Positions 1-64,000 of a DNA stretch of 64,000 bases are shown here, piece by piece. Source of the DNA: Marsupella aquatica. Taxonomy: Eukaryota > Plantae > Marchantiophyta. Position 1 is the stretch's first letter. Each line of letters begins with the position of its first letter. Where the stretch lies: the NCBI GenBank assembly GCA_973895155.1, contig OZ316894.1, positions 26,831,240-26,895,239 of the forward strand. The letters are read 5' to 3'. A program made the translations under genes and the position numbers. The notes under the pieces are model-generated. The model did not search any database and was not told where the DNA came from. It saw only the letters and a list, made by a program, of their open reading frames with translations.

Positions 1-3000
1 GATGCATATTGAATTGCTTCAGTATTTTTCTTGTATAAGTAGATTGGTGCAGTAGGATTCCATTTGGCAGATGTTCGAATTGTAGGCCGAGGCAGAAAGT
101 AGTCTGTCCCAAGTCTCGCACCTCAAATGCCTTTTTCAGTAATTGGATAGTTTCCAGCATGATTCGGCTGGTCCCGAATAAGTTCAGGTCATCCACATAT
201 ATTGCAATGATTATAACTTCACGTCCTTCCTGCTTGAGGAATATGCAAGGTGTGATATCTGAATTTTTAAATCCCATGGTTAACATTTCAGATTTAAATC
301 TCTTATACCAAGTTAGGCCGCTCTGTTTCAGGCCATACATGGAGCGAAGGACTTGCACTGCAAAACGAGTTTGCTTGGTGAGCATTTGCTTTGAAGAAGC
401 TTTTAGTGCAATTGATTTGGCTATTGTATGTAGTACTGCCTCATTGGTGTGATCGAATTTGCTTTTCTCAGTGTGATCTAGTCTCATGGGTGTCTGCTCC
501 CCCTGGCAGTGGTGTTCCACACGTTGTATCAACTCGGGTGGTGCTTCCATGTGTATAACTGTGTCCAGGTGCCCATATAAGTATGCCGTCACTATGTCCA
601 GTTGGTGCATGGATAAGTTGTGGTACTGTGAAAAGGTGATTAGGTAGCGGTAAGTGATGGCGTCCATCACTGGGGAGTACGTGAGGTCGTAGTCACGGCC
701 CGGGATTTGGGTAAAGCCCTTTGCTACTAGTCGGGCCTTATGTCTGACTACTTCCCCCTGTGCATTCCGTTTCTTCACAAAGGTCCATCTGCAGCCTGTG
801 AGGTGAATGCCTGGTGCTGCTGGAGTGATGGGGCCGAAGACATGGCGAGATATAAGGGAGTCTAGTTCTAGGTTAATTGCTTTTTCCCACTCGGGCCAGT
901 CTGAGTGGGTTTGTGCTTCCCGGATTGTCTTTGGATCATGTGAGTCTTCGTCTATTTGTTGGGATATATGGAACGCGAATTTATCATCTATTGTTGTGTG
1001 TGTTCTGTCCCATATGTGCCCTGTGCTTCCATAATTGATAGCGATCTCGTCGTTATCTTCTGGTGTGGTGGTCTGAGGGGTTGGCAGTTCTGAATGTGGT
1101 GATGGAGCTCTTGGAGGTGCTGCTTTCCTTTGTCTGGGTTGTTTGTCTGTAGCTCCTAGGGGGCGTCCCCGCTTTGCTCGTGGTGAGGTTACAGTTGCCG
1201 GTTGGATGTCCATCTGTATGCGCGAAGGTGTGTTTGCTGCCGGTATGTGTGATCGGGTTATTTTTGCGGCATCTGCAAAAGAGTCTGGTAGGTGTTCTAT
1301 CAGGTTTGTGAGGTGGAGTATTCTTTTAACTTCCGTGTCAGATTGGCTAGTTCGGGGATCCTGCCAAAATGCAGATTGGATTTGCCAGGTGAGAGATTTG
1401 TCGCTATCTGTTTCCTGTCTTGTTTGTAGTTTTGGAAATGTAGTTTCATAGAAGTGGCAGTCGCTGAATCGGGCCTTAAAAACGTCGGCTGTGGTGGGTT
1501 CCAGGTATCGAATGATGGATGTGGAATCACATCCAATGTATATTCCTGCTTGCCGCTGAGGGCCCATTTTGGTTCGTTTGGGGCCCAGTATTGGTACCAT
1601 TACTTGGCAGCCAAAGGTTCGAAGGTGAGTTATGTTGGGGATGGTGCCGAGTGCCAGAGTGTGTGGTGAGCTTGAGTTGTATGCTGACGGTCTGTAACTG
1701 AGTAGTGTGGCAGAGTGTAGGATGGCATGTCCCCATGCGGTTGTGGGGAGGTTGCTCTGCATCAGTATTGGTCTGGCAATTATTTGGAGGCGTTTTATCA
1801 ATGATTCCGCTGTCCCGTTTTGGAAGTGGACGTGGGGGACGGGGTACTGTACGTCTATGCCTGTAGCAGTGCAAAAGTCTTCAAAGGTTTTGGAGGTAAA
1901 TTCCCCTGCATTGTCCACTCTGATTGTCTGGATCTGGTTATCCGGGAATTGTGCTCTTAGTTTCAAGATGTGAGCCAGTAAGCGAGGGAAAACTAGATTT
2001 CTTGTGGATAGGAGTGAGATTTGGGACCATTTAGTTGAGGCATCTATTACTGCTAGGTAAAAGCGGAATGGGCCACTAGGGGGGTCGATCGGTCCACATA
2101 CATCTGCGTGGATCCGTTCCAGAAAGTTGGGGATTCTGGTTCCAGGTGGGGTTGGTGAGGGCCTTATTATCAGTTTACCTTGTGAACAGGCAAGGCATGG
2201 TCCGAGCATAGATGTGGGGTGTACTGTAGGCGGTATGCCCTTGGTCTGTTTAACGATTCTCTGGAACATGTTAAGGCCCGGGTGGCCAAGTCTCCTGTGC
2301 CAGATCTCTGTGATGGGGTTTTGTGGCTTTTGATTCTCTGGCTCGGTATGGAAGCTGTGTATGTTGGTAGTATAAAAGCCGGGGTGATGGGCTTTTAGTG
2401 TTTCCAGGATCCCATTGTTCTGTGGAGTCTTGGATGTGATATGTAGGACTTCGAGTTTGTTGGAAGTCCCAGTTTGGATATGCAGATCATTGGCTCTTAT
2501 GTCTCCAAAACTTAGGAGGTTCCTGGTGGCTTTGGGTGCGTATATGGCAGAGTGTATCTTTATCACTGTGCCTTGTGGTAATGTGACGGTTGCAGGTCCG
2601 TAGCCCTCCTCTAACTGATGTTGGCCCATTATGGTGGTGACCTTTCGCTGTGATGGGGTTATGTGGGTAAAGTATTCCTTATTTTTCAGAATTGAATGTG
2701 AGGTCCCACTATCGACTATACATGAGTGAGGATTGTTTGGGTTCTTTGTGTGGTTCCTTATAATCATGTTGATCTCGGGAAGGATCTCAGCGGAGTCCAT
2801 GAAAGTGCCATATGTTTCAGGTGCGTTTGTGTTCATGCTTTTCTTATAAAGGGCTACTAGATGTGAAGGTGCTCTGCAGTGTTTCTGAATGTGCCCTTTA
2901 GTTCCACAGCGAAAACAGAGAGGGGGGTTGGTGGTCATATCTCGTTGGTTGTGCTGGTCCTCGTTGAACTTCGTGCGATTCTGATTATTGTTCTCTCTCG

Positions 3001-3110
3001 TCCAGGTGTTCCACGAGCTCCTGCCGTTGTATCTCGATCTGCCTTGGCCGCGTCCTCGGTGGAAATTCCCTCTGCCGCCTCGTTGAAAGTTATTGCTTCG
3101 ACCCCTATTG
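1..3110 (-). CDS. pol: Copia gag C-terminus plus pol (PR-INT-RT), apparently open to the window edge
   Basis: Hand translation gives the zinc knuckle, DSG protease, DDE integrase and YVDD motifs. No pol fragments appear in the ORF track, consistent with one frame running off position 1. Confidence 0.8.
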
Positions 3111-3798
3111 GGCTGCGTCCCCTGGTGCCTGCGCGGCCTCGATAGTTTCTTGATTCTCCCCTCTGTGGTGTGGCGTAGTTGGTCTCGGGAGCTGATGTGG
3201 ACGGGAGGGTCCCCGGTGGGCGTTTCTGCGAATTTTGTAGTAGTAGGAGCTGGTGCTTTTCAGCCAGCAGCATATGCGCAATTAGTTCGGAGTATTTGGT
3301 AAAGGCCATATTCCTGTATTGTGTAGAGAGGATAAGGTTTGAAGAATGAAGAGTTGACAGTGTTTTTTCGATCTGCTCTGCATCGTTTATTGGTTGGCCG
3401 CAGATGGCCAGTTGTGCGATGATCCTGAATAGCTCACTGTTATAATCTGCGACCGTCTTGTAGTCTTGGACGCGCAGATTGATCCAGTCGTGGCGAGCTG
3501 CGGGTAGGTAGATAGTTCGAATGTGATCGAAACGGGATTGTAGGTCATCCCATAGTAGCCGGGGATTGAATTCGTTCATGTATTGTTTCTTCAATGGCTC
3601 GCATAGATGGTGCCGAATTAGTATTAAGGCCTTCGCCTTTTGTGGGAGAGTAGTTCCCGCATCTGTAATGATCGTGTCTTGGAGTTCTTTTGCTGCGAGG
3701 TGGGCCTCAATATCTAGAGTCCAGGATAGGTAATTTGCGCCGTCTATACTCAGAGGTTGAAATAGGAGTTTCTCGATGGAGTTAGTGGGTACAGCCAT
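2935..3798 (-). CDS. gag: Copia gag N-terminal part; frame shifts near 3110 into the zinc knuckle/pol frame
   Basis: 287-aa ORF with Bianca-like gag motifs. After RGRSP the gag-like RG-rich sequence (NRGRSNNFQRGGRG...CFRCGTKGHIQKHC) continues in another frame. Confidence 0.85.
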   Translation of the reverse strand: MAVPTNSIEKLLFQPLSIDGANYLSWTLDIEAHLAAKELQDTIITDAGTTLPQKAKALILIRHHLCEPLKKQYMNEFNPRLLWDDLQSRFDHIRTIYLPAARHDWINLRVQDYKTVADYNSELFRIIAQLAICGQPINDAEQIEKTLSTLHSSNLILSTQYRNMAFTKYSELIAHMLLAEKHQLLLLQNSQKRPPGTLPSTSAPETNYATPQRGESRNYRGRAGTRGRSPIGVEAITFNEAAEGISTEDAAKADRDTTAGARGTPGRERTIIRIARSSTRTSTTNEI

Positions 3799-4101
3799 CT
3801 TCTATCAATTGGTCAATTGATCCTGTGATAATAACAATATATCCGTTCGCACTTGACTGAGTGATGATGTGGGGCTATGTCCCTTCTTGAGTCGTTGTCT
3901 CTCAAGTTGAATTCCTGGGTCTGCCTCCGCTTCTTCTATTGTCAGCCCCCTCAAATCCCAATCCGTGGAATCGTGGTCAAATTATACCACTCCCGATCGA
4001 TCTGCTGCCCGAAAAATTAGTTTCTATGGTGCTGAATCAATCGCCTTGGCATGAATGTCCCTCTGAAGCTTGTTTGAAAAAAAAAATTCTCGTTGCAGAC
4101 A

Positions 4102-4115
4102 TCGTGCTGATAACG
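4102..4115 (-). promoter_or_regulatory. Primer-binding site matching the anticodon arm of tRNA-Ile (half-tRNA type)
   Basis: + strand TCGTGCTGATAACG; tRNA-Ile(AAU) as recalled has TCGTGCTAATAACG, differing only at the wobble base. Minus strand CGTTATCAGCACGA follows the LTR directly. Confidence 0.75.
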
Positions 4116-4264
4116 TGTTGTAGCTCATCAACAACTAACTCCTTTATTCATTCCTCTTCCAATACATATAGTCCCTTAGGCAGGTAGGGTAGTTAGGCGG
4201 TTAGTCTTAACCAACTGTGGTAGGTCTAACCTTAGTTAGGCTAGAGTTAACTCGGGTTACAACA
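4116..4264 (-). repeat. 5' LTR of the copia element (149 bp)
   Basis: Bounded by TGTTGTA...TACAACA inverted termini and directly adjacent to the PBS; the partner LTR is not in the window. Confidence 0.85.
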
Positions 4265-4457
4265 CATAGAGCCATAGTTTGACATCAATCACTTGTTTCA
4301 TACATACAGAATTCAGAAATATCAATGTCACACACAACGTCTCCTTCATCCTCTTTACCAAATGGAAAAATTGGTACAGATATTTCTTGGATCTTTCCAA
4401 GGCAATGTCAAAATGTGACACAATTCACATGATGCTATCTACACTTGCATTTAGTCA

Positions 4458-7400
4458 CTACAGACTAACACACTCTGATGGCCAGAGCACAAGAGATCCT
4501 ACTGCATCTGCAATTATTTCCTGAGGTGGATCATCGTCTCTATTCGGAAATGGCAAATTACAATCAGATACAATCACTGTAGTCAACAACACTACTACAT
4601 GGTCATCCGGGACCACTTTGCCATGGAATTTTGCATGATCCGGTCGCAAAATGCCTGTACCCACACATACCTGCGAGTCATCCTCCCATGATAGAAGATT
4701 ATGGACTGGCTCTGCTGTGGCTATCACCTCCACCTTACCCTGGCTGTTTTTCTTGGCTTTCCTGGGTGGCTTATACATGACATTATTCATACCTTGGTTG
4801 CGAGTCATGACTTTGGCACGAGTGTTTTGTGCTGGTGATCGAGAATTGGCTACACTCTTCTTCAAAGAATCTGCATCCATATTTGACACTTCTGATTGTG
4901 TAGCAGGATTTCCCTGCGACATCATCTCAGTATCTGCCAACATTGTACTTGCTTCAATTGAAGCATCTACAATCTTACTTGCATCCAATGTTGCTCCCAA
5001 GTTTCGACGTCGCTTCACCCTACTCCCACTTGGTTGAGAGTCTGTCAACTCTGCATCAACTACAATTCAGTGTCATGTCCAACATAAGTCAATCACTCAT
5101 CACATGTGCTAAATGTACATGTCACCAACCACAAAGTTGTCACTATCTCCTTACCATTATGAACAACCTTCTTCCCCTTCTTTGCCATTGCCATATGCTC
5201 CATGTCTGCTTCTGTTGATCAATAAACACACCACAATATTCAGGTTGAATCTATTAACCACTGAATTGTTGCTCAACATTCATATAGAGGAATTTAAAGC
5301 ATCAGCTTACCTGATACCTCCTTGGCTATGGTCACTGAGGCACTGGGCACATCTTTTTCATTATTGCTCTTTGAATCACCTGATACATCAATCATGATGT
5401 CACTTCAGATCCCCGTTGATCCAACCAGTTCCGAGACCAGTTCTTACATAAAAGATTACCTCCAACTTGCTTAAGCTTCACAAACTCCATGCACTTTTCA
5501 AATGATTCATACTGGATTATAGCAGGTTACCTGTCTCATCAACCTTCTTGCCCTTCTGCTTACTGATTACAGGGTCCTTCTCTACCTCCACTCTTCCTGC
5601 ATTCAAACCATTCACTCAATTCATGAAAACTTACTTCTAACATTTGAACATAGGACACAATGAACAATGGGCCGGTGTCATTTCCATACCTGTGTCAGAT
5701 TTGCCAATTCCCTTTTTTGTTAACAAGGGCACACTTTGTACAATGTTGCCCTCATTGTTTGGTTGGGAACCACCCAATTTTTCAATCACAAGCTTGAAAT
5801 TAGATTCCACTGATGCAAGAAGGTTCGCTACAGATGCCTCCACAATATCCAAACGATCAGCCAATTTACTTTCCACTCGAGGGAGTCCACACTCTAATGA
5901 CTTCAACCGTTCACACATCTCTGTGAGAGTTGTAATAGTTCCCTGTCATAACACAGCTTACATATCTCAGATAACTGTCCCCAAGAACTGGTTGCTTACT
6001 TCCTACTACATTTCTTTCTGATGCTCAAGGCCAAATAGTCACAGAACATACAGAATTACAACATAATCACCTGTTTGGAAGTTACACTTGTCACCTCACT
6101 CCTTTGTTTCATGAACTCCTCTCTCACTTCTTGTGCTGATGGTTCTTCACCTGTCAATTTCTTCTGCAGTCCACATCAACATACATATGAATGAAACCAA
6201 GTGTTGATTGTCAATGAAAATGTAATAATGGTAGCAAGATGATAAGTTTGAGGCTTACTATCAGGCATGTCACTGCCTTACCAATTGTTCTTTCACTGGA
6301 GCATAACTTCCTCTCCCAGCCTGTGAAAGGTGTTTCACTTTGCCTCGAGCATTTGACATCAGTTCACTCTTGCTCTCTCCAGCCTCCGACATGAACCTTT
6401 TGATTAACCGTGTCCATTGATCCAGTTCCAATGATGGGGGTGGTGGCATTCTCCTGTTAGAACCATTGTCTATCCACATCCTTTTCAACCTATGCCTCTC
6501 TTGTTTCAAAATCCTCATTGCATAATCTGATATGCAATCTTCAACTGGGCCCTTACCATCATTACCAACATACTCCCACCGTTCAAGAATGTCCTTGCAG
6601 ATAGCAGCCCAATCAGCTTTGTTCTGACTCCTAAACTCTGTAATGCTCAAATCTAACCAACGCAATACTTCTCCTCTTAGGTCAGAATGCCAACGGTTCT
6701 TACCATCACATGTGGGAGTTATCCAACCTTCGGAATTCACTTCTACTTTACCAAATTTGTTACTGTCTCCTGCCTTGGTACTCCCTGAAGCGCTACTAGG
6801 TGTCCCTCCACGGCCTGATCTCCCCCCACGGCCTGGATTGCATTGTCCAAACCTCCCTGGAGTCCCTGCACATTTACAGGATCCATTTATAGTCACGTAC
6901 ATTAGGTAAGTATGAATCATAAATCCCGCTGCCAAATATACAGTGGACTTCAGAGCAATTCTGCAATGACCAAGTTACCTCTCCCTTGGCGCATAGATGG
7001 TTCTGGACCACCTGTCCTATTGCTTTGTCTTGATGAATTAGGGGCGTTTCTCCCGCCTGTGAATGATTGCCTCCTATCTGAACGTGGATGGCCTTTGTTG
7101 TTTTCGTGATTGTCCCAATCAGAGTCTGCATACCAACAGGTACATGCCACACTCATGGACCTGTAAGATAAACTCTTTGCCCTAGCTACACATCAGATAA
7201 GTGCATATTGAGCTAAATCTCTACTACCATCACAAAATCACTAGCACAAGGCACTTACTTGTCCAATCATCCTCCTCACCTTTCCATTGCCCTCTGTACC
7301 CGTCTCTACCACGCTCTGGGTGTTCATATTCATCCCATCCATCTTCTGCTCCATCATAGTCATCATCATAATCATCAGGCGTCCCTTGCCAATAACTCTG

Positions 7401-7601
7401 GCTCCTTCTAGGGTATGGATTATGTGATTTCTCTCTAGCTGCCCACCTACCTGGGACTTGATGAGGGCCCTGTGCATCTTGCACAGGTGCATTTTTCTGT
7501 GAGCCCCCTGCATCTGGGTCTCCATCCATATCCAATCTTTCCTCTTCACCCCACTCTCCAAGCCCCATGTCTGTCTCCATGTCATCACCCTCTTCCCCCA
7601 T
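4458..7601 (-). CDS. Multi-exon TnpA-like CACTA accessory gene (exon boundaries approximate)
   Basis: ORF pieces 7601-7230, 7156-6950, 6935-6270 (LELDQWTRLIKRFMSEAGESKSELMSNARGKV, Transposase_24-like), 5918-5637 and 5048-4458 (FHGKVVPDDHVVV...LPFPN...AVGSLVLWP), with GT/AG junctions between them, downstream of TnpD. Confidence 0.7.
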
Positions 7602-7778
7602 AGCTTCTGCACAGCACCCACAACCAAACAGGGAGAATCAGCACACTAAATTCAAAGTATCAATCAATTTCATGCATATCCAACTATCCTAAACATCATT
7701 CCAGGCAGCAATTCCCGTTATGTGACTCTGTGCAGGTAGTCATCCTCAACCTCATACTTGCCAATCGCCAGCTGTTGC

Positions 7779-10700
7779 CTATTGCAAATCATCAACCTCA
7801 TCATATTCCATTTGCCCAGGTTCATCATATGTCTCTCTCAATGTTAAGGGGATGTAGTCAGTCCCTGCCCGAGTTGGAAGTACAGTCTCATGACTAGGAT
7901 GCTCGAATGCAGCATGGTCATCCAAACTGAACTCTACTTTACTTCCATCCATCCGCCTGTTCCGTGCTTGGCTATGGCATACCACCCTCCAGCCATGTGA
8001 CTCCTCCACATCTGCAAAGAAAGCCTGTTCAACTTGGCTAGGGAAAACAAAAGGCTCAGACCATTCTGGTACTCTGGACCTAAAATTGGCCAACAAGAAC
8101 CCATCATGATCACGCTTCATGGTGGCCCTTGGTCTCTGCCACTCTGATTTCACCCATGATCCCTTCATCAATATCACTGGGACACTTGTGTTACCATAAT
8201 TCAACACCCAAATGTCGGTCAACTCCCCCACGTAACCCATCTTCATCCACCCCCTCTGTTCTTAAGAGGTTCTCTGCTCAAACACAGAAATCAAACCACA
8301 ATCATATGATACACAATGGTCACCCTGCTCATCCCTCACTCGATAATGATTTCCATAAGCTCTCATCCGTTTGTAGGTCAGAATAGACAATCGTGGTGGC
8401 ACAGATAGAAGATACAAATCCTTCTCCATATCTGGGTGATGTCTACTATGCTCTCGAATTGTCACCCGAATCCACTGCTCGAACTGTGGGAAGGGATCCT
8501 GCTGCCCAGAGTGTGCAGCTTTTTGCATATCATATTCCCTGCATTATGAGGTACAGGCATAGTTAGGTCTAAACAACACATGACAACCTAAGATCACCCT
8601 TGGAACAGACAAGAAGCATCACAACAAAGGCAAGTCAATTCAATCACTCACCTCCACCATGGTTGCATAGGCTCTGTGTTTGCCAGCACATATGAATGAG
8701 CCTTGTCTCGAATCGCAACAGGCAGCTGAACAGCACGTCCCACACCTTCAACAACCTCGCCACTCACTCCATCATCTTCACCAGATTTCCAAACTCTTGT
8801 CATAGCTTCACCAGACCCAGCCATGTACTCTGTTAGGAATCCCAACGTCTCATCCTTAATGTACCCCAATGCCATGGAAGCCTCTGGCCTGTAGTATGTT
8901 CTCACATGACCTTTCAACAACTTCATGTATCGCTCCATAGGGTACATCCATCTGGTACTGACTGGCCCATACTGCCCTAGCTCTTCTACCACATGGATTA
9001 GGAGATGAGTCATAACATCAAAGAAAGCAGGGGGGAAGTATATCTCCAAGTCACAGAGGACATAAGCAGCATCCTGCTTCAACTGCTCCAATCCTTGGGG
9101 ATCCCACACTTTCACACATATACGGCGAAATACATTGCACAGTCGAAGAATGACATTACGGACTGGTTTCTGCATGAGACCTCTGAGGCATAGGGGCAGA
9201 ATGTGCTGCATCAACACATGGTAGTCATGTGTTTTCATACTGCCAAGTTTATTCTTTGTAATATGCTTCTTGAAGGCACCAGCATAGCCAGAGGGCACTT
9301 TCAGACAGCTCAATCTATACAAGAATGTCTTCCATTCATCCTGTGTGCACACATAGGGAGCTTGGAACTTGAGAAGTACATTGGGATTGCTTGCATGGGG
9401 CTTCAACCAAAGGTGAGGGCGAATCCCCTTCTGTTGCATATCAGCTCGAACTGCTCCTGTATCTTTCTCACCCGACAAGAACTTCAGCAAGCTCTCACAA
9501 ATATTTTTCTCAATGTGCATGACGTCCACATTGTGTTTGCTGGGCTCGAATTCCTGCACTCCACAAAGCAAAGAATTCAACAACAGAAACACTAATTAAC
9601 CACATAGGAGGATTGTAACCAACATCAATCCACCATTGCTCCAATCTAAAATTGCAATCATACAGGGGCTGGAGGCTAAGTACATTACCCTCCAGTACTC
9701 CAACTCCAAGTCCATCAAGGTCTGTCTTTTCACACTGTGTTTCACCACTGGATCCTCAGGTTCTCGATCAGTGGCACTTCTCTTGTCCCAATCAGCCTTC
9801 CTGGCTGCCCACCTCAGGACTTGCTCTCTGGTGACCCTCTGTGGTGGGCCACGAAGCTCTGTTTTGTTGTTGAAGTGTGCAATTTGAGACCGTGTGTGCC
9901 TGTAAGGATGATCAACAGGCAGATACCTTCTATGCCCCTGAAATTTCATACTGTGCAGGGCATGCGACCACTCACTTGTCACATTTTTCCCACATGGTGT
10001 GCACCCCACATAGCCCTTTGTCACTCGTCCAGATATGATGCCATGGCCTGGGTAATCTGCTATATCCAGCAAACAAATTGCATGCAGTCTAAAGGGGCTG
10101 GGTCGAAGAAGCCCCTTCAGAACATCATGGGTTAACACCCCTTCTATCCACAAAGTCTTCCACTCTTCCACTGCTGGAGCCAACATGATATCTATGAATT
10201 GCTCGGTCACAGAAGTTGGTCCAGGGATTAACAGCACCATCATGACAAAAAACCTCTTTGTAGTCATCCATGGGGGAAGGTTGTAATTTAGCAGCGTAAC
10301 CGGCCAACATGAATAACGGTTGTTTTTGTCTCCAAATGGGTTTACTCCATCCAGTGATAGACCAAATCGAAAGTTCCGCTTCTCTGCAGCAAACTGTGGC
10401 CACCTCTCATCAACAAATTTCCAATGGTTGGAATCTCCAATGTGACGCTGCAGGCCATCACTGCTCTTGTTATCAGGAGTCCATGTCATCAGCTTGGAAA
10501 TGGCAGGGCATCTAAACAGACGTTGTAGTCTAGGAATGAGAGGAAAATGACGAAGAACCTTGGCAGGGTGTGTACATTTCCCTACATTCTTGTACCTGTG
10601 CTTACCACAATGAGGGCATGTCAATTTATCTGCATGCTCTTTGCGAAAGAGAACACACCCATCAGGGCATGCGTCAATAGACACATAGTTCAGCCCAAGG

Positions 10701-11479
10701 TTAGACATCAATTTCCTAGCCTCGTACATATTTTTTGGAATTGAATTACCATCTGGTAACACATTTCGGCGCAGGAAGGTCAACAACTCTGTCACAAATA
10801 TATTGGGAACATTGTGATTGCCACAGATGTTCAACAACAACACGACAAAACCCAGCTTGGAGCAGTTTGACCCCTCGTAGATAGGAATGCAAGCTTCTTT
10901 GATGTGTTTTGGGCCCCCAAACACCCACTCCCTCTCTGCTGCACCTTCCCCAATGTCAAAGTCAGGTTGAGCTTGGCCGTCGCCAATGTGTGGCTGCGGT
11001 TCATTGTCCTCTTCTGATTCCACTGTGTCATAAAAAGCATCAAGGTCTTCAAAAATCTCTTGAACCATTCTTGGGACATCCATGCCACCGTCCTCAGTGA
11101 CTGCCTCTGCATCTCCATCTTGGTCATCCACGTTCTCATGTTGGACCCCAGGACCATCCTCTGCACAGTCTATGTCCTGCTCTACGTAGTCTCTACGCCT
11201 AGCTGTATTAGAATCCACAAAGTCAGCTCTCCACTCTTCATCAGAGGAGTCTTCTTCTGCTGGTACATTCCAAACCCTCCACCGAGGGTGCCTTTCATGC
11301 CGCAGCAGGTGAAGGTGCACAGTGTTCAAACTCAACGACTTGAATCCTTGGCACTGTGTGCATGGGCATCTCATCCTCCTACTCCTACCTTGGGCGGCCC
11401 GGGCTTGTTCACGCATCCACAATTTAGAATCATGATGCCTAATCCTAAATGGGTTGTGAAGAGGCAACCTTGGAGCCAT
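7779..11479 (-). CDS. CACTA TnpD transposase of element A (introns; one in-frame TAA at 8262-8264)
   Basis: Motifs RCPCTQC, IDACPDGCVLF, LRHFPLIPRLQRLF, GLSLDGVNPF, DVMHIEKN, FFDVMTHLLIH, RWMYPMERYMK, EPFVFPSQVEQAFF. Introns near 9555-9690 and 8540-8650. ORFs 8528-8262 and 8246-7779 are in frame across a single stop. Confidence 0.92.
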
Positions 11480-11805
11480 CACTATACACACGCACTCAGC
11501 ACCCTGTCATTTTATTATGCAAGTGAAAAATACACTTCCTGTTAAGGATTTCACCCCCGACTGTACTTGCCAAAATACGTAACGTTCCAAAAAATCAAAA
11601 AAACAAAAAATATAGGTGCCTGAGTCATGTACCTATTCTCAAGTGAATGAGACAAAATTCCTAAATGTTTGAGGGTGTCAACTCCTCCGCTGTCCTCACA
11701 TGTACTGCCTCTGCACGTACATCCATGACCATATCAGAGTCCAATCATGTATAGTCATAGACACAGGTGCCAGGTGCGAGACCGGTGTGAGATGTCCTCA
11801 TCTTA

Positions 11806-12375
11806 CTACCACATCAAATACGGATACCAATCCTGTTGTCGATGCCACTCAGCCCTGAGGTACTCAGGCATGTACATTAAGTCATCAAGGTCTAAACCCT
11901 GCTCATGCCATGGTGGTCTTCGATCCGTGCCTACAAGCAGTGGCAGCAGTGCCCTCCATGGTGCACATGTTGCTACCAAGTCCCTCCACTGGGTACTAAT
12001 TAGTCTATATTTGCAGATATCTTGTGCGCCAGACACCACAAGAACCCTCGGCCAGACATGTGTAAGAACTATATCATCTGCCAAATCAGGCAACAAGGAA
12101 CCACCTACAGCATCGTGCTTGTCTAACTCATCTGCTGAAAAGTAAATGTCCTCTTCCGACTGTGCATCCTCATTCACCACAGCATTCACAACACATCCAA
12201 GGTCTGCAGGCATTATCTCGGATGGAGCTACACTCTGTCTGGTTACCAATCCACACAAGTAAGCCCAAGCAGTAGCCATGCACGATGCAACCCGTAGGAG
12301 GACCCTACATAGGGCCTGACGGTCTGGAAGAGGCAGCATACCCACCAAAGTCTTCAGCCAAACAGAGCCCAGCAA
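11806..12375 (-). CDS. F-box-like accessory protein of CACTA A
   Basis: LLPDLADDIVLTHVWPRV...KYRLISTQWRDLV resembles an F-box. Hydrophobic N-terminal segment. Homolog at 27878-28402. First ATG is at about 12339. Confidence 0.7.
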   Translation of the reverse strand: MLGSVWLKTLVGMLPLPDRQALCRVLLRVASCMATAWAYLCGLVTRQSVAPSEIMPADLGCVVNAVVNEDAQSEEDIYFSADELDKHDAVGGSLLPDLADDIVLTHVWPRVLVVSGAQDICKYRLISTQWRDLVATCAPWRALLPLLVGTDRRPPWHEQGLDLDDLMYMPEYLRAEWHRQQDWYPYLMW

Positions 12376-12515
12376 GTAGATTCACAGTCACACCCCACGC
12401 AGCAGGAAACAACAATCACTTCAACTGCGACCAACCATGACAAGATGAGTTAGTTCAAGGATCACATTTATTACAAAATTGTGTTTTATACAAAAATATG
12501 AGGGACTCCTACTCC

Positions 12516-13379
12516 TCACTCTCTCCCACCTTTGCTAAGCATACATCTCCGCTGAATCTTGGAGGGCCAGGCCTCAAAAATATCAAAGTCCCAAGCATTC
12601 TGTCGCTTCCCTCTAGCTGCTGATTCCAGAAGCCAATCAGGGGAAAGCACCCAAAGATTGTTGTTCATGACAAAATCACGCACTGTTGTCTTAAAGAATT
12701 TTCTGCATATTTTCATGTATGACAGACCTACAACATGAGTGGAGGTTTCTGTTAGACTCTCCTCCACTGTCCCACCTAGCTCAACAACTATAGACTTGTA
12801 CAGTCTGCACTTAGTCTCCCCAATTCCTTCTTCTGCAAATACCACACTGAACCCCTTCATAATGGTATTTCTCTCCTTGCCATGCTCATTCAATATAGCA
12901 TCTGCACGCATAGGATGGTGTCCTATGTTGACAACAGGTCCATATTGGACAGAAGCAAAGTTGGGTTTCTCTGCCGCTGCTTCATAGGCTTCCTTTTCAG
13001 CCAAAGCCTCTGTAGTGGCCTCCTCACTCTCCCACAACTCATATTGCTCAGTACTCTGTACACACCTATGTTTAACAGAATCGGTCAGCCAAGAGACTTC
13101 AACTACTTTTAGACCTTGGTTGGTAATGGCAGAATCAATGAAGGACCATGACCACTTGTTCATCACATCCAGCCATGTCCCCGCAACAACATGTGTAGTC
13201 TGTGGAGTGATGTCCTTGACTTCAGTCCCATGGAACTCTGAGAATCGTTTTTGTACGATTGGCCAACTCACTTGGGTGAACCCATAGTGGCCAAGAATCA
13301 AAATGGCTTTGATTCCAGCCAACAGAGGCGGGTGGTCAACCTTTGTACGTTTCCTAGAGGCCATGTACACACGGGCCAC
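12516..13379 (-). CDS. Tandem BRCT-domain accessory protein of CACTA A
   Basis: Two BRCT-like repeats (TTHVVA...VVEVSWLTDSV; LGGTVEESLTETSTHVVG...LSPDWLLESA) and a basic NLS-like RKRTK. First ATG is at about 13364. Confidence 0.82.
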   Translation of the reverse strand: MARVYMASRKRTKVDHPPLLAGIKAILILGHYGFTQVSWPIVQKRFSEFHGTEVKDITPQTTHVVAGTWLDVMNKWSWSFIDSAITNQGLKVVEVSWLTDSVKHRCVQSTEQYELWESEEATTEALAEKEAYEAAAEKPNFASVQYGPVVNIGHHPMRADAILNEHGKERNTIMKGFSVVFAEEGIGETKCRLYKSIVVELGGTVEESLTETSTHVVGLSYMKICRKFFKTTVRDFVMNNNLWVLSPDWLLESAARGKRQNAWDFDIFEAWPSKIQRRCMLSKGGRE

Positions 13380-13962
13380 CTAATCACTGCAGACCGGAAG
13401 ATAATGCGTTCACCTGATAATCGGAGGGCCCTTAAAATGCTGCGTTTATAACTTGGTCCAGTCCAGTCGTCTGGTGAGTCTCTGCTCCGATTCCAAACGG
13501 GAGAAATATTGGGACAAACGTACTAGACACCTGCAAGCATGCACCTCATAGTTTGAATATGTGCCTTCACAATATTGAAGGTGACAAGTGCAATTGTTTT
13601 GTGATGCCACATACAGATGTTGTAAATGGGCAGACATTCAATGAGAATACAAAATGTTGGTACACTTTAAGGGAATTCTCGCAAATTAAATAGCCTTGTA
13701 ACTTATATGCTCATAATGAGAAGTCCTGATTTAATTTAAGCAGTGTCATGTAAGTCGTGATCAAAATGATTGCAGAGTTAAAAAAGTTCCTAGAAGGCTT
13801 AAGGGCAGTTTTTGAAGGCATGTACCCAGGAACAAGTAATGAACTTAGGGTACTTGTTGCCTAAGCATCCTCTCCTACAGAGGTCCTTCTTCTCAAAATT
13901 GGAATGTCTGCAATCTCCAAGGTATCCACATCAGGTGCACTATGCATGTATATTATTCAGGT

Positions 13963-14643
13963 TCAAAGCCAAGAAATGTGATCTCTCATGGGAGTGTGCA
14001 AAGTAGGATCTATGGCATGGCGATGACAATAGAAGATCCATCGATCAACACCATGTGTAGAGTGATCATAGATGTGTCTGTCACAAGCATAGCCTTCTGC
14101 TTGACGCTCCTTCAAACAATGAAAGTGCCACATGGTGGGACACCTAACACAGTGGACTATGTCCACCCAGAAATCTTCATCGTGCTGACCACATGCCTTG
14201 CACTTATGAAGTGGGCAAGCTGTGGCAAGATCGGGCAAACATGAAAAACAAAAGAACCTCACACAATATCTGTCAGGGCATTTCCTAACAAGTGGTGGAG
14301 CATCAACAGAGCCCTCATAAGACCCCAACTTCCCACACTGTGCACACTTAGCCTGCTTCTCCAAACAATCAGTGCACATCCAGCCTCTCTGGTGTGCTGA
14401 CGGGAGGCCCACCCCTGGACAGTTGTTTTCTGCAGCAAGGTCAGACTCCGGGTTGAGGTGGAAATGCCTCATGCAAGGGCCCTCACATATGGCTAAGCCA
14501 CCACCATCGTCACAAATGGCACAACAATGAGCTGCCTTCTGGAAAATCTGACTTGCGGAGAAGTTACTACCATCTGGCCCAACTACACCTGTGTTGCTCA
14601 CCTCTGTCCCCCGCTTCTTGGCTCGGATTTTAGGGCGTGCCAT
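13963..14643 (-). CDS. Stand-alone EDM2-like composite PHD-finger protein (CACTA A)
   Basis: CAICDDGGGLAICEGPCMRHFH...CPLHKCKAC...CVRCPTMWHFHCL...IFYCHRHAIDPTLHTPMRDHI follows the Cys/His pattern of the EDM2/NSD-type PHD cassette as recalled. Confidence 0.85.
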   Translation of the reverse strand: MARPKIRAKKRGTEVSNTGVVGPDGSNFSASQIFQKAAHCCAICDDGGGLAICEGPCMRHFHLNPESDLAAENNCPGVGLPSAHQRGWMCTDCLEKQAKCAQCGKLGSYEGSVDAPPLVRKCPDRYCVRFFCFSCLPDLATACPLHKCKACGQHDEDFWVDIVHCVRCPTMWHFHCLKERQAEGYACDRHIYDHSTHGVDRWIFYCHRHAIDPTLHTPMRDHISWL

Positions 14644-15471
14644 GCCTACGCATGAGACAGATAGTACAATTTAGCAGAGTGCACGGACAATACAATTTAG
14701 TGCAGTGTACAAAAAGTACAGTGTAGCATATAGACTAGAGTGGCAATTGCTACTGCAATGAAATGTTCACACACATGTGCAGAGTAGACATACTTTTTGG
14801 TTTGTTGAGCCCACACTAAAAACTGATCCCCTCGTACAATAGCTCCACCTACACCTCAATTTTGTGGCTATGATTCACCAAAGGAGATCTGCAACAAGAT
14901 TTAATGCATTTGAATCATATATAACAGTCGTGACATGTAAAACAGGCATTTTTTGAACAGGATTGGTATCAAGCACTGTGATCAGGGTTGTAATTTATAC
15001 ATCCTAAATAGGCTATGATAGTGAATGAGACAAATAAGTTAGGCAGAAATCACTTTTTCCAGGTTATCACATGGCCCATTAATTCCAGTCTTTGAAAGGA
15101 GACTTTTAAGTGAGCTTGCTAGCCTCTTAAATTAGGATATTGTACTTAGTGCAGCCATAATAGGATAAGTTATGTACTGTTGACCCTAAACCCTGGACCC
15201 AAAATTGGTCATAATTCAAAATCTTAAGTAAATATCCTCTCTGTTCAAGTCAAAGTGTTAAGTTATAGGTCAATGGTCTCTGGTTTGTGCATGCGGTGTG
15301 ACAAGTGGTCCTCTAGAGCGTGTGATCCAAACATGTGTAGACACCAAAGTGACCGGTGGTGGGGTCTGGGAGGGCAGGACAAGTGACATCGCCAGGCACA
15401 CTGCAGGATGGCGAGTGGTTCCAGATGATACATTGTGCTCTGTGAAAAAACCGACATCCAAGAGAACGGTC

Positions 15472-18400
15472 TGTGATGCCTAGACAGGAATCACTCGGCC
15501 GGTTAAGTGGGTAAAGCAGGAAGGCACCCTAGAAACACCTTAGTATAGTGACAAAACAAGGAAAATATAAACAATTAGGGGCAACCATGGAACCCGGGCC
15601 GAGGCCGGAGGTAAGGCTAAGGGTGAAAACCCGATTAGGGTTAGGGCGCGTTAAGCGTCGGCGGCTAGGAAGGATCAACGGGAAGAAGGACCGGCAAAGG
15701 AGAGGGGTAAGGAGCGCTTGCAGGAGATAGTGGCTCATTTGCGAGCACGAACTAGGCAGACGACTACGGGAGGCCAACTACTGTCAGCTGCTTAGGCAAG
15801 CACTCGGGGAGAGAGTAGATACCGACGATCAACCTAAGGAGGGTATGAGCAACGTCAATCAAGCGGCACATTTCTGGGGATGCCTGTTCGAACGGGCAAC
15901 TGAGTACATCAAGACTTACGAGGACGAGGAATCAGAAAGGGCAGCTCGAGAACGGCAGGAGCTCGCTCGATTGTGGGAGCTACAGAAGACGGCTTTCTTA
16001 GGAGGCGAACTCATCAAGGACGAGTTCCTGTGGACGCCTACTTCCAATCAACTCGACGATCTTCTGTTTTGCAAAGACAGCGTCGTCGGCATCCGAGAGG
16101 CCATCAAGAACTGCAACGACATACACTGGGAATTAAAGGGTAGCACGGAAAGGTGGACCCAGGCAACGGTGCTAGGAGAAACCTCCACGGCAGCAGAGAT
16201 GAAGAGGAAGGGAGCCGTCAACGATGAAGCCACCCCGGCAAAAAGAACGAGGTCGGCGGCACCAAAGAAGCCAGCCGAGCAGCAGAGCAGGAGGCAGGGA
16301 GAAGCCGAAGAGGAGGAGGTCGATCCCATCAAGGCCATTCCAACCAGGGATGACACCTGGAAGGGCTGGGCGGCAACCCTACCGGTGGAGGTGCAACTAC
16401 ATTTTGCACGGGAGGAGGATGCATGCTTTACGGCCATGCAGACCAAGAAGTACCAAGGCTTCATGGCCGGACCCGGCTTGGAGGCCTTTGTAAGATTACC
16501 ATGGCTGAAGCCGGAGGTACCGGAGTCAGACCTATTAGAATTCGTGGGGTCATGGGAACCCGAGACCAATTGCACGAGGATATATGGGAAGGATTTCTAT
16601 CTTACTCCCAAGGTAATTGCCGAAGTGTTTGGCCTGCCGATAGGCAATAAGACCAAAGTTGATACCAGGAAGACCTTGCCTGACAAGGAGTTCCGGTCGT
16701 TCCCCGGGCCATCAACGAAGAATGGCTTCTTCCGGAACACCTGCACCAACCCGCACATAGGAGAGATGATCGACTTCTTGCGGGTGACCATGCATTGTAA
16801 CTTGCCGAGGGCAGAGATCGGCAAGGCACAGGTCTATCTGGCAGAAAGGCCAGACCCAAGCCGGGACTACAATGGGTACCTCCTCAACCAATTGAAGAAG
16901 ATCTTAAAGGAGGAGCAGCAGGTAATCGGCATGGGGAGCGTGTCGCGGCTTGGCTATCACATGCCGCTGTTGTGCCGGTATGCCAGAGGTCAGACTTTTG
17001 CCCCAGTACTTCCCCTGCAGGTAAGGGCACCCGAGGAAGCTCCAACGCCGAGGCCATTGGCTGAGAAGCCTCAACCACCTGTTAGTCCTACGATCGAGCA
17101 GGTGTTTAGGCCCAGGAAGGAAGACTTGCCGATGCAGCAACCAGGCATGCAGAGTCTGCTGAAACTACTGGAGAAAGAAAAGAAATCGGCATCGGCAACA
17201 ACAACGGCAATGGCAACAATGCAGGACACTACTACAGAGGTAGGCCTACACCGGCTCACAAGAGAAAACCCCTTTGCTGGAGACAAGGAGAGAATCAGGC
17301 CGGAATCCAAGCCAGGTGTTCGAATGTACGTGGGAACCTCAAGCTCCGAATCTGAGGCAGAATTGCCTCAAGCTCCTACCGACGAAGAGGAGAGGGAGAA
17401 GCCGGACGTCCAAGAGGTAGAGGAGGCAGTGGAGGACTGCAGCCATGATAATTCCGGCTATGGGTCGGACCATCACGTTCCAGGAGTAAGGACCTGTGGC
17501 CGGTTTGTCCCCACACTTCCAAGGGTAGTGCGAGGGGACCCCAACCAGCAGAGTAGCCCTGAGTCTCCCCCACCAGATGTTGCTCCCCCGAGCTTCGACG
17601 GCATAAAACAGACGGTGCAGGAATTTCAGGAGCGAATCAAGCAGGAGGAGGAGGCCGCCCTGGCTAAGGAAAAGGATTTACCAGGAGGAGATTGGCCGGA
17701 GGACATTAGGCGGCTAGCCGAAAAAGGAAGCAAACCTCTAGCCACGATTGAAGAGATCCGCATGACGGCTTGGGAGCAGAGGCCACGATGGGCGATGCCG
17801 ATCACTTCTACTTACTCCACCTACGCTAAGAATAGAGCCATGGAGTATGGTGAGATGTGTGGGGAACTTGCGCTCGGCATCTTTGGAGAGGAGTTGGAGG
17901 TAGGACCCTTTTTCCATAGGGAGCAGTTGGAGAAGCACCAATTAGAAGAAGCGGTGGCTTTAGAGAGAAGCAAGAAGGACGAGGTCATTCGGCGGCTTAG
18001 GAGGATGGAAGCCGAGATTGAAGATCTAAGGGCGGCCAAGAAAGCCCAAGATGAACTGCGGATTAAACGACATGAGCTGAACATCATGCAGGGGCAGTTG
18101 GACACCGCGCAGGCTGATAATCAGAATATCAAGGATAAACTGACGCAGACGCAGGAAGAGTTGGCCGACACGATCAAAGAGAGGGAGAAGTGGAAGCAAG
18201 AGCTGAAGAATACAGAGGAGGCCCACATAACAGCCAACAGTCGGGCCATGGCGGAGACCCAAAGAAAGGAATGGGCGTTGAAAGGGGAGCTCGAGAAAAT
18301 CCGCGGAGCCCTTGAGCAGAAGGAGGCCGAGTTAGGGAAATCCTATCAAGGGATTATGGCGCTGCAGCAGGAGCTTGCGTCCCTGACGGCCAGCTTCAAG

Positions 18401-20131
18401 GCCGACCTAAGGGAGAAGGACGAGATGCTCGAACAGACTTACGCCAAGATGAACCAGATGGAGTCTATCATCATTGCAGAGCTCGACAAGGAGCTAAGAG
18501 CAACCCGGGAGGAGAGGGCTACCTTGAAGAAGGAATTGGAGGAAGCCCACAGGGAGCAAGAGGAGGCCAAAAACGAGCTGGAGGGGGCACGTAAGGACCT
18601 GGATGAAACCCAAGAGGAGTTGGAGGAAATCACGAGGAAGATGGAGAACCTACAGCGGCGGGCCGACAACCAAACAGAGCGGCTGAAGAAACAAGCCGCA
18701 GTATTTAAATGCTTAGCTGCAGCAGGTCCATCTCCCGTTGGGACAAACCAGTTACCAGGGGTGGTAATTGCCGAAGGACAAGCCGCGCCACCTGCACCAG
18801 TGCCGGAAGTAAGTGGGAAGGGGAAGGGACCAGCTGCCGAGCCACCAATGAAGAAGAAGCGGAAACCTTCAGGGTCAAGGAGTAATACGACTTCACAGGC
18901 CGTGGTGATCAAGGAGGTAGACCCAGCACCGACCCCAGACAGGGTCACGGCTAAGGATCCAACTACCCTAGGGGAAGGGGAGGCCGAAGCCGAGGGAGTG
19001 GCTGAAGCCGAAGTCGTGGGAGTGGCTGAGGCCGAAGCCGTGGGTATTGCCGAGGCCGGTGTCGAGGCTGAAGCCGAAGGTGGACCCAGTCAGGCCGAGG
19101 GAGAGTTGACTCGGTCAAGGGCAGGTAATCTGTCAGTAGGCGGGCCAACGGCAGTGGCTGAGGAGGAAGTGTTGGGGGCGTCCATTGAGGATCCACCACC
19201 GGTGTCGTGACGGTGCAAGGGCGCCGTTCCTTTTAGGGAGGGCGGACGTGGAGGGAGGAGGCGTGAGTGGGCAGGGCGGGCGCGGATCTCCATGTTTAGG
19301 ATTAGGATTAGAACCAGGAGCGGCCCTGACACTTAGCTTAGTGGGATTGCGGTTCCACTGGTAGGAGCAACACTTGTGCTCCTGCCTTACTGTACATAGG
19401 TAGATTCGGGCAAGTAGATTACTGTCAGGTAGATTAGGCTTACGATGCAAAGAATGGCGGATCCACTACCAGGATAAGTACCTGGGCAGCGGGGAGCTCA
19501 GGGCCTCTTCTTTAGCAAGTTTTTAGTTTGCACCAGCCGGGCTGGGATCAAGTAGTACGAGAAGCTCTCGGTTAGTCATACAGTGACCCTTGTGTATATT
19601 CATGTTTCCTCATGCCTAAGAGCTGAATAGAGTTGGCCTCACGGCTTAGTTCGCAGAACTTGTGTATGAGATGTACTGTTTGTATGGCAAGTGCATGGTA
19701 TGACTCAGTCAGAATGAGTCATTTTGCTATTTGTGTGTCGCATTAACTTGTGTGAAGAGTGCCCACATCAACAGAAGGAAGGAAAGTAAGCAGGGGAGTG
19801 AGAGTTGGATGTGTCGAGCTGAGAGAGGTCTTAGCGGCTTAACCAAGCCTATTGGGGATCATTCCGGCGGCGGAATCCAAACATACCTAACAAGACGGAG
19901 GGGAAGACAGGGGAAGACGGGGGAAGGCCTATATTAGGCCGGCTACGTATCTCATGACCCGATGAAGGATCTGTCCAGTATATGTGTGTAAAATGTTAAT
20001 AGTAGTAGTAGAAGGTTAGCAGCGTCCCATGCCGCTAAGCCGCGGAAACGGCCTCGCCAAGCACGAAACCTGCGGGAATCGGCTTGAGCTGGGGGGTTTC
20101 TTGGGTTTAGGGAGCCATGGGACGCACCACA
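15472..20131. mobile_element. 4.66-kb insertion with TG...CA ends and 5-bp TSD (solo-LTR-like)
   Basis: Termini TGTGATGC...GCACCACA; flanking CGGTC at 15467-15471 and 20132-20136; no internal terminal direct repeats seen. Segment 19363-20131 has a second copy at 38559-39316. Confidence 0.85.
15845..19210 (+). CDS. 1121-aa protein: plant-mobile-domain-like segment, acidic/Pro-rich linker, long coiled coil
   Basis: Uninterrupted ORF. LLEFVGSWEPETNCTRIYGKDFYLTPKVIAEVFGLPIG resembles the PMD core. E/K/L-rich coiled-coil-like region at about aa 690-955; NLS-like KKKRK. Confidence 0.75.
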   Translation: MSNVNQAAHFWGCLFERATEYIKTYEDEESERAARERQELARLWELQKTAFLGGELIKDEFLWTPTSNQLDDLLFCKDSVVGIREAIKNCNDIHWELKGSTERWTQATVLGETSTAAEMKRKGAVNDEATPAKRTRSAAPKKPAEQQSRRQGEAEEEEVDPIKAIPTRDDTWKGWAATLPVEVQLHFAREEDACFTAMQTKKYQGFMAGPGLEAFVRLPWLKPEVPESDLLEFVGSWEPETNCTRIYGKDFYLTPKVIAEVFGLPIGNKTKVDTRKTLPDKEFRSFPGPSTKNGFFRNTCTNPHIGEMIDFLRVTMHCNLPRAEIGKAQVYLAERPDPSRDYNGYLLNQLKKILKEEQQVIGMGSVSRLGYHMPLLCRYARGQTFAPVLPLQVRAPEEAPTPRPLAEKPQPPVSPTIEQVFRPRKEDLPMQQPGMQSLLKLLEKEKKSASATTTAMATMQDTTTEVGLHRLTRENPFAGDKERIRPESKPGVRMYVGTSSSESEAELPQAPTDEEEREKPDVQEVEEAVEDCSHDNSGYGSDHHVPGVRTCGRFVPTLPRVVRGDPNQQSSPESPPPDVAPPSFDGIKQTVQEFQERIKQEEEAALAKEKDLPGGDWPEDIRRLAEKGSKPLATIEEIRMTAWEQRPRWAMPITSTYSTYAKNRAMEYGEMCGELALGIFGEELEVGPFFHREQLEKHQLEEAVALERSKKDEVIRRLRRMEAEIEDLRAAKKAQDELRIKRHELNIMQGQLDTAQADNQNIKDKLTQTQEELADTIKEREKWKQELKNTEEAHITANSRAMAETQRKEWALKGELEKIRGALEQKEAELGKSYQGIMALQQELASLTASFKADLREKDEMLEQTYAKMNQMESIIIAELDKELRATREERATLKKELEEAHREQEEAKNELEGARKDLDETQEELEEITRKMENLQRRADNQTERLKKQAAVFKCLAAAGPSPVGTNQLPGVVIAEGQAAPPAPVPEVSGKGKGPAAEPPMKKKRKPSGSRSNTTSQAVVIKEVDPAPTPDRVTAKDPTTLGEGEAEAEGVAEAEVVGVAEAEAVGIAEAGVEAEAEGGPSQAEGELTRSRAGNLSVGGPTAVAEEEVLGASIEDPPPVS

Positions 20132-23100
20132 CGGTCATCCAACTCTAGGCCAGAAGCCCTACAGGCAGGACAGTCATATTGGCAACTGTGCACACACCCT
20201 TGGGCCCTAATTTGTGGCGGGTCATGTATGAGAGACAGAAATACCAAGGATGTTGGGAAGGGTGGAGAAGCAGGTACAGGCCGGCTGTAGTTGTTCCTGG
20301 CAACAACTGGGTACTCAAAGTACCATGCAGACTGGGCTGGAAGGATCCCAAGTCTGACATACTCAAGGCGCAACATCTCTGCCTTGCGTGCAAGCCGCAC
20401 ATGTTCATCGTTGCGGGTCCTCACCATAAGTGTTGCTTTTGTGGAGATGTCGTGTGTTCACGTCCTCTGATAAGCACCTTCGATCAGCAAGGTGAGCAGG
20501 AGCTGTACTTGCCTCACCAACAGCAACCAACCTTAAATTATCAGTTCCCACTCACTGTGTCATTCCATTGGTTCCAGCTAGGGGTCACAGTGTAAACATA
20601 GCATGAAACACTCCTAATCAACTTGCTTACAAACTGCAATATCCAGAAAGAGTGAAAGTCTCACCCTCCAGTGAGCAGCAGAGAGGTAGTTCACTAGATG
20701 TGTTGATGTGCAGTTAAACCTCCACTATTGCTTACTTCTGGTGTATGCTGCTCAGAAGAAGACATATTAGTAGCAGCAAATTGCAAATAATGGCCATAAG
20801 CAAACCGTGAGAGTTTGCAGAATGCTACGACAAATCCATCACAGCAGTGCTCCATAGGAATGAAACCAAGCAAAATTTGGTGACCTCGGCCAATGACAAG
20901 GCCAATGTAGTGAACAATCCTTGACCGATCAGGATATGGATTGGAATTACAATTAGTCAGCTCTTCTTCTTTGTTTTCTAACTCTGGGGGAAATGAGCAT
21001 GACCAGGGAATTCTTTGAGAAATAGAAGTGCACAGGGAAAATGAAATTGGCTCATTCAGCTGCGCAAGACCGGCCATTGCAGCAAACTTGGACAGTTGTT
21101 CCGCAATACATAAAATACCCTGACTTACATGCAATCGATACAATCTGCTTCTGTTGGCTGTCCTATAGCTCACGGTAGTGCCGTTGGGATAGGGTAAGTG
21201 AATATTGCCATAGCTGAAGCACATTGAGCTTGCAGCAAGAAGTGAAGGAGCATGGCCAAAAGCAGAAAAGACAGACAGGTTTTACAAGAAGAAACTAACA
21301 ACCGCCAATCTGCTCAAATCCGCTGCATAGATCAAACCCTCCAAACTACACAGCCCTCCTTTGAAAACAATCCAATGTGCTTTGGCTGGTGGATGACAAG
21401 GACTAGGAGAAGAGGAAACGTCTACACAATCAATCCCAATGACGGGACACAGAGACCAGGCACAGAGAGGATTTGTGCTTAGACAAAAACCACAAATTGT
21501 AGCATGGGCGCCATAGCATTGGGCGGCAATGGGAAGAATTACATCAAATGAGTGGACAGAGAATGAACAGTCCGGTTATAGGCAAACAGCGACTGATGCC
21601 CTGATGCAATGAAACACGCATTGACATAGCGGAGGGACATAAAAACTACATAAGCCAACTTACTGACCTTTTAAGGCCCACAATTTCAAGGGGAGGGACA
21701 AAGACAGCAATAATAGACGCAGAGACAAAGCTGTACTCTGTCAATTGAGTAGGCAAGTGGGTGGGTGAAGATCAACAACCAATGTAGCAGCGCAACCAGA
21801 GTAGCAACAAAGAAGCAGGTTGCCCTCAGTCTCCTATTTTTCAAGCAGCTCGTGCTCGCGGTCAATCTCCTATTCTGCAAGCAGCTCACGCTCGTCCCTC
21901 TTGTTCTGCAAGCAGGTCATTCTTGTCGGCGATGGTGCAAGCTGTCCTCCTAAACTCTGACACTCAAAATGAAAAGACCAAGCACCTCCAATCTGTTTGA
22001 TCCCTTCCGCAAGTAGCCGAGCGGCAGACGATAATGTAGGGATCAAGAACCAAGTGCCAGGCGGACATTGCACAAAATGAGGACCGGGGGCAGAGACAAA
22101 ATCTACCGAAATCTACCGAAATCTACTTCTTGGGGTCCAGCCCACGGATGGACATCATGCAAGGTGGTCAAAAATGGTAAGTGCAATTGTTGGAGAGCTG
22201 TACTCGCGATTACTAACGGTGCATCCACAAAACGCGTCATCAAGTTGTCAGTGCGGCCACAACAATTTTGACAGTCTCAGGATCACAGGTCCACAAACAA
22301 GTTGCAAATGAAGACACACAACGTCCAGGAGGGAAAGTCCGCAACACTAACCCTTTGTAAAGCCCCCGAGCTTACCTTCTAGCTGCCGACGCAAAGAGAA
22401 AACCTACTCGGACACTGAAGCAACCCTAAACTCAAAGTCTCACCTTAGCGCAACAACTCCTGGATTGGATTCAGCTAGCTCAGGCTCAATGAAGCATGTC
22501 GCCTCGGGCTCTCCGGATCCTCCCAAGGCAGCAAACAAGTTAGGGTCCACGGTCCTTGTACCTTCACCGCACCGTTGTGTCCTTCCCAATGCCTCCTCTG
22601 TAGTTGCGTCTTGTCTGCAACTCTACAGCTCCCCGTGTTGCTCTGCCGCACTTAGTTATATTCCAACGCCCGATCGTGACCAAAAAGAGTTTTCTCCTGC
22701 TGGACAGCACTAGGCATTTGTTCAATCTCTTGATCACGCGTAAGCAGCTACAGGTATGAATCACTCAGTTGGCAGCTCAATACGCTTACAGCAAGAGGGC
22801 GCAATAGGTAGAAGCTCGCGCTACCTAGACCAGCACAAGGACAAAGCATTAACATTGAAACTGTACCATGGAGCTGGAGAAAACCACAGAGTAATTGAAG
22901 CCTAACAATACCCTTCTTAGCTCCCGACTCCAAACTCTCGGCTCCCAGTTTGCAAGAACAAGCACTATGAAAATATGGATTCCCACATTGACTGTGTCCG
23001 CAGAACAGATGCAACCCGCATGCAACTTCACCAGCTCAACGGCAGCTTGACAACTGAAGGACCTCCCAATGAGCCTCACGGCCTCCCGATGCTCGTTATG

Positions 23101-24812
23101 GGTGCAGCAAAAGGGTCTATACCACAACTGTGACCGAGATTGTCACCCAAAACCTTGAAGAAACCCCAACCTCCGACTCCTCAAACTCCGACAAGCTCCT
23201 CACGAACGTTGCAGCAGCCACAACCTTCTTCGCCCTACCAGCCAAAAACTAAATGTCCCTAAAGGAGATCGAGCAGGAATGCAGGTCTATGAGTAGACTG
23301 CAAGCGCAAGGTTAGATCACTGCAACTGCCTGAACACTGCTCCTCGAGAGCATAAACAAGCACATAACGCGCGGGAAGTTCACTCCGCAATGGTCGCAAA
23401 AAGTGGGCAACACTGAAAGGAAAACCCTACGTAAAACCCCGAACACTCCACCCCTCACGTTCTAAGTTCAATGACAATGGCGAAAACTCCAAAGAGACTC
23501 CCAAAGTGAAGTTTAGTGCCTGAAACCGAATTAGGGGAAGCCACTCAGCCTTACCGTTTGAGTGAGCCGTTGAGTGTCACCCAAAGTGGGACAAAGCTAC
23601 AAAGTGTTACTGCATGGCCAACTTAGGCAATGAATGGTCATATTTGCACATACATGGTCGGTAGTGACATTTTATTGCACGCCGTAATCAGGATTAAGGT
23701 TGCCCAACATTATATCCGGTCCTAAAATGCAATATTCCCGGTGCAAGAATGTGACCTAGCTCTAATGTATGAAAAAGGACCGGTACAAATCTACCTTTGT
23801 GCATCTTGACCTTTTATAGATGGATTTAGTAATGGCCAAGAATATCTTGACCATCCCTCCATGGTCCAACCTCCATGAACCCCACTTCATTAAACCCAAA
23901 ACCATTTTGGTCACAAATAAGGAAATTTAATGAGTTATGCCCCTTGCTATCACCCTCTTTATAGATTTATTTTTTTGTTTGAAATTTTACATTTATTCCG
24001 CGTGAACCCCACGGATGGGGGAACCAGTAGGCCAAATGGCATCATAAAACCTCAACACCCAAAGGAGGCAATAACAAAGAGTTACTCAACCAGGGTCATC
24101 AGATCAGGCAAAGATTGCGAAGCCGTTCTTCTAGTGGTCCATGCAACAAGTAACAACTAGGGAATAAGCACTAGAAGGCGCAGTAGGTCAGCATAGTGTA
24201 AGTGTAAAGTGTCAAAGCATTGTCTAGTACTAAATTAATCCACCTGATTAGTAAGAAGGGGGTGTATACTGTAATGGGAAAAAGAAAAAAAAACCAAGGC
24301 ATGAGCAAGGGCCACCAAGAGTGGTGCAGCTATAAGCTATAGGGATTGAACACAATGCGGGGGGGGGCAGTGGCACTATGTATGAGGAAATCACGGGAGT
24401 ATCGGTGTCAAATGAGTCGACAAAACTCCCAGATAGCCACACAGTATAAATCAATCTCACAGAAGGCTGCCATCAATGGAGGAAACAATTTGACACGACC
24501 CACATCTGAGAGTGTGAATTCGCTCGATCTCCAGCAGTTCTTTGGCACTCGATAGACGTCGGTGCTTTCGGCTCAAAGATGAAGGAGAATTACCCCTCCT
24601 CAACATAGAGTGAACATTACCCATGATGTGCTAGACTATATATTCACCCTTCACAAAGTAGCAAGGTTACTTCTCATAGTCTTTTAGTGAACCATAAAAC
24701 TCTCATAGTCTTTTCTAGTCTTCAACAAAACCGGTGCAATGGGTGCGAGTCGTTTTAAGTATGGAAAAAGGACTTAGTGGGCATAGTCCTATAAGGTATG
24801 GTCTAAATTGCC

Positions 24813-24828
24813 CCGGTTTCTACTAGTG
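24813..24828 (-). repeat. CACTA terminal inverted repeat (5' end of element A)
   Basis: Reverse complement reads CACTAGTAGAAACCGG; it lies about 12 bp inside an intron (GTACATG donor) of element B's transposase. Confidence 0.85.
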
Positions 24829-24839
24829 AGTTATCATGT

Positions 24840-27637
24840 ACCTGAGCCATGGTGCAACCTGTACATGGTTCTGTAGGTAATAGGTGTGGGCAGCATCTCG
24901 ATCAGCAACAGTTAGAGACAGTTTACTTGAGGCCCCTTCCAAGACCACACCTTTAACCCCTGCCTCTTCTTCAGAGTCCCAGACCCGCTGCCGAGTTACT
25001 TGGCACTGAACCATATACTCTGCGAGAAATCCCAATGCCTCCTCTAGGATATAACCCTCAGCCATAGATGCCTCTGGTCGTGCCCTATTTCTTACAAAAC
25101 CCTTTAGGTTTTTCAGGTATCTCTCGATTGGAGACATCCACCGTTGTGATACAGGTCCACATATATCTAGCTCTTCCACTATATGCACCATCAAATGTGT
25201 CATGACATCAAAAAATGAAGCTGGGAAATGCATTTCCAGAGCACACAAAGTATGTGCCACATCTGTCATCAGTTCATCCTTAGTGCTAGGGTCCCAGACC
25301 TTACAGCAAATTTTACGCCACACACGACACACACTAATGATAGCCATTCGAGGTCCTGTTGCCATCAAGTCCTTCAATGCCAAGGGAAGTATCTGCTGCA
25401 TTAGGCAATGGTAGTCATGAGACTTGAGACCAGCCAACTTATTGCTGGCTCTCACACACTTTGCCAATGAGCTACCAAAATCTGTGGGAACTTTTCAAGT
25501 TCTTCAAAGTGCCCAGAAACTTCTCCAGCTCTGGTTTGCTCATCACATAAGGCGCCTTGGGCTTCACAAAGTGATCCTTCTTATTGTTTGGATGAGGCTT
25601 CATCCATAGCTGCTCGTGAATGCCTTCAGCCTCCATATCATTCCGCACAGCAGTGGTATCCTTCTTCCCAGAAGTAGTGTGAATCAAATTCTGAGCAATG
25701 TTCTTCTCTGTGTGCATGGGATCCAGCACATGGTTGATCAGAAGTTTCTGTATGCAAACAACAAAAAGCAAATCAGTCCAACTGCAAATTGACATGTGTG
25801 TACAATGCTGGTTGCAATATCTTCAAGTAAAAACCGTGAATGCAAGTGTGATTTTACTCACCGACCAGTATGGCAGCTTTGCAAGCCCTTGTGTCCTCTT
25901 CACCCCATGAAGCTTCGAAGGACAGTTCTTGCTTCCTTGTTTGGCCCCAGGTGTTTTCAAGTACTCTTCCACCTCAGCAGCAAAGGCTAATTTTTGCTCA
26001 CAAGTCATCCTTGGGGGAGGCCCCCGTGGCTCGCACTCCCCATCAAATTTTGCTGCATAACTTTGGGAGCGGTACTTATGGTTCTCCTCCAACCACCTTC
26101 TACTCCCCAGAAATACATTCTTGGATAGAGCAGCAGACCTTCTGCAGCTCACATTGGGACCACACACAATGCATCCATTATCCTTTTGTGACTTGACCCG
26201 ATATGAGACCCAAAGCTGGATAGTGATTCACTGTCCACAATAGAATGGCCCGCAGATTGAACCACTTATTCAGGCCAGGCCTATCAAGTGAATCAAAGCA
26301 TGGAACTCCCTCCCAGAGCTCCAAAAGCTCCTCCAACAATGGAGCCATGTAAATGTCAATGTTGCGGTCAGTCACTGAATCAGGCCCAGGGATCAGCAAA
26401 GATAACATAATGAAGAACTTCTTGGTGGACAACCAAGGGGGCAAATTGTAATTCAACAATACCACAGGCCACGTAGAATGCTTGAGGTTGTTTTCCCCAA
26501 GGGATTCACACCATCCAGAGCCAATCCAAGGTGTACATTGCGAGGCTTTGCTTCAAATGTTGGATCAATTGTTGTATCAATCTCCTTCCATGCCCTAGAA
26601 TCTGCAACATGCCGGACCTTTCCATCTGTGCTTTTACTGTCCTTATGCCATGTCATCAACTCCGAAATAGCCTTGCACCTATACATTCGTTTCAACCTGG
26701 GTATGAGGGGGAAATGTCGAAGGACTTTCACAGGTTGCTTTGATTGCCCAACCTGCTTATACCTAGGCTTTTTGCACAGTGGACACTCATCGCAATCAGC
26801 ATGCTCCTTTCTAAATAGGACACATCCATCCTCACAAGCATGAATTTTGACATAATCCAAGCCAGCATGACTGATCAGCTTCTTGCATGCATACAGGTTT
26901 TTAGGCAGCAGATTCTTAGCAGGCATCAACTGTTTCCCCATCAACAAAAGCAGTTCATCAACTCCAGAGTTGGTGAAACCATGATTATGGCATGTGTTTA
27001 GAAATGTCAACACAAATGACAATTGGGAAGTAGTGGACCCCTCATACAAAGGGGCACACGCCTCTTCAAATGCTTGCATCATCTTCTCCTCTGCCTGTTG
27101 GTCCCAAATCTGAGGTGTTGCTTCTCCAGATGTACTGTCCGCCTCCAGAAGATCATCCATGTTGAAGAGACCCTCTTCACTTTCCTGCAGAGTGGGCTCC
27201 TCTGCAGTGGTTTCTTGGACGGGTTCACTGGCACTAGCAGTTTCACTTGGTATTGCCAGGTCCTCTAGTATCCCAGGGATATCTATGCCACAATCCATAT
27301 CATTGGCAAGTTCCTCTGCACATCTTGCATTGTCCACAAGGCCCTCAAATGCACCATCCCCCTCCATGCATCATGCATTCCACTCATCATCAGAAGAGTC
27401 ACAGTCCTCGCCCCACCAATACCTTTGCGATGGGTGGCGAGAATTCTGAATGAGGTGCTTTTTGACAGTCCCTAGACTAACACGATTACCCCTACAGTTG
27501 CAAATGTAGCAAGGACATTTTATCTTTGTCATCCCAGCAGCTCTATAGGCTGCAGTCTGTCGACGCCACAACTTGTCATCCCTCCTATTCAAGTCATCTT
27601 GACTACCACGAAAGTTCCTCAACATTGTTTCAGGCAC
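24840..27637 (-). pseudogene. Degenerate CACTA TnpD transposase of element B
   Basis: Fragments 27637-27371, 27367-26453, 26465-26178, 26167-25823, 25795-25472 and 25467-24823 carry the same motifs as A. Premature stops near 27372 and 26179, frameshifts near 26490 and 25490. Confidence 0.9.
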
Positions 27638-27877
27638 TTCAAGTCAATCCAATCAATGTCTTCCACTCAATTTGCCAAAATGTAGAGGACCCACGTGCCT
27701 TGCAACCTCTACAAGCTCTCTAGATACTGCAATCCTCCACTCTAATGGTACCAGCACTAGACTCCACACCTCTAGGCTACTCTGCATGTACATCCATGAC
27801 CATATCAGAATACAATGGTGTGTAGTCATAGAAACCCACTCCACTAGAGTGATATCAGATCTGTGAATCTTATCAGA

Positions 27878-28402
27878 TCAGTACAAATACCACTCCTGTG
27901 CTCGATGATAGTCAACCCTCAGGTACTCAGGCAAGTACATTAAGTCATCTAAGTCTAACCCAAGATCATGCCATGGTGGTCTACGATCAGTGCCTACAAG
28001 TAGTAGTTTCAATACCTTCCATTGTGGGGACATGGCTACCAAGTCCCTCCATTGGGTACTAATGAGTCGATATTGGCAAATGTCCTGCGCTGATGACATG
28101 GGAAGAACCCTAGGCCATACATTTGTGACTACTAAATCATATGGCAAAACATGTAGCAAACTACTACATTCCTCATCATCCTCTTCACACCCGGCTTCAC
28201 ACTCATCTGCCGAAAAGTAAACCTCCTCCTCATCTACCTTACAATACTGTACAACAGATTCAAGGTTGACAATGGTTCTGCCAGGTGGGGGTACAAATTG
28301 TCGGATTACCAAACCAACCAGCCAAACCACCACAAAATACATCCATGTAGCCACCCGTATGAGGAGTCTACATATGGTGTGGCGGTCTGGAATAAATGAC
28401 AT
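27878..28402 (-). CDS. F-box-like accessory protein of CACTA B
   Basis: LLHVLPYDLVVTNVWPRV...YRLISTQWRDLV...LLVGTDRRPPWH; clear homolog of 11806-12375. Confidence 0.72.
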   Translation of the reverse strand: MSFIPDRHTICRLLIRVATWMYFVVVWLVGLVIRQFVPPPGRTIVNLESVVQYCKVDEEEVYFSADECEAGCEEDDEECSSLLHVLPYDLVVTNVWPRVLPMSSAQDICQYRLISTQWRDLVAMSPQWKVLKLLLVGTDRRPPWHDLGLDLDDLMYLPEYLRVDYHRAQEWYLY

Positions 28403-29028
28403 ACCGAGTGTAGTGTTTCACCTCCAGCATTCACTGGTGAGAACCTACAACATGGACATGACAATAAGCTCAGCTCCCTCATAATTTGTACTTGCCACTC
28501 CATAGTTGTCTCTTTTGAGTTCATACTGTGAATTTTTATTTGCAGAAAAGTTTTACGTTTTATGTCTTTGTTTCATGTGTTTAGGATGCTTCTTTCAAAC
28601 CTGAAACTCTATTGCTACCCACAGACAGCAGGTTGAAGAAAATACCCCATTGGCAATGCCCCATCCATGACACCCAACAAACAAGACAACCAGATAAACA
28701 CTGGGTCCAAACAATTCAATCACATCCACAGTATTGACATCCATAAACATCAACTAGGATGGACCTCATATTGGTATACAAAATAATTACCAAATAAATA
28801 AGTAGAGTTTGAGTACTTTGATTTTCTAGACAGCTGGCCTTAGTCAATTAAACCCAGAGCATTGTCTCCATGCTCGTGCTAACCATTCACACAGTGAATA
28901 AAATGTGTGAACAAAATGTGTAAACAAAATGTGTGATGCGGACAAAACATCATTGTTCCATTAACTAACTAAGTGTATCGATGTCTACAGTAGTATTGAT
29001 GTATTTGAACCAAAATGGACCACGTCAA

Positions 29029-29682
29029 TCAAAGCCAGGAGATGTGATCATGAGCTGCTGTGCCTAGAGCAGGGTCAATAGGATGGTCAGGACAGTAAAT
29101 CATCCAACGTCCCTGGTCATGTGCAGTATGATGCCAGGGCACTCTGTCCGATGCAAAACCTTGACGCTGGCTCTCGGCTAGGCAAGTACGATGCCAAGTT
29201 TTGGGACATCTCAAACACTGCACGGCCTCTGCCAGATGAGGGTCACGATGGTCTTGCTGGCATGCAACACATGTATGGATGGGGCAAGACTCCACATCAA
29301 GTGGCAAGCATCCATGACAATAAAAACGAACACAATATGGCTGGGGGCACTGCCTGGCTACAACAGAGACAATGCCACACTGAAAACACCTGTATGTCTT
29401 ATCCTTACACTCTGGACAATACCAAGGATCGTCATCCTTGCCTGGTGCAATAAATACGGCAGGGCATGTGCCGACAGCTTCACCAACTTTGGAAACATGG
29501 TGGAAGTGCCGATGGCAAGCCCCATCACACATGGCCAGATCTCCATGCCAGTCACAAATGCCACAAAGCTGGGGACTACACTGACGTTTCTCAATGTCTG
29601 ACCACAATTCAATCATCAACACATCTTCCTCCTTTCTCATTCGAGTATCATTCTTTCTGGCTTTATGCTTGGTCCTAGCCAT
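29029..29682 (-). CDS. Stand-alone EDM2-like composite PHD-finger protein (CACTA B) starting MARTKHKARK
   Basis: CGICDWHGDLAMCDGACHRHFH...CPIHTCVAC...CLRCPKTWHRTCL...IYCPDHPIDPALGTAAHDHISWL. First ATG at 29682; homolog of 13963-14643. Confidence 0.85.
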   Translation of the reverse strand: MARTKHKARKNDTRMRKEEDVLMIELWSDIEKRQCSPQLCGICDWHGDLAMCDGACHRHFHHVSKVGEAVGTCPAVFIAPGKDDDPWYCPECKDKTYRCFQCGIVSVVARQCPQPYCVRFYCHGCLPLDVESCPIHTCVACQQDHRDPHLAEAVQCLRCPKTWHRTCLAESQRQGFASDRVPWHHTAHDQGRWMIYCPDHPIDPALGTAAHDHISWL

Positions 29683-30510
29683 TAAGACCACTGGACATTC
29701 ATGAACAAGAAAACTTGAAGAGTTATTACACTGTTAAATTGGCTGTCATAAAACACGTACTACCACTTGCATATTGCAATCCAATATGGGGCCAGGATGC
29801 AGAGGACTCACCAACTGTACTCAACCAAGAGGAAGGCACTGAAATTTGGAGATTGTCTTGATCGGTTTCAGATGTAGTTCTCAATCCCCTCTCACGTCAC
29901 AAGATGTAAAACAAGGATTCATAATCTGCAACAGCACAAATGTGACACAAAATAGTCATTGGACTACATACATGCATCTGATGTTTTGTTTCAAACTCCT
30001 TCTGTAACTAAAGGTTGCCTCAGACTCATTCAATACTATTCCAATTATGCAAAGGACAATAGGCTTGCCATCGAACTCAGAAAAATAATTGCATGGACAC
30101 TCTTCAACTTTCTTCATTCACTATACCCGATCTAGAGCCATAAGGCATATGTGCGAGGGGGGAGTGGGAGTCATTGACAGAGACTTTTACTATTGGATTC
30201 AACTTTCAGTTAACAGTAGATTGTGGGCCTTCTGGAACAGAGTCTTGAACATAGATGTTGAGTGGACTGGTGACATCTTAGATTAAAATGTTGTGCTTAG
30301 TAGATAGGATTTTTGCAATATACTTCAAAACTTTAATTCCACTGAGGTGTTCAAACCCTCAATCCAAAATTGTACGAATATAGAAAAAGTCAGAGCAGTT
30401 CAAGTTATTTCTCAGTGTTTAAGTTACTATTTCATCCAAAAATATGCCTTATCTCATTGCATCCTGGTACGTGCATATTGTGTTAGAATTCCTGCAGCTG
30501 TAAACTAACT

Positions 30511-30963
30511 TCAAATCAAACATGATGTGTCCGAGAAACCCCCAATAGCGGGGTTGGGCAGGGCTGGACACCCGAGATCACTATCCACACCATTCAACAA
30601 TGCAAAGTGATTCCAAAGGATGCATATCCTCCTACTTTGTTTAGCAGCTTTGTCAGCACCGACCAGGGTTTTTGGGTTGACCACCCTACAAGCAACGCAG
30701 TCATACTGGCAAGAATGGATACATCCATGCGCTAGGATGGCCTTGACGTGTGGCACTTCGCCAATAAGTGACACATACACCACGGATGTGGGAAAGGGTA
30801 ATGCCACAGGTGGAGGCTGGCTGTAGTCATTCTGGACTACAACTGGATAACAAAAATACCATGTAGAGTGGGCTGGCCATGTGCCACGTCTGACAAACTC
30901 CAGACGCAATCTCTCTGCGGTGCCTGCAAGACTCTGAGAATGAGCGCTGCGAGTCCTCACCAT
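30511..30963 (-). CDS. Small Cys/His-rich accessory protein of unknown function (CACTA B)
   Basis: 150 aa; MVRTRS...WYFCYPVV...FPTS...GCIHSCQYDCVAC...CILWNH...CPALP, conserved with the split copy in A. Confidence 0.7.
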   Translation of the reverse strand: MVRTRSAHSQSLAGTAERLRLEFVRRGTWPAHSTWYFCYPVVVQNDYSQPPPVALPFPTSVVYVSLIGEVPHVKAILAHGCIHSCQYDCVACRVVNPKTLVGADKAAKQSRRICILWNHFALLNGVDSDLGCPALPNPAIGGFSDTSCLI

Positions 30964-32944
30964 AGCTTTTCTCGATCACGTCCTGTGCTGCTTTGCTCAC
31001 GTCCACAGCAGGTCCACTCGCTCCTGAAACTATAAGACCATGGTTAAAAAACTGGAGATTTCATCACTGACCCAGAATTTCAGTTTATATACAGGGATGA
31101 ATCCCTGAACGTTTTAAAGGACAAGCTCAGACAGGCTCAAGACTTTCCCAATGCCAACAGTTGGTCATTCTATGTACCCCAAACACAAACAAGACTCCAT
31201 TAACCATAATAGAGTACCAAATAGGATTCCAAGATTCATAAAAGAGAAGCAACAGCAGGAGACAAGATGAAGAAACTCAAAACATACCATTGACCATACC
31301 AGAGTTTTCAATCGGACGGCAAGACCGACAGTAGGCCTAGCATTGATCAAGACAAACAAAAATCTGATACTAGTATAGCAAGTAAAGAGCTTCTTCTCTG
31401 CAACAAAACCAGTTTGTCTCTATTTCAACTGTGAACCATTAGTCTCTATTTAAACAGTTAACCCGGGACGTGGAGAGGACAAGACTATTAAATGACAAGA
31501 CTAAAGAGTATTTCATTCTTCCATTCTGTACTCATCTATAGCAAACAGCAAGCAATATGTGACCAGTATGCTTCTGTAAGCCTTACAGACCAGCAATATG
31601 TGACCTTAAAGAGAGGCTTTTGACAGGAATTCTGGCGAACACGGCCATCCACCAACGAGGGATAGGGGTAGTCCATACAATGAGCAAAACTGCAGAGAAG
31701 AAGGCAATGACACGGATGATGGGAATCCAAAATAGCCAATAGGTACAGAGGATGAGATTCTGAAGCCCAAGCAACAAAGCGGAGTAGCTAGCAACCTAAA
31801 CCTTGCTCTCGACCGCCACTCAAACTTGCAGCTGATCGAATCCCGGCTCTCAAAGTTGTAGCTGAGTCTTGCCTCTCAAACTTGCAGTGGCCCTCAAACT
31901 CGTACCTCAATCCCAGCTCTCAAACCTAGCAAGTCGATCGCTGATCACTCAAACACCTATATAACAAATTTTAATGAAGTTCTAGCTAATAAAACTCACA
32001 GCAACTTGCAGCGCAAGTGAACTCACCGTTGTAGCAGTTGGCAGGCGTCAATTGAGTTCACCTCAAATCTTGCAGCATTACAAGTGTAGCCCAACTCAAA
32101 GGTTGCAACAGAATTTTAACTCACTGTTACTCAAACTTGATCAGCAGTAGCAAGTCACATCTCAAGTCACTTCTTGAAACTGATCTTGCTACACCTCCTA
32201 AAACTGCAAGTCGCATGTCAAGTCGTCTGAGCCTCAAACTGATGTTGCTGCGCCTCCTACAACTAATGTTGTTGCGGCTCCTCAAACTGCAAGTCGCATC
32301 TCAGATGCCCAAAGCAGCAATGTCAGCGCAGCCCAAACAGTCAAACTTAATTGGAGACAGCAACTTACCAGCTCAATCGGAGACAACAACTTACCAGCTC
32401 AATCAGATGCAACAACAGCATGCGCACATCCCAGGCTCAGTTGCAATTGATAACCCTTGCACAACCTCCTCAGTGAGAGAATATGCAAGAAGCTCCCTAA
32501 TATAGCTAAGGATCGAAGGTTTTTGCAATCAACGGAAGTGAGAGGAGTTACCGTAAGTCTTCACAAAATGAACCCAAGTTGGGGCTGGCTGCCGCTCGCT
32601 CAATGATATCAAGTACAGTTGGGCAGCGATTGGAGGAGCCAAAGCCCGATGGATCCCGCAGCCGTGACCTCGTGCAGCTAGGGCAGCGATTGGAGAGGCG
32701 AAGCCCGATGAGTTCATCAGCAAAAGAAAGAATTCCGCGGCGGTGAGCTCACAGTCTCACATTCTCACAAGGCAACAGACCACATTCAGACCTAGACTGC
32801 CTGCAGATCCAACTCCCGTTTGGAAAAAGTGTTACCCAGGTTGAAGCTCAACTCAATGAAGTACCAGCTCAAAGTTGGCAGACCCTAAATCGCAGCTTGC
32901 AATGATTGAGAACTCTATCAAAGCCTGTAGCTCGCTCCAACAGC

Positions 32945-33205
32945 TTGTAGCTCCGCACAACACAACACTCCTGCGCAGCCCTCCCGCAGCGCTCCGCAAA
33001 GCACTCCCGCAGCACACTGCACAACACAACACTCCTGCGCAAATCTCCGTGACCCACTGCCGAGAAGAATGATAACGGACCCCAGCTCAATCGGATAACA
33101 GTGAGCTAGCTTGGACGCGCAGCTCCGCACAGCACAACACTCCTGCACAGCCCTCCCGCAGCGCTCCGCAAAGCACTCCCGCAGCACATTGCACAACACC
33201 CCTGC
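32945..33205. repeat. Short direct duplication (~85 bp unit, ~172 bp apart) in CACTA B
   Basis: agctccgcaca.cacaacactcctgc.cagccctcccgcagcgctccgcaaagcactcccgcagcaca occurs near 32949 and 33121. Confidence 0.8.
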
Positions 33206-34619
33206 AGCTCCACGAGCCCTGATCTGATTGCAAACTCTTTGGGCACAACAGAAGCGCAACTTTGCTAAACCCGGGGCTAAACCCCTCGACTCCCTCGCCC
33301 TAAACGCTTTGTGGCAGCCACACAAACACAACATTCAACGTTGAGTCTCGATAGTTTGTGGGAAAAATAAAACTTGACTCACAGGCCCGCGGGTGCAAAG
33401 AGCCATTTGGCGCGAACCTAACTGACATGTCAGCCGGCCCCTAGAGTGATCTCAGCCGTCCGGATGAAATGAGACTACCTTGAGTGATCTCAACCATCAA
33501 TGAGGCTGAATTTGATGTTAAGCCAAGGCCCCCAATCCCTCTACTTCAAGTGTCTAAATTACACTCCAAGCATTGTCTAACCCCACAAAATAAGTCCTAA
33601 GTCATGACAACTCTGCCCTCTCAATGTATAGCAAAAAACCAATAATTTCCAATATGCCACCAACAATATTAGGTGGTATAATTAGGTACTAGTAAGTATT
33701 GTCGCATGCACTAGACTTTCTTTGTGTGAAAAATGACATCATCCATATGGACTTTTTTGTGTCATTAATGAAATGATCTAATACGAGTCTGACTAATATA
33801 ATGCCAATTCAAACATTTGTCCTAAACCCACATTTTATTTTATAGAGTACCCAATGAGCTATCACTTTTTGCCTATTACCAATTTTAATACCCTAGTACT
33901 CCTTTCAAGTGTGTTACAAATCACACAAAGCTTGAGAAGAAATGTAGGTGGTGCCAGGCCACCAAACAATACTTTTTCTATGACACTCAGTTGAGAGTTA
34001 CATAAACCATCCGGAAACCCCTCGCTTCTACGTGCCCTAAACCCTGTACTTCATTTAAATTGCTATCATATTCTCTGGATATATTATTATCCCTTGGCAC
34101 CATTCACTTAACTTCTCTGGTAATTTAATTATCCACTCCGACCTTCAATCACTATGTTTTTTGTCAATGTTAAGTGGTATATATGTAGTCTTGCAGGTAT
34201 AATCCTTGGGAACCACCACATCCAAAGTGGTTTTGGCCAATCCTAAAAAACACCCCACTACTTACTTGATTGCAAGTTGTTAAAAAGAAACTATAATTGT
34301 TGTATCACAAAAATGGGGAACCAAACCACCACATTCAAAGTGCTTTTGCCAGCCCTCAAAAACCCACTACCTCTTTGCCAGTGGTTTCAGCAGTCTATCA
34401 CTAAAATGTTGGTGACATTGTTACTGCACTGTGGTGACAATCCAGTATGACATGATCTGTAGTGGTATTTACAAGATCTCTGTCCCTTACTTGATTGTCA
34501 GTTATTTGTAAATTACAACATTTATGTCATTTATCACTCAAGACTAGGTGATGGTACTAGCACTAGAATACATGTGAGAGTTTGGAACCACATTGTTATT
34601 GAAAGTGTTTACACACAAT

Positions 34620-37540
34620 TTACCCCATTCCACTTACTTCTCCACTAAAATAACGGTGATATTCTAAGTGGAATTTCCCTACACCCTCAAACTACCTCTT
34701 TTGCAGTGGTTTGGGAATTATGGCCACCCTACGACTACCACTACATCAGAAGTTCTTTGGAGGACTGCGTCATGTACCACATAAGTTTGAGTGAAAGTTT
34801 TAGTCACAAGAAATGAGGGCTTTGAAGCACATTATTTTGAGTGGTTTGGGGGGTGACAACCTTACAAAGAGAATATGTAGGCCATCTAGCTTTAGGCAAG
34901 TCTCGGAGGGCCATCATTAAAGGAGGAGGGTTGGGCCCGCCGCCATAACAATTCCTCCGTGTTAGCCCCCCCATGGTGAAGCCGTGGGACACCCCCATCA
35001 TGTGCGCCAACCAGTTATAGCAACGACAATGAGATTGTGACGCATAAATTGCCAAGGTGGAGAGATTTGAGGCACCCAAGTGATGCAAAATCATGAACTC
35101 CACACAAATCACTCCAAGACTCTACGGAATTACAAATATGGGGCTTATGTGATGCATCCACACAATTCACTCCTTTTAGCACTAGTTCATGGCAAGTGGT
35201 CACACTAAAGTGTGCTGCATCACTCAAATACAGGTGCAATTTGTAGTCGCCAAAAGGCAAGGGCCTGAAACTACCTTATGTCAAGTGGTTTGGGTTGGTA
35301 CTTACAAATGCAATTCATTGCAAGCGTTCATACCCAATTTACTTCTCAACTCAAATAACAGTGGTATCTTAAGTCGCATTTCCCCTAAACCCTAAAACCA
35401 CATCATTTGTAGTGGTTTGGGAACAACAATCACCCTCAAACTACCACTTCATGAGAAGTTGTTTTGAGAATGGATGATGTACCACCCCAACCTGAGTAAC
35501 AATGTTAGTCGCTAGAAATGTGGGCTTTGAAGAACAGAGTTTTTAGTGATTTGGGGAGTGACAAACTTACAAGGGATAATGAGAAGTGGATCCACCTCGC
35601 GGAAATTGTCATAGGGCCGCGATTAAAGGAGGAGGGTTGGGCCCGCTGCCATAACAATTCCTCCATGTTAGCCCCCCAATGGTGAGGCCATGTGACATCC
35701 CCATCACGTGTGCCAACTAGTTATAGCAACGACAATGAGGTTGTGACGCATAAAATGCAAAGTGGAGAGATTTGAGGTACACAAGTGATGGAACATCATG
35801 AACTCCACACAAATCACTCCAAGACTCTACGGAATTACAAATATGGAGCTTATGTGATGCGTCGACACAATTCACTCATTTTAGCACTAGTTCATGGCAA
35901 GTGGTGGCACCAATGTGTGTTGCATGACTCAAATATGGGTGCAATTTGAAGTTGCCAGAAGGCGAGGACCCGAAACTACCTTATGTCAAGTGGTTTGGGC
36001 TGGTACTTACAAATGCACTTCATTGCAAGTGTTCATACCCAATTTATTTCTCAACTCAAATAACGGTGGTATCTTGAGTCGCATTTCCCCTAAACACTAA
36101 AACCACCTCATTTGTAGTGGTTTGGGAACAACAATCACTCTCGGACTACCACTTCATGAGAAGTTGTTTTGAGGGATACATGATGTACCACCCCAACCTG
36201 AGTGACATTGTTAGTCGCTAGAAATGCGGGCTTTGAAGAACAGAGTTTTTAGTGATTTGGGAGTGACAAACTTACAATGGATAATGAGAAGTGGATCCAC
36301 CTTGCCGCAATTCTCGGAGGTCCAGGATTAAAGGAGGAGGGTTGGGCCCGCCGCCATAACAATTTCTCCATGTTAGCCCCCTCATGGTGAAGCCATGGGA
36401 CACCCCCATCACGTGTGCCAACTAGTTATAGCAACGACAATGAGGTTGTGACGCATAAATTGCCAAGGTGGAGAGATTTGAGGCACCCAAGTGATGCAAC
36501 ATCATGAACTCCACACAAATCACTCCAAGACTACGTAATTACAAATATGGGGCTTGTGTGATGCATCCACACAATTCACTCCTTTTAGCACTAGTTCATG
36601 GCAAGTGGTCAAACTAAAGTGTGCTGCATCACTCAAATACAGGTGCAATTTGTAGTCGCCAAAAGGCGAGGGCCTGAAAGGACCTTTTTCGGAGTCAATT
36701 GGCCGTGTACATATAAATATACTTCATTGCAAGTGTTCACCCCCAACTTCTCAACTCAAATAAAGGTGGTATCTTAAGTTGCATTTTCCCTAAACCCTAA
36801 AACCACATCATTTGTAATGGTTTTCCCCCCAATCACTCTAGGACTACCACTTCATGAGAAGTGGTTTAGAGGGATGCGTTATGTACCACCCCAGCTTGAG
36901 TGATATTGTTAGTCGCGCTAGAAATGAGGGCTTTGAAGAACATGGTTTTTAGTGATTTGGGGAGTAACAAACTTACAATGGATAATGAGAAGTGGATCCA
37001 CCTTGCGGCAATTCTCGGAGGGCCACGATTAAAGGAGGAGGGTTGGGCCCGCCGCCACCACAATTCCTCCGTGTTAGCCCCCCCATGGTGAAGCCATGGG
37101 ACACCCCCATCACGTGTGTCAACTAGTTATAGCAACAACAATGAAGTTGTGACGCATAAATTGCCAAGGTGGAGAGATTTGAGGCACCCAAGTGTTGCAA
37201 CATCATGAACTCCACACAAATCACTCCAAGACTCTACGGAATTACAAATATGGGGCTTATGTGATGCATCCACACAATTCACTCCTTTTAGCACTAGTTC
37301 ATGGCAAGTGATCACACCAATGTGTGCCTCATCACTCAAATATGGGTGCAATTTGTAGTGGCAAGAAGATGAAAGTCCAAAAGGACCTTATGTTAAGTGG
37401 TTTGGGCTCGTATTTACCAATGCACTTGATTGGAAGTTCAAACACATAACTTTCCTAAGTCAAAACATGGTGGTATTTCAAGTGACAGGTGCCCAAAACC
37501 CTCAAAGCACCTGTTGTGTAGTGGTTTGGGTACAATTTGT
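34620..37540. repeat. Tandem array, ~704-bp unit, ~4 copies, in the 5' region of CACTA B
   Basis: Anchor gatgc.tc.acacaattcactc..ttttagcactagttcatggcaagtg recurs at about 35151, 35856, 36560 and 37263. Confidence 0.92.
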
Positions 37541-38540
37541 AATAAAAATAATTGTTTGTCGCTATAATTCCGGAGGCATGCATATTGTGACTGAAAATGT
37601 GTGTTGATAATGACATCATGGGGAGAGGTTTTGGACATCACAAAATAATCTGTTTAATTTTCAGTCATTTATCAAAACTGTTTTGACACTCTAATGTTGG
37701 TGGCATTTGCAGTGGCAAAATGTATTTAAAGAATGACATTACTCATAGTGATTTCTAAGAATGGAAAATGATCTACTTTATTTCAAGTCATTTGCAAGGT
37801 CCTGCATTGACACTCTACTCTTAGTGGTATTTGGAGTCACTAAAATGTGCGAAGAGAATGACCTTCTTTAGAGTGATTTTGGACTAAGGAGGATGTGGCA
37901 CTTGGTTTGAAGTTGCATCAAATAATATTTATTGGACTCTAATATTAGTGGTATTTGTAGTCAGACAATTTGTGATAATAATGACTTTATATGTAAAGAA
38001 GTTTTGTACATTGACAATTAATTCACTCAATCTTAAGTTGTTTGTAAGAATTTCCTTGTCACTAAAATATTTTAAGTAATTTTGCCAAAATTCATTTGTG
38101 ACTCCACTGTTGGTGATATTTACAGTAACAAAAGGTGTGCTCACAAATGACATTATTTCAAGTAATTAAGATCACTTGGAAAAGCTTCACTTGATTGGAA
38201 GTTGATTGAAAAAACACCTTTACCATTCAAATATTGGTGGTATTTGTATTTGTAGTGGTTTTGGTTAGTAGTAAAATCTTAGTTGAAAATAGAGTTGTAA
38301 ACATCGACGGTAGAGTGGACGGTGGATTGTAGTGATTTGTAAATTTGTGTAATATACAACTCTAATTCAAGTGATCTAATTTTTAGTGGCAAAAAAAAGA
38401 GTTGTAATCAGTGATTAAGGTAACATAGTTCTAAGTAGAGTAATAAAATGCAGATTATTACAACCCATTAAAAAAATAGTGGTTGGCACCACGTATGAGT
38501 GATTTAGGCAAAGTAGTTGCAGGGCCTGTAGTAGTAAAAC

Positions 38541-38558
38541 ACAGGTTTTCTTCTAGTG
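38541..38558 (-). repeat. CACTA terminal inverted repeat (5' end of element B)
   Basis: Reverse complement reads CACTAGAAGAAAACCTGT; sequence switches abruptly to the LTR-like repeat at 38559. Confidence 0.85.
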
Positions 38559-39316
38559 AGGGCGACACTTGTGCTCCTGCCTCATTGTACATAGGTAGAT
38601 TACAGTTAGGTAGATTACAGTAGATAGATTAGGCTTACGCTGCAAGGAATCAGGTGGATCCACGACCAGGATAAGTACCTGGGCTGCGGGGAGTTCAGGG
38701 CCTCTTCTTTAGCAAGTTTTTAGTTGCACCAATAGGGTTGGGATCAAGTAGTAAGAGAAGCTCTCGGTTAGTTATACAGTGACCTTGTGTATATCCATGT
38801 TTCCTCATACCTAAGAACTGAATAGAGTTGGCCTCACGACTTAGTTTGTAGAGCTTGTGTATGAGATGTACTATTTGTATTGCAAGTGCAGGGTATAACT
38901 CAGTCAGAAGGAGTCATTTTGCTATTTGTGTGTCGCATTAACTTGTGTGAAGAGTGCCCACATCAACAAGAAGAAGGGAAGTAAGCAAGGGAGTGAGAGT
39001 TGGATGTGTCGAGCTGAGAGAGGTCTTAGCGGCTTAACCAAACCAATTGGGGATCATTCCGATGGCGGAATCCAAATATACCTAACCAACAGAAGGGAAA
39101 GACAAGAGAAGGCATAGATTGGGCCAACTGCGTATCTCATGACCCGATGAAGGATCTGTCCAGTATATGTGTGTAAAATGTTAATAGTAGTAGTAGGAGG
39201 TTAGCAGCGTCCCATGCCGCTAAGCCGCGAAAACGGCCTCGCCAAGCACAAAACCTGCGGGAATCGGCTTGGGCGGGGGGGTTTCTTGGGTTTGGGGAGC
39301 CATGGGATGCACCACA
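38559..39316. mobile_element. Second copy of the right end of the 15472-20131 LTR-like unit, cut by CACTA B
   Basis: Colinear with 19363-20131 and ends at the same GCACCACA terminus. Confidence 0.9.
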
Positions 39317-40859
39317 TTCGCACCTGCTCGGGTGCCTTGGGGCTTGATGCCCCCTTGGAGGCTTCTAAATGGTTTAGGTAAAAAAAGGGCCCAAAAAGAC
39401 AAAGGGCACGAAGAGGTAACAAGAGGGAGAGGGCATACAAATTAAAAAAACACACCTAACAGACCACAATTCCAAACAAGTAAATGGCATCAAAGGAATA
39501 TTAGAGGGAATATCACCAGGTCACACTAGGGAGGAAGGTAACAATAGGGGTAACAAAAGGAGGATCAACCAAGACAAAAAGAAAAGTAAACCAAGATGGA
39601 GGTTGGTGTGCACACCTTGAGCCACTAAACACCTAAAACATAAAATGTTTTTAAACCCCACTAAAGTAGATTTGGTTCCCTAAGTGAGCCACCCACTTAA
39701 CTTTGGGATGCATGTGTCTCACAAGCTAGGTTGGCGGCCTCTAAACATTTTTGGTTTGTAGTCTCATATTTACCTCCAAACTAGACACAAAATGTATGAA
39801 TAATGTAAGTCCACAAAATAGCCAATTGCACCACAATTTGAGTTGAAATTCCGTCACAAATTCCGTCAGAAATTGTCAACACAAACCAGAATTCCAGTGA
39901 ACATTAGAAGCTCATAACGTCCACCTCTCAAGCCATTTTTCACTCAAACTTCACCAATGCAACCGCATCGGCATACTCCATCCAAAATTGCAATAAAGCA
40001 TCCAGTTGTTATCCATCCAACAGAGGTTCTATCAAAATTTCAGCATAGCTTTTGCACGACCTTTGTTCATCACAAACAATCTGTAGCAAGCCTTCTCTAA
40101 CCAGCAACAAATAGAGCTTTTGCACGACCATTACAGTGAGCATAGCCACTGCCATAAGCTCTCAATGCAATCAGATTTAATCACTCCGCATCCAACCAAT
40201 TAGTTTCAAAAATCAGAGCTTGATCAGAGTATGCTCACAAGATTTTGACAACACTTCCAAACTCAGTCAATTATCACCAACCAACAACTCGCATCAACGA
40301 TCAGCAAACCATCCACCAACAATCGGCACCAACAAACAATGAACGAACGAACAAATCACCAAGCTCCACCAAGCACCTCCACTGGTTTGCACAGTTCAGA
40401 AACTGAGAGCATTCGCTCTTCTCTTATTCTTCCAAGTAATCTCTTTCAAAACTGAACTCCGCCGCAAGGTATCACTAAGTCGAGCCAAACTCACGTGCTA
40501 GCCATGCGGGACTCCAAGTCTATACACATAGCAAAACCCTGCTAATGTTGCTCTACATGCCAACCGGTATACACTCTCTCTCTCTCACCATAGCCACACT
40601 CACACGAGCTCTACTAGTGCCGGAAGGCTTAACTTGGAAGAATGAGGAGCTAATCCTCATTCTCCAAGGTATACCCCCATGGCACAAAGGGCATGGTAAC
40701 CTGGGTGAACAGGTCATCCCTACCAGGTGACCTGCTATACCAGGTCACCTTCCCAAACTCACAACACAACATGTGCAACCAACGAAGTTGCAACCCAAAT
40801 GCAACATGAAGTTACATATACATGGTATTCCAAGACTTTTTGTTTCTTAAGAACAGCTC

Positions 40860-41730
40860 GAGTAAAGCTGCAAGGGCTTATGCAAGAACAGATTGCGGTG
40901 TTTTGAAGAAAGGCTGCCCAATATCAGGTAATCAAGGGAGTGTTGCATCGCTTTGGAATGGACGGAAGAAGTCAAAGGTGTCTAGAAGAACATGAAGTAA
41001 GGAGGGTGTTGCGAGCTATGCACAGGGAGGAAGCAGGAGGTTATTTTGCACTGATCACTACAGCCAAAAAGATACTTGATGCTAGCTACTGGTGGCCAAC
41101 TTTGCATAAGGATGTACATCAATTCATTAAGGAATGTGATCCTTGTCAGAGAGCAGGAGGACCAAGAGCATCTACTCGGCATCCACTATATCCAATTTTA
41201 CCACTTGCACGTTTTGAAAAATGGGGTATTGACTACATTGGGCCGTTGAAACCTGTAACATCTCCCAGGAAAAATAAGTATATTATCTTAGCAACGGACT
41301 ATGCATTGAAATGGGTAGAGGCTAGGCTGACTACTAAAGATGACGCTATCACAACAACCCAATTTCTGTATGAGCATATATTTACTAGGTATGGGGCGCC
41401 TCTGAAATTAGTAAGCAATAGAGGGACCCATTTTCTTAATAATGTCATTGGCCAACTGAATGAGAGGTACTTAGTACGTCATTGACCAACTACTCCATAC
41501 CATCCGAAGGCTAATGGATTAACAGAACGAGCGAATGGCATTATCGGGACGATTCTTAACAAGACAGTTGCATTGCACAAGACAGATTGGGATGACAAGT
41601 TGTTTGCTGCGGTGTTTGCTAACAATTTAGCACACAAGACGACCATGGGTCACACACCTTCTTTTTGACATTTGGGCAAGAGGCATTGGTACCAATTGAA
41701 CTAGAAGTACCTACTTATTGGGTTACCATT
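40860..41730 (+). pseudogene. Ty3/gypsy integrase fragment
   Basis: H...YWWPTLHKDVHQFIKECDPCQR, FEKWGIDYIGP, FTRYGAP; YHPKANGLTERAN follows a premature TGA at about 41483. Confidence 0.88.
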
Positions 41731-44700
41731 GAGAACCTACTATGGGAGGAAGGAAGTACTCTTCTCAAATGGATCCGCACAGTTAGCCAACATCGCTGGT
41801 GAGATCTATCCTGTCCGAGTACATCATGATCGTTTAAAAAGATACTACATGAGTGAAGATGAAGTAGTTCTCCAGGACTCTTCACAATTAAGTGGGGAGC
41901 TACGTGATACCCTTATGGGGATTCTCAAGTTTGAATCTCAAGTTTGAATTGCAATGTTTGGATAATCACAAACACAAAGCTCTTTCACTATGCCGGCTGG
42001 ATGGTCTTAGGTGACTCAAATACCAACTCCTCAACCATGAAACTCTCAGCCTTTAACCCTCTACTCTAAACCGTGAAATTATCAATTCTCAACCCTCCAC
42101 CCTGGGTGACCCAAACCCTCACACCTTCACCCTCCATCACCTGAACCCAAACTGTCCACGCACAACCCTCAGTACCCAAACCATCAGGGCATTTCATGTG
42201 GACACTAACCCCAACATTTATACTTAGTAGGGCTTTCCTCATTAAATTTTTGAATGGGTTGCCATGGGGAATATGTCCTATCCGATCAATCTGGTCTTGA
42301 GATATAGCATACTCATCCTGGAACATGAAAAGTTATTTTGTCCTCTAGCAAAAAGTTTAAGTTTTTTAGTGAAATACAGGTGATCTATTTTTTTGTGGCA
42401 AATATAAATAGGACATTGATTAGGAAGCGTGACATTGAAAATTTGTGCACATACGGTACAAGAATAAAAGTACACATGTAAAGAAAAATAATAATGAACA
42501 GAAAAAATTTAAGTCTATGGTATTGGGTTCTTCACATACTATACACCAGTAAAGATACTCATGTACTTATCTTTAGGTAATGACACTCAAATGAATTAAA
42601 ACCATAAATTTAGGACACAAAACCATGAGTAGAACTTAAAGACATGAGGAGTGCACTTTAATTAGATCATTTCTTCTTCACTAAGGGCTAGAACTTCTGT
42701 GAGCTTTGTTAAAGGGTGGATGATCAAAAGTATATCAAAGATTAAAAAATTTAGAGGGGTGCCAGATTAAATTCAAAATCTAAAGTATACAAGGGATGCA
42801 CCTTGGCCAAGACACATTGAATTAAAATACACAAAAAAAGAAATTTGAATAAGACAAAATACTGGAAGATGGATTCACCATATAGCACTTGAGACAATTG
42901 AAGAGCGAAATATAGTTTGATTGTGGCCATTGAGAATCCTGAGGACATCACAATCTGGTCGTCAGACAATTGAAGAGTCGTGAAGCGTAGATGTATTCTC
43001 TCAAACCACCACAGAATCTTGGTCTAAGTTTTCTCTGAGTGATACAGATATTGTGGCTATTGAGAATCCTCAGGACATCATAGTGCAGTCAGATCTCTTC
43101 TTTTACCTCACCTCAATTGGATCAGCGGCACAACTGCTTTGAGGAAACTGTTGGCAATCAATCCCCAGTCGAATTGCAGTTCGAATTTGGAATGCGCAGT
43201 TCGGCCCACTTAGCTGGGCTCAGTTCGGCTCAGTTAGCTGGGCTCAATTCAGCTGAATTCCAAATGAAGACAAAGGTTTGTGCGAGAAAATTCGAGTGAC
43301 AGCTCAGGTTTAACACTGCCGCTTCTCAGTGCTCCTCCTCCTCCTCGTCACCAAGATCTCTACATGAATCGAAGGAGAACCGCGCTGGCTATCCCGAATC
43401 CCGGACTGTCGCAAGGTAACAATGCTTGTAGAATTCACAATCTTCTAAGAAATTACTCGTCGTAGCTCATTACGTAAGGTCGCTTTAGTTGCTTGTCGGG
43501 GACCTGGTACCGAGCTGTGTGTAGCTGCATGCTGACGAATCCAGTGATTCCTGTTTGATTCGCGTTACCACTTTTACACCGCCTCTCGCGATGTCCTTTG
43601 GGCAGAGAATTCCTAGGAAGGCCCTAGCTATACTCGATGTTCTTTTGCGTTTTAACCCTAAACTGGGGGTTAACAATACTTCTCAACTCTTAGTGGAGCG
43701 GGACAGAATCGCTTTTTCAGCCTCGTAAACTTTTCCGTCTCCCCATCCTGATTCAAGTCCTGCTCAATTCTGGGATGACGTTTCCTGCTGCCTCCAATTA
43801 TGTGCATGTGTCTTTTTTTCAGACATGTCACACTTCAAAGGATGTCTCCGTTTATGAGCTTCTTCAATTGCCCACCATAACCTAGATCAATTTTGTGCCC
43901 ACTTGCTTCAACTTCTTGTTCTGAAAGAATTGTAGAGACTGCCCAATTTGCTACTTACACGCTCTGCATATCAATATCACTTGTTCACAAGTTCTTCTTT
44001 GAAGAAATGTCGCCAATTTTTCGTTTGTATGCAGGACAATTTGGTTGGAAAGAATTCTTTCTTGGAGGGTGATAAACAAGAGTACTTGCGCCAAACGTTC
44101 TCAGAGGGCAATGTGCAGGTGTGGTGGTGGTTGCTTTGGGATTTGAAATTCTCATACTTTTTCCTCTCAATATCAATAGTTTTGATTCTCAAGTTTGAAT
44201 TGCAATGCTGGGATAATTCTTAGAAGAGTACAGCAATTCTTAATTTATTATTGTTAATGATGGACGTCATCCTGGAGAAGATACTGCTACTTTGATGCTT
44301 CTAGGGGTTCCTCCAACTGTTACGTTGAGCTGAGATTCCTCTGCCTGGGCAAGGTTTCCCCAACAGAGCCTTCACGTAGTGAATTTGTTTTCCTCAGTCC
44401 AAGGGGAAGGAAAGGTGAGAGTTGAGATTTGAGGGCTCTGCAAGATTGCACTACTTAGACTGTTTGAACGTTTGTCAAACAGATAAGATCATATTCCTCA
44501 CAACTGTACCATTAAGCTCTCTAGTCCCGGCACGGGAACGAATCTGACTCGATGGAAATTTTGGATATGGACCGCTTTAGACAACACGCCACAGCCAGGT
44601 ATGATTAATTTTGTATGCATGTCATTTGTTGGATTATGATGTGATCAAACGACCTCGAATGCATTCTCAGCAAAGACGTTTGGTTTGCAGAGTTCGTCCT

Positions 44701-45759
44701 TCATCTTCCGGTTCGATTGGTATGGGCATCAGCCATTGTTCTTGTACAAGGGCTTCAGGTAATGAGACTGAAGAGCGATTTCAACGTTACGTGTAGCTAC
44801 TTTTAAATAGAAACTTTTGTTTAGCACCACGGTGTGAGATTTCTGGTTGCGTGAATTTCCTGCCATGAGGCTTATGCGATGAAGACTTGACTTGAACTTC
44901 AAGTATGATTATTTTGTCATCTCCAAGGAAGCACAGGGAGAGAGTGTGAGGGGTGCTGTCACATTCATGTGACATGTGTCTCTCGACGGATTCTATAACA
45001 ACCAATTTAAAGAATGCTGGATAGGCTTTAACTCTGAATTGTAAAGAGAGGAAGGGGTAGCGCTTTCACATTCATGTCATCTGTGTCTAATCACAATGGA
45101 TTCCCTAGAGCCAGTCGAGAGATGCTGGCCAGGCTTTATTTGTGAATTATAGCCTCTTAAGAAAAAACTGAGATTCTGGTTTGTGTATAACATAGAAAGG
45201 ACAGTGTATGAAACGCTTGTAAAGGTGCCCTAAGAATCTATCGTATGCAAAACCCAAGGATAACATGTGACTGCTGGCTGAAGTTCTTTAGCGCCAATTC
45301 GATAGCCACTTGACTGTGTCCTTTCTATGGTTACAGTGAAATACGGGAGTATGAACGAGCTTGTGGATATTGAACTATCTGGATATGCCTTTCACAATTA
45401 ATTCAGAATTCTATTCTAAGATCATTGCATTCTTGACAGATAGCCGTTACTCTCAGTTGAAAAGGAGTGATACAACGTTTGCAAGTTATCTGTACCAAAG
45501 CTCACAGCATAGCAAGGGAGACGAGAAAAGACATGTTTGGACGGAGGTAGGAATGAACCCTAGAACTCCAGCAACTTACCGGTCTGCTATCTATTTCTGA
45601 ACATTCATTGTAGAAAGATCGTTGGGAAACATAGTCCTCAAGGATTCACTTCAAATTCATTGCACCTCGTGGAATCTCCTGGATTATCCTGGTACCAGAT
45701 CTGATCGTGGGTTGTGGTGCTGACAGAGGAAGCCCAAAGCACTTCATTTCAATCATAAG

Positions 45760-48003
45760 ATGACAAGGAAAGCACTTGGGGTGGATGAATGGTCAACTCC
45801 AGCATGGGTTAAGCCAAGGGCGAATTTGATTACTCACTGCGGATTTGAGTCTCATGTTAGATATGGCGCGAGAGATCGGTCTCAAGTCCCTGCAAAAGGG
45901 AATGGCAGTAGGCATATGCACGAAACAATTGCTGTTTTGAAAGATCGTCTACAGCGAAGCATTACTATAGACTCGTACACATATGTTAAAGTCCTGCAAA
46001 TGTGCTCGCAACGGAAAGACCTTGCAGCAGTCGAGCAAATTCATGATTGCATCATCGAGAGTGGAATTCATAAACATCCATATGTGGCAGTCACGCTCTT
46101 GAATGTGTATATCAAATGCGGAGGATTGTTAGATGCTCGTCGAGTTTTTGATCAACTTGAGACGAAGAGTGTTATTACTTGGAACGCGATGATAGCAGGA
46201 TTTGCTAATAGTAATCATGCTGAATCTGTATCGGACCTTTTTAATCAAATGCGCCAAGAAGGCGTCCAGCCTAATGAGATGACGTATCTGAGCATCCTGA
46301 AAGGATGTGCCAGCCCGTTAGCTCTAACACGCGGAAAAGAAATTCATGCGCGTATTCGACATGCTGGCTTTGAATCAGACGTGCGTGTAGGGACTGCTCT
46401 CCTACGGATGTACGCAAATTGTGGGTGCATCACCGAGGCAAGGATTGTTTTCGAAAAGTTGACAAATCGAGATGTCATGACATGGAATGTTATGATTGGA
46501 GCATATGCAGTAGGTGGTGATGGTGTGGAAGCATATCGACTGTTTCTCCAAATGAGACGTGAAGGCTTCGAACCAAATACATTCACTTATGTGAGCATCC
46601 TGAATGCATCTGCAAGTGAGGGGGCTTTGGAATGGGTGAAGGAAGTCCATGGCCATGCTAGCAAAGCGGGACTGGAGTCAGATTTGCGTGTGGGCAGTGC
46701 ACTGGTTCACATGTATGCAGAGAGTGGCGGTATAGATGATGCCCGGCTTGTCTTTGACAGAATGGGGAAACGCGATGTAGTCACATGGACTGTAATGATC
46801 GGTGGACTTGCACAGCATGGATGTGGGCATGAAGCCTATCGACTGTTTCTCGAAATGAGACGTGAAGGCTTCGAACCAAATGCATTCACTTATGTGAGCA
46901 TCCTGAATGCATCTGCAAGTGAGGGGGCTTTGGAATGGGTGAAGGAAGTTCATGGCCATGCTAGCAAAGCGGGACTGGAGTCAGATTTGCGTGTAGGCAG
47001 TGCACTGGTTCACATGTATGCAGAGAGTGGCAGTATAGCTGACGCCCGACTTGTTTTCAACAGAATGGAGAAACGTGATGTAGTCACTTGGAACATAATG
47101 ATCGGTGGACTTGCACAACACGGCTATGGGCATGAAGCCCTTGAACTTTTCAGAAAAATGAATGCAGACCATGTGAAGCCCATCGAGACGTCATTTATAG
47201 CTGTGTTGTCAGCCTGTTCTCATGGAGGCCTTGTCGATGATGGCCGTAGAATCTTTTCTGCCATGACGCAAGATTATGGTATCGAGCGTACTGCTGTTCA
47301 CTATGCCCTTATGGTGGATATTCTTGGGAGGGCGGGACACGTGGAGGAAGCAAAGCAGTTGATCAGTGAGATGCCGATCGAACCAAATGTTGTGACTTGG
47401 ACAGCCTTGCTTGGAGCTTGTAGAACTTACGGTAACGTGGAGCTGGGCGAAGTGGCCGCTAACGAGCTTTTCAAGTTGGAACCCGGTAGGGCCTCTACAT
47501 ATGTGCTGCTCTCCAATATCTATGCTGCAGCTGGGAAGTGGGAGAAGGTGTCATCTGTGCGCACTATGATGCAAGCGAGAGGGGTTCGCAAGGAGCCAGG
47601 GCGTAGCTGGATTGAAGTTGATAACAAGATCCATGAATTTGTTGTGGGGGATACATCTCACCCAGAAGCGAAAGCTATATATACTGAGCTGAATAAGTTG
47701 AGTGTAGAACTGAAGGCTGAAGGGTACATTCCGGATACCCGGCTTGTGTTGCATGATATGAATGAGGAGGATAAAGAGCTAGCTCTTTGCTCTCATAGTG
47801 AGAAGTTAGCGATTGTTTACGGACTTATGCACCTACCTCGGGGAGAAGCAATTCGTGTAAGTAAGAACCTTCGGGTGTGTTTAGATTGCCACTCAGCATC
47901 CAAGTATATCTCTAAGGTGACCGGACGCGAGATTATTGCGAGGGATGCAAATCGGTTCCACCATTTTAAAGATGGATTGTGTTCTTGCGGTGATTACTGG
48001 TGA
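45760..48003 (+). CDS. PLS-class PPR protein with E and DYW domains (putative organellar C-to-U editing factor), 14 PPR motifs
   Basis: L-S-P triplets, PG box KEPGRSWIEV, HSEKLA, NLRVCLDCH, C-terminal DYW. Confidence 0.96.
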   Translation: MTRKALGVDEWSTPAWVKPRANLITHCGFESHVRYGARDRSQVPAKGNGSRHMHETIAVLKDRLQRSITIDSYTYVKVLQMCSQRKDLAAVEQIHDCIIESGIHKHPYVAVTLLNVYIKCGGLLDARRVFDQLETKSVITWNAMIAGFANSNHAESVSDLFNQMRQEGVQPNEMTYLSILKGCASPLALTRGKEIHARIRHAGFESDVRVGTALLRMYANCGCITEARIVFEKLTNRDVMTWNVMIGAYAVGGDGVEAYRLFLQMRREGFEPNTFTYVSILNASASEGALEWVKEVHGHASKAGLESDLRVGSALVHMYAESGGIDDARLVFDRMGKRDVVTWTVMIGGLAQHGCGHEAYRLFLEMRREGFEPNAFTYVSILNASASEGALEWVKEVHGHASKAGLESDLRVGSALVHMYAESGSIADARLVFNRMEKRDVVTWNIMIGGLAQHGYGHEALELFRKMNADHVKPIETSFIAVLSACSHGGLVDDGRRIFSAMTQDYGIERTAVHYALMVDILGRAGHVEEAKQLISEMPIEPNVVTWTALLGACRTYGNVELGEVAANELFKLEPGRASTYVLLSNIYAAAGKWEKVSSVRTMMQARGVRKEPGRSWIEVDNKIHEFVVGDTSHPEAKAIYTELNKLSVELKAEGYIPDTRLVLHDMNEEDKELALCSHSEKLAIVYGLMHLPRGEAIRVSKNLRVCLDCHSASKYISKVTGREIIARDANRFHHFKDGLCSCGDYW

Positions 48004-49393
48004 ACCCGATTGAAAGCTGTGTTGGGCGGGCTGGAAAGAGACTATAAAGCAGTACCCACTGGCAGCGCACATACAATCAGGTCTTCGTTGCTGCAATTCT
48101 GTAACATTAATTTTTGAGATTCTGCAATTTGGGGTTGTAACTAGCCCTCTTCTGGCTGAAAGACCATATCATCTAAGAGAAATGTTACGCCAGTTTAGTT
48201 TTGAGAGTAGAAGTCATGAATGCATTAAATCAAGCTCTTGGCGTGCTATGTAGAAAGTTCTTTGATATCTTTGTCAAATTTTGTCTTTAGATTAGAAGGG
48301 TTTGCATACAGCAGCTGCCTTGCCGTGAACATGGTACTGGAAGGGAACTCGCTTTGCTGCCAGGAGACGTGAAAATCAAGGGCATAAAGATAGAATTCGC
48401 CGATGGCAACCGCCACCAGCATAGAAACTTTAAGCAATCAGTTTCATAGTTTACGGACTTGCAGAGGAAGCCTTTCGGTCCCAGACTCCAGATCTTATAC
48501 AGCTTGATGATGTAGATTGAAGATTAGACATTTTAATTCTAGTAAGGGGTCATGTTCTTCTGCTTCAAAGCGAGTTGACAGTCTGAATTCAACCAAAAAG
48601 GATATGAAGTTCCATCTGCAACTCAAGTATTCTGAGCTCGCAGATTCGCAAGACAAGGTCGTGAAACGTGCTCAAAAGCTTGCTAACTACTCCGGGGTTA
48701 AGGAAGGCGTAAGTTCTCATTTTAGTGGCAGTGATGCTCTGTGCATTGGTATCCTCAAGTGATATAGGACAAGGCAGGAAAGTGGACTGTATTTGCAGGA
48801 GAAATTTTCTACGTTGATGGTATGATTGAAATCCTAAAGCTGATAGACAGTGGACGTGAACGTAGAAGGGAGCATAGTTCTGCAAGGATAGTGGATTAGC
48901 ATGTTCTGTTGCTTCTACTGCGCCCTTGCCTATTTCAAGAAAATAGATTCATCTCCAGAAGGTCTTAAACCGTTAATCTGTTCCCTGGGCTGAATTTTGC
49001 CAATCTTATAGCTGTTGTCCTCAATCCTCGGCAGTCGAAACTCAACCGGCGAGGTATTGTACAATGTGAGCAAACAGGAAATCTTGCTAGCGAGACTGGA
49101 AATTTCTATGGAGGCAGACCCTCATAAACAACCGCTTCCGCACAAAGCTGCATAATCAAAGTCAAACACAAATCATGAGTCACAGGCAACGAATCATTCT
49201 CAATCGCGGAGTCACCACCTGTCACCCATGCTGGATTGACATTCATTTTGCAACCGTTGGACCACTCCCATGCACCGTACCAAATCAATGGAGGTTGACT
49301 AGTCAATCAAATTCAAAGAGGAGAATGCTATCTCATTGGTACTATCATCACAAGAAACACCATTGTTCCGCAGAGCCGTTTCCTCTTTGCATC

Positions 49394-49692
49394 ACCACGC
49401 GTTAAATCTACACTTTGTTAATGCTCCCCGATCGTCTTGGGGCCCCCGTACACTGCCCGTCCCAGTTCCCAATGTTGCTGCCCGCTCCGGCCCGAGTTTG
49501 CCAAAACATAAACTCAAAGTTGACGGCACAAAGTTGATCGAGCCGGGGCATGTGACAATATGGTAGAGTTTCGGTTTATGTTCCGGCAAACTCGGTCTGG
49601 AGCGGGCAGCAACATCGGGGACTGGGACGGGCAGTGTACGGGGTCCCAACAAGATCGAGGAGCATTAACGCGGTGTAGATTTAATGCGCGGT
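49394..49692. mobile_element. MITE with ~120-bp terminal inverted repeats and 8-bp TSD
   Basis: Termini ACCACGCGTTAAATCTACAC...GTGTAGATTTAATGCGCGGT; TTTGCATC at 49386-49393 and 49693-49700. Confidence 0.88.
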
Positions 49693-50185
49693 TTTGCATC
49701 GTATGAGTGGAACGTGTGAAGAGTACATTACGTTCCCCCACGCTTCATACTCTCTCACTCAGGCGGGCCCAGTTCTCTCTCAACCATTTTGTGGGCAGTC
49801 CATAGGATGTTCATAGTTTGGTTCCTTTTTAGTCAGGAAAATTGAAATCTGCTCCCTATTGTTGAATGCTCTTCCATTTGTGAGTTAGAGGCCACCAGAC
49901 AGCAAATCTGTTACCCTTTTGTTACTCTCTTGTAGGATTGCATTTATGGGCATACACGGCACGCACAAACTCAAAGGCGGAACTGAAGAAGCGGAAATGG
50001 AATCTGGAAGTGCGTCCATGCAATCCAGTAACTAATCACCAATGTACCTCTGAATGGCTCTCCCAATTTTTCAGAAGGCCTTGAATCAAGGCAAAGTTTG
50101 TTTCATTTCCCAAGTCCTCGAACTTCTTGAATCCTGCAGGGGTCAAGTGCAAGATTGAGGGGTACCGAAGGAGGCACCAAGGATT

Positions 50186-50349
50186 ACTGCGCTTTAAATC
50201 TACGTTAAATCTACATCAGTCGTACTACAAGACCATAAACCAAGACACATGTAGTTCAAATTACTTGGTTAGTACATCATACATATAGTGTATTCGTTTA
50301 TGTTGTGGTGTATGGAGTGCATTAACTTGACGTAGATTTAACAAAAAGT
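50186..50349. mobile_element. Small MITE with 8-bp TSD and termini related to 49394-49692
   Basis: ACTGCGCTTTAAATCTACG...CGTAGATTTAACAAAAAGT; CAAGGATT at 50178-50185 and 50350-50357. Confidence 0.75.
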
Positions 50350-50379
50350 CAAGGATTAGCTCAAACAAGGAGAGGGAAA

Positions 50380-51177
50380 AGACTGGAATGTCAGACCGGC
50401 ATCCGTTAGAATGGTGTCTTGCAGATCTTTAGAGGCAAGGTGTGTTTCGATATCTAGAGACCAAGATAGATAGTTGGATCCGTTTATATTCAATGCTTGG
50501 AAGTAGAGTTTTTCGATAGTATTTGTGGTCATTGTGGGTGTCCAAAGATTGAGGGGAATTTGTGATTCTCAATTAAATGATCACTCAATGAGATACGGTA
50601 AAATGGGAAAGTCACTTATCTTTTGTAATTTGCGCCTGCACCTTTCTCGTTCCCTTGTCCCGGAGTTATTATTGGGTAGACATTTCTCGCTCAGCTGTTT
50701 GTAGTAGCATTCAACGCTGTCCGGATTTGAGGATTGGCTGCCTTGGATGTGCTCGGGAGATTGGTAAGGCAAGATGTTTGATTGTATCCTTGAATAAAGT
50801 TATGGAGATTGGTGAAATTGGTTGGCAATATCATTAGGGGGTGAATGTTTGGCGGGATGGTATCGCCTATGTGGGAAATGGACTAATAATTTGCAATCCA
50901 AATCCCATGCCAATTTTCGACAGAAATTTACAGAGATCTGTGTATACTTTCATAAGGACACCCCTCCACATCTAATTCTCACTTCTAAAGGAAAAAGTTG
51001 AATGTAGAGCCTACTCGTGCTGATAGCATGTTGAGTACTACATAGAATAGTCTTCTCATTCATGTAGGGAAACATATATACATAGAGGTAGTTACTCAGG
51101 TGGTTGTAATAACTACCTTAGGTAAGTGGTTACACCTTGATTTTGATTTGGAGTAGACTTAACCTTAGGTTACAACA
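50380..51177 (-). mobile_element. Truncated second Bianca-like copia element (LTR, PBS, gag start)
   Basis: 149-bp LTR 51029-51177 (TGTTG...TACAACA); PBS-like TCGTGCTGATAGCA at 51015-51028. Gag from 50532 reads MTTNTIEKLYFQALNINGSNYLSWSLDIETHLASKDLQDTILTDAG, homologous to the gag at 3798. Confidence 0.88.
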
Positions 51178-52588
51178 GCTTTTAAATATGTGGAGGAGGT
51201 CCACATTTGCAATGAGAATTATTCAGACGGAGGTCAAAGATTAATCGGATATTGGTCATCGTGAGTTATTTCCCGACCAATCAGGTCCGCCTCGCTAGCA
51301 AAATTTCCTGTTTTCTCGTTGAATTGACAGCCGAGGATTGAGGGAAACAACTGCCAGATTGGCATTCCAGTGTCAAGAACATTAAATTTAGTGGTTGATT
51401 GCTCCGTGACTGTTCTTGGATTAATTCAAAGGAAGAATGGTGTCTTTCCACCAGACGTCTTCAACATATCACCCAAGCAAATTCAAGCCAAAAAGTAGAG
51501 ATAACAGATTAAGCGCAGCTACTATGGTAACAGCAGGAGTTTATGATAGCAAGGTGTTCTCCTTCATTTGAATACTTACCTAATGCTCTGATTGTTATTA
51601 GTTCTCTCTCAAGACCTTCTACACATGAATCTATTTTCTTGAAGTAGGCATGGGCCCAGCAGAAGCAACAGACGCATGCTACTCCACTATTCCTTGCAGA
51701 ACCATGCTCCCTTCTACGTTCACGCGCACGGTCTATGAGCTTTCGGATTCAATCATGCCGTCAACGTAGCAAAGTTTCTACTGCAAATACAGTCCACTTT
51801 CCTGCCTTGTCCGATAATCCTTCACGATAGTACTGTACAGTGCATCATTCCATTCTCGCGTCATTTGAGAATTATTCCCTTGCGCCTTCCCTAACCCCAG
51901 AGTAGCTAACAAGCCTTCGAGCACGTTTCACGACCGTATCTTGCGAATCTGAGAAGCTCAGACAGTTGAGATGCAGATGGAACTTCATATCGTTTTGGTC
52001 GAATCCAGACTGTCAACTCCCTTTGAAGCAGAAGAACATGGCCACTTTACTCGAATTGAATTATCTAATCTTCGACATGGATATATTCGAAGATCTGAAT
52101 ACATCCATCAGTCTCGACCAAAGACTTCCTGCAAGTCGATGAACTCCAAGACTCATTGCTTGAAGTTTTCTGCTGGTGGAGGTCGCCATCCACGTATTTG
52201 ATCTTTATGCCCTTGATTTTCGTCTCCTGTCACCAATGTGAGTTCCCTTGCAGTACCATGGTCACAGGAAGGCAGCTACTGTACGCAAACTCTTCTTTTG
52301 ATCTAAGGACAATACTCAACTAAGATGTCAAAAGAGGTTTCTACATATCAAGCCAACAGCTTGATTTCACGCACCTATAATTTCGACACTCAAAACGAAA
52401 CTTGCGTGACAATTCTCTTACATGAAATGGTCGTTCAGCCAGAAGAGGGCTAGGTACAACCCCCAATTGCAGAATCTCAATTACTGTTACAGAATTGCGA
52501 CACCCAAAACCTGATTGTATCTGCGCTGCCAGTGACTACTGATTTGAAGTCACTTTCCAGCCAGCCCAACACAGCTTTCAATCTGGGT

Positions 52589-55150
52589 TCACCAGAAATC
52601 ACCACAAGAACACATTCCATCTTTAAAATGGTGGAACCGATTTGCATCCCTTGCAATAATCTCGCGTCCGGTCACCTTAGAGATATACTTGGTTGCTGAG
52701 TGGCAATCTGAACACACCCGAAGGTTCTTACTTACACGAATAGGTTCTCCCAAAGGTAGGTGCATAAGTCCGTAAGCAATAGCCAACTTCTCACTATGAG
52801 AGCAAAGGGCTAGCTCTTTATCCTCTTCATTGATATCATGCAATACAAGCTGGGTATCCGGAATGTAGCCTTCCGCCTTCAGTTTTTCACTCAATTTATT
52901 CAGCTCAGTATAGATCGCCTCCGCTTCTGGGTGAGATGTATCCCCCACCACAAATTCATGGATCTTGTTATGAACTTCGATCCAGCTACGTCCTGGCTCC
53001 TTCCGAACACCTCTCTCTCGCATCATAGTGCGCACAGATGACACCTTCTCCCACTTCCCAGCTGCAGCATAGATATTGGAGAGCAGCACATATGTAGAGG
53101 CCCTACCGGGTTCCAACTTGAAAAGCTCGTTAGCGGCCAGTTCACCCAGCTCCACGTTACCGTAAGTTCTACAAGCCCCAAGCAAGGCTGTCCAAGTTAC
53201 ATCATCTGGTTCGATCGGCATCTCACTGATCAACTGCTTTGCTTCTTCCACGTGTCCCGCCCGCCCAAGAATATCCACCATGAGGGTATAGTGAAAAACA
53301 GTACGCTCGATACCATAATCTTGCGTCATAGCAGAAAAGATTCTACGGCCATCATCAACAAGGCCTCCATGAGAACAGGCTGACAACACAGCTGTGAATG
53401 ACGTCTCGATGGGCTTCACATGGTCTGCATTCATTTGTCTGAAAAGTTCCAGGGCTTCCTGCCCATATCCGTGTTGTGCAAGTCCACCGATCATTATGTT
53501 CCAAGTGACTACATCGCGTTTCTCCATTCTGTTAAAAACAAGTCGGGCGTCAGCTATACTGCCAGTCTCTGCATACATGTGAACCAGTGCACTGCCCACA
53601 CGCAAATCCGACTCCAGTCCGGCTTTGCTAGCGTGGCCATGAACCTCCTTCACCCACTCCAAAGCCCCCGCACTTGCAGATGCATTCAGGATGGTCACAT
53701 AAGTGATTTCATTTGGTTCGAAGCCTTGCCGTCTCATTTCAAGAAACATTCGATATGCTTCATGCCCAGATCCATGTTGTGCAAGCCCTCCTATCATTAC
53801 AGTCCATGTGATTACATCGCGTTTCTCCATTCTGTCAAAGACCAGTCGGGCATCATCTATACTGCCAATCTTCGCATACATGTGAACGAGTGCATTGCCC
53901 ACACGCAAATCCGACTCCAGTCCGGCTTTGCTAGCGTGGCCATGAACCTCCTTCACCCACTCCGAAGCCCCCGCACTTGCAGATGCATTCAGGATGCTCG
54001 CATAAGTGATTTCATTTGGTTCGAAGCCTTCACGTCTCATTTCAAGAAACATTCGATATGCTTCATGCCCAGATCCATGTTGTGCAAGCCCTCCTATCAT
54101 TACAGTCCATGTGATTACATCGCGTTTCTCCATTCTGTCAAAGACCAGTCGGGCATCATCAATACTGCCAGTCTTCGCATACATGTGAACGAGTGCATTG
54201 CCCACACGCAAATCCGACTCCAGTCCGGCTTTGCTAGCGTGGCCATGAACCTCCTTCACCCACTCCAAAGCCCCCGCACTTGCAGATGCATTCAGGATGC
54301 TCAGATAAGTGATTGCATCTGGTTTGAAGCCTTCCCGTCTCATTTGGAGGAATAGTCGATATGCTTCCACACCATCACCACGTTCTGCACATGCTCCAAT
54401 CATAACATTCCATGTAATGACATTTCGATTAGTCAACTTTTCAAAAACTTTCCTTGCCTCGGTGATGCACCCACATTTAGCGTACATCAGTACGAGAGCA
54501 GACCCTACACGCACGTCCGATTCAAAGCCGGCATGTCGAATACCCTGATGAATTTCTTTTCCCCAATTGAGAGCTAATGGGCTTGAACATGCATTCAGGA
54601 TGCTCAGATACGTGATCTCATTCGGCTTCACGCCTTCTTGGCGCATTTGATTGAAAATTTCGAGTGCAGATTCAACATGATCACTCTTAGCGTATCCCGC
54701 AATCATGCTGGTCCAAGTAATAACACTCTTCTTCTGAATTTGATCAAAAACTCTACGTGCATCCGATAAACCTCCGCATTTGATATACACATTCAAAAGC
54801 GTGATTGCCACATATGGATTTTCGTGAATTCCACTCTCGATGATGCAATCATGAATTTGCTTGGCTCCTGAAAGGTCTTTCTGTTGCAAGCACATTTGCA
54901 GAACTTTAACATATGTGTACGAGTCTATAGCAATGCCTCGCTGTAGACGATCTTTCAACATAGCAATTGTTTGACCCGTGGTACCAGGATGCATATGCCT
55001 ACTGCCAATCCGTTTTGCAGTGACTTGAGACCGATCTCTCGTGCAATAACTAACATTAGATGGAAATCTGCAGTGAGTAGCCAAATTCGCCCTTGCCGTA
55101 ACCCACGCTGGGGTTGACCATCCATCCACCCAAAGTGCTAGTCTTGTCAA
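52589..55150 (-). CDS. PLS-class PPR-E-DYW protein paralog, 17 PPR motifs, ends in DFW; start codon uncertain
   Basis: KEPGRSWIEV, HSEKLA, NLRVCSDCH; three near-identical 303-bp triplets. The codon matching the paralog's ATG is TTG. Confidence 0.94.
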   Translation of the reverse strand: MTRLALWVDGWSTPAWVTARANLATHCRFPSNVSYCTRDRSQVTAKRIGSRHMHPGTTGQTIAMLKDRLQRGIAIDSYTYVKVLQMCLQQKDLSGAKQIHDCIIESGIHENPYVAITLLNVYIKCGGLSDARRVFDQIQKKSVITWTSMIAGYAKSDHVESALEIFNQMRQEGVKPNEITYLSILNACSSPLALNWGKEIHQGIRHAGFESDVRVGSALVLMYAKCGCITEARKVFEKLTNRNVITWNVMIGACAERGDGVEAYRLFLQMRREGFKPDAITYLSILNASASAGALEWVKEVHGHASKAGLESDLRVGNALVHMYAKTGSIDDARLVFDRMEKRDVITWTVMIGGLAQHGSGHEAYRMFLEMRREGFEPNEITYASILNASASAGASEWVKEVHGHASKAGLESDLRVGNALVHMYAKIGSIDDARLVFDRMEKRDVITWTVMIGGLAQHGSGHEAYRMFLEMRRQGFEPNEITYVTILNASASAGALEWVKEVHGHASKAGLESDLRVGSALVHMYAETGSIADARLVFNRMEKRDVVTWNIMIGGLAQHGYGQEALELFRQMNADHVKPIETSFTAVLSACSHGGLVDDGRRIFSAMTQDYGIERTVFHYTLMVDILGRAGHVEEAKQLISEMPIEPDDVTWTALLGACRTYGNVELGELAANELFKLEPGRASTYVLLSNIYAAAGKWEKVSSVRTMMRERGVRKEPGRSWIEVHNKIHEFVVGDTSHPEAEAIYTELNKLSEKLKAEGYIPDTQLVLHDINEEDKELALCSHSEKLAIAYGLMHLPLGEPIRVSKNLRVCSDCHSATKYISKVTGREIIARDANRFHHFKDGMCSCGDFW

Positions 55151-57430
55151 CTTCTGATTGAACTCAGGTGCTCTGGGCTTCCTCTGTCAGCACCACAACC
55201 CACGATCAGATGTGCTACCAGGATAAAATCCAGGAGATTCCACGAGGTGCAATGAATTTGTAGTTATTTCTTGACGACTATGTTTCCAGTGATCTTTCTA
55301 CAATGAGTGTTCAGACATGGTTAGCAGACCGGTAAGCCTCTCGAGTTCTAGGGTGCATTCCTACCTCCGTCCAAAGATGTATTTTCTTGTCTCCCTTGCT
55401 CTGCTGTGATCTTTGGTACAGATAACTTGCAAAAGTTAAATGACTCCTTTCCAACTGAGAGTAACGGCTATCTGTCAAGAATGCAATGATCTTAGAATAG
55501 AATATTGAAATAATTGTGAAAGGCATATCCAGGTATCAACAAGCTCGTTCCTTCTCCCGTATTTCACTGTACCCACAGAAAGGACAGAGTCAAGAGCCTA
55601 TCGAATTGGTACTAAAATACTTCAGCCAGAAGTCACATGTTATCCTTGGGTTGTGTACAGGACAGACTCTTAGGGCATCTTGACAGGCGTTCAATTGTAA
55701 GTTGCCTACACTGTCCTTTCTGCGCTAGACACAAACCAGAATCTCAGGTTTCTGAAAAGAGACTAGTTAGAAATAAAGCCTAGCCATCATCTGTAGAATC
55801 CATCGTGATTAGACACAGATGACATGAACGTGAAAGCGCTTCCCTCCCTCTCCTACAATTCAGAAAATAAAGGCTATCCATCATTCTTTAACTTGGCTCT
55901 TATACAATCCGTGAAGAGACATATACGACATGAATGTAACAGCCTCCCCTCCCCTCCCCTCCGCCCCCCCCTCCACCCCCCCCCACCCCCCCCACCCACC
56001 CTGTGCTTCTTAACACGAAAAAAGAATCAAACTTGAAGTTCAACTCAAGTCTTCATCACATAAGCCTCATAGCAGGAAATTCCCGCAACTACAAATGTCA
56101 CACCGTGGTGCTGGAACAAGAGTTTCTGTTTAAAAGTAGGTACGCATAACGTTGAAATCGCTCTTCAGTCTCATTACCTGAAGGCCGTGTACAAGAACAA
56201 TGGCGGATGCCAATACCAATCAAACCGGAAGACGAAGGATAAACTCTGCGAATCAAACGTCGTTGTTGAGAATGTATTCAAGGTCGTTTGGTCACATCAA
56301 ATCCAACAAAATGACATTCATACAAAATTAATCATACCTGGCTGAGGACTGTTGCCTAAAGCGGTCCATATCCAAAAGTTCCATCGAGTCAGCTCCGTTC
56401 CCGTGCCGGGAATACGGAGCTCAATGGTACAGTTTTGAGAAATACGATCTTACCTGTTTGACAAAGGTTCAAATCAGTCTAAGTAGTGCAATCTTGCAGA
56501 GCCCTCAAATTTCAAGTCTCATCTTTCCTTCCCATGGACTAAGGAAAGAATATTCATTACGCGAAGGCTCTGTTGGGGAAACCTTGCCCGGGCAGAGGAA
56601 TCTCAGCTCAGCGTAACAGTTGGAGGTAGCCCTAGACGCTTAGCAGTAGCGGTATCTTCTCCAGGATCAATTCCTCCTGCTGGACTCTTTTACGAATCAT
56701 CCCAGCTTTGCCATCAAAACTTGAGAATCAAAACTACAAGTTTTGAGAAGAAAAAGTGAGAGAAGATCTTCCATCCAAACCCCAAGCAACCCACCGTCAT
56801 ACCTGCATATTGCCCTCTGAAATACTATTGCGCGAGTGCTCTTGTTTATCGCCCTCCAAGAAAGCACCCTTTCCAACTGAAGTGTCCTGCATACCAAACG
56901 AAGAATTGACGACATTTCTTCAAAGAAGAACTTGTGAACAAGTGTTATGCAGACCGTGTAAGTAGCAAATTGGGCAGGCTCGACAATTCGTTCAGAACAA
57001 CAAGTTGAAGCAAGTGGCAACAAAATTGATCTAGATTGTGACGGGAAATCAGGAGACGGGCAGCAGGAGACGTCATGCAAGAAATGAGCAGGACTTGAAC
57101 CAGGATGGACAGTATCCCGGGCTGAAAAAGAGATTCTGTCCCGCTTCCTTGGGCGCTCAGAGGTGAGAAGTATAGTTGCCCAGCAATCTAAGGTCGAAAC
57201 GTAAAAGAACATCCAGTACAGCTAGGGCCTTACTAGGAATTCTCTGCCCAAAGGGACGAGAGGCCGTGTAAAAGTGGTAACGCGAACCTAACAGGGATCA
57301 CTGGATTCGTCAGCATGTATCTACGCACAGCTCGATACCAACTCCCCGAGAAGCAACTATAGCAATTCAGCAATCCGAAGCCACTACGACACGTAATTCT
57401 TAGCAGATTGTGAATTCTACAAGGATTGTT

Positions 57431-58470
57431 AGCTCATTAAATGAACTGCTGAACCACCATCCAATAATACATTCTTAATCTTGGTTCATTTTATATTTAA
57501 GTCTACCATTGCTCCCTTATCAGCTAATATTGTCTTCTCCAACTTAGAAGTCGGTGTTGCTGGTAATTCCTGCTGCTTACCTTCTTCATTTCTTGTTGTA
57601 GTTGTCCTTTCCCTTACCTCACTGGTATTTGGTACTGCTGTCCCTTGTGCTCCCTCACTCATTTTCTTGAACACTGCTTCGAGCTGCATTGTGGAGTTAT
57701 ACATAACAATTCTTCAACAGTTAATGTCACTTTAGCCTTTGAAATAACCTCTCCCAATTTCTTTATTATCTCTTGCTCACTTTTTGCTCTGATTTGTTCC
57801 GTTCTCAATGGTTTTTCCCTTAACGATTCATCACTTATTGGGTCTTCCTCATGTGTAAAGGACTCTCTGATTTCTTCTTTAAAACTCTCATCAGACTCTA
57901 AAATTTCAGCTCCATCTTCTATTCTATCATCCAAACCCATTAATCTTTCTGGTCTTGGCAACAATTCACTTTGTTGATGTTGTAAGATTTGTTCTGTTGT
58001 GTCTCGTGTTGTAGCGTCCAATTGTTCCCAACTGGTACTCGGTACTCCACTCGTGGACGGTAGAGTTAACACGATTGGTGGCTCTACCTGTTGTGACCTA
58101 GTCACTATATTCACATCCATTGTCTGAATTCTTACATGATTAACTGGTGCTTTAGTTTGTGCTTCGGTTCTTTCTTTATTATGTTGCACCCATAATTCAC
58201 ACTTAGCCCCTCTTATATGTCCGGGCTTCCCACAATAATAGCAAGAAAGGGGAGGTCTTTCTACCTCTTCCCTGAAGTTCCTCTTATTTAAATATTGTCT
58301 TGCAGGATTATAATAACTTTGATTTTTTTCTATTCTTTCAATCTCTCGTGACCCTTGTTCAACTGCATTTACTGTCATATTACCCCCTTTCTTATATGGA
58401 TTCTGAAAACATTCTTGGGTAATATGTCCTGCTCTCATGTGAATCTCACAGAATTTCCTTCCTTTATACT
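57431..58470 (-). pseudogene. Ty3/gypsy gag C-terminal fragment with zinc knuckles
   Basis: C..CMRAGHITQEC and CYYCGKPGHIRGAKC, VNIVTRSQ, KVTLTVEELL..P; frameshift near 57690. Confidence 0.7.
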
Positions 58471-58479
58471 CCTTTCACC

Positions 58480-58850
58480 AGTAAAACCCTCTCCTCTCCT
58501 AAACCTCCACTACACCACTCCCCAACCCAAACTCCCTAAACCCTAAACCTTAAACTTCCTCAACCCCCAACCAAACCCCCTAAACTTAAACTCCCTCAAC
58601 TCCTCCCCAACCAAACTACCAAACTCCCTCCACCCCCAACACACAACTCCCCAACTCCCTCAACCCAACCCAACCCACAACCAAACCCGCCAAACCCAAA
58701 ATCCTTAAACCCCCACTACACCACTCCCCAACCCTCTCAACCCAAACTCCCTAAACCCTAAACCCTAAACTCCATAAACTCCCTAAACTCCCTAAACTCC
58801 AACTCCCTCAACCCCCAACCAAACCCCCTAAACTCAAACTCACTCAACTT
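58480..58850. repeat. C/A-rich low-complexity tract with scattered CCCTAAA telomere-like units
   Basis: Degenerate aaactccctaaaccctaaa / ctcaacccccaacc units; almost no G on the + strand. Confidence 0.8.
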
Positions 58851-59109
58851 GAACCATTTTGCCATCAAGCTTTCCAACTTGCTGGAAAAATTTAGGGGGG
58901 GTGGTGGTGTTCCCCATTGTCTTTTCATACACTACTCTTATTATTGTATTGAGTCTTTTTTGTCTTCGGCACTTTTTTGTCCTCACCTCTATAAATGTTC
59001 AAAGAACGGGTAATTCTTATTATTTCATCAAATATATTGTGTCTCAAGTACGTTCAAAGTATGGGTAGTCGGAGCTAGTTACAATATAAGAGACGCACTG
59101 CTCACATCA

Positions 59110-59600
59110 GAGTGACCCAAACCTCGACCCTTGGTTACCTCAATCCAAATTGTCCACTCACAACCCTCCTCCACCTTGAACCCTGGATTAGGCGACCAAA
59201 AATACTAAAATCTCCACCCTCAACCTTCACCCTTCGTCACCTGAACCCGAACTGTCCACGCACAACCCTCACAACCCAAATCATCATGGCATTCCATGTG
59301 GAGTGACTCCCGAATAATTCAGACTTTCCTCATAAAACATTTTGAATGGGTTGTCATGGCAATCGGGTCTTGAGACAATTGAAGAGTCGTGAAGTGTGGA
59401 TGTATTCTCTGAGTGATGCAGATAGTTGTGGCTTTTGAGAATCCTCAGGTTATCATAGTGCAGTCAGATCTCTTCGTTTACCTCAACTCTATTGGAGTAG
59501 CCGCACTACTGCTTTGAGGAAACTGTTTGGCATTCAATCCCCAGTCAAATTGCAGTTTGAATTTGCAATAGCGCAGTCCGGCTCAGTTAGCTGGGCTCAG
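59110..59600 (+). repeat. Direct dispersed copies of 42090-42300 and 42965-43250
   Basis: Shared strings cacctgaaccc.aactgtccacgcacaaccctca and gacaattgaagagtcgtgaag...gcagtcagatctcttc...ggctcagttagctgggctca. Confidence 0.8.
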
Positions 59601-59634
59601 TTTAGGGTTTAGGGTTGAGGAAACATCTGTAAAA

Positions 59635-62275
59635 TTGGGGCATCTCACATATCAACCTACAGCCCGAGCTATTCGATTAGCAAATGGTGCAAGAGTACTT
59701 CCCCTGGGCACGCTCACCAAAGTTCTCACCCACGTAGACGGTGTAGAGTTTTATCTAAACTTTTTGGTCATGAGGCCGGTCCGACCATCTTCTTACCCAG
59801 TCCTCTTGGGATGGCCGTGGCTGTATGGTGGCCGTGTAGTCACGGACTGGGGCAAGAAGGAGCTACGATTCGGGACACCCACGGTCCAAGTATCATGGGC
59901 GGTGGACGATTATCAGGGCGAGACTCCACAGGGACCCGAGGAGTATGATTTGGAAACCTCAGAGGAAGAAGAGCTCAACATGATTGAGCTCATTTCGTCC
60001 CTGTCCGAGGAGGATGTCTTTGGGATAGAGGCAACCCGGGAGTCGCATCTCCTGAATTACCCGAAGGTTGCTATAGATGAAGCCCCCCGGAGCCTCTCTA
60101 GCACCCTGGCAGATGAACAGCAGGAACGGGCCATCAATACGGAGGATACGGCTCCAGGTAAGCAGGGAGCCGCGCGCTGCTGCCTCCACCAATGCGGAAT
60201 CTATTGACCAGGAGTCGGCCAAACAACTGCCCAAAGCCAAAATCCCAAGGCCAAAGCATAAAAAATGAGTCTCCTGGGATCCGTCCATCCCGCAATTAGA
60301 GGAAGCAACTCCAAATCCGAAACCGATTCTGGTTCCACCCATGTACGGAGGAGTTTGGTTAGCCGAGCTGGATGCGAGCCTGGACCCGAGCTTGCGGAAC
60401 CAGGTGGAGGTCATAAGGAAGGAACACTACCGGAAGTACACCATTGGGATGGATAAGTCTTTCAATTTAGGCCATGCGCTGAAGGGGGAGGCGGAAAAAT
60501 CTATCCAAGCACTGCTCAAGGAGTATGAAGATGTGTTCACATGGAGCCATCACGATTTGACAGGAGTCTCCCCCGAGTTGGGAGAACACACGATCGATTT
60601 AAACTTGGGAGCTCACACCGTATGACAGCGCCAACGTTGTATGAACCCAAGGTACTCCATCTTGGTGAAGGAGGAGATTGATCGTCTCCTGGCCGCGGAT
60701 ATCATCTACCCAATAATGGCCAGTGATTGGGTTTCTCCCATCGTCATCATTCCAACTTAGAAGGGAGGTACGGACGGAAAGCCCAAAATCCGCATCTGCC
60801 AGGACTACCATAAACTAAATGACGCCACCCGGAAGGATCACTACCCGTTACCATTCACGGATATGGTCCTGGATATGGTAGCCCGCAATGAAATATATAC
60901 ATTCCTTGACGGATATTCGGGCTACAATCAAATCTGGATCTGACTCGCGGATCATCTTAAAACAACCTTCACCACGGAGTGGGGGACGTTTGCATTTTAC
61001 AGGATGCCATTTGTGCTGTGTAACGCCCCGACCATGTTCCAGAGACTCATGATGAATATCTTCCATGACTTTCTACGAGAATTCCTGGAAATATTTATAG
61101 ACGACTTTGCCATCTTTGGAACCATCGCCATGCACCCCGAACATTTACGCCGTACGCTCCAACGATGCAGAGAAGTAAATTTAAAGTTGCATCCGGCGAA
61201 ATGTTTTTTTGGAGTAAAGGAAGGAGTGTTATTCGGGCATCGTGTGTCTAAACGGGGTATCGAGGTAGACCAAGAGAAGGTTGCAGCGTGGATGGCTGTA
61301 GTGTTCCCCGTGGACCAAAAAGCCGTACGGTCATTCCTGGGCTGCGTAAGGTACTATCGCCAATTCATCAAAGATTTTGCTAAAATTGCGTTACCCCTAA
61401 CGGAGATGATGAAGAAGGATGCAGTGATAGAAGAGACACCCCGGAGACGTCTGGCCTTTGAAGAACTCCGGCATCGACTCATCACGGCACCCATCATGGT
61501 AACCCCGGATTGGAATAAGGAGTTCCATGTGTACGTCGACGTTTCGGGGTTTTGCATTGGGTCCGTACTAAGCCAGCTGGACGAGGACGGTCGTGACCAC
61601 CCCATCTATTTTGCTAGTTGTTAGCTATTTACGGCCGAGAGAAATTATTCCCCCACCGATCGAGAAGCTCTAGGCATTATCTACTCGTGTAAGAAGTTCT
61701 GGCACTACCTGCTTGGATATAAAGTCATCTTTCATATGGATCATGATAGTTTAAAGTACATGGTGAACAAAGCAAATGTCACGGGGCGGATAGCCAGGTG
61801 GGTATTGCTCTTACAGGAGTTTAATTACGAGGTGCAGGTTCGGCCGGGTAAGGCACACCTCAATGCTGATTTATTTTCAAGACTAGACGGAGTACCCATA
61901 GATCAGCCTATTAGCAATACTTTTCCAGATGAGGAATTATTCCACGTGGGGGCAGGAACGCCCACATGGTACGGACCGCTTATTACCTTCCTCCTTACAG
62001 GCCGCATCCCCGATGACATCAATCAGGAGGCCGCCGCCATATTCTTACGTAAGGCCGGCCCGTATGTGATGATAAAAGGCCACTTACACAAAGAGGGGGT
62101 TAATGGGAAGCTAAGGCGCTGCCTTGAATACAAGGAAACGCTCATCGTTATGAGGGCCCTACACAAAGAGGAAGCTGGAGGCCATTTTGCGGCCATCACT
62201 ACTGCGCGTAAGATCTTGGATTTGGGGTATTGGTGGCCTATGTTACATCGGGATGTGCAACGCAGTCGCGAATAC
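59635..62275 (+). pseudogene. Degenerate Ty3/gypsy pol (PR-RT-RNaseH-start of INT), non-chromoviral type
   Basis: VLLGWPWL; RICQDYHKLNDATRKDHYPLP; FLDGYSGYNQI; MPFVLCNAPTMFQR; FIDDF; FHVYVDVSG; GGHFAA...YWWP; several stops and frameshifts. Confidence 0.92.
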
Positions 62276-62437
62276 AACTTTCACCTACTTGTAATTGCTT
62301 CGGCGTTGCCTAACTCCAGCGTTGAGCCCCTCTTAGATTTTCTACCATCATGGCCATTAGGGATGCGACTAACAAAGAGGACGCTAGTAAGAGCAAGGAC
62401 AAGACTTGAGAAAAGCGCGCTCCAATTTAACTCTATT

Positions 62438-63385
62438 GGGCCCATTGCCGATCACGGAAAAATGAACTATTTTTCTGATCGATCACCATAGCGGCCCGAG
62501 AAGCCCCACATGAGCCCAATCATGGGGTCGCATATTTCTTGGCCAACGGACCTAGGGGCCAAAAGTTATGGCCGATTCAAGTTGCATGCTTGTAGTTTGG
62601 GCCCATTGCCGATCACGGAAAAATGAACTATTTTTCCGACGGATCACCATAGGGGCACGAGAAGCCCCACATGAGCCCAATCATGGGGCCGCATATTTCT
62701 TGGCCAACGGACCCAGGGGCCAAAAGTTATGGCCGACTCAAGCCACATACTTGTAGTTTGGGCTCGTTGCCGATCACGGAAAAATGAACTATTTTTCCGA
62801 CAGATCACCATAGGGGCCCAAGAAGCCCCACATGATTCCAATCATGGGGCCGCATATTTCTTGGCCAACGGACCCAGGGGCCAAAAGTTATGGCCGACTC
62901 AAGCCGCATACTTGTAGTTTGGGCCCGTTGTCGATCATGGAAAAATGAACTATTTTTCCGACAGATCACCATAGGGGCCCAAGAAGCCCCACATGAGCCC
63001 AATCATGGGACCGCGTATTTCTTGGCCAACAGACCCAGGGGCCAAAAGTTGTGGCCAACTCAAGCCACATACTTGTAGCTTGGGCCCGTTGCCGATCACG
63101 GAAAAATGAACTATTTTTCCGATGGATCACCATAGGGGCCCAAGAAGCCCCACATGAGCCCAATCATGAGGCCGCATATTCTTGGCCAACGGACCCAGGG
63201 GCCAAGAGTTATGGCTGACTCAAGCCGCATACTTGTAGTTTGGGCCCGTTGCCGATCACGGAAAATGAACTATTTTTCCGACTGATCACCATAGGGGCCC
63301 AAGAATCCCCACATGAGCCCGATCATGGGGCCGCATATTTTTTGGCCAACAGACCCAGGGGCCAAAAGTTATGGCCGATTTAGAC
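62438..63385. repeat. Tandem array, 161-bp unit, ~6 copies
   Basis: gggccc.ttgccgatcacggaaaaatgaactatttttc recurs at about 62439, 62599, 62760, 62921, 63082 and 63242. Confidence 0.95.
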
Positions 63386-64000
63386 TCGATTAGAGTCGCC
63401 GCGCATCGATGGACCAAGAGGGGGTTGCCTGGACCAGGGGGTTGCCTGGACCAGAGCGGGGTTAGGGCCGTAACTTTTAGCCCCCTATGCCACAATTTGT
63501 GCTCGAGGCCAAGTTACGGAAGGTTTTCAATTATCTTCGTTTTGAGCTAAGTGGCGGGACCCACGGACCCTCGGGTAGGCGGCCAAAGATAGGGGACCAA
63601 AGCTGGTCCGGGGGTGGCAGGTCCCCAGAAGCATATATGAGGGGAGTGGTCCTCTCAAGTTTGAGCTCGAGCTGATCGCGATCGACGAAGATACGTTGTT
63701 TCGAGTTTTGAAGCGAAAACAAACATAACTCGATGACCGGATCTCCGTTGGGGGAGTTCTTGGGCTCGTTGGAAATCTAATGAGTAAAGCTACCTCATGG
63801 TGCTCTCTGATTGTGCATTGGATGGTTTTGGTTTTGAGACTTGCAATGGGGGGAGTCCCTCTTGCCGATCCAAAGTCGAACAATGACCAAACCGCATTTG
63901 GTTCCTACGAGGACCTGATGTTGGAGAGGTAGAACCAAGTAGACTCTGGGGGCTGCCGTTGAGATCTGGTCCCGATGCATGGTGAGAGGATGAGCGAAAC

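Follow-up and report, generated by a model that had tools for sequence, protein, structure and literature searches.

A CACTA transposon gene family with an EDM2-type PHD cassette and a histone H3-like N-terminus

In the window (the whole stretch of 64,000 nucleotides of Marsupella aquatica DNA analysed here), two CACTA transposons each carry a gene for a small protein in which an EDM2-type PHD cassette follows a conserved motif resembling residues 1-9 of histone H3. Judged from the sequences, the two genes belong to a selected accessory gene family of bryophyte CACTA elements, which is of EDM2-like descent and is not a full EDM2. Tentatively, we propose that the protein is a chromatin-docking decoy, whose PHD cassette would dock while its H3-like tail baits host enzymes, and that it would thereby help the CACTA element to resist silencing.

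Both genes are open from ATG to stop, and in both intervals the plus strand is closed in the given frame:

14643 to 13963, minus strand: copy 1 of the PHD gene, in CACTA element 1, 226 aa
14614 to 14640, minus strand: H3(1-9)-like motif of copy 1, codons 2-10, 5/9 residues identical to H3
29682 to 29029, minus strand: copy 2 of the PHD gene, in CACTA element 2, 217 aa
29653 to 29679, minus strand: H3(1-9)-like motif of copy 2, codons 2-10, 7/9 residues identical to H3

The layout of copy 1 is the H3-like N-terminal 9-mer, a linker and an EDM2-type three-finger cassette (about residues 41-226). Both ORFs match the Pfam models PF23011, PF22908 and PF23004 in this order, each below the Pfam curated cut-off (best E 1e-5). 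The same Pfam search found no SET domain in either ORF, and no DNA-binding domain was found in the transposon PHD protein. A sequence-only reading had described the two as copies of one protein, made of a basic N-terminus plus the PHD cassette. Both ORFs are real and lie on the minus strand, but at 39% identity over 228 columns they are paralogues in two different CACTA elements, not near copies. The cassette was recognised correctly, but the N-terminus is the conserved H3(1-9)-like motif, which that reading had missed. Both ORFs do end at the motif that it quoted, IYC..H.ID..L.TP.RDH, but this string blends FYC..H.ID..L.TP.RDH of copy 1 with IYC..H.ID..L.TA.HDH of copy 2. In both copies, ISWL follows the DH of this cap as the last four residues before the stop.

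An AF2 model of copy 2, built on an alignment of 50 relatives, had a mean pLDDT of 88.9 and a pTM of 0.82, with pLDDT below 50 at residues 1-8 and 20-23. As modelled, the transposon protein would be a natural version of the EDM2 PHD cassette that is compact and folds well. An earlier model from only 7 sequences had a poor pLDDT of 63.5, and fold searches with it were uninformative. A fold search with the better model returned PZP domains (E 6e-5, low TM) and the NSD PHD-C5HCH region (prob 1.0), and the comparison with NSD2 gave a VIA Z of 5.8 and an rmsd of 2.5 with 74 aligned. When the profile of the 50 relatives was searched against PDB sequences, the best solved matches were NSD2/NSD3 PHD1-3 (E 2e-26); only NSD and AIRE chains were returned, and plant EDM2 was absent from these results. 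We take the modelled PZP and NSD PHD matches as fold kinship only. An Atlas search gave leads under 0.9 only, and short N-terminal queries, too short for E-values, had no matches among PDB sequences.

The protein had been called transposon-encoded, and both window copies indeed lie inside nested CACTA elements with transposase domains and a shared gene order:

24811 to 24828, minus strand: terminus of element 1, starting CACTAGTAGAAACC on the minus strand, CACTA end at 24828
15313 to 20427 (20427-20132 + 15471-15313), minus strand: cargo A of element 1, interrupted by an insertion of 4,660 bp
12516 to 13364, minus strand: BRCT cargo ORF, in element 1 only, 282 aa, two BRCT stretches
11806 to 12339, minus strand: F-box-like cargo ORF of element 1, weak F-box-like stretch (E 0.1), with a counterpart in element 2
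7779 to 11479, minus strand: TnpD-type transposase exons of element 1 (Transposase_21 E 9e-60, DUF4218 E 2e-27, DUF4216 E 7e-6), approximate exon limits
4458 to 6974, minus strand: likely TnpA-type exons of element 1 (Transposase_24 E 0.014, below cut-off)
38540 to 38558, minus strand: terminus of element 2, starting CACTAGAAGAAAACC on the minus strand, CACTA end at 38558
30511 to 30963, minus strand: cargo A of element 2, a Cys/His-rich ORF of 150 aa that adjoins the PHD gene on its upstream side
27878 to 28402, minus strand: F-box-like cargo ORF of element 2, counterpart of the ORF at 11806 to 12339
24823 to 27600, minus strand: TnpD-type transposase of element 2, truncated by element 1 and, compared with element 1, changed in frame near 26.5 kb

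The assignment to CACTA rests on a CACTA-starting terminus (one end for each element) and on the Transposase_21, DUF4218 and DUF4216 domains. Matching second ends of the two elements were not found within the 64-kb window. Since the terminus of element 1 lies just past the DUF4218 exon of the element 2 transposase, element 1 is nested in element 2. The terminus of element 2 is preceded by subterminal repeats of about 705 bp and about 124 bp at 34.2-38.3 kb. Both elements have the order cargo A, PHD, F-box-like, TnpD; the full order in element 1 is cargo A, PHD, BRCT, F-box-like, TnpD and then the likely TnpA. Transposase segments of the two elements are mostly 54-61% identical. The PHD genes have CpG observed/expected ratios of 0.29 and 0.35, similar to that of TnpD (0.33) and unlike that of a host PPR gene (0.77); these low values fit a long residence in methylated DNA.

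Several other features of the elements and their surroundings were noted. The BRCT cargo ORF may connect element 1 to DNA-break signalling. The C-terminal half of the F-box-like ORF (about 66% identical in amino acids and 76% in DNA over 300 bp) is conserved better between the elements than the transposase. Cargo A had no Pfam match at E 5 and starts with the faintly H3-like MVRTR in both elements. The insertion that splits cargo A of element 1 (15472-20131, 4,660 bp) has TG...CA ends and a 5-bp target duplication, and contigs of three of the four sequencing runs join across it. It holds a 1,159-codon coiled-coil ORF (15731-19210, plus strand) with no informative Pfam match, and a solo LTR of very large size is one possible identity for it. 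A second copy of its last 765 bp (90%) lies at 38562-39316, the insertion site of element 2, and the summed contig depth of the insertion, which is not a copy number, is several-fold to more than 10x the CACTA depth in three of four runs. A Copia-type element (1-4261; gag 2935-3801, minus strand) has inserted immediately beyond the likely TnpA exons, at a boundary drawn by eye. Two DYW-type PPR genes of moss-like appearance (45724-48003, plus strand, and 52589-55186, minus strand) form a large inverted duplication at 43480-57360, whose arms are about 88% identical and differ by one 303-bp repeat unit. At 57659-63378 there are broken-up Gypsy-type ORFs (gag, RT, RNase H and integrase), together with a tandem array in which a 161-bp unit is present 5.9 times.

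Word-based searches, a full HMMER scan and cluster look-ups recovered 31 relatives from Logan, JGI and ENA contigs, which make 33 family sequences with the two window copies; four of the 31 are near-duplicates and several are fragments or frameshifted. Related loci numbered one in metagenome contigs and none in viral contigs or prokaryote genomes. PF23011, PF22908 and PF23004 were matched by 19, 17 and 11 of 20 aligned members, respectively. The end motif is kept in 21 of the 33 sequences, and 17 of these 21 stop at most three residues after it. As only the two window genes have visible transposon context, the transposon status of the relatives is extrapolated from these two; L001 (1,495 bp), the one relative with visible DNA context, is frameshifted and its contig carries no transposase. 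The two window copies fall in different subclades of the family.

Copy 1 was covered in all four runs from three studies, by 66-1,092 contigs each. Among the 40 differences shown of 102, 35 fell inside the ORF (14 synonymous, 21 non-synonymous, 0 stops). For these 35, pN/pS was 0.39 (binomial p 0.007), a rough ratio because the differences mix paralogous copies. All three of the listed indels lay outside the ORF. Across the family, the gene survives at 37-45% identity with its Cys ligands kept. Given how many family sequences keep the end motif and stop close to it, the ORFs are not due to chance.

We placed the cassette by phylogeny against both EDM2 and NSD proteins. In IQ-TREE trees, all 17 sampled members formed one clade, with support 99/98 in a tree of 40 rows and 100/100 in a tree of 39 rows that leaves out the long row P0169. 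In both trees this clade sat inside the EDM2 family and outside NSD, the NSD side consisting of only two NSD-like rows, both long branches. It joined the liverwort EDM2-like proteins that have no methyltransferase-like domain, with support 99/99 (40 rows) and 93/99 (39 rows). Four host rows lacked the pattern by which the tree input was trimmed, and the rows included no named moss host protein. The family stem is long (2.3-2.8 changes per column). The gene was likely captured once, long ago, from an EDM2-like host gene. Thus the earlier assignment to EDM2, as opposed to NSD or an unrelated zinc finger, is borne out, and the conserved start Met and stop position make a stand-alone protein the most likely form, as it had been taken to be. 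The stand-alone form alone is not unique, because PHD-only EDM2-like proteins exist in grasses and Marchantia.

The cassette keeps some EDM2-type marks and differs in others. The finger 1 His5-Cys6 spacer is 11-12 residues long in 23 of 30 members, mostly 10 in hosts and 2 in both NSD-like rows. The EDM2-type C-terminal cap HxI...TPxRDH is retained (cap motif in 21/33). Finger 2 has been rebuilt: its His is replaced by Cys in 28 of 33 members (it is His in 151/162 hosts), and the host insert after this site is deleted. Only about 40 residues precede the first Cys, with neither an RFD (PF12047) nor an acidic region, and because only four residues follow the DH of the cap, there is no methyltransferase-like (ELP) domain. 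A search for longer forms returned 20 matches, all EDM2-like or SET proteins at 24-38% identity, which is weak evidence on fusions. Before finger 1, Gln stands at -6 in 31 of 31 members and His at -2 in 27 of 31. The Asp at -3 of PHD1, present in 99 of 129 hosts, is lost, and with it the acidic tract: the median net charge of the segment before PHD1 is +1 in the family and -12 in hosts. The acid before the first Cys of AIRE-type PHD fingers pairs with unmodified H3K4, and in an alignment with AIRE, the family His at -2 faces the AIRE acidic stretch before the first Cys. Because PHD1 has no acid at this place, histone reading may be altered or lost. With the RFD, the methyltransferase-like domain and the acids before PHD1 gone, neither H3K9me2 reading nor poly(A) read-through should therefore be assumed; the H3K9me2 reading that had been carried over from EDM2 is weakened by these sequence changes.

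The N-terminus was compared in 23 sequences from 11 clusters, aligned in a register that was set without H3. P0009 and P0010 (no anchor residue), P0002 (likely an internal Met; 2/9 identities), P0045, P0090 and P0123 (no N-terminus) and the near-duplicates P0021, P0022, P0192 and P0193 were left out of the count. The H3 reference was taken from a locus with a Pfam Histone match of E 2.5e-47 (L008). The 23 N-termini share with H3 A1 in 17, R2 in 23, T3 in 4, K4 in 22, Q5 in 4, T6 in 0, A7 in 16, R8 in 3 and K9 in 13 cases; like copy 2, P0008 is identical at 7 of 9 positions. Pro is the commonest residue at the T3 position, the K9 side has no equivalent of the Arg in H3's RK, and none of the 23 matches H3 at tail positions 10-12. 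In 14 of the 23, Met immediately precedes the motif; five carry Met-Pro-x and four have other leaders, so that an N-terminal Ala is probably not free in every member. The motif precedes the cassette by 29-48 residues.

Under the family profile, H3 1-9 ranked among the top 5 of 22,680 permutations of its residues (p 2e-4), and 5/5,040 and 5/1,260 when position 1 or positions 1-2 were left out; column permutation over the 11 clusters gave p 9e-5, all for an H3 test that was chosen after the motif had been noticed. None of 143,894 host 9-mers scored as high as H3 (13.3), and the best non-family 9-mers came from Marchantia P0088 (12.7) and Calypogeia P0047 (11.7). At least four H3 identities were found in 20 of 23 members; among host sequences, 42 of 4,901 basic 9-mers and 8 of 161 N-termini reach this number. 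A classical NLS core K[KR]x[KR] occurs in only three of the 23. On these comparisons, the N-terminus is a statistically clear, conserved H3(1-9)-like motif in register.

The element may have inherited the motif from its host ancestor instead of evolving it as a weapon. The top non-family 9-mers sit upstream of the PHD in P0088 and in Calypogeia P0047 and P0187, though not in P0049 and P0052, and P0047 and P0088 share an RxKxxAxK/R motif at this place. Among 161 host proteins, 15 start with MAR. Six liverwort and lycophyte EDM2-like proteins (P0023, P0047, P0049, P0050, P0052 and P0055) start with MAR[TV]xxxA and then a Trp; in the host family this start could be a regulatory peptide that resembles H3. 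Three PHD-only EDM2-like proteins (P0065, P0072 and P0094), two of them named as Eleusine, start with MARxK and a basic run, likely an independent arrival at the combination of motif and PHD. In a separate observation, 31 IMG/VR contigs (L002-L032) matched the H3 N-terminus pattern, and 3 of the 11 that were translated have an insertion after a K27-like motif.

Taken as a chromatin-docking decoy, the protein would be expressed from its own Met and dock on chromatin through the predicted histone binding of its PHD cassette, to a mark that need not be H3K9me2. Its H3-like tail would then be a decoy for host enzymes that read or erase H3K4/K9 marks, and the element would stay active. Our first candidate for the putative host target is an LSD1-like demethylase such as LDL2, because LDL2 removes H3K4me1 downstream of H3K9me2 (available text of PMC13157976) and its animal relative LSD1 is blocked by SNAG tails, which are N-terminal H3 mimics (available text of PMC5066116). 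According to the accessible part of bioRxiv 2026.08.24.746577, TnpA-activated Spm elements keep H3K9me, which leaves room for a second, histone-level factor. Land-plant DNA transposons are described as biased to H3K27me3 in the accessible part of a preprint (10.1101/2024.09.22.614159). More doubtful, though possible, is the specific version in which an EDM2-type reader, once captured by a bryophyte CACTA, became a fake H3 tail tethered to the chromatin of the element itself, where this tail would trap host H3K4/K9 enzymes or be methylated by them.

Other explanations account for parts of these data. The tail could be an internal ligand that fits the PHD pocket of the same protein, giving autoinhibition or head-to-tail oligomers, and be inherited from the host as part of a gated reader that responds to its preferred mark only. 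An AR-x start accompanies the cassette in full-length liverwort and lycophyte proteins, in PHD-only grass proteins and in the transposon proteins, and the element kept exactly the motif and the cassette at the spacing given above. We nevertheless regard this as unlikely: the family keeps K4 and K9, while position 4 is V, L, A or H in the N-termini of non-seed hosts. The low pLDDT of residues 1-8 predicts no docking of the tail, which as a model result is weak evidence.

Next comes a transpososome targeting adaptor, which would read chromatin at donor or target sites and recruit TnpA/TnpD, with the BRCT ORF serving break repair and the F-box-like ORF turnover. The PHD gene is linked to transposase in two diverged elements and lies beside the BRCT ORF in one of them; PHD fingers occur in other transposases (Rehavkus; extracts of PMC6446971), and interactions between transposase and accessory proteins are reported for CACTA (extracts of PMC12973397). 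This would leave the H3-like tail without a role, and we consider it improbable.

Still less probable, in our judgement, is a reader-only EDM2 that masks H3K9me2 or competes with host EDM2-like proteins, its basic start being a patch for localisation or DNA binding. The cassette is intact and there are no effector domains, and recognition of H3K9 methylation has been ascribed to the EDM2 PHD domains (PMC4980392, in the portion available). However, PHD1 no longer has its preceding acids, finger 2 differs from that of hosts, and the strict register of A1, R2, K4 and A7, together with the poor NLS fit, argues against a merely basic patch.

Poly(A) read-through, in which the protein would recruit the host ASI1/AIPP1 complex so that a long multi-gene transcript escapes premature ending in heterochromatin, is very improbable. 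The elements are long, their several ORFs share one orientation, and most ORFs of both elements have an AG at most 40 nt from the ATG; polyadenylation at distal sites is favoured by the AAE complex (accessible parts of PMC9292364 and PMC10241880). But the protein has neither an RFD nor a methyltransferase-like part, and the latter is already missing in its nearest host relatives, which makes this the least likely of the three roles (masking, competition, read-through) that the sequence-only reading had offered.

That the gene is a captured fragment without a role, or supplies the final coding exon of a longer spliced product, is hardly credible: an AG lies 2 nt (copy 1) or 8 nt (copy 2) before the ATG, both in phase 1 to the frame, but the leaders, the conserved stop, the pN/pS and the Cys ligands kept across the family stand against it.

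If the tethered fake H3 tail were true, it would be counter-silencing at the histone level, not the DNA level. The plant transposon counter-defences VANC, TnpA and a rice microRNA act on DNA methylation, and described histone mimics are viral or host proteins, as far as the available text of the sources goes. A 25-kDa transposon protein combining a histone reader with an H3-like tail would thus be a new route in the arms race, and the AR-start motif of non-seed EDM2 proteins may regulate the host protein. Literature titles and listings, a scope that excludes Repbase reports, subscription journals and supplements, contained no CACTA-encoded EDM2-type PHD and no transposon histone mimic. A term count did not find PHD in the retrieved text of the transposon papers PMC12973397, PMC13547354, PMC13317346 and bioRxiv 2026.08.24.746577.

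Among known proteins, Arabidopsis EDM2 and land-plant EDM2-like proteins share with the transposon protein the composite atypical PHD cassette, the long finger 1 His5-Cys6 spacer and the HxI...TPxRDH cap; the best named long match was Selaginella EDM2 (P0023, E 6e-29). Unlike EDM2, the transposon protein has no RFD, acidic tract or methyltransferase-like domain, carries Cys for His in finger 2 with the insert deleted, and has Gln -6 and His -2 before finger 1, an H3-like start and a location in a transposon. The nearest group in both trees consists of Calypogeia CAM6087769, Riccia KAL3685775, and Marchantia MPTK1_1g03210 and MPTK1_4g03050, liverwort proteins without the methyltransferase-like domain that end soon after the cassette. 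Three of these four are 692-768 aa long with the motif internal, whereas MPTK1_4g03050 is a 280-aa PHD-only protein. P0047 shares the segment before the PHD with the transposon family and has an RFD-like region (E 3e-11). PHD1-3 of NSD1/2/3 have the same finger order and are the best solved relatives, but the transposon protein has no SET domain and NSD falls outside its clade in both trees.

As element-encoded accessory proteins that favour their own element, VANC of VANDAL and TnpA of Spm/CACTA are the closest functional likeness (available text of PMC12973397, PMC6446971 and bioRxiv 2026.08.24.746577). They recognise DNA motifs and act via DNA demethylation, whereas the transposon PHD protein has a host-derived histone-reader fold and a putative anti-silencing role. 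A short H3K4-like linear motif at a protein end is also found in the SNAG domains of SNAIL/GFI1 and in NS1 of influenza H3N2 (available text of PMC11738798 for NS1). SNAG belongs to host transcription factors and NS1 is viral; here a DNA transposon encodes the motif, with Lys4 kept, in one protein with a PHD reader.
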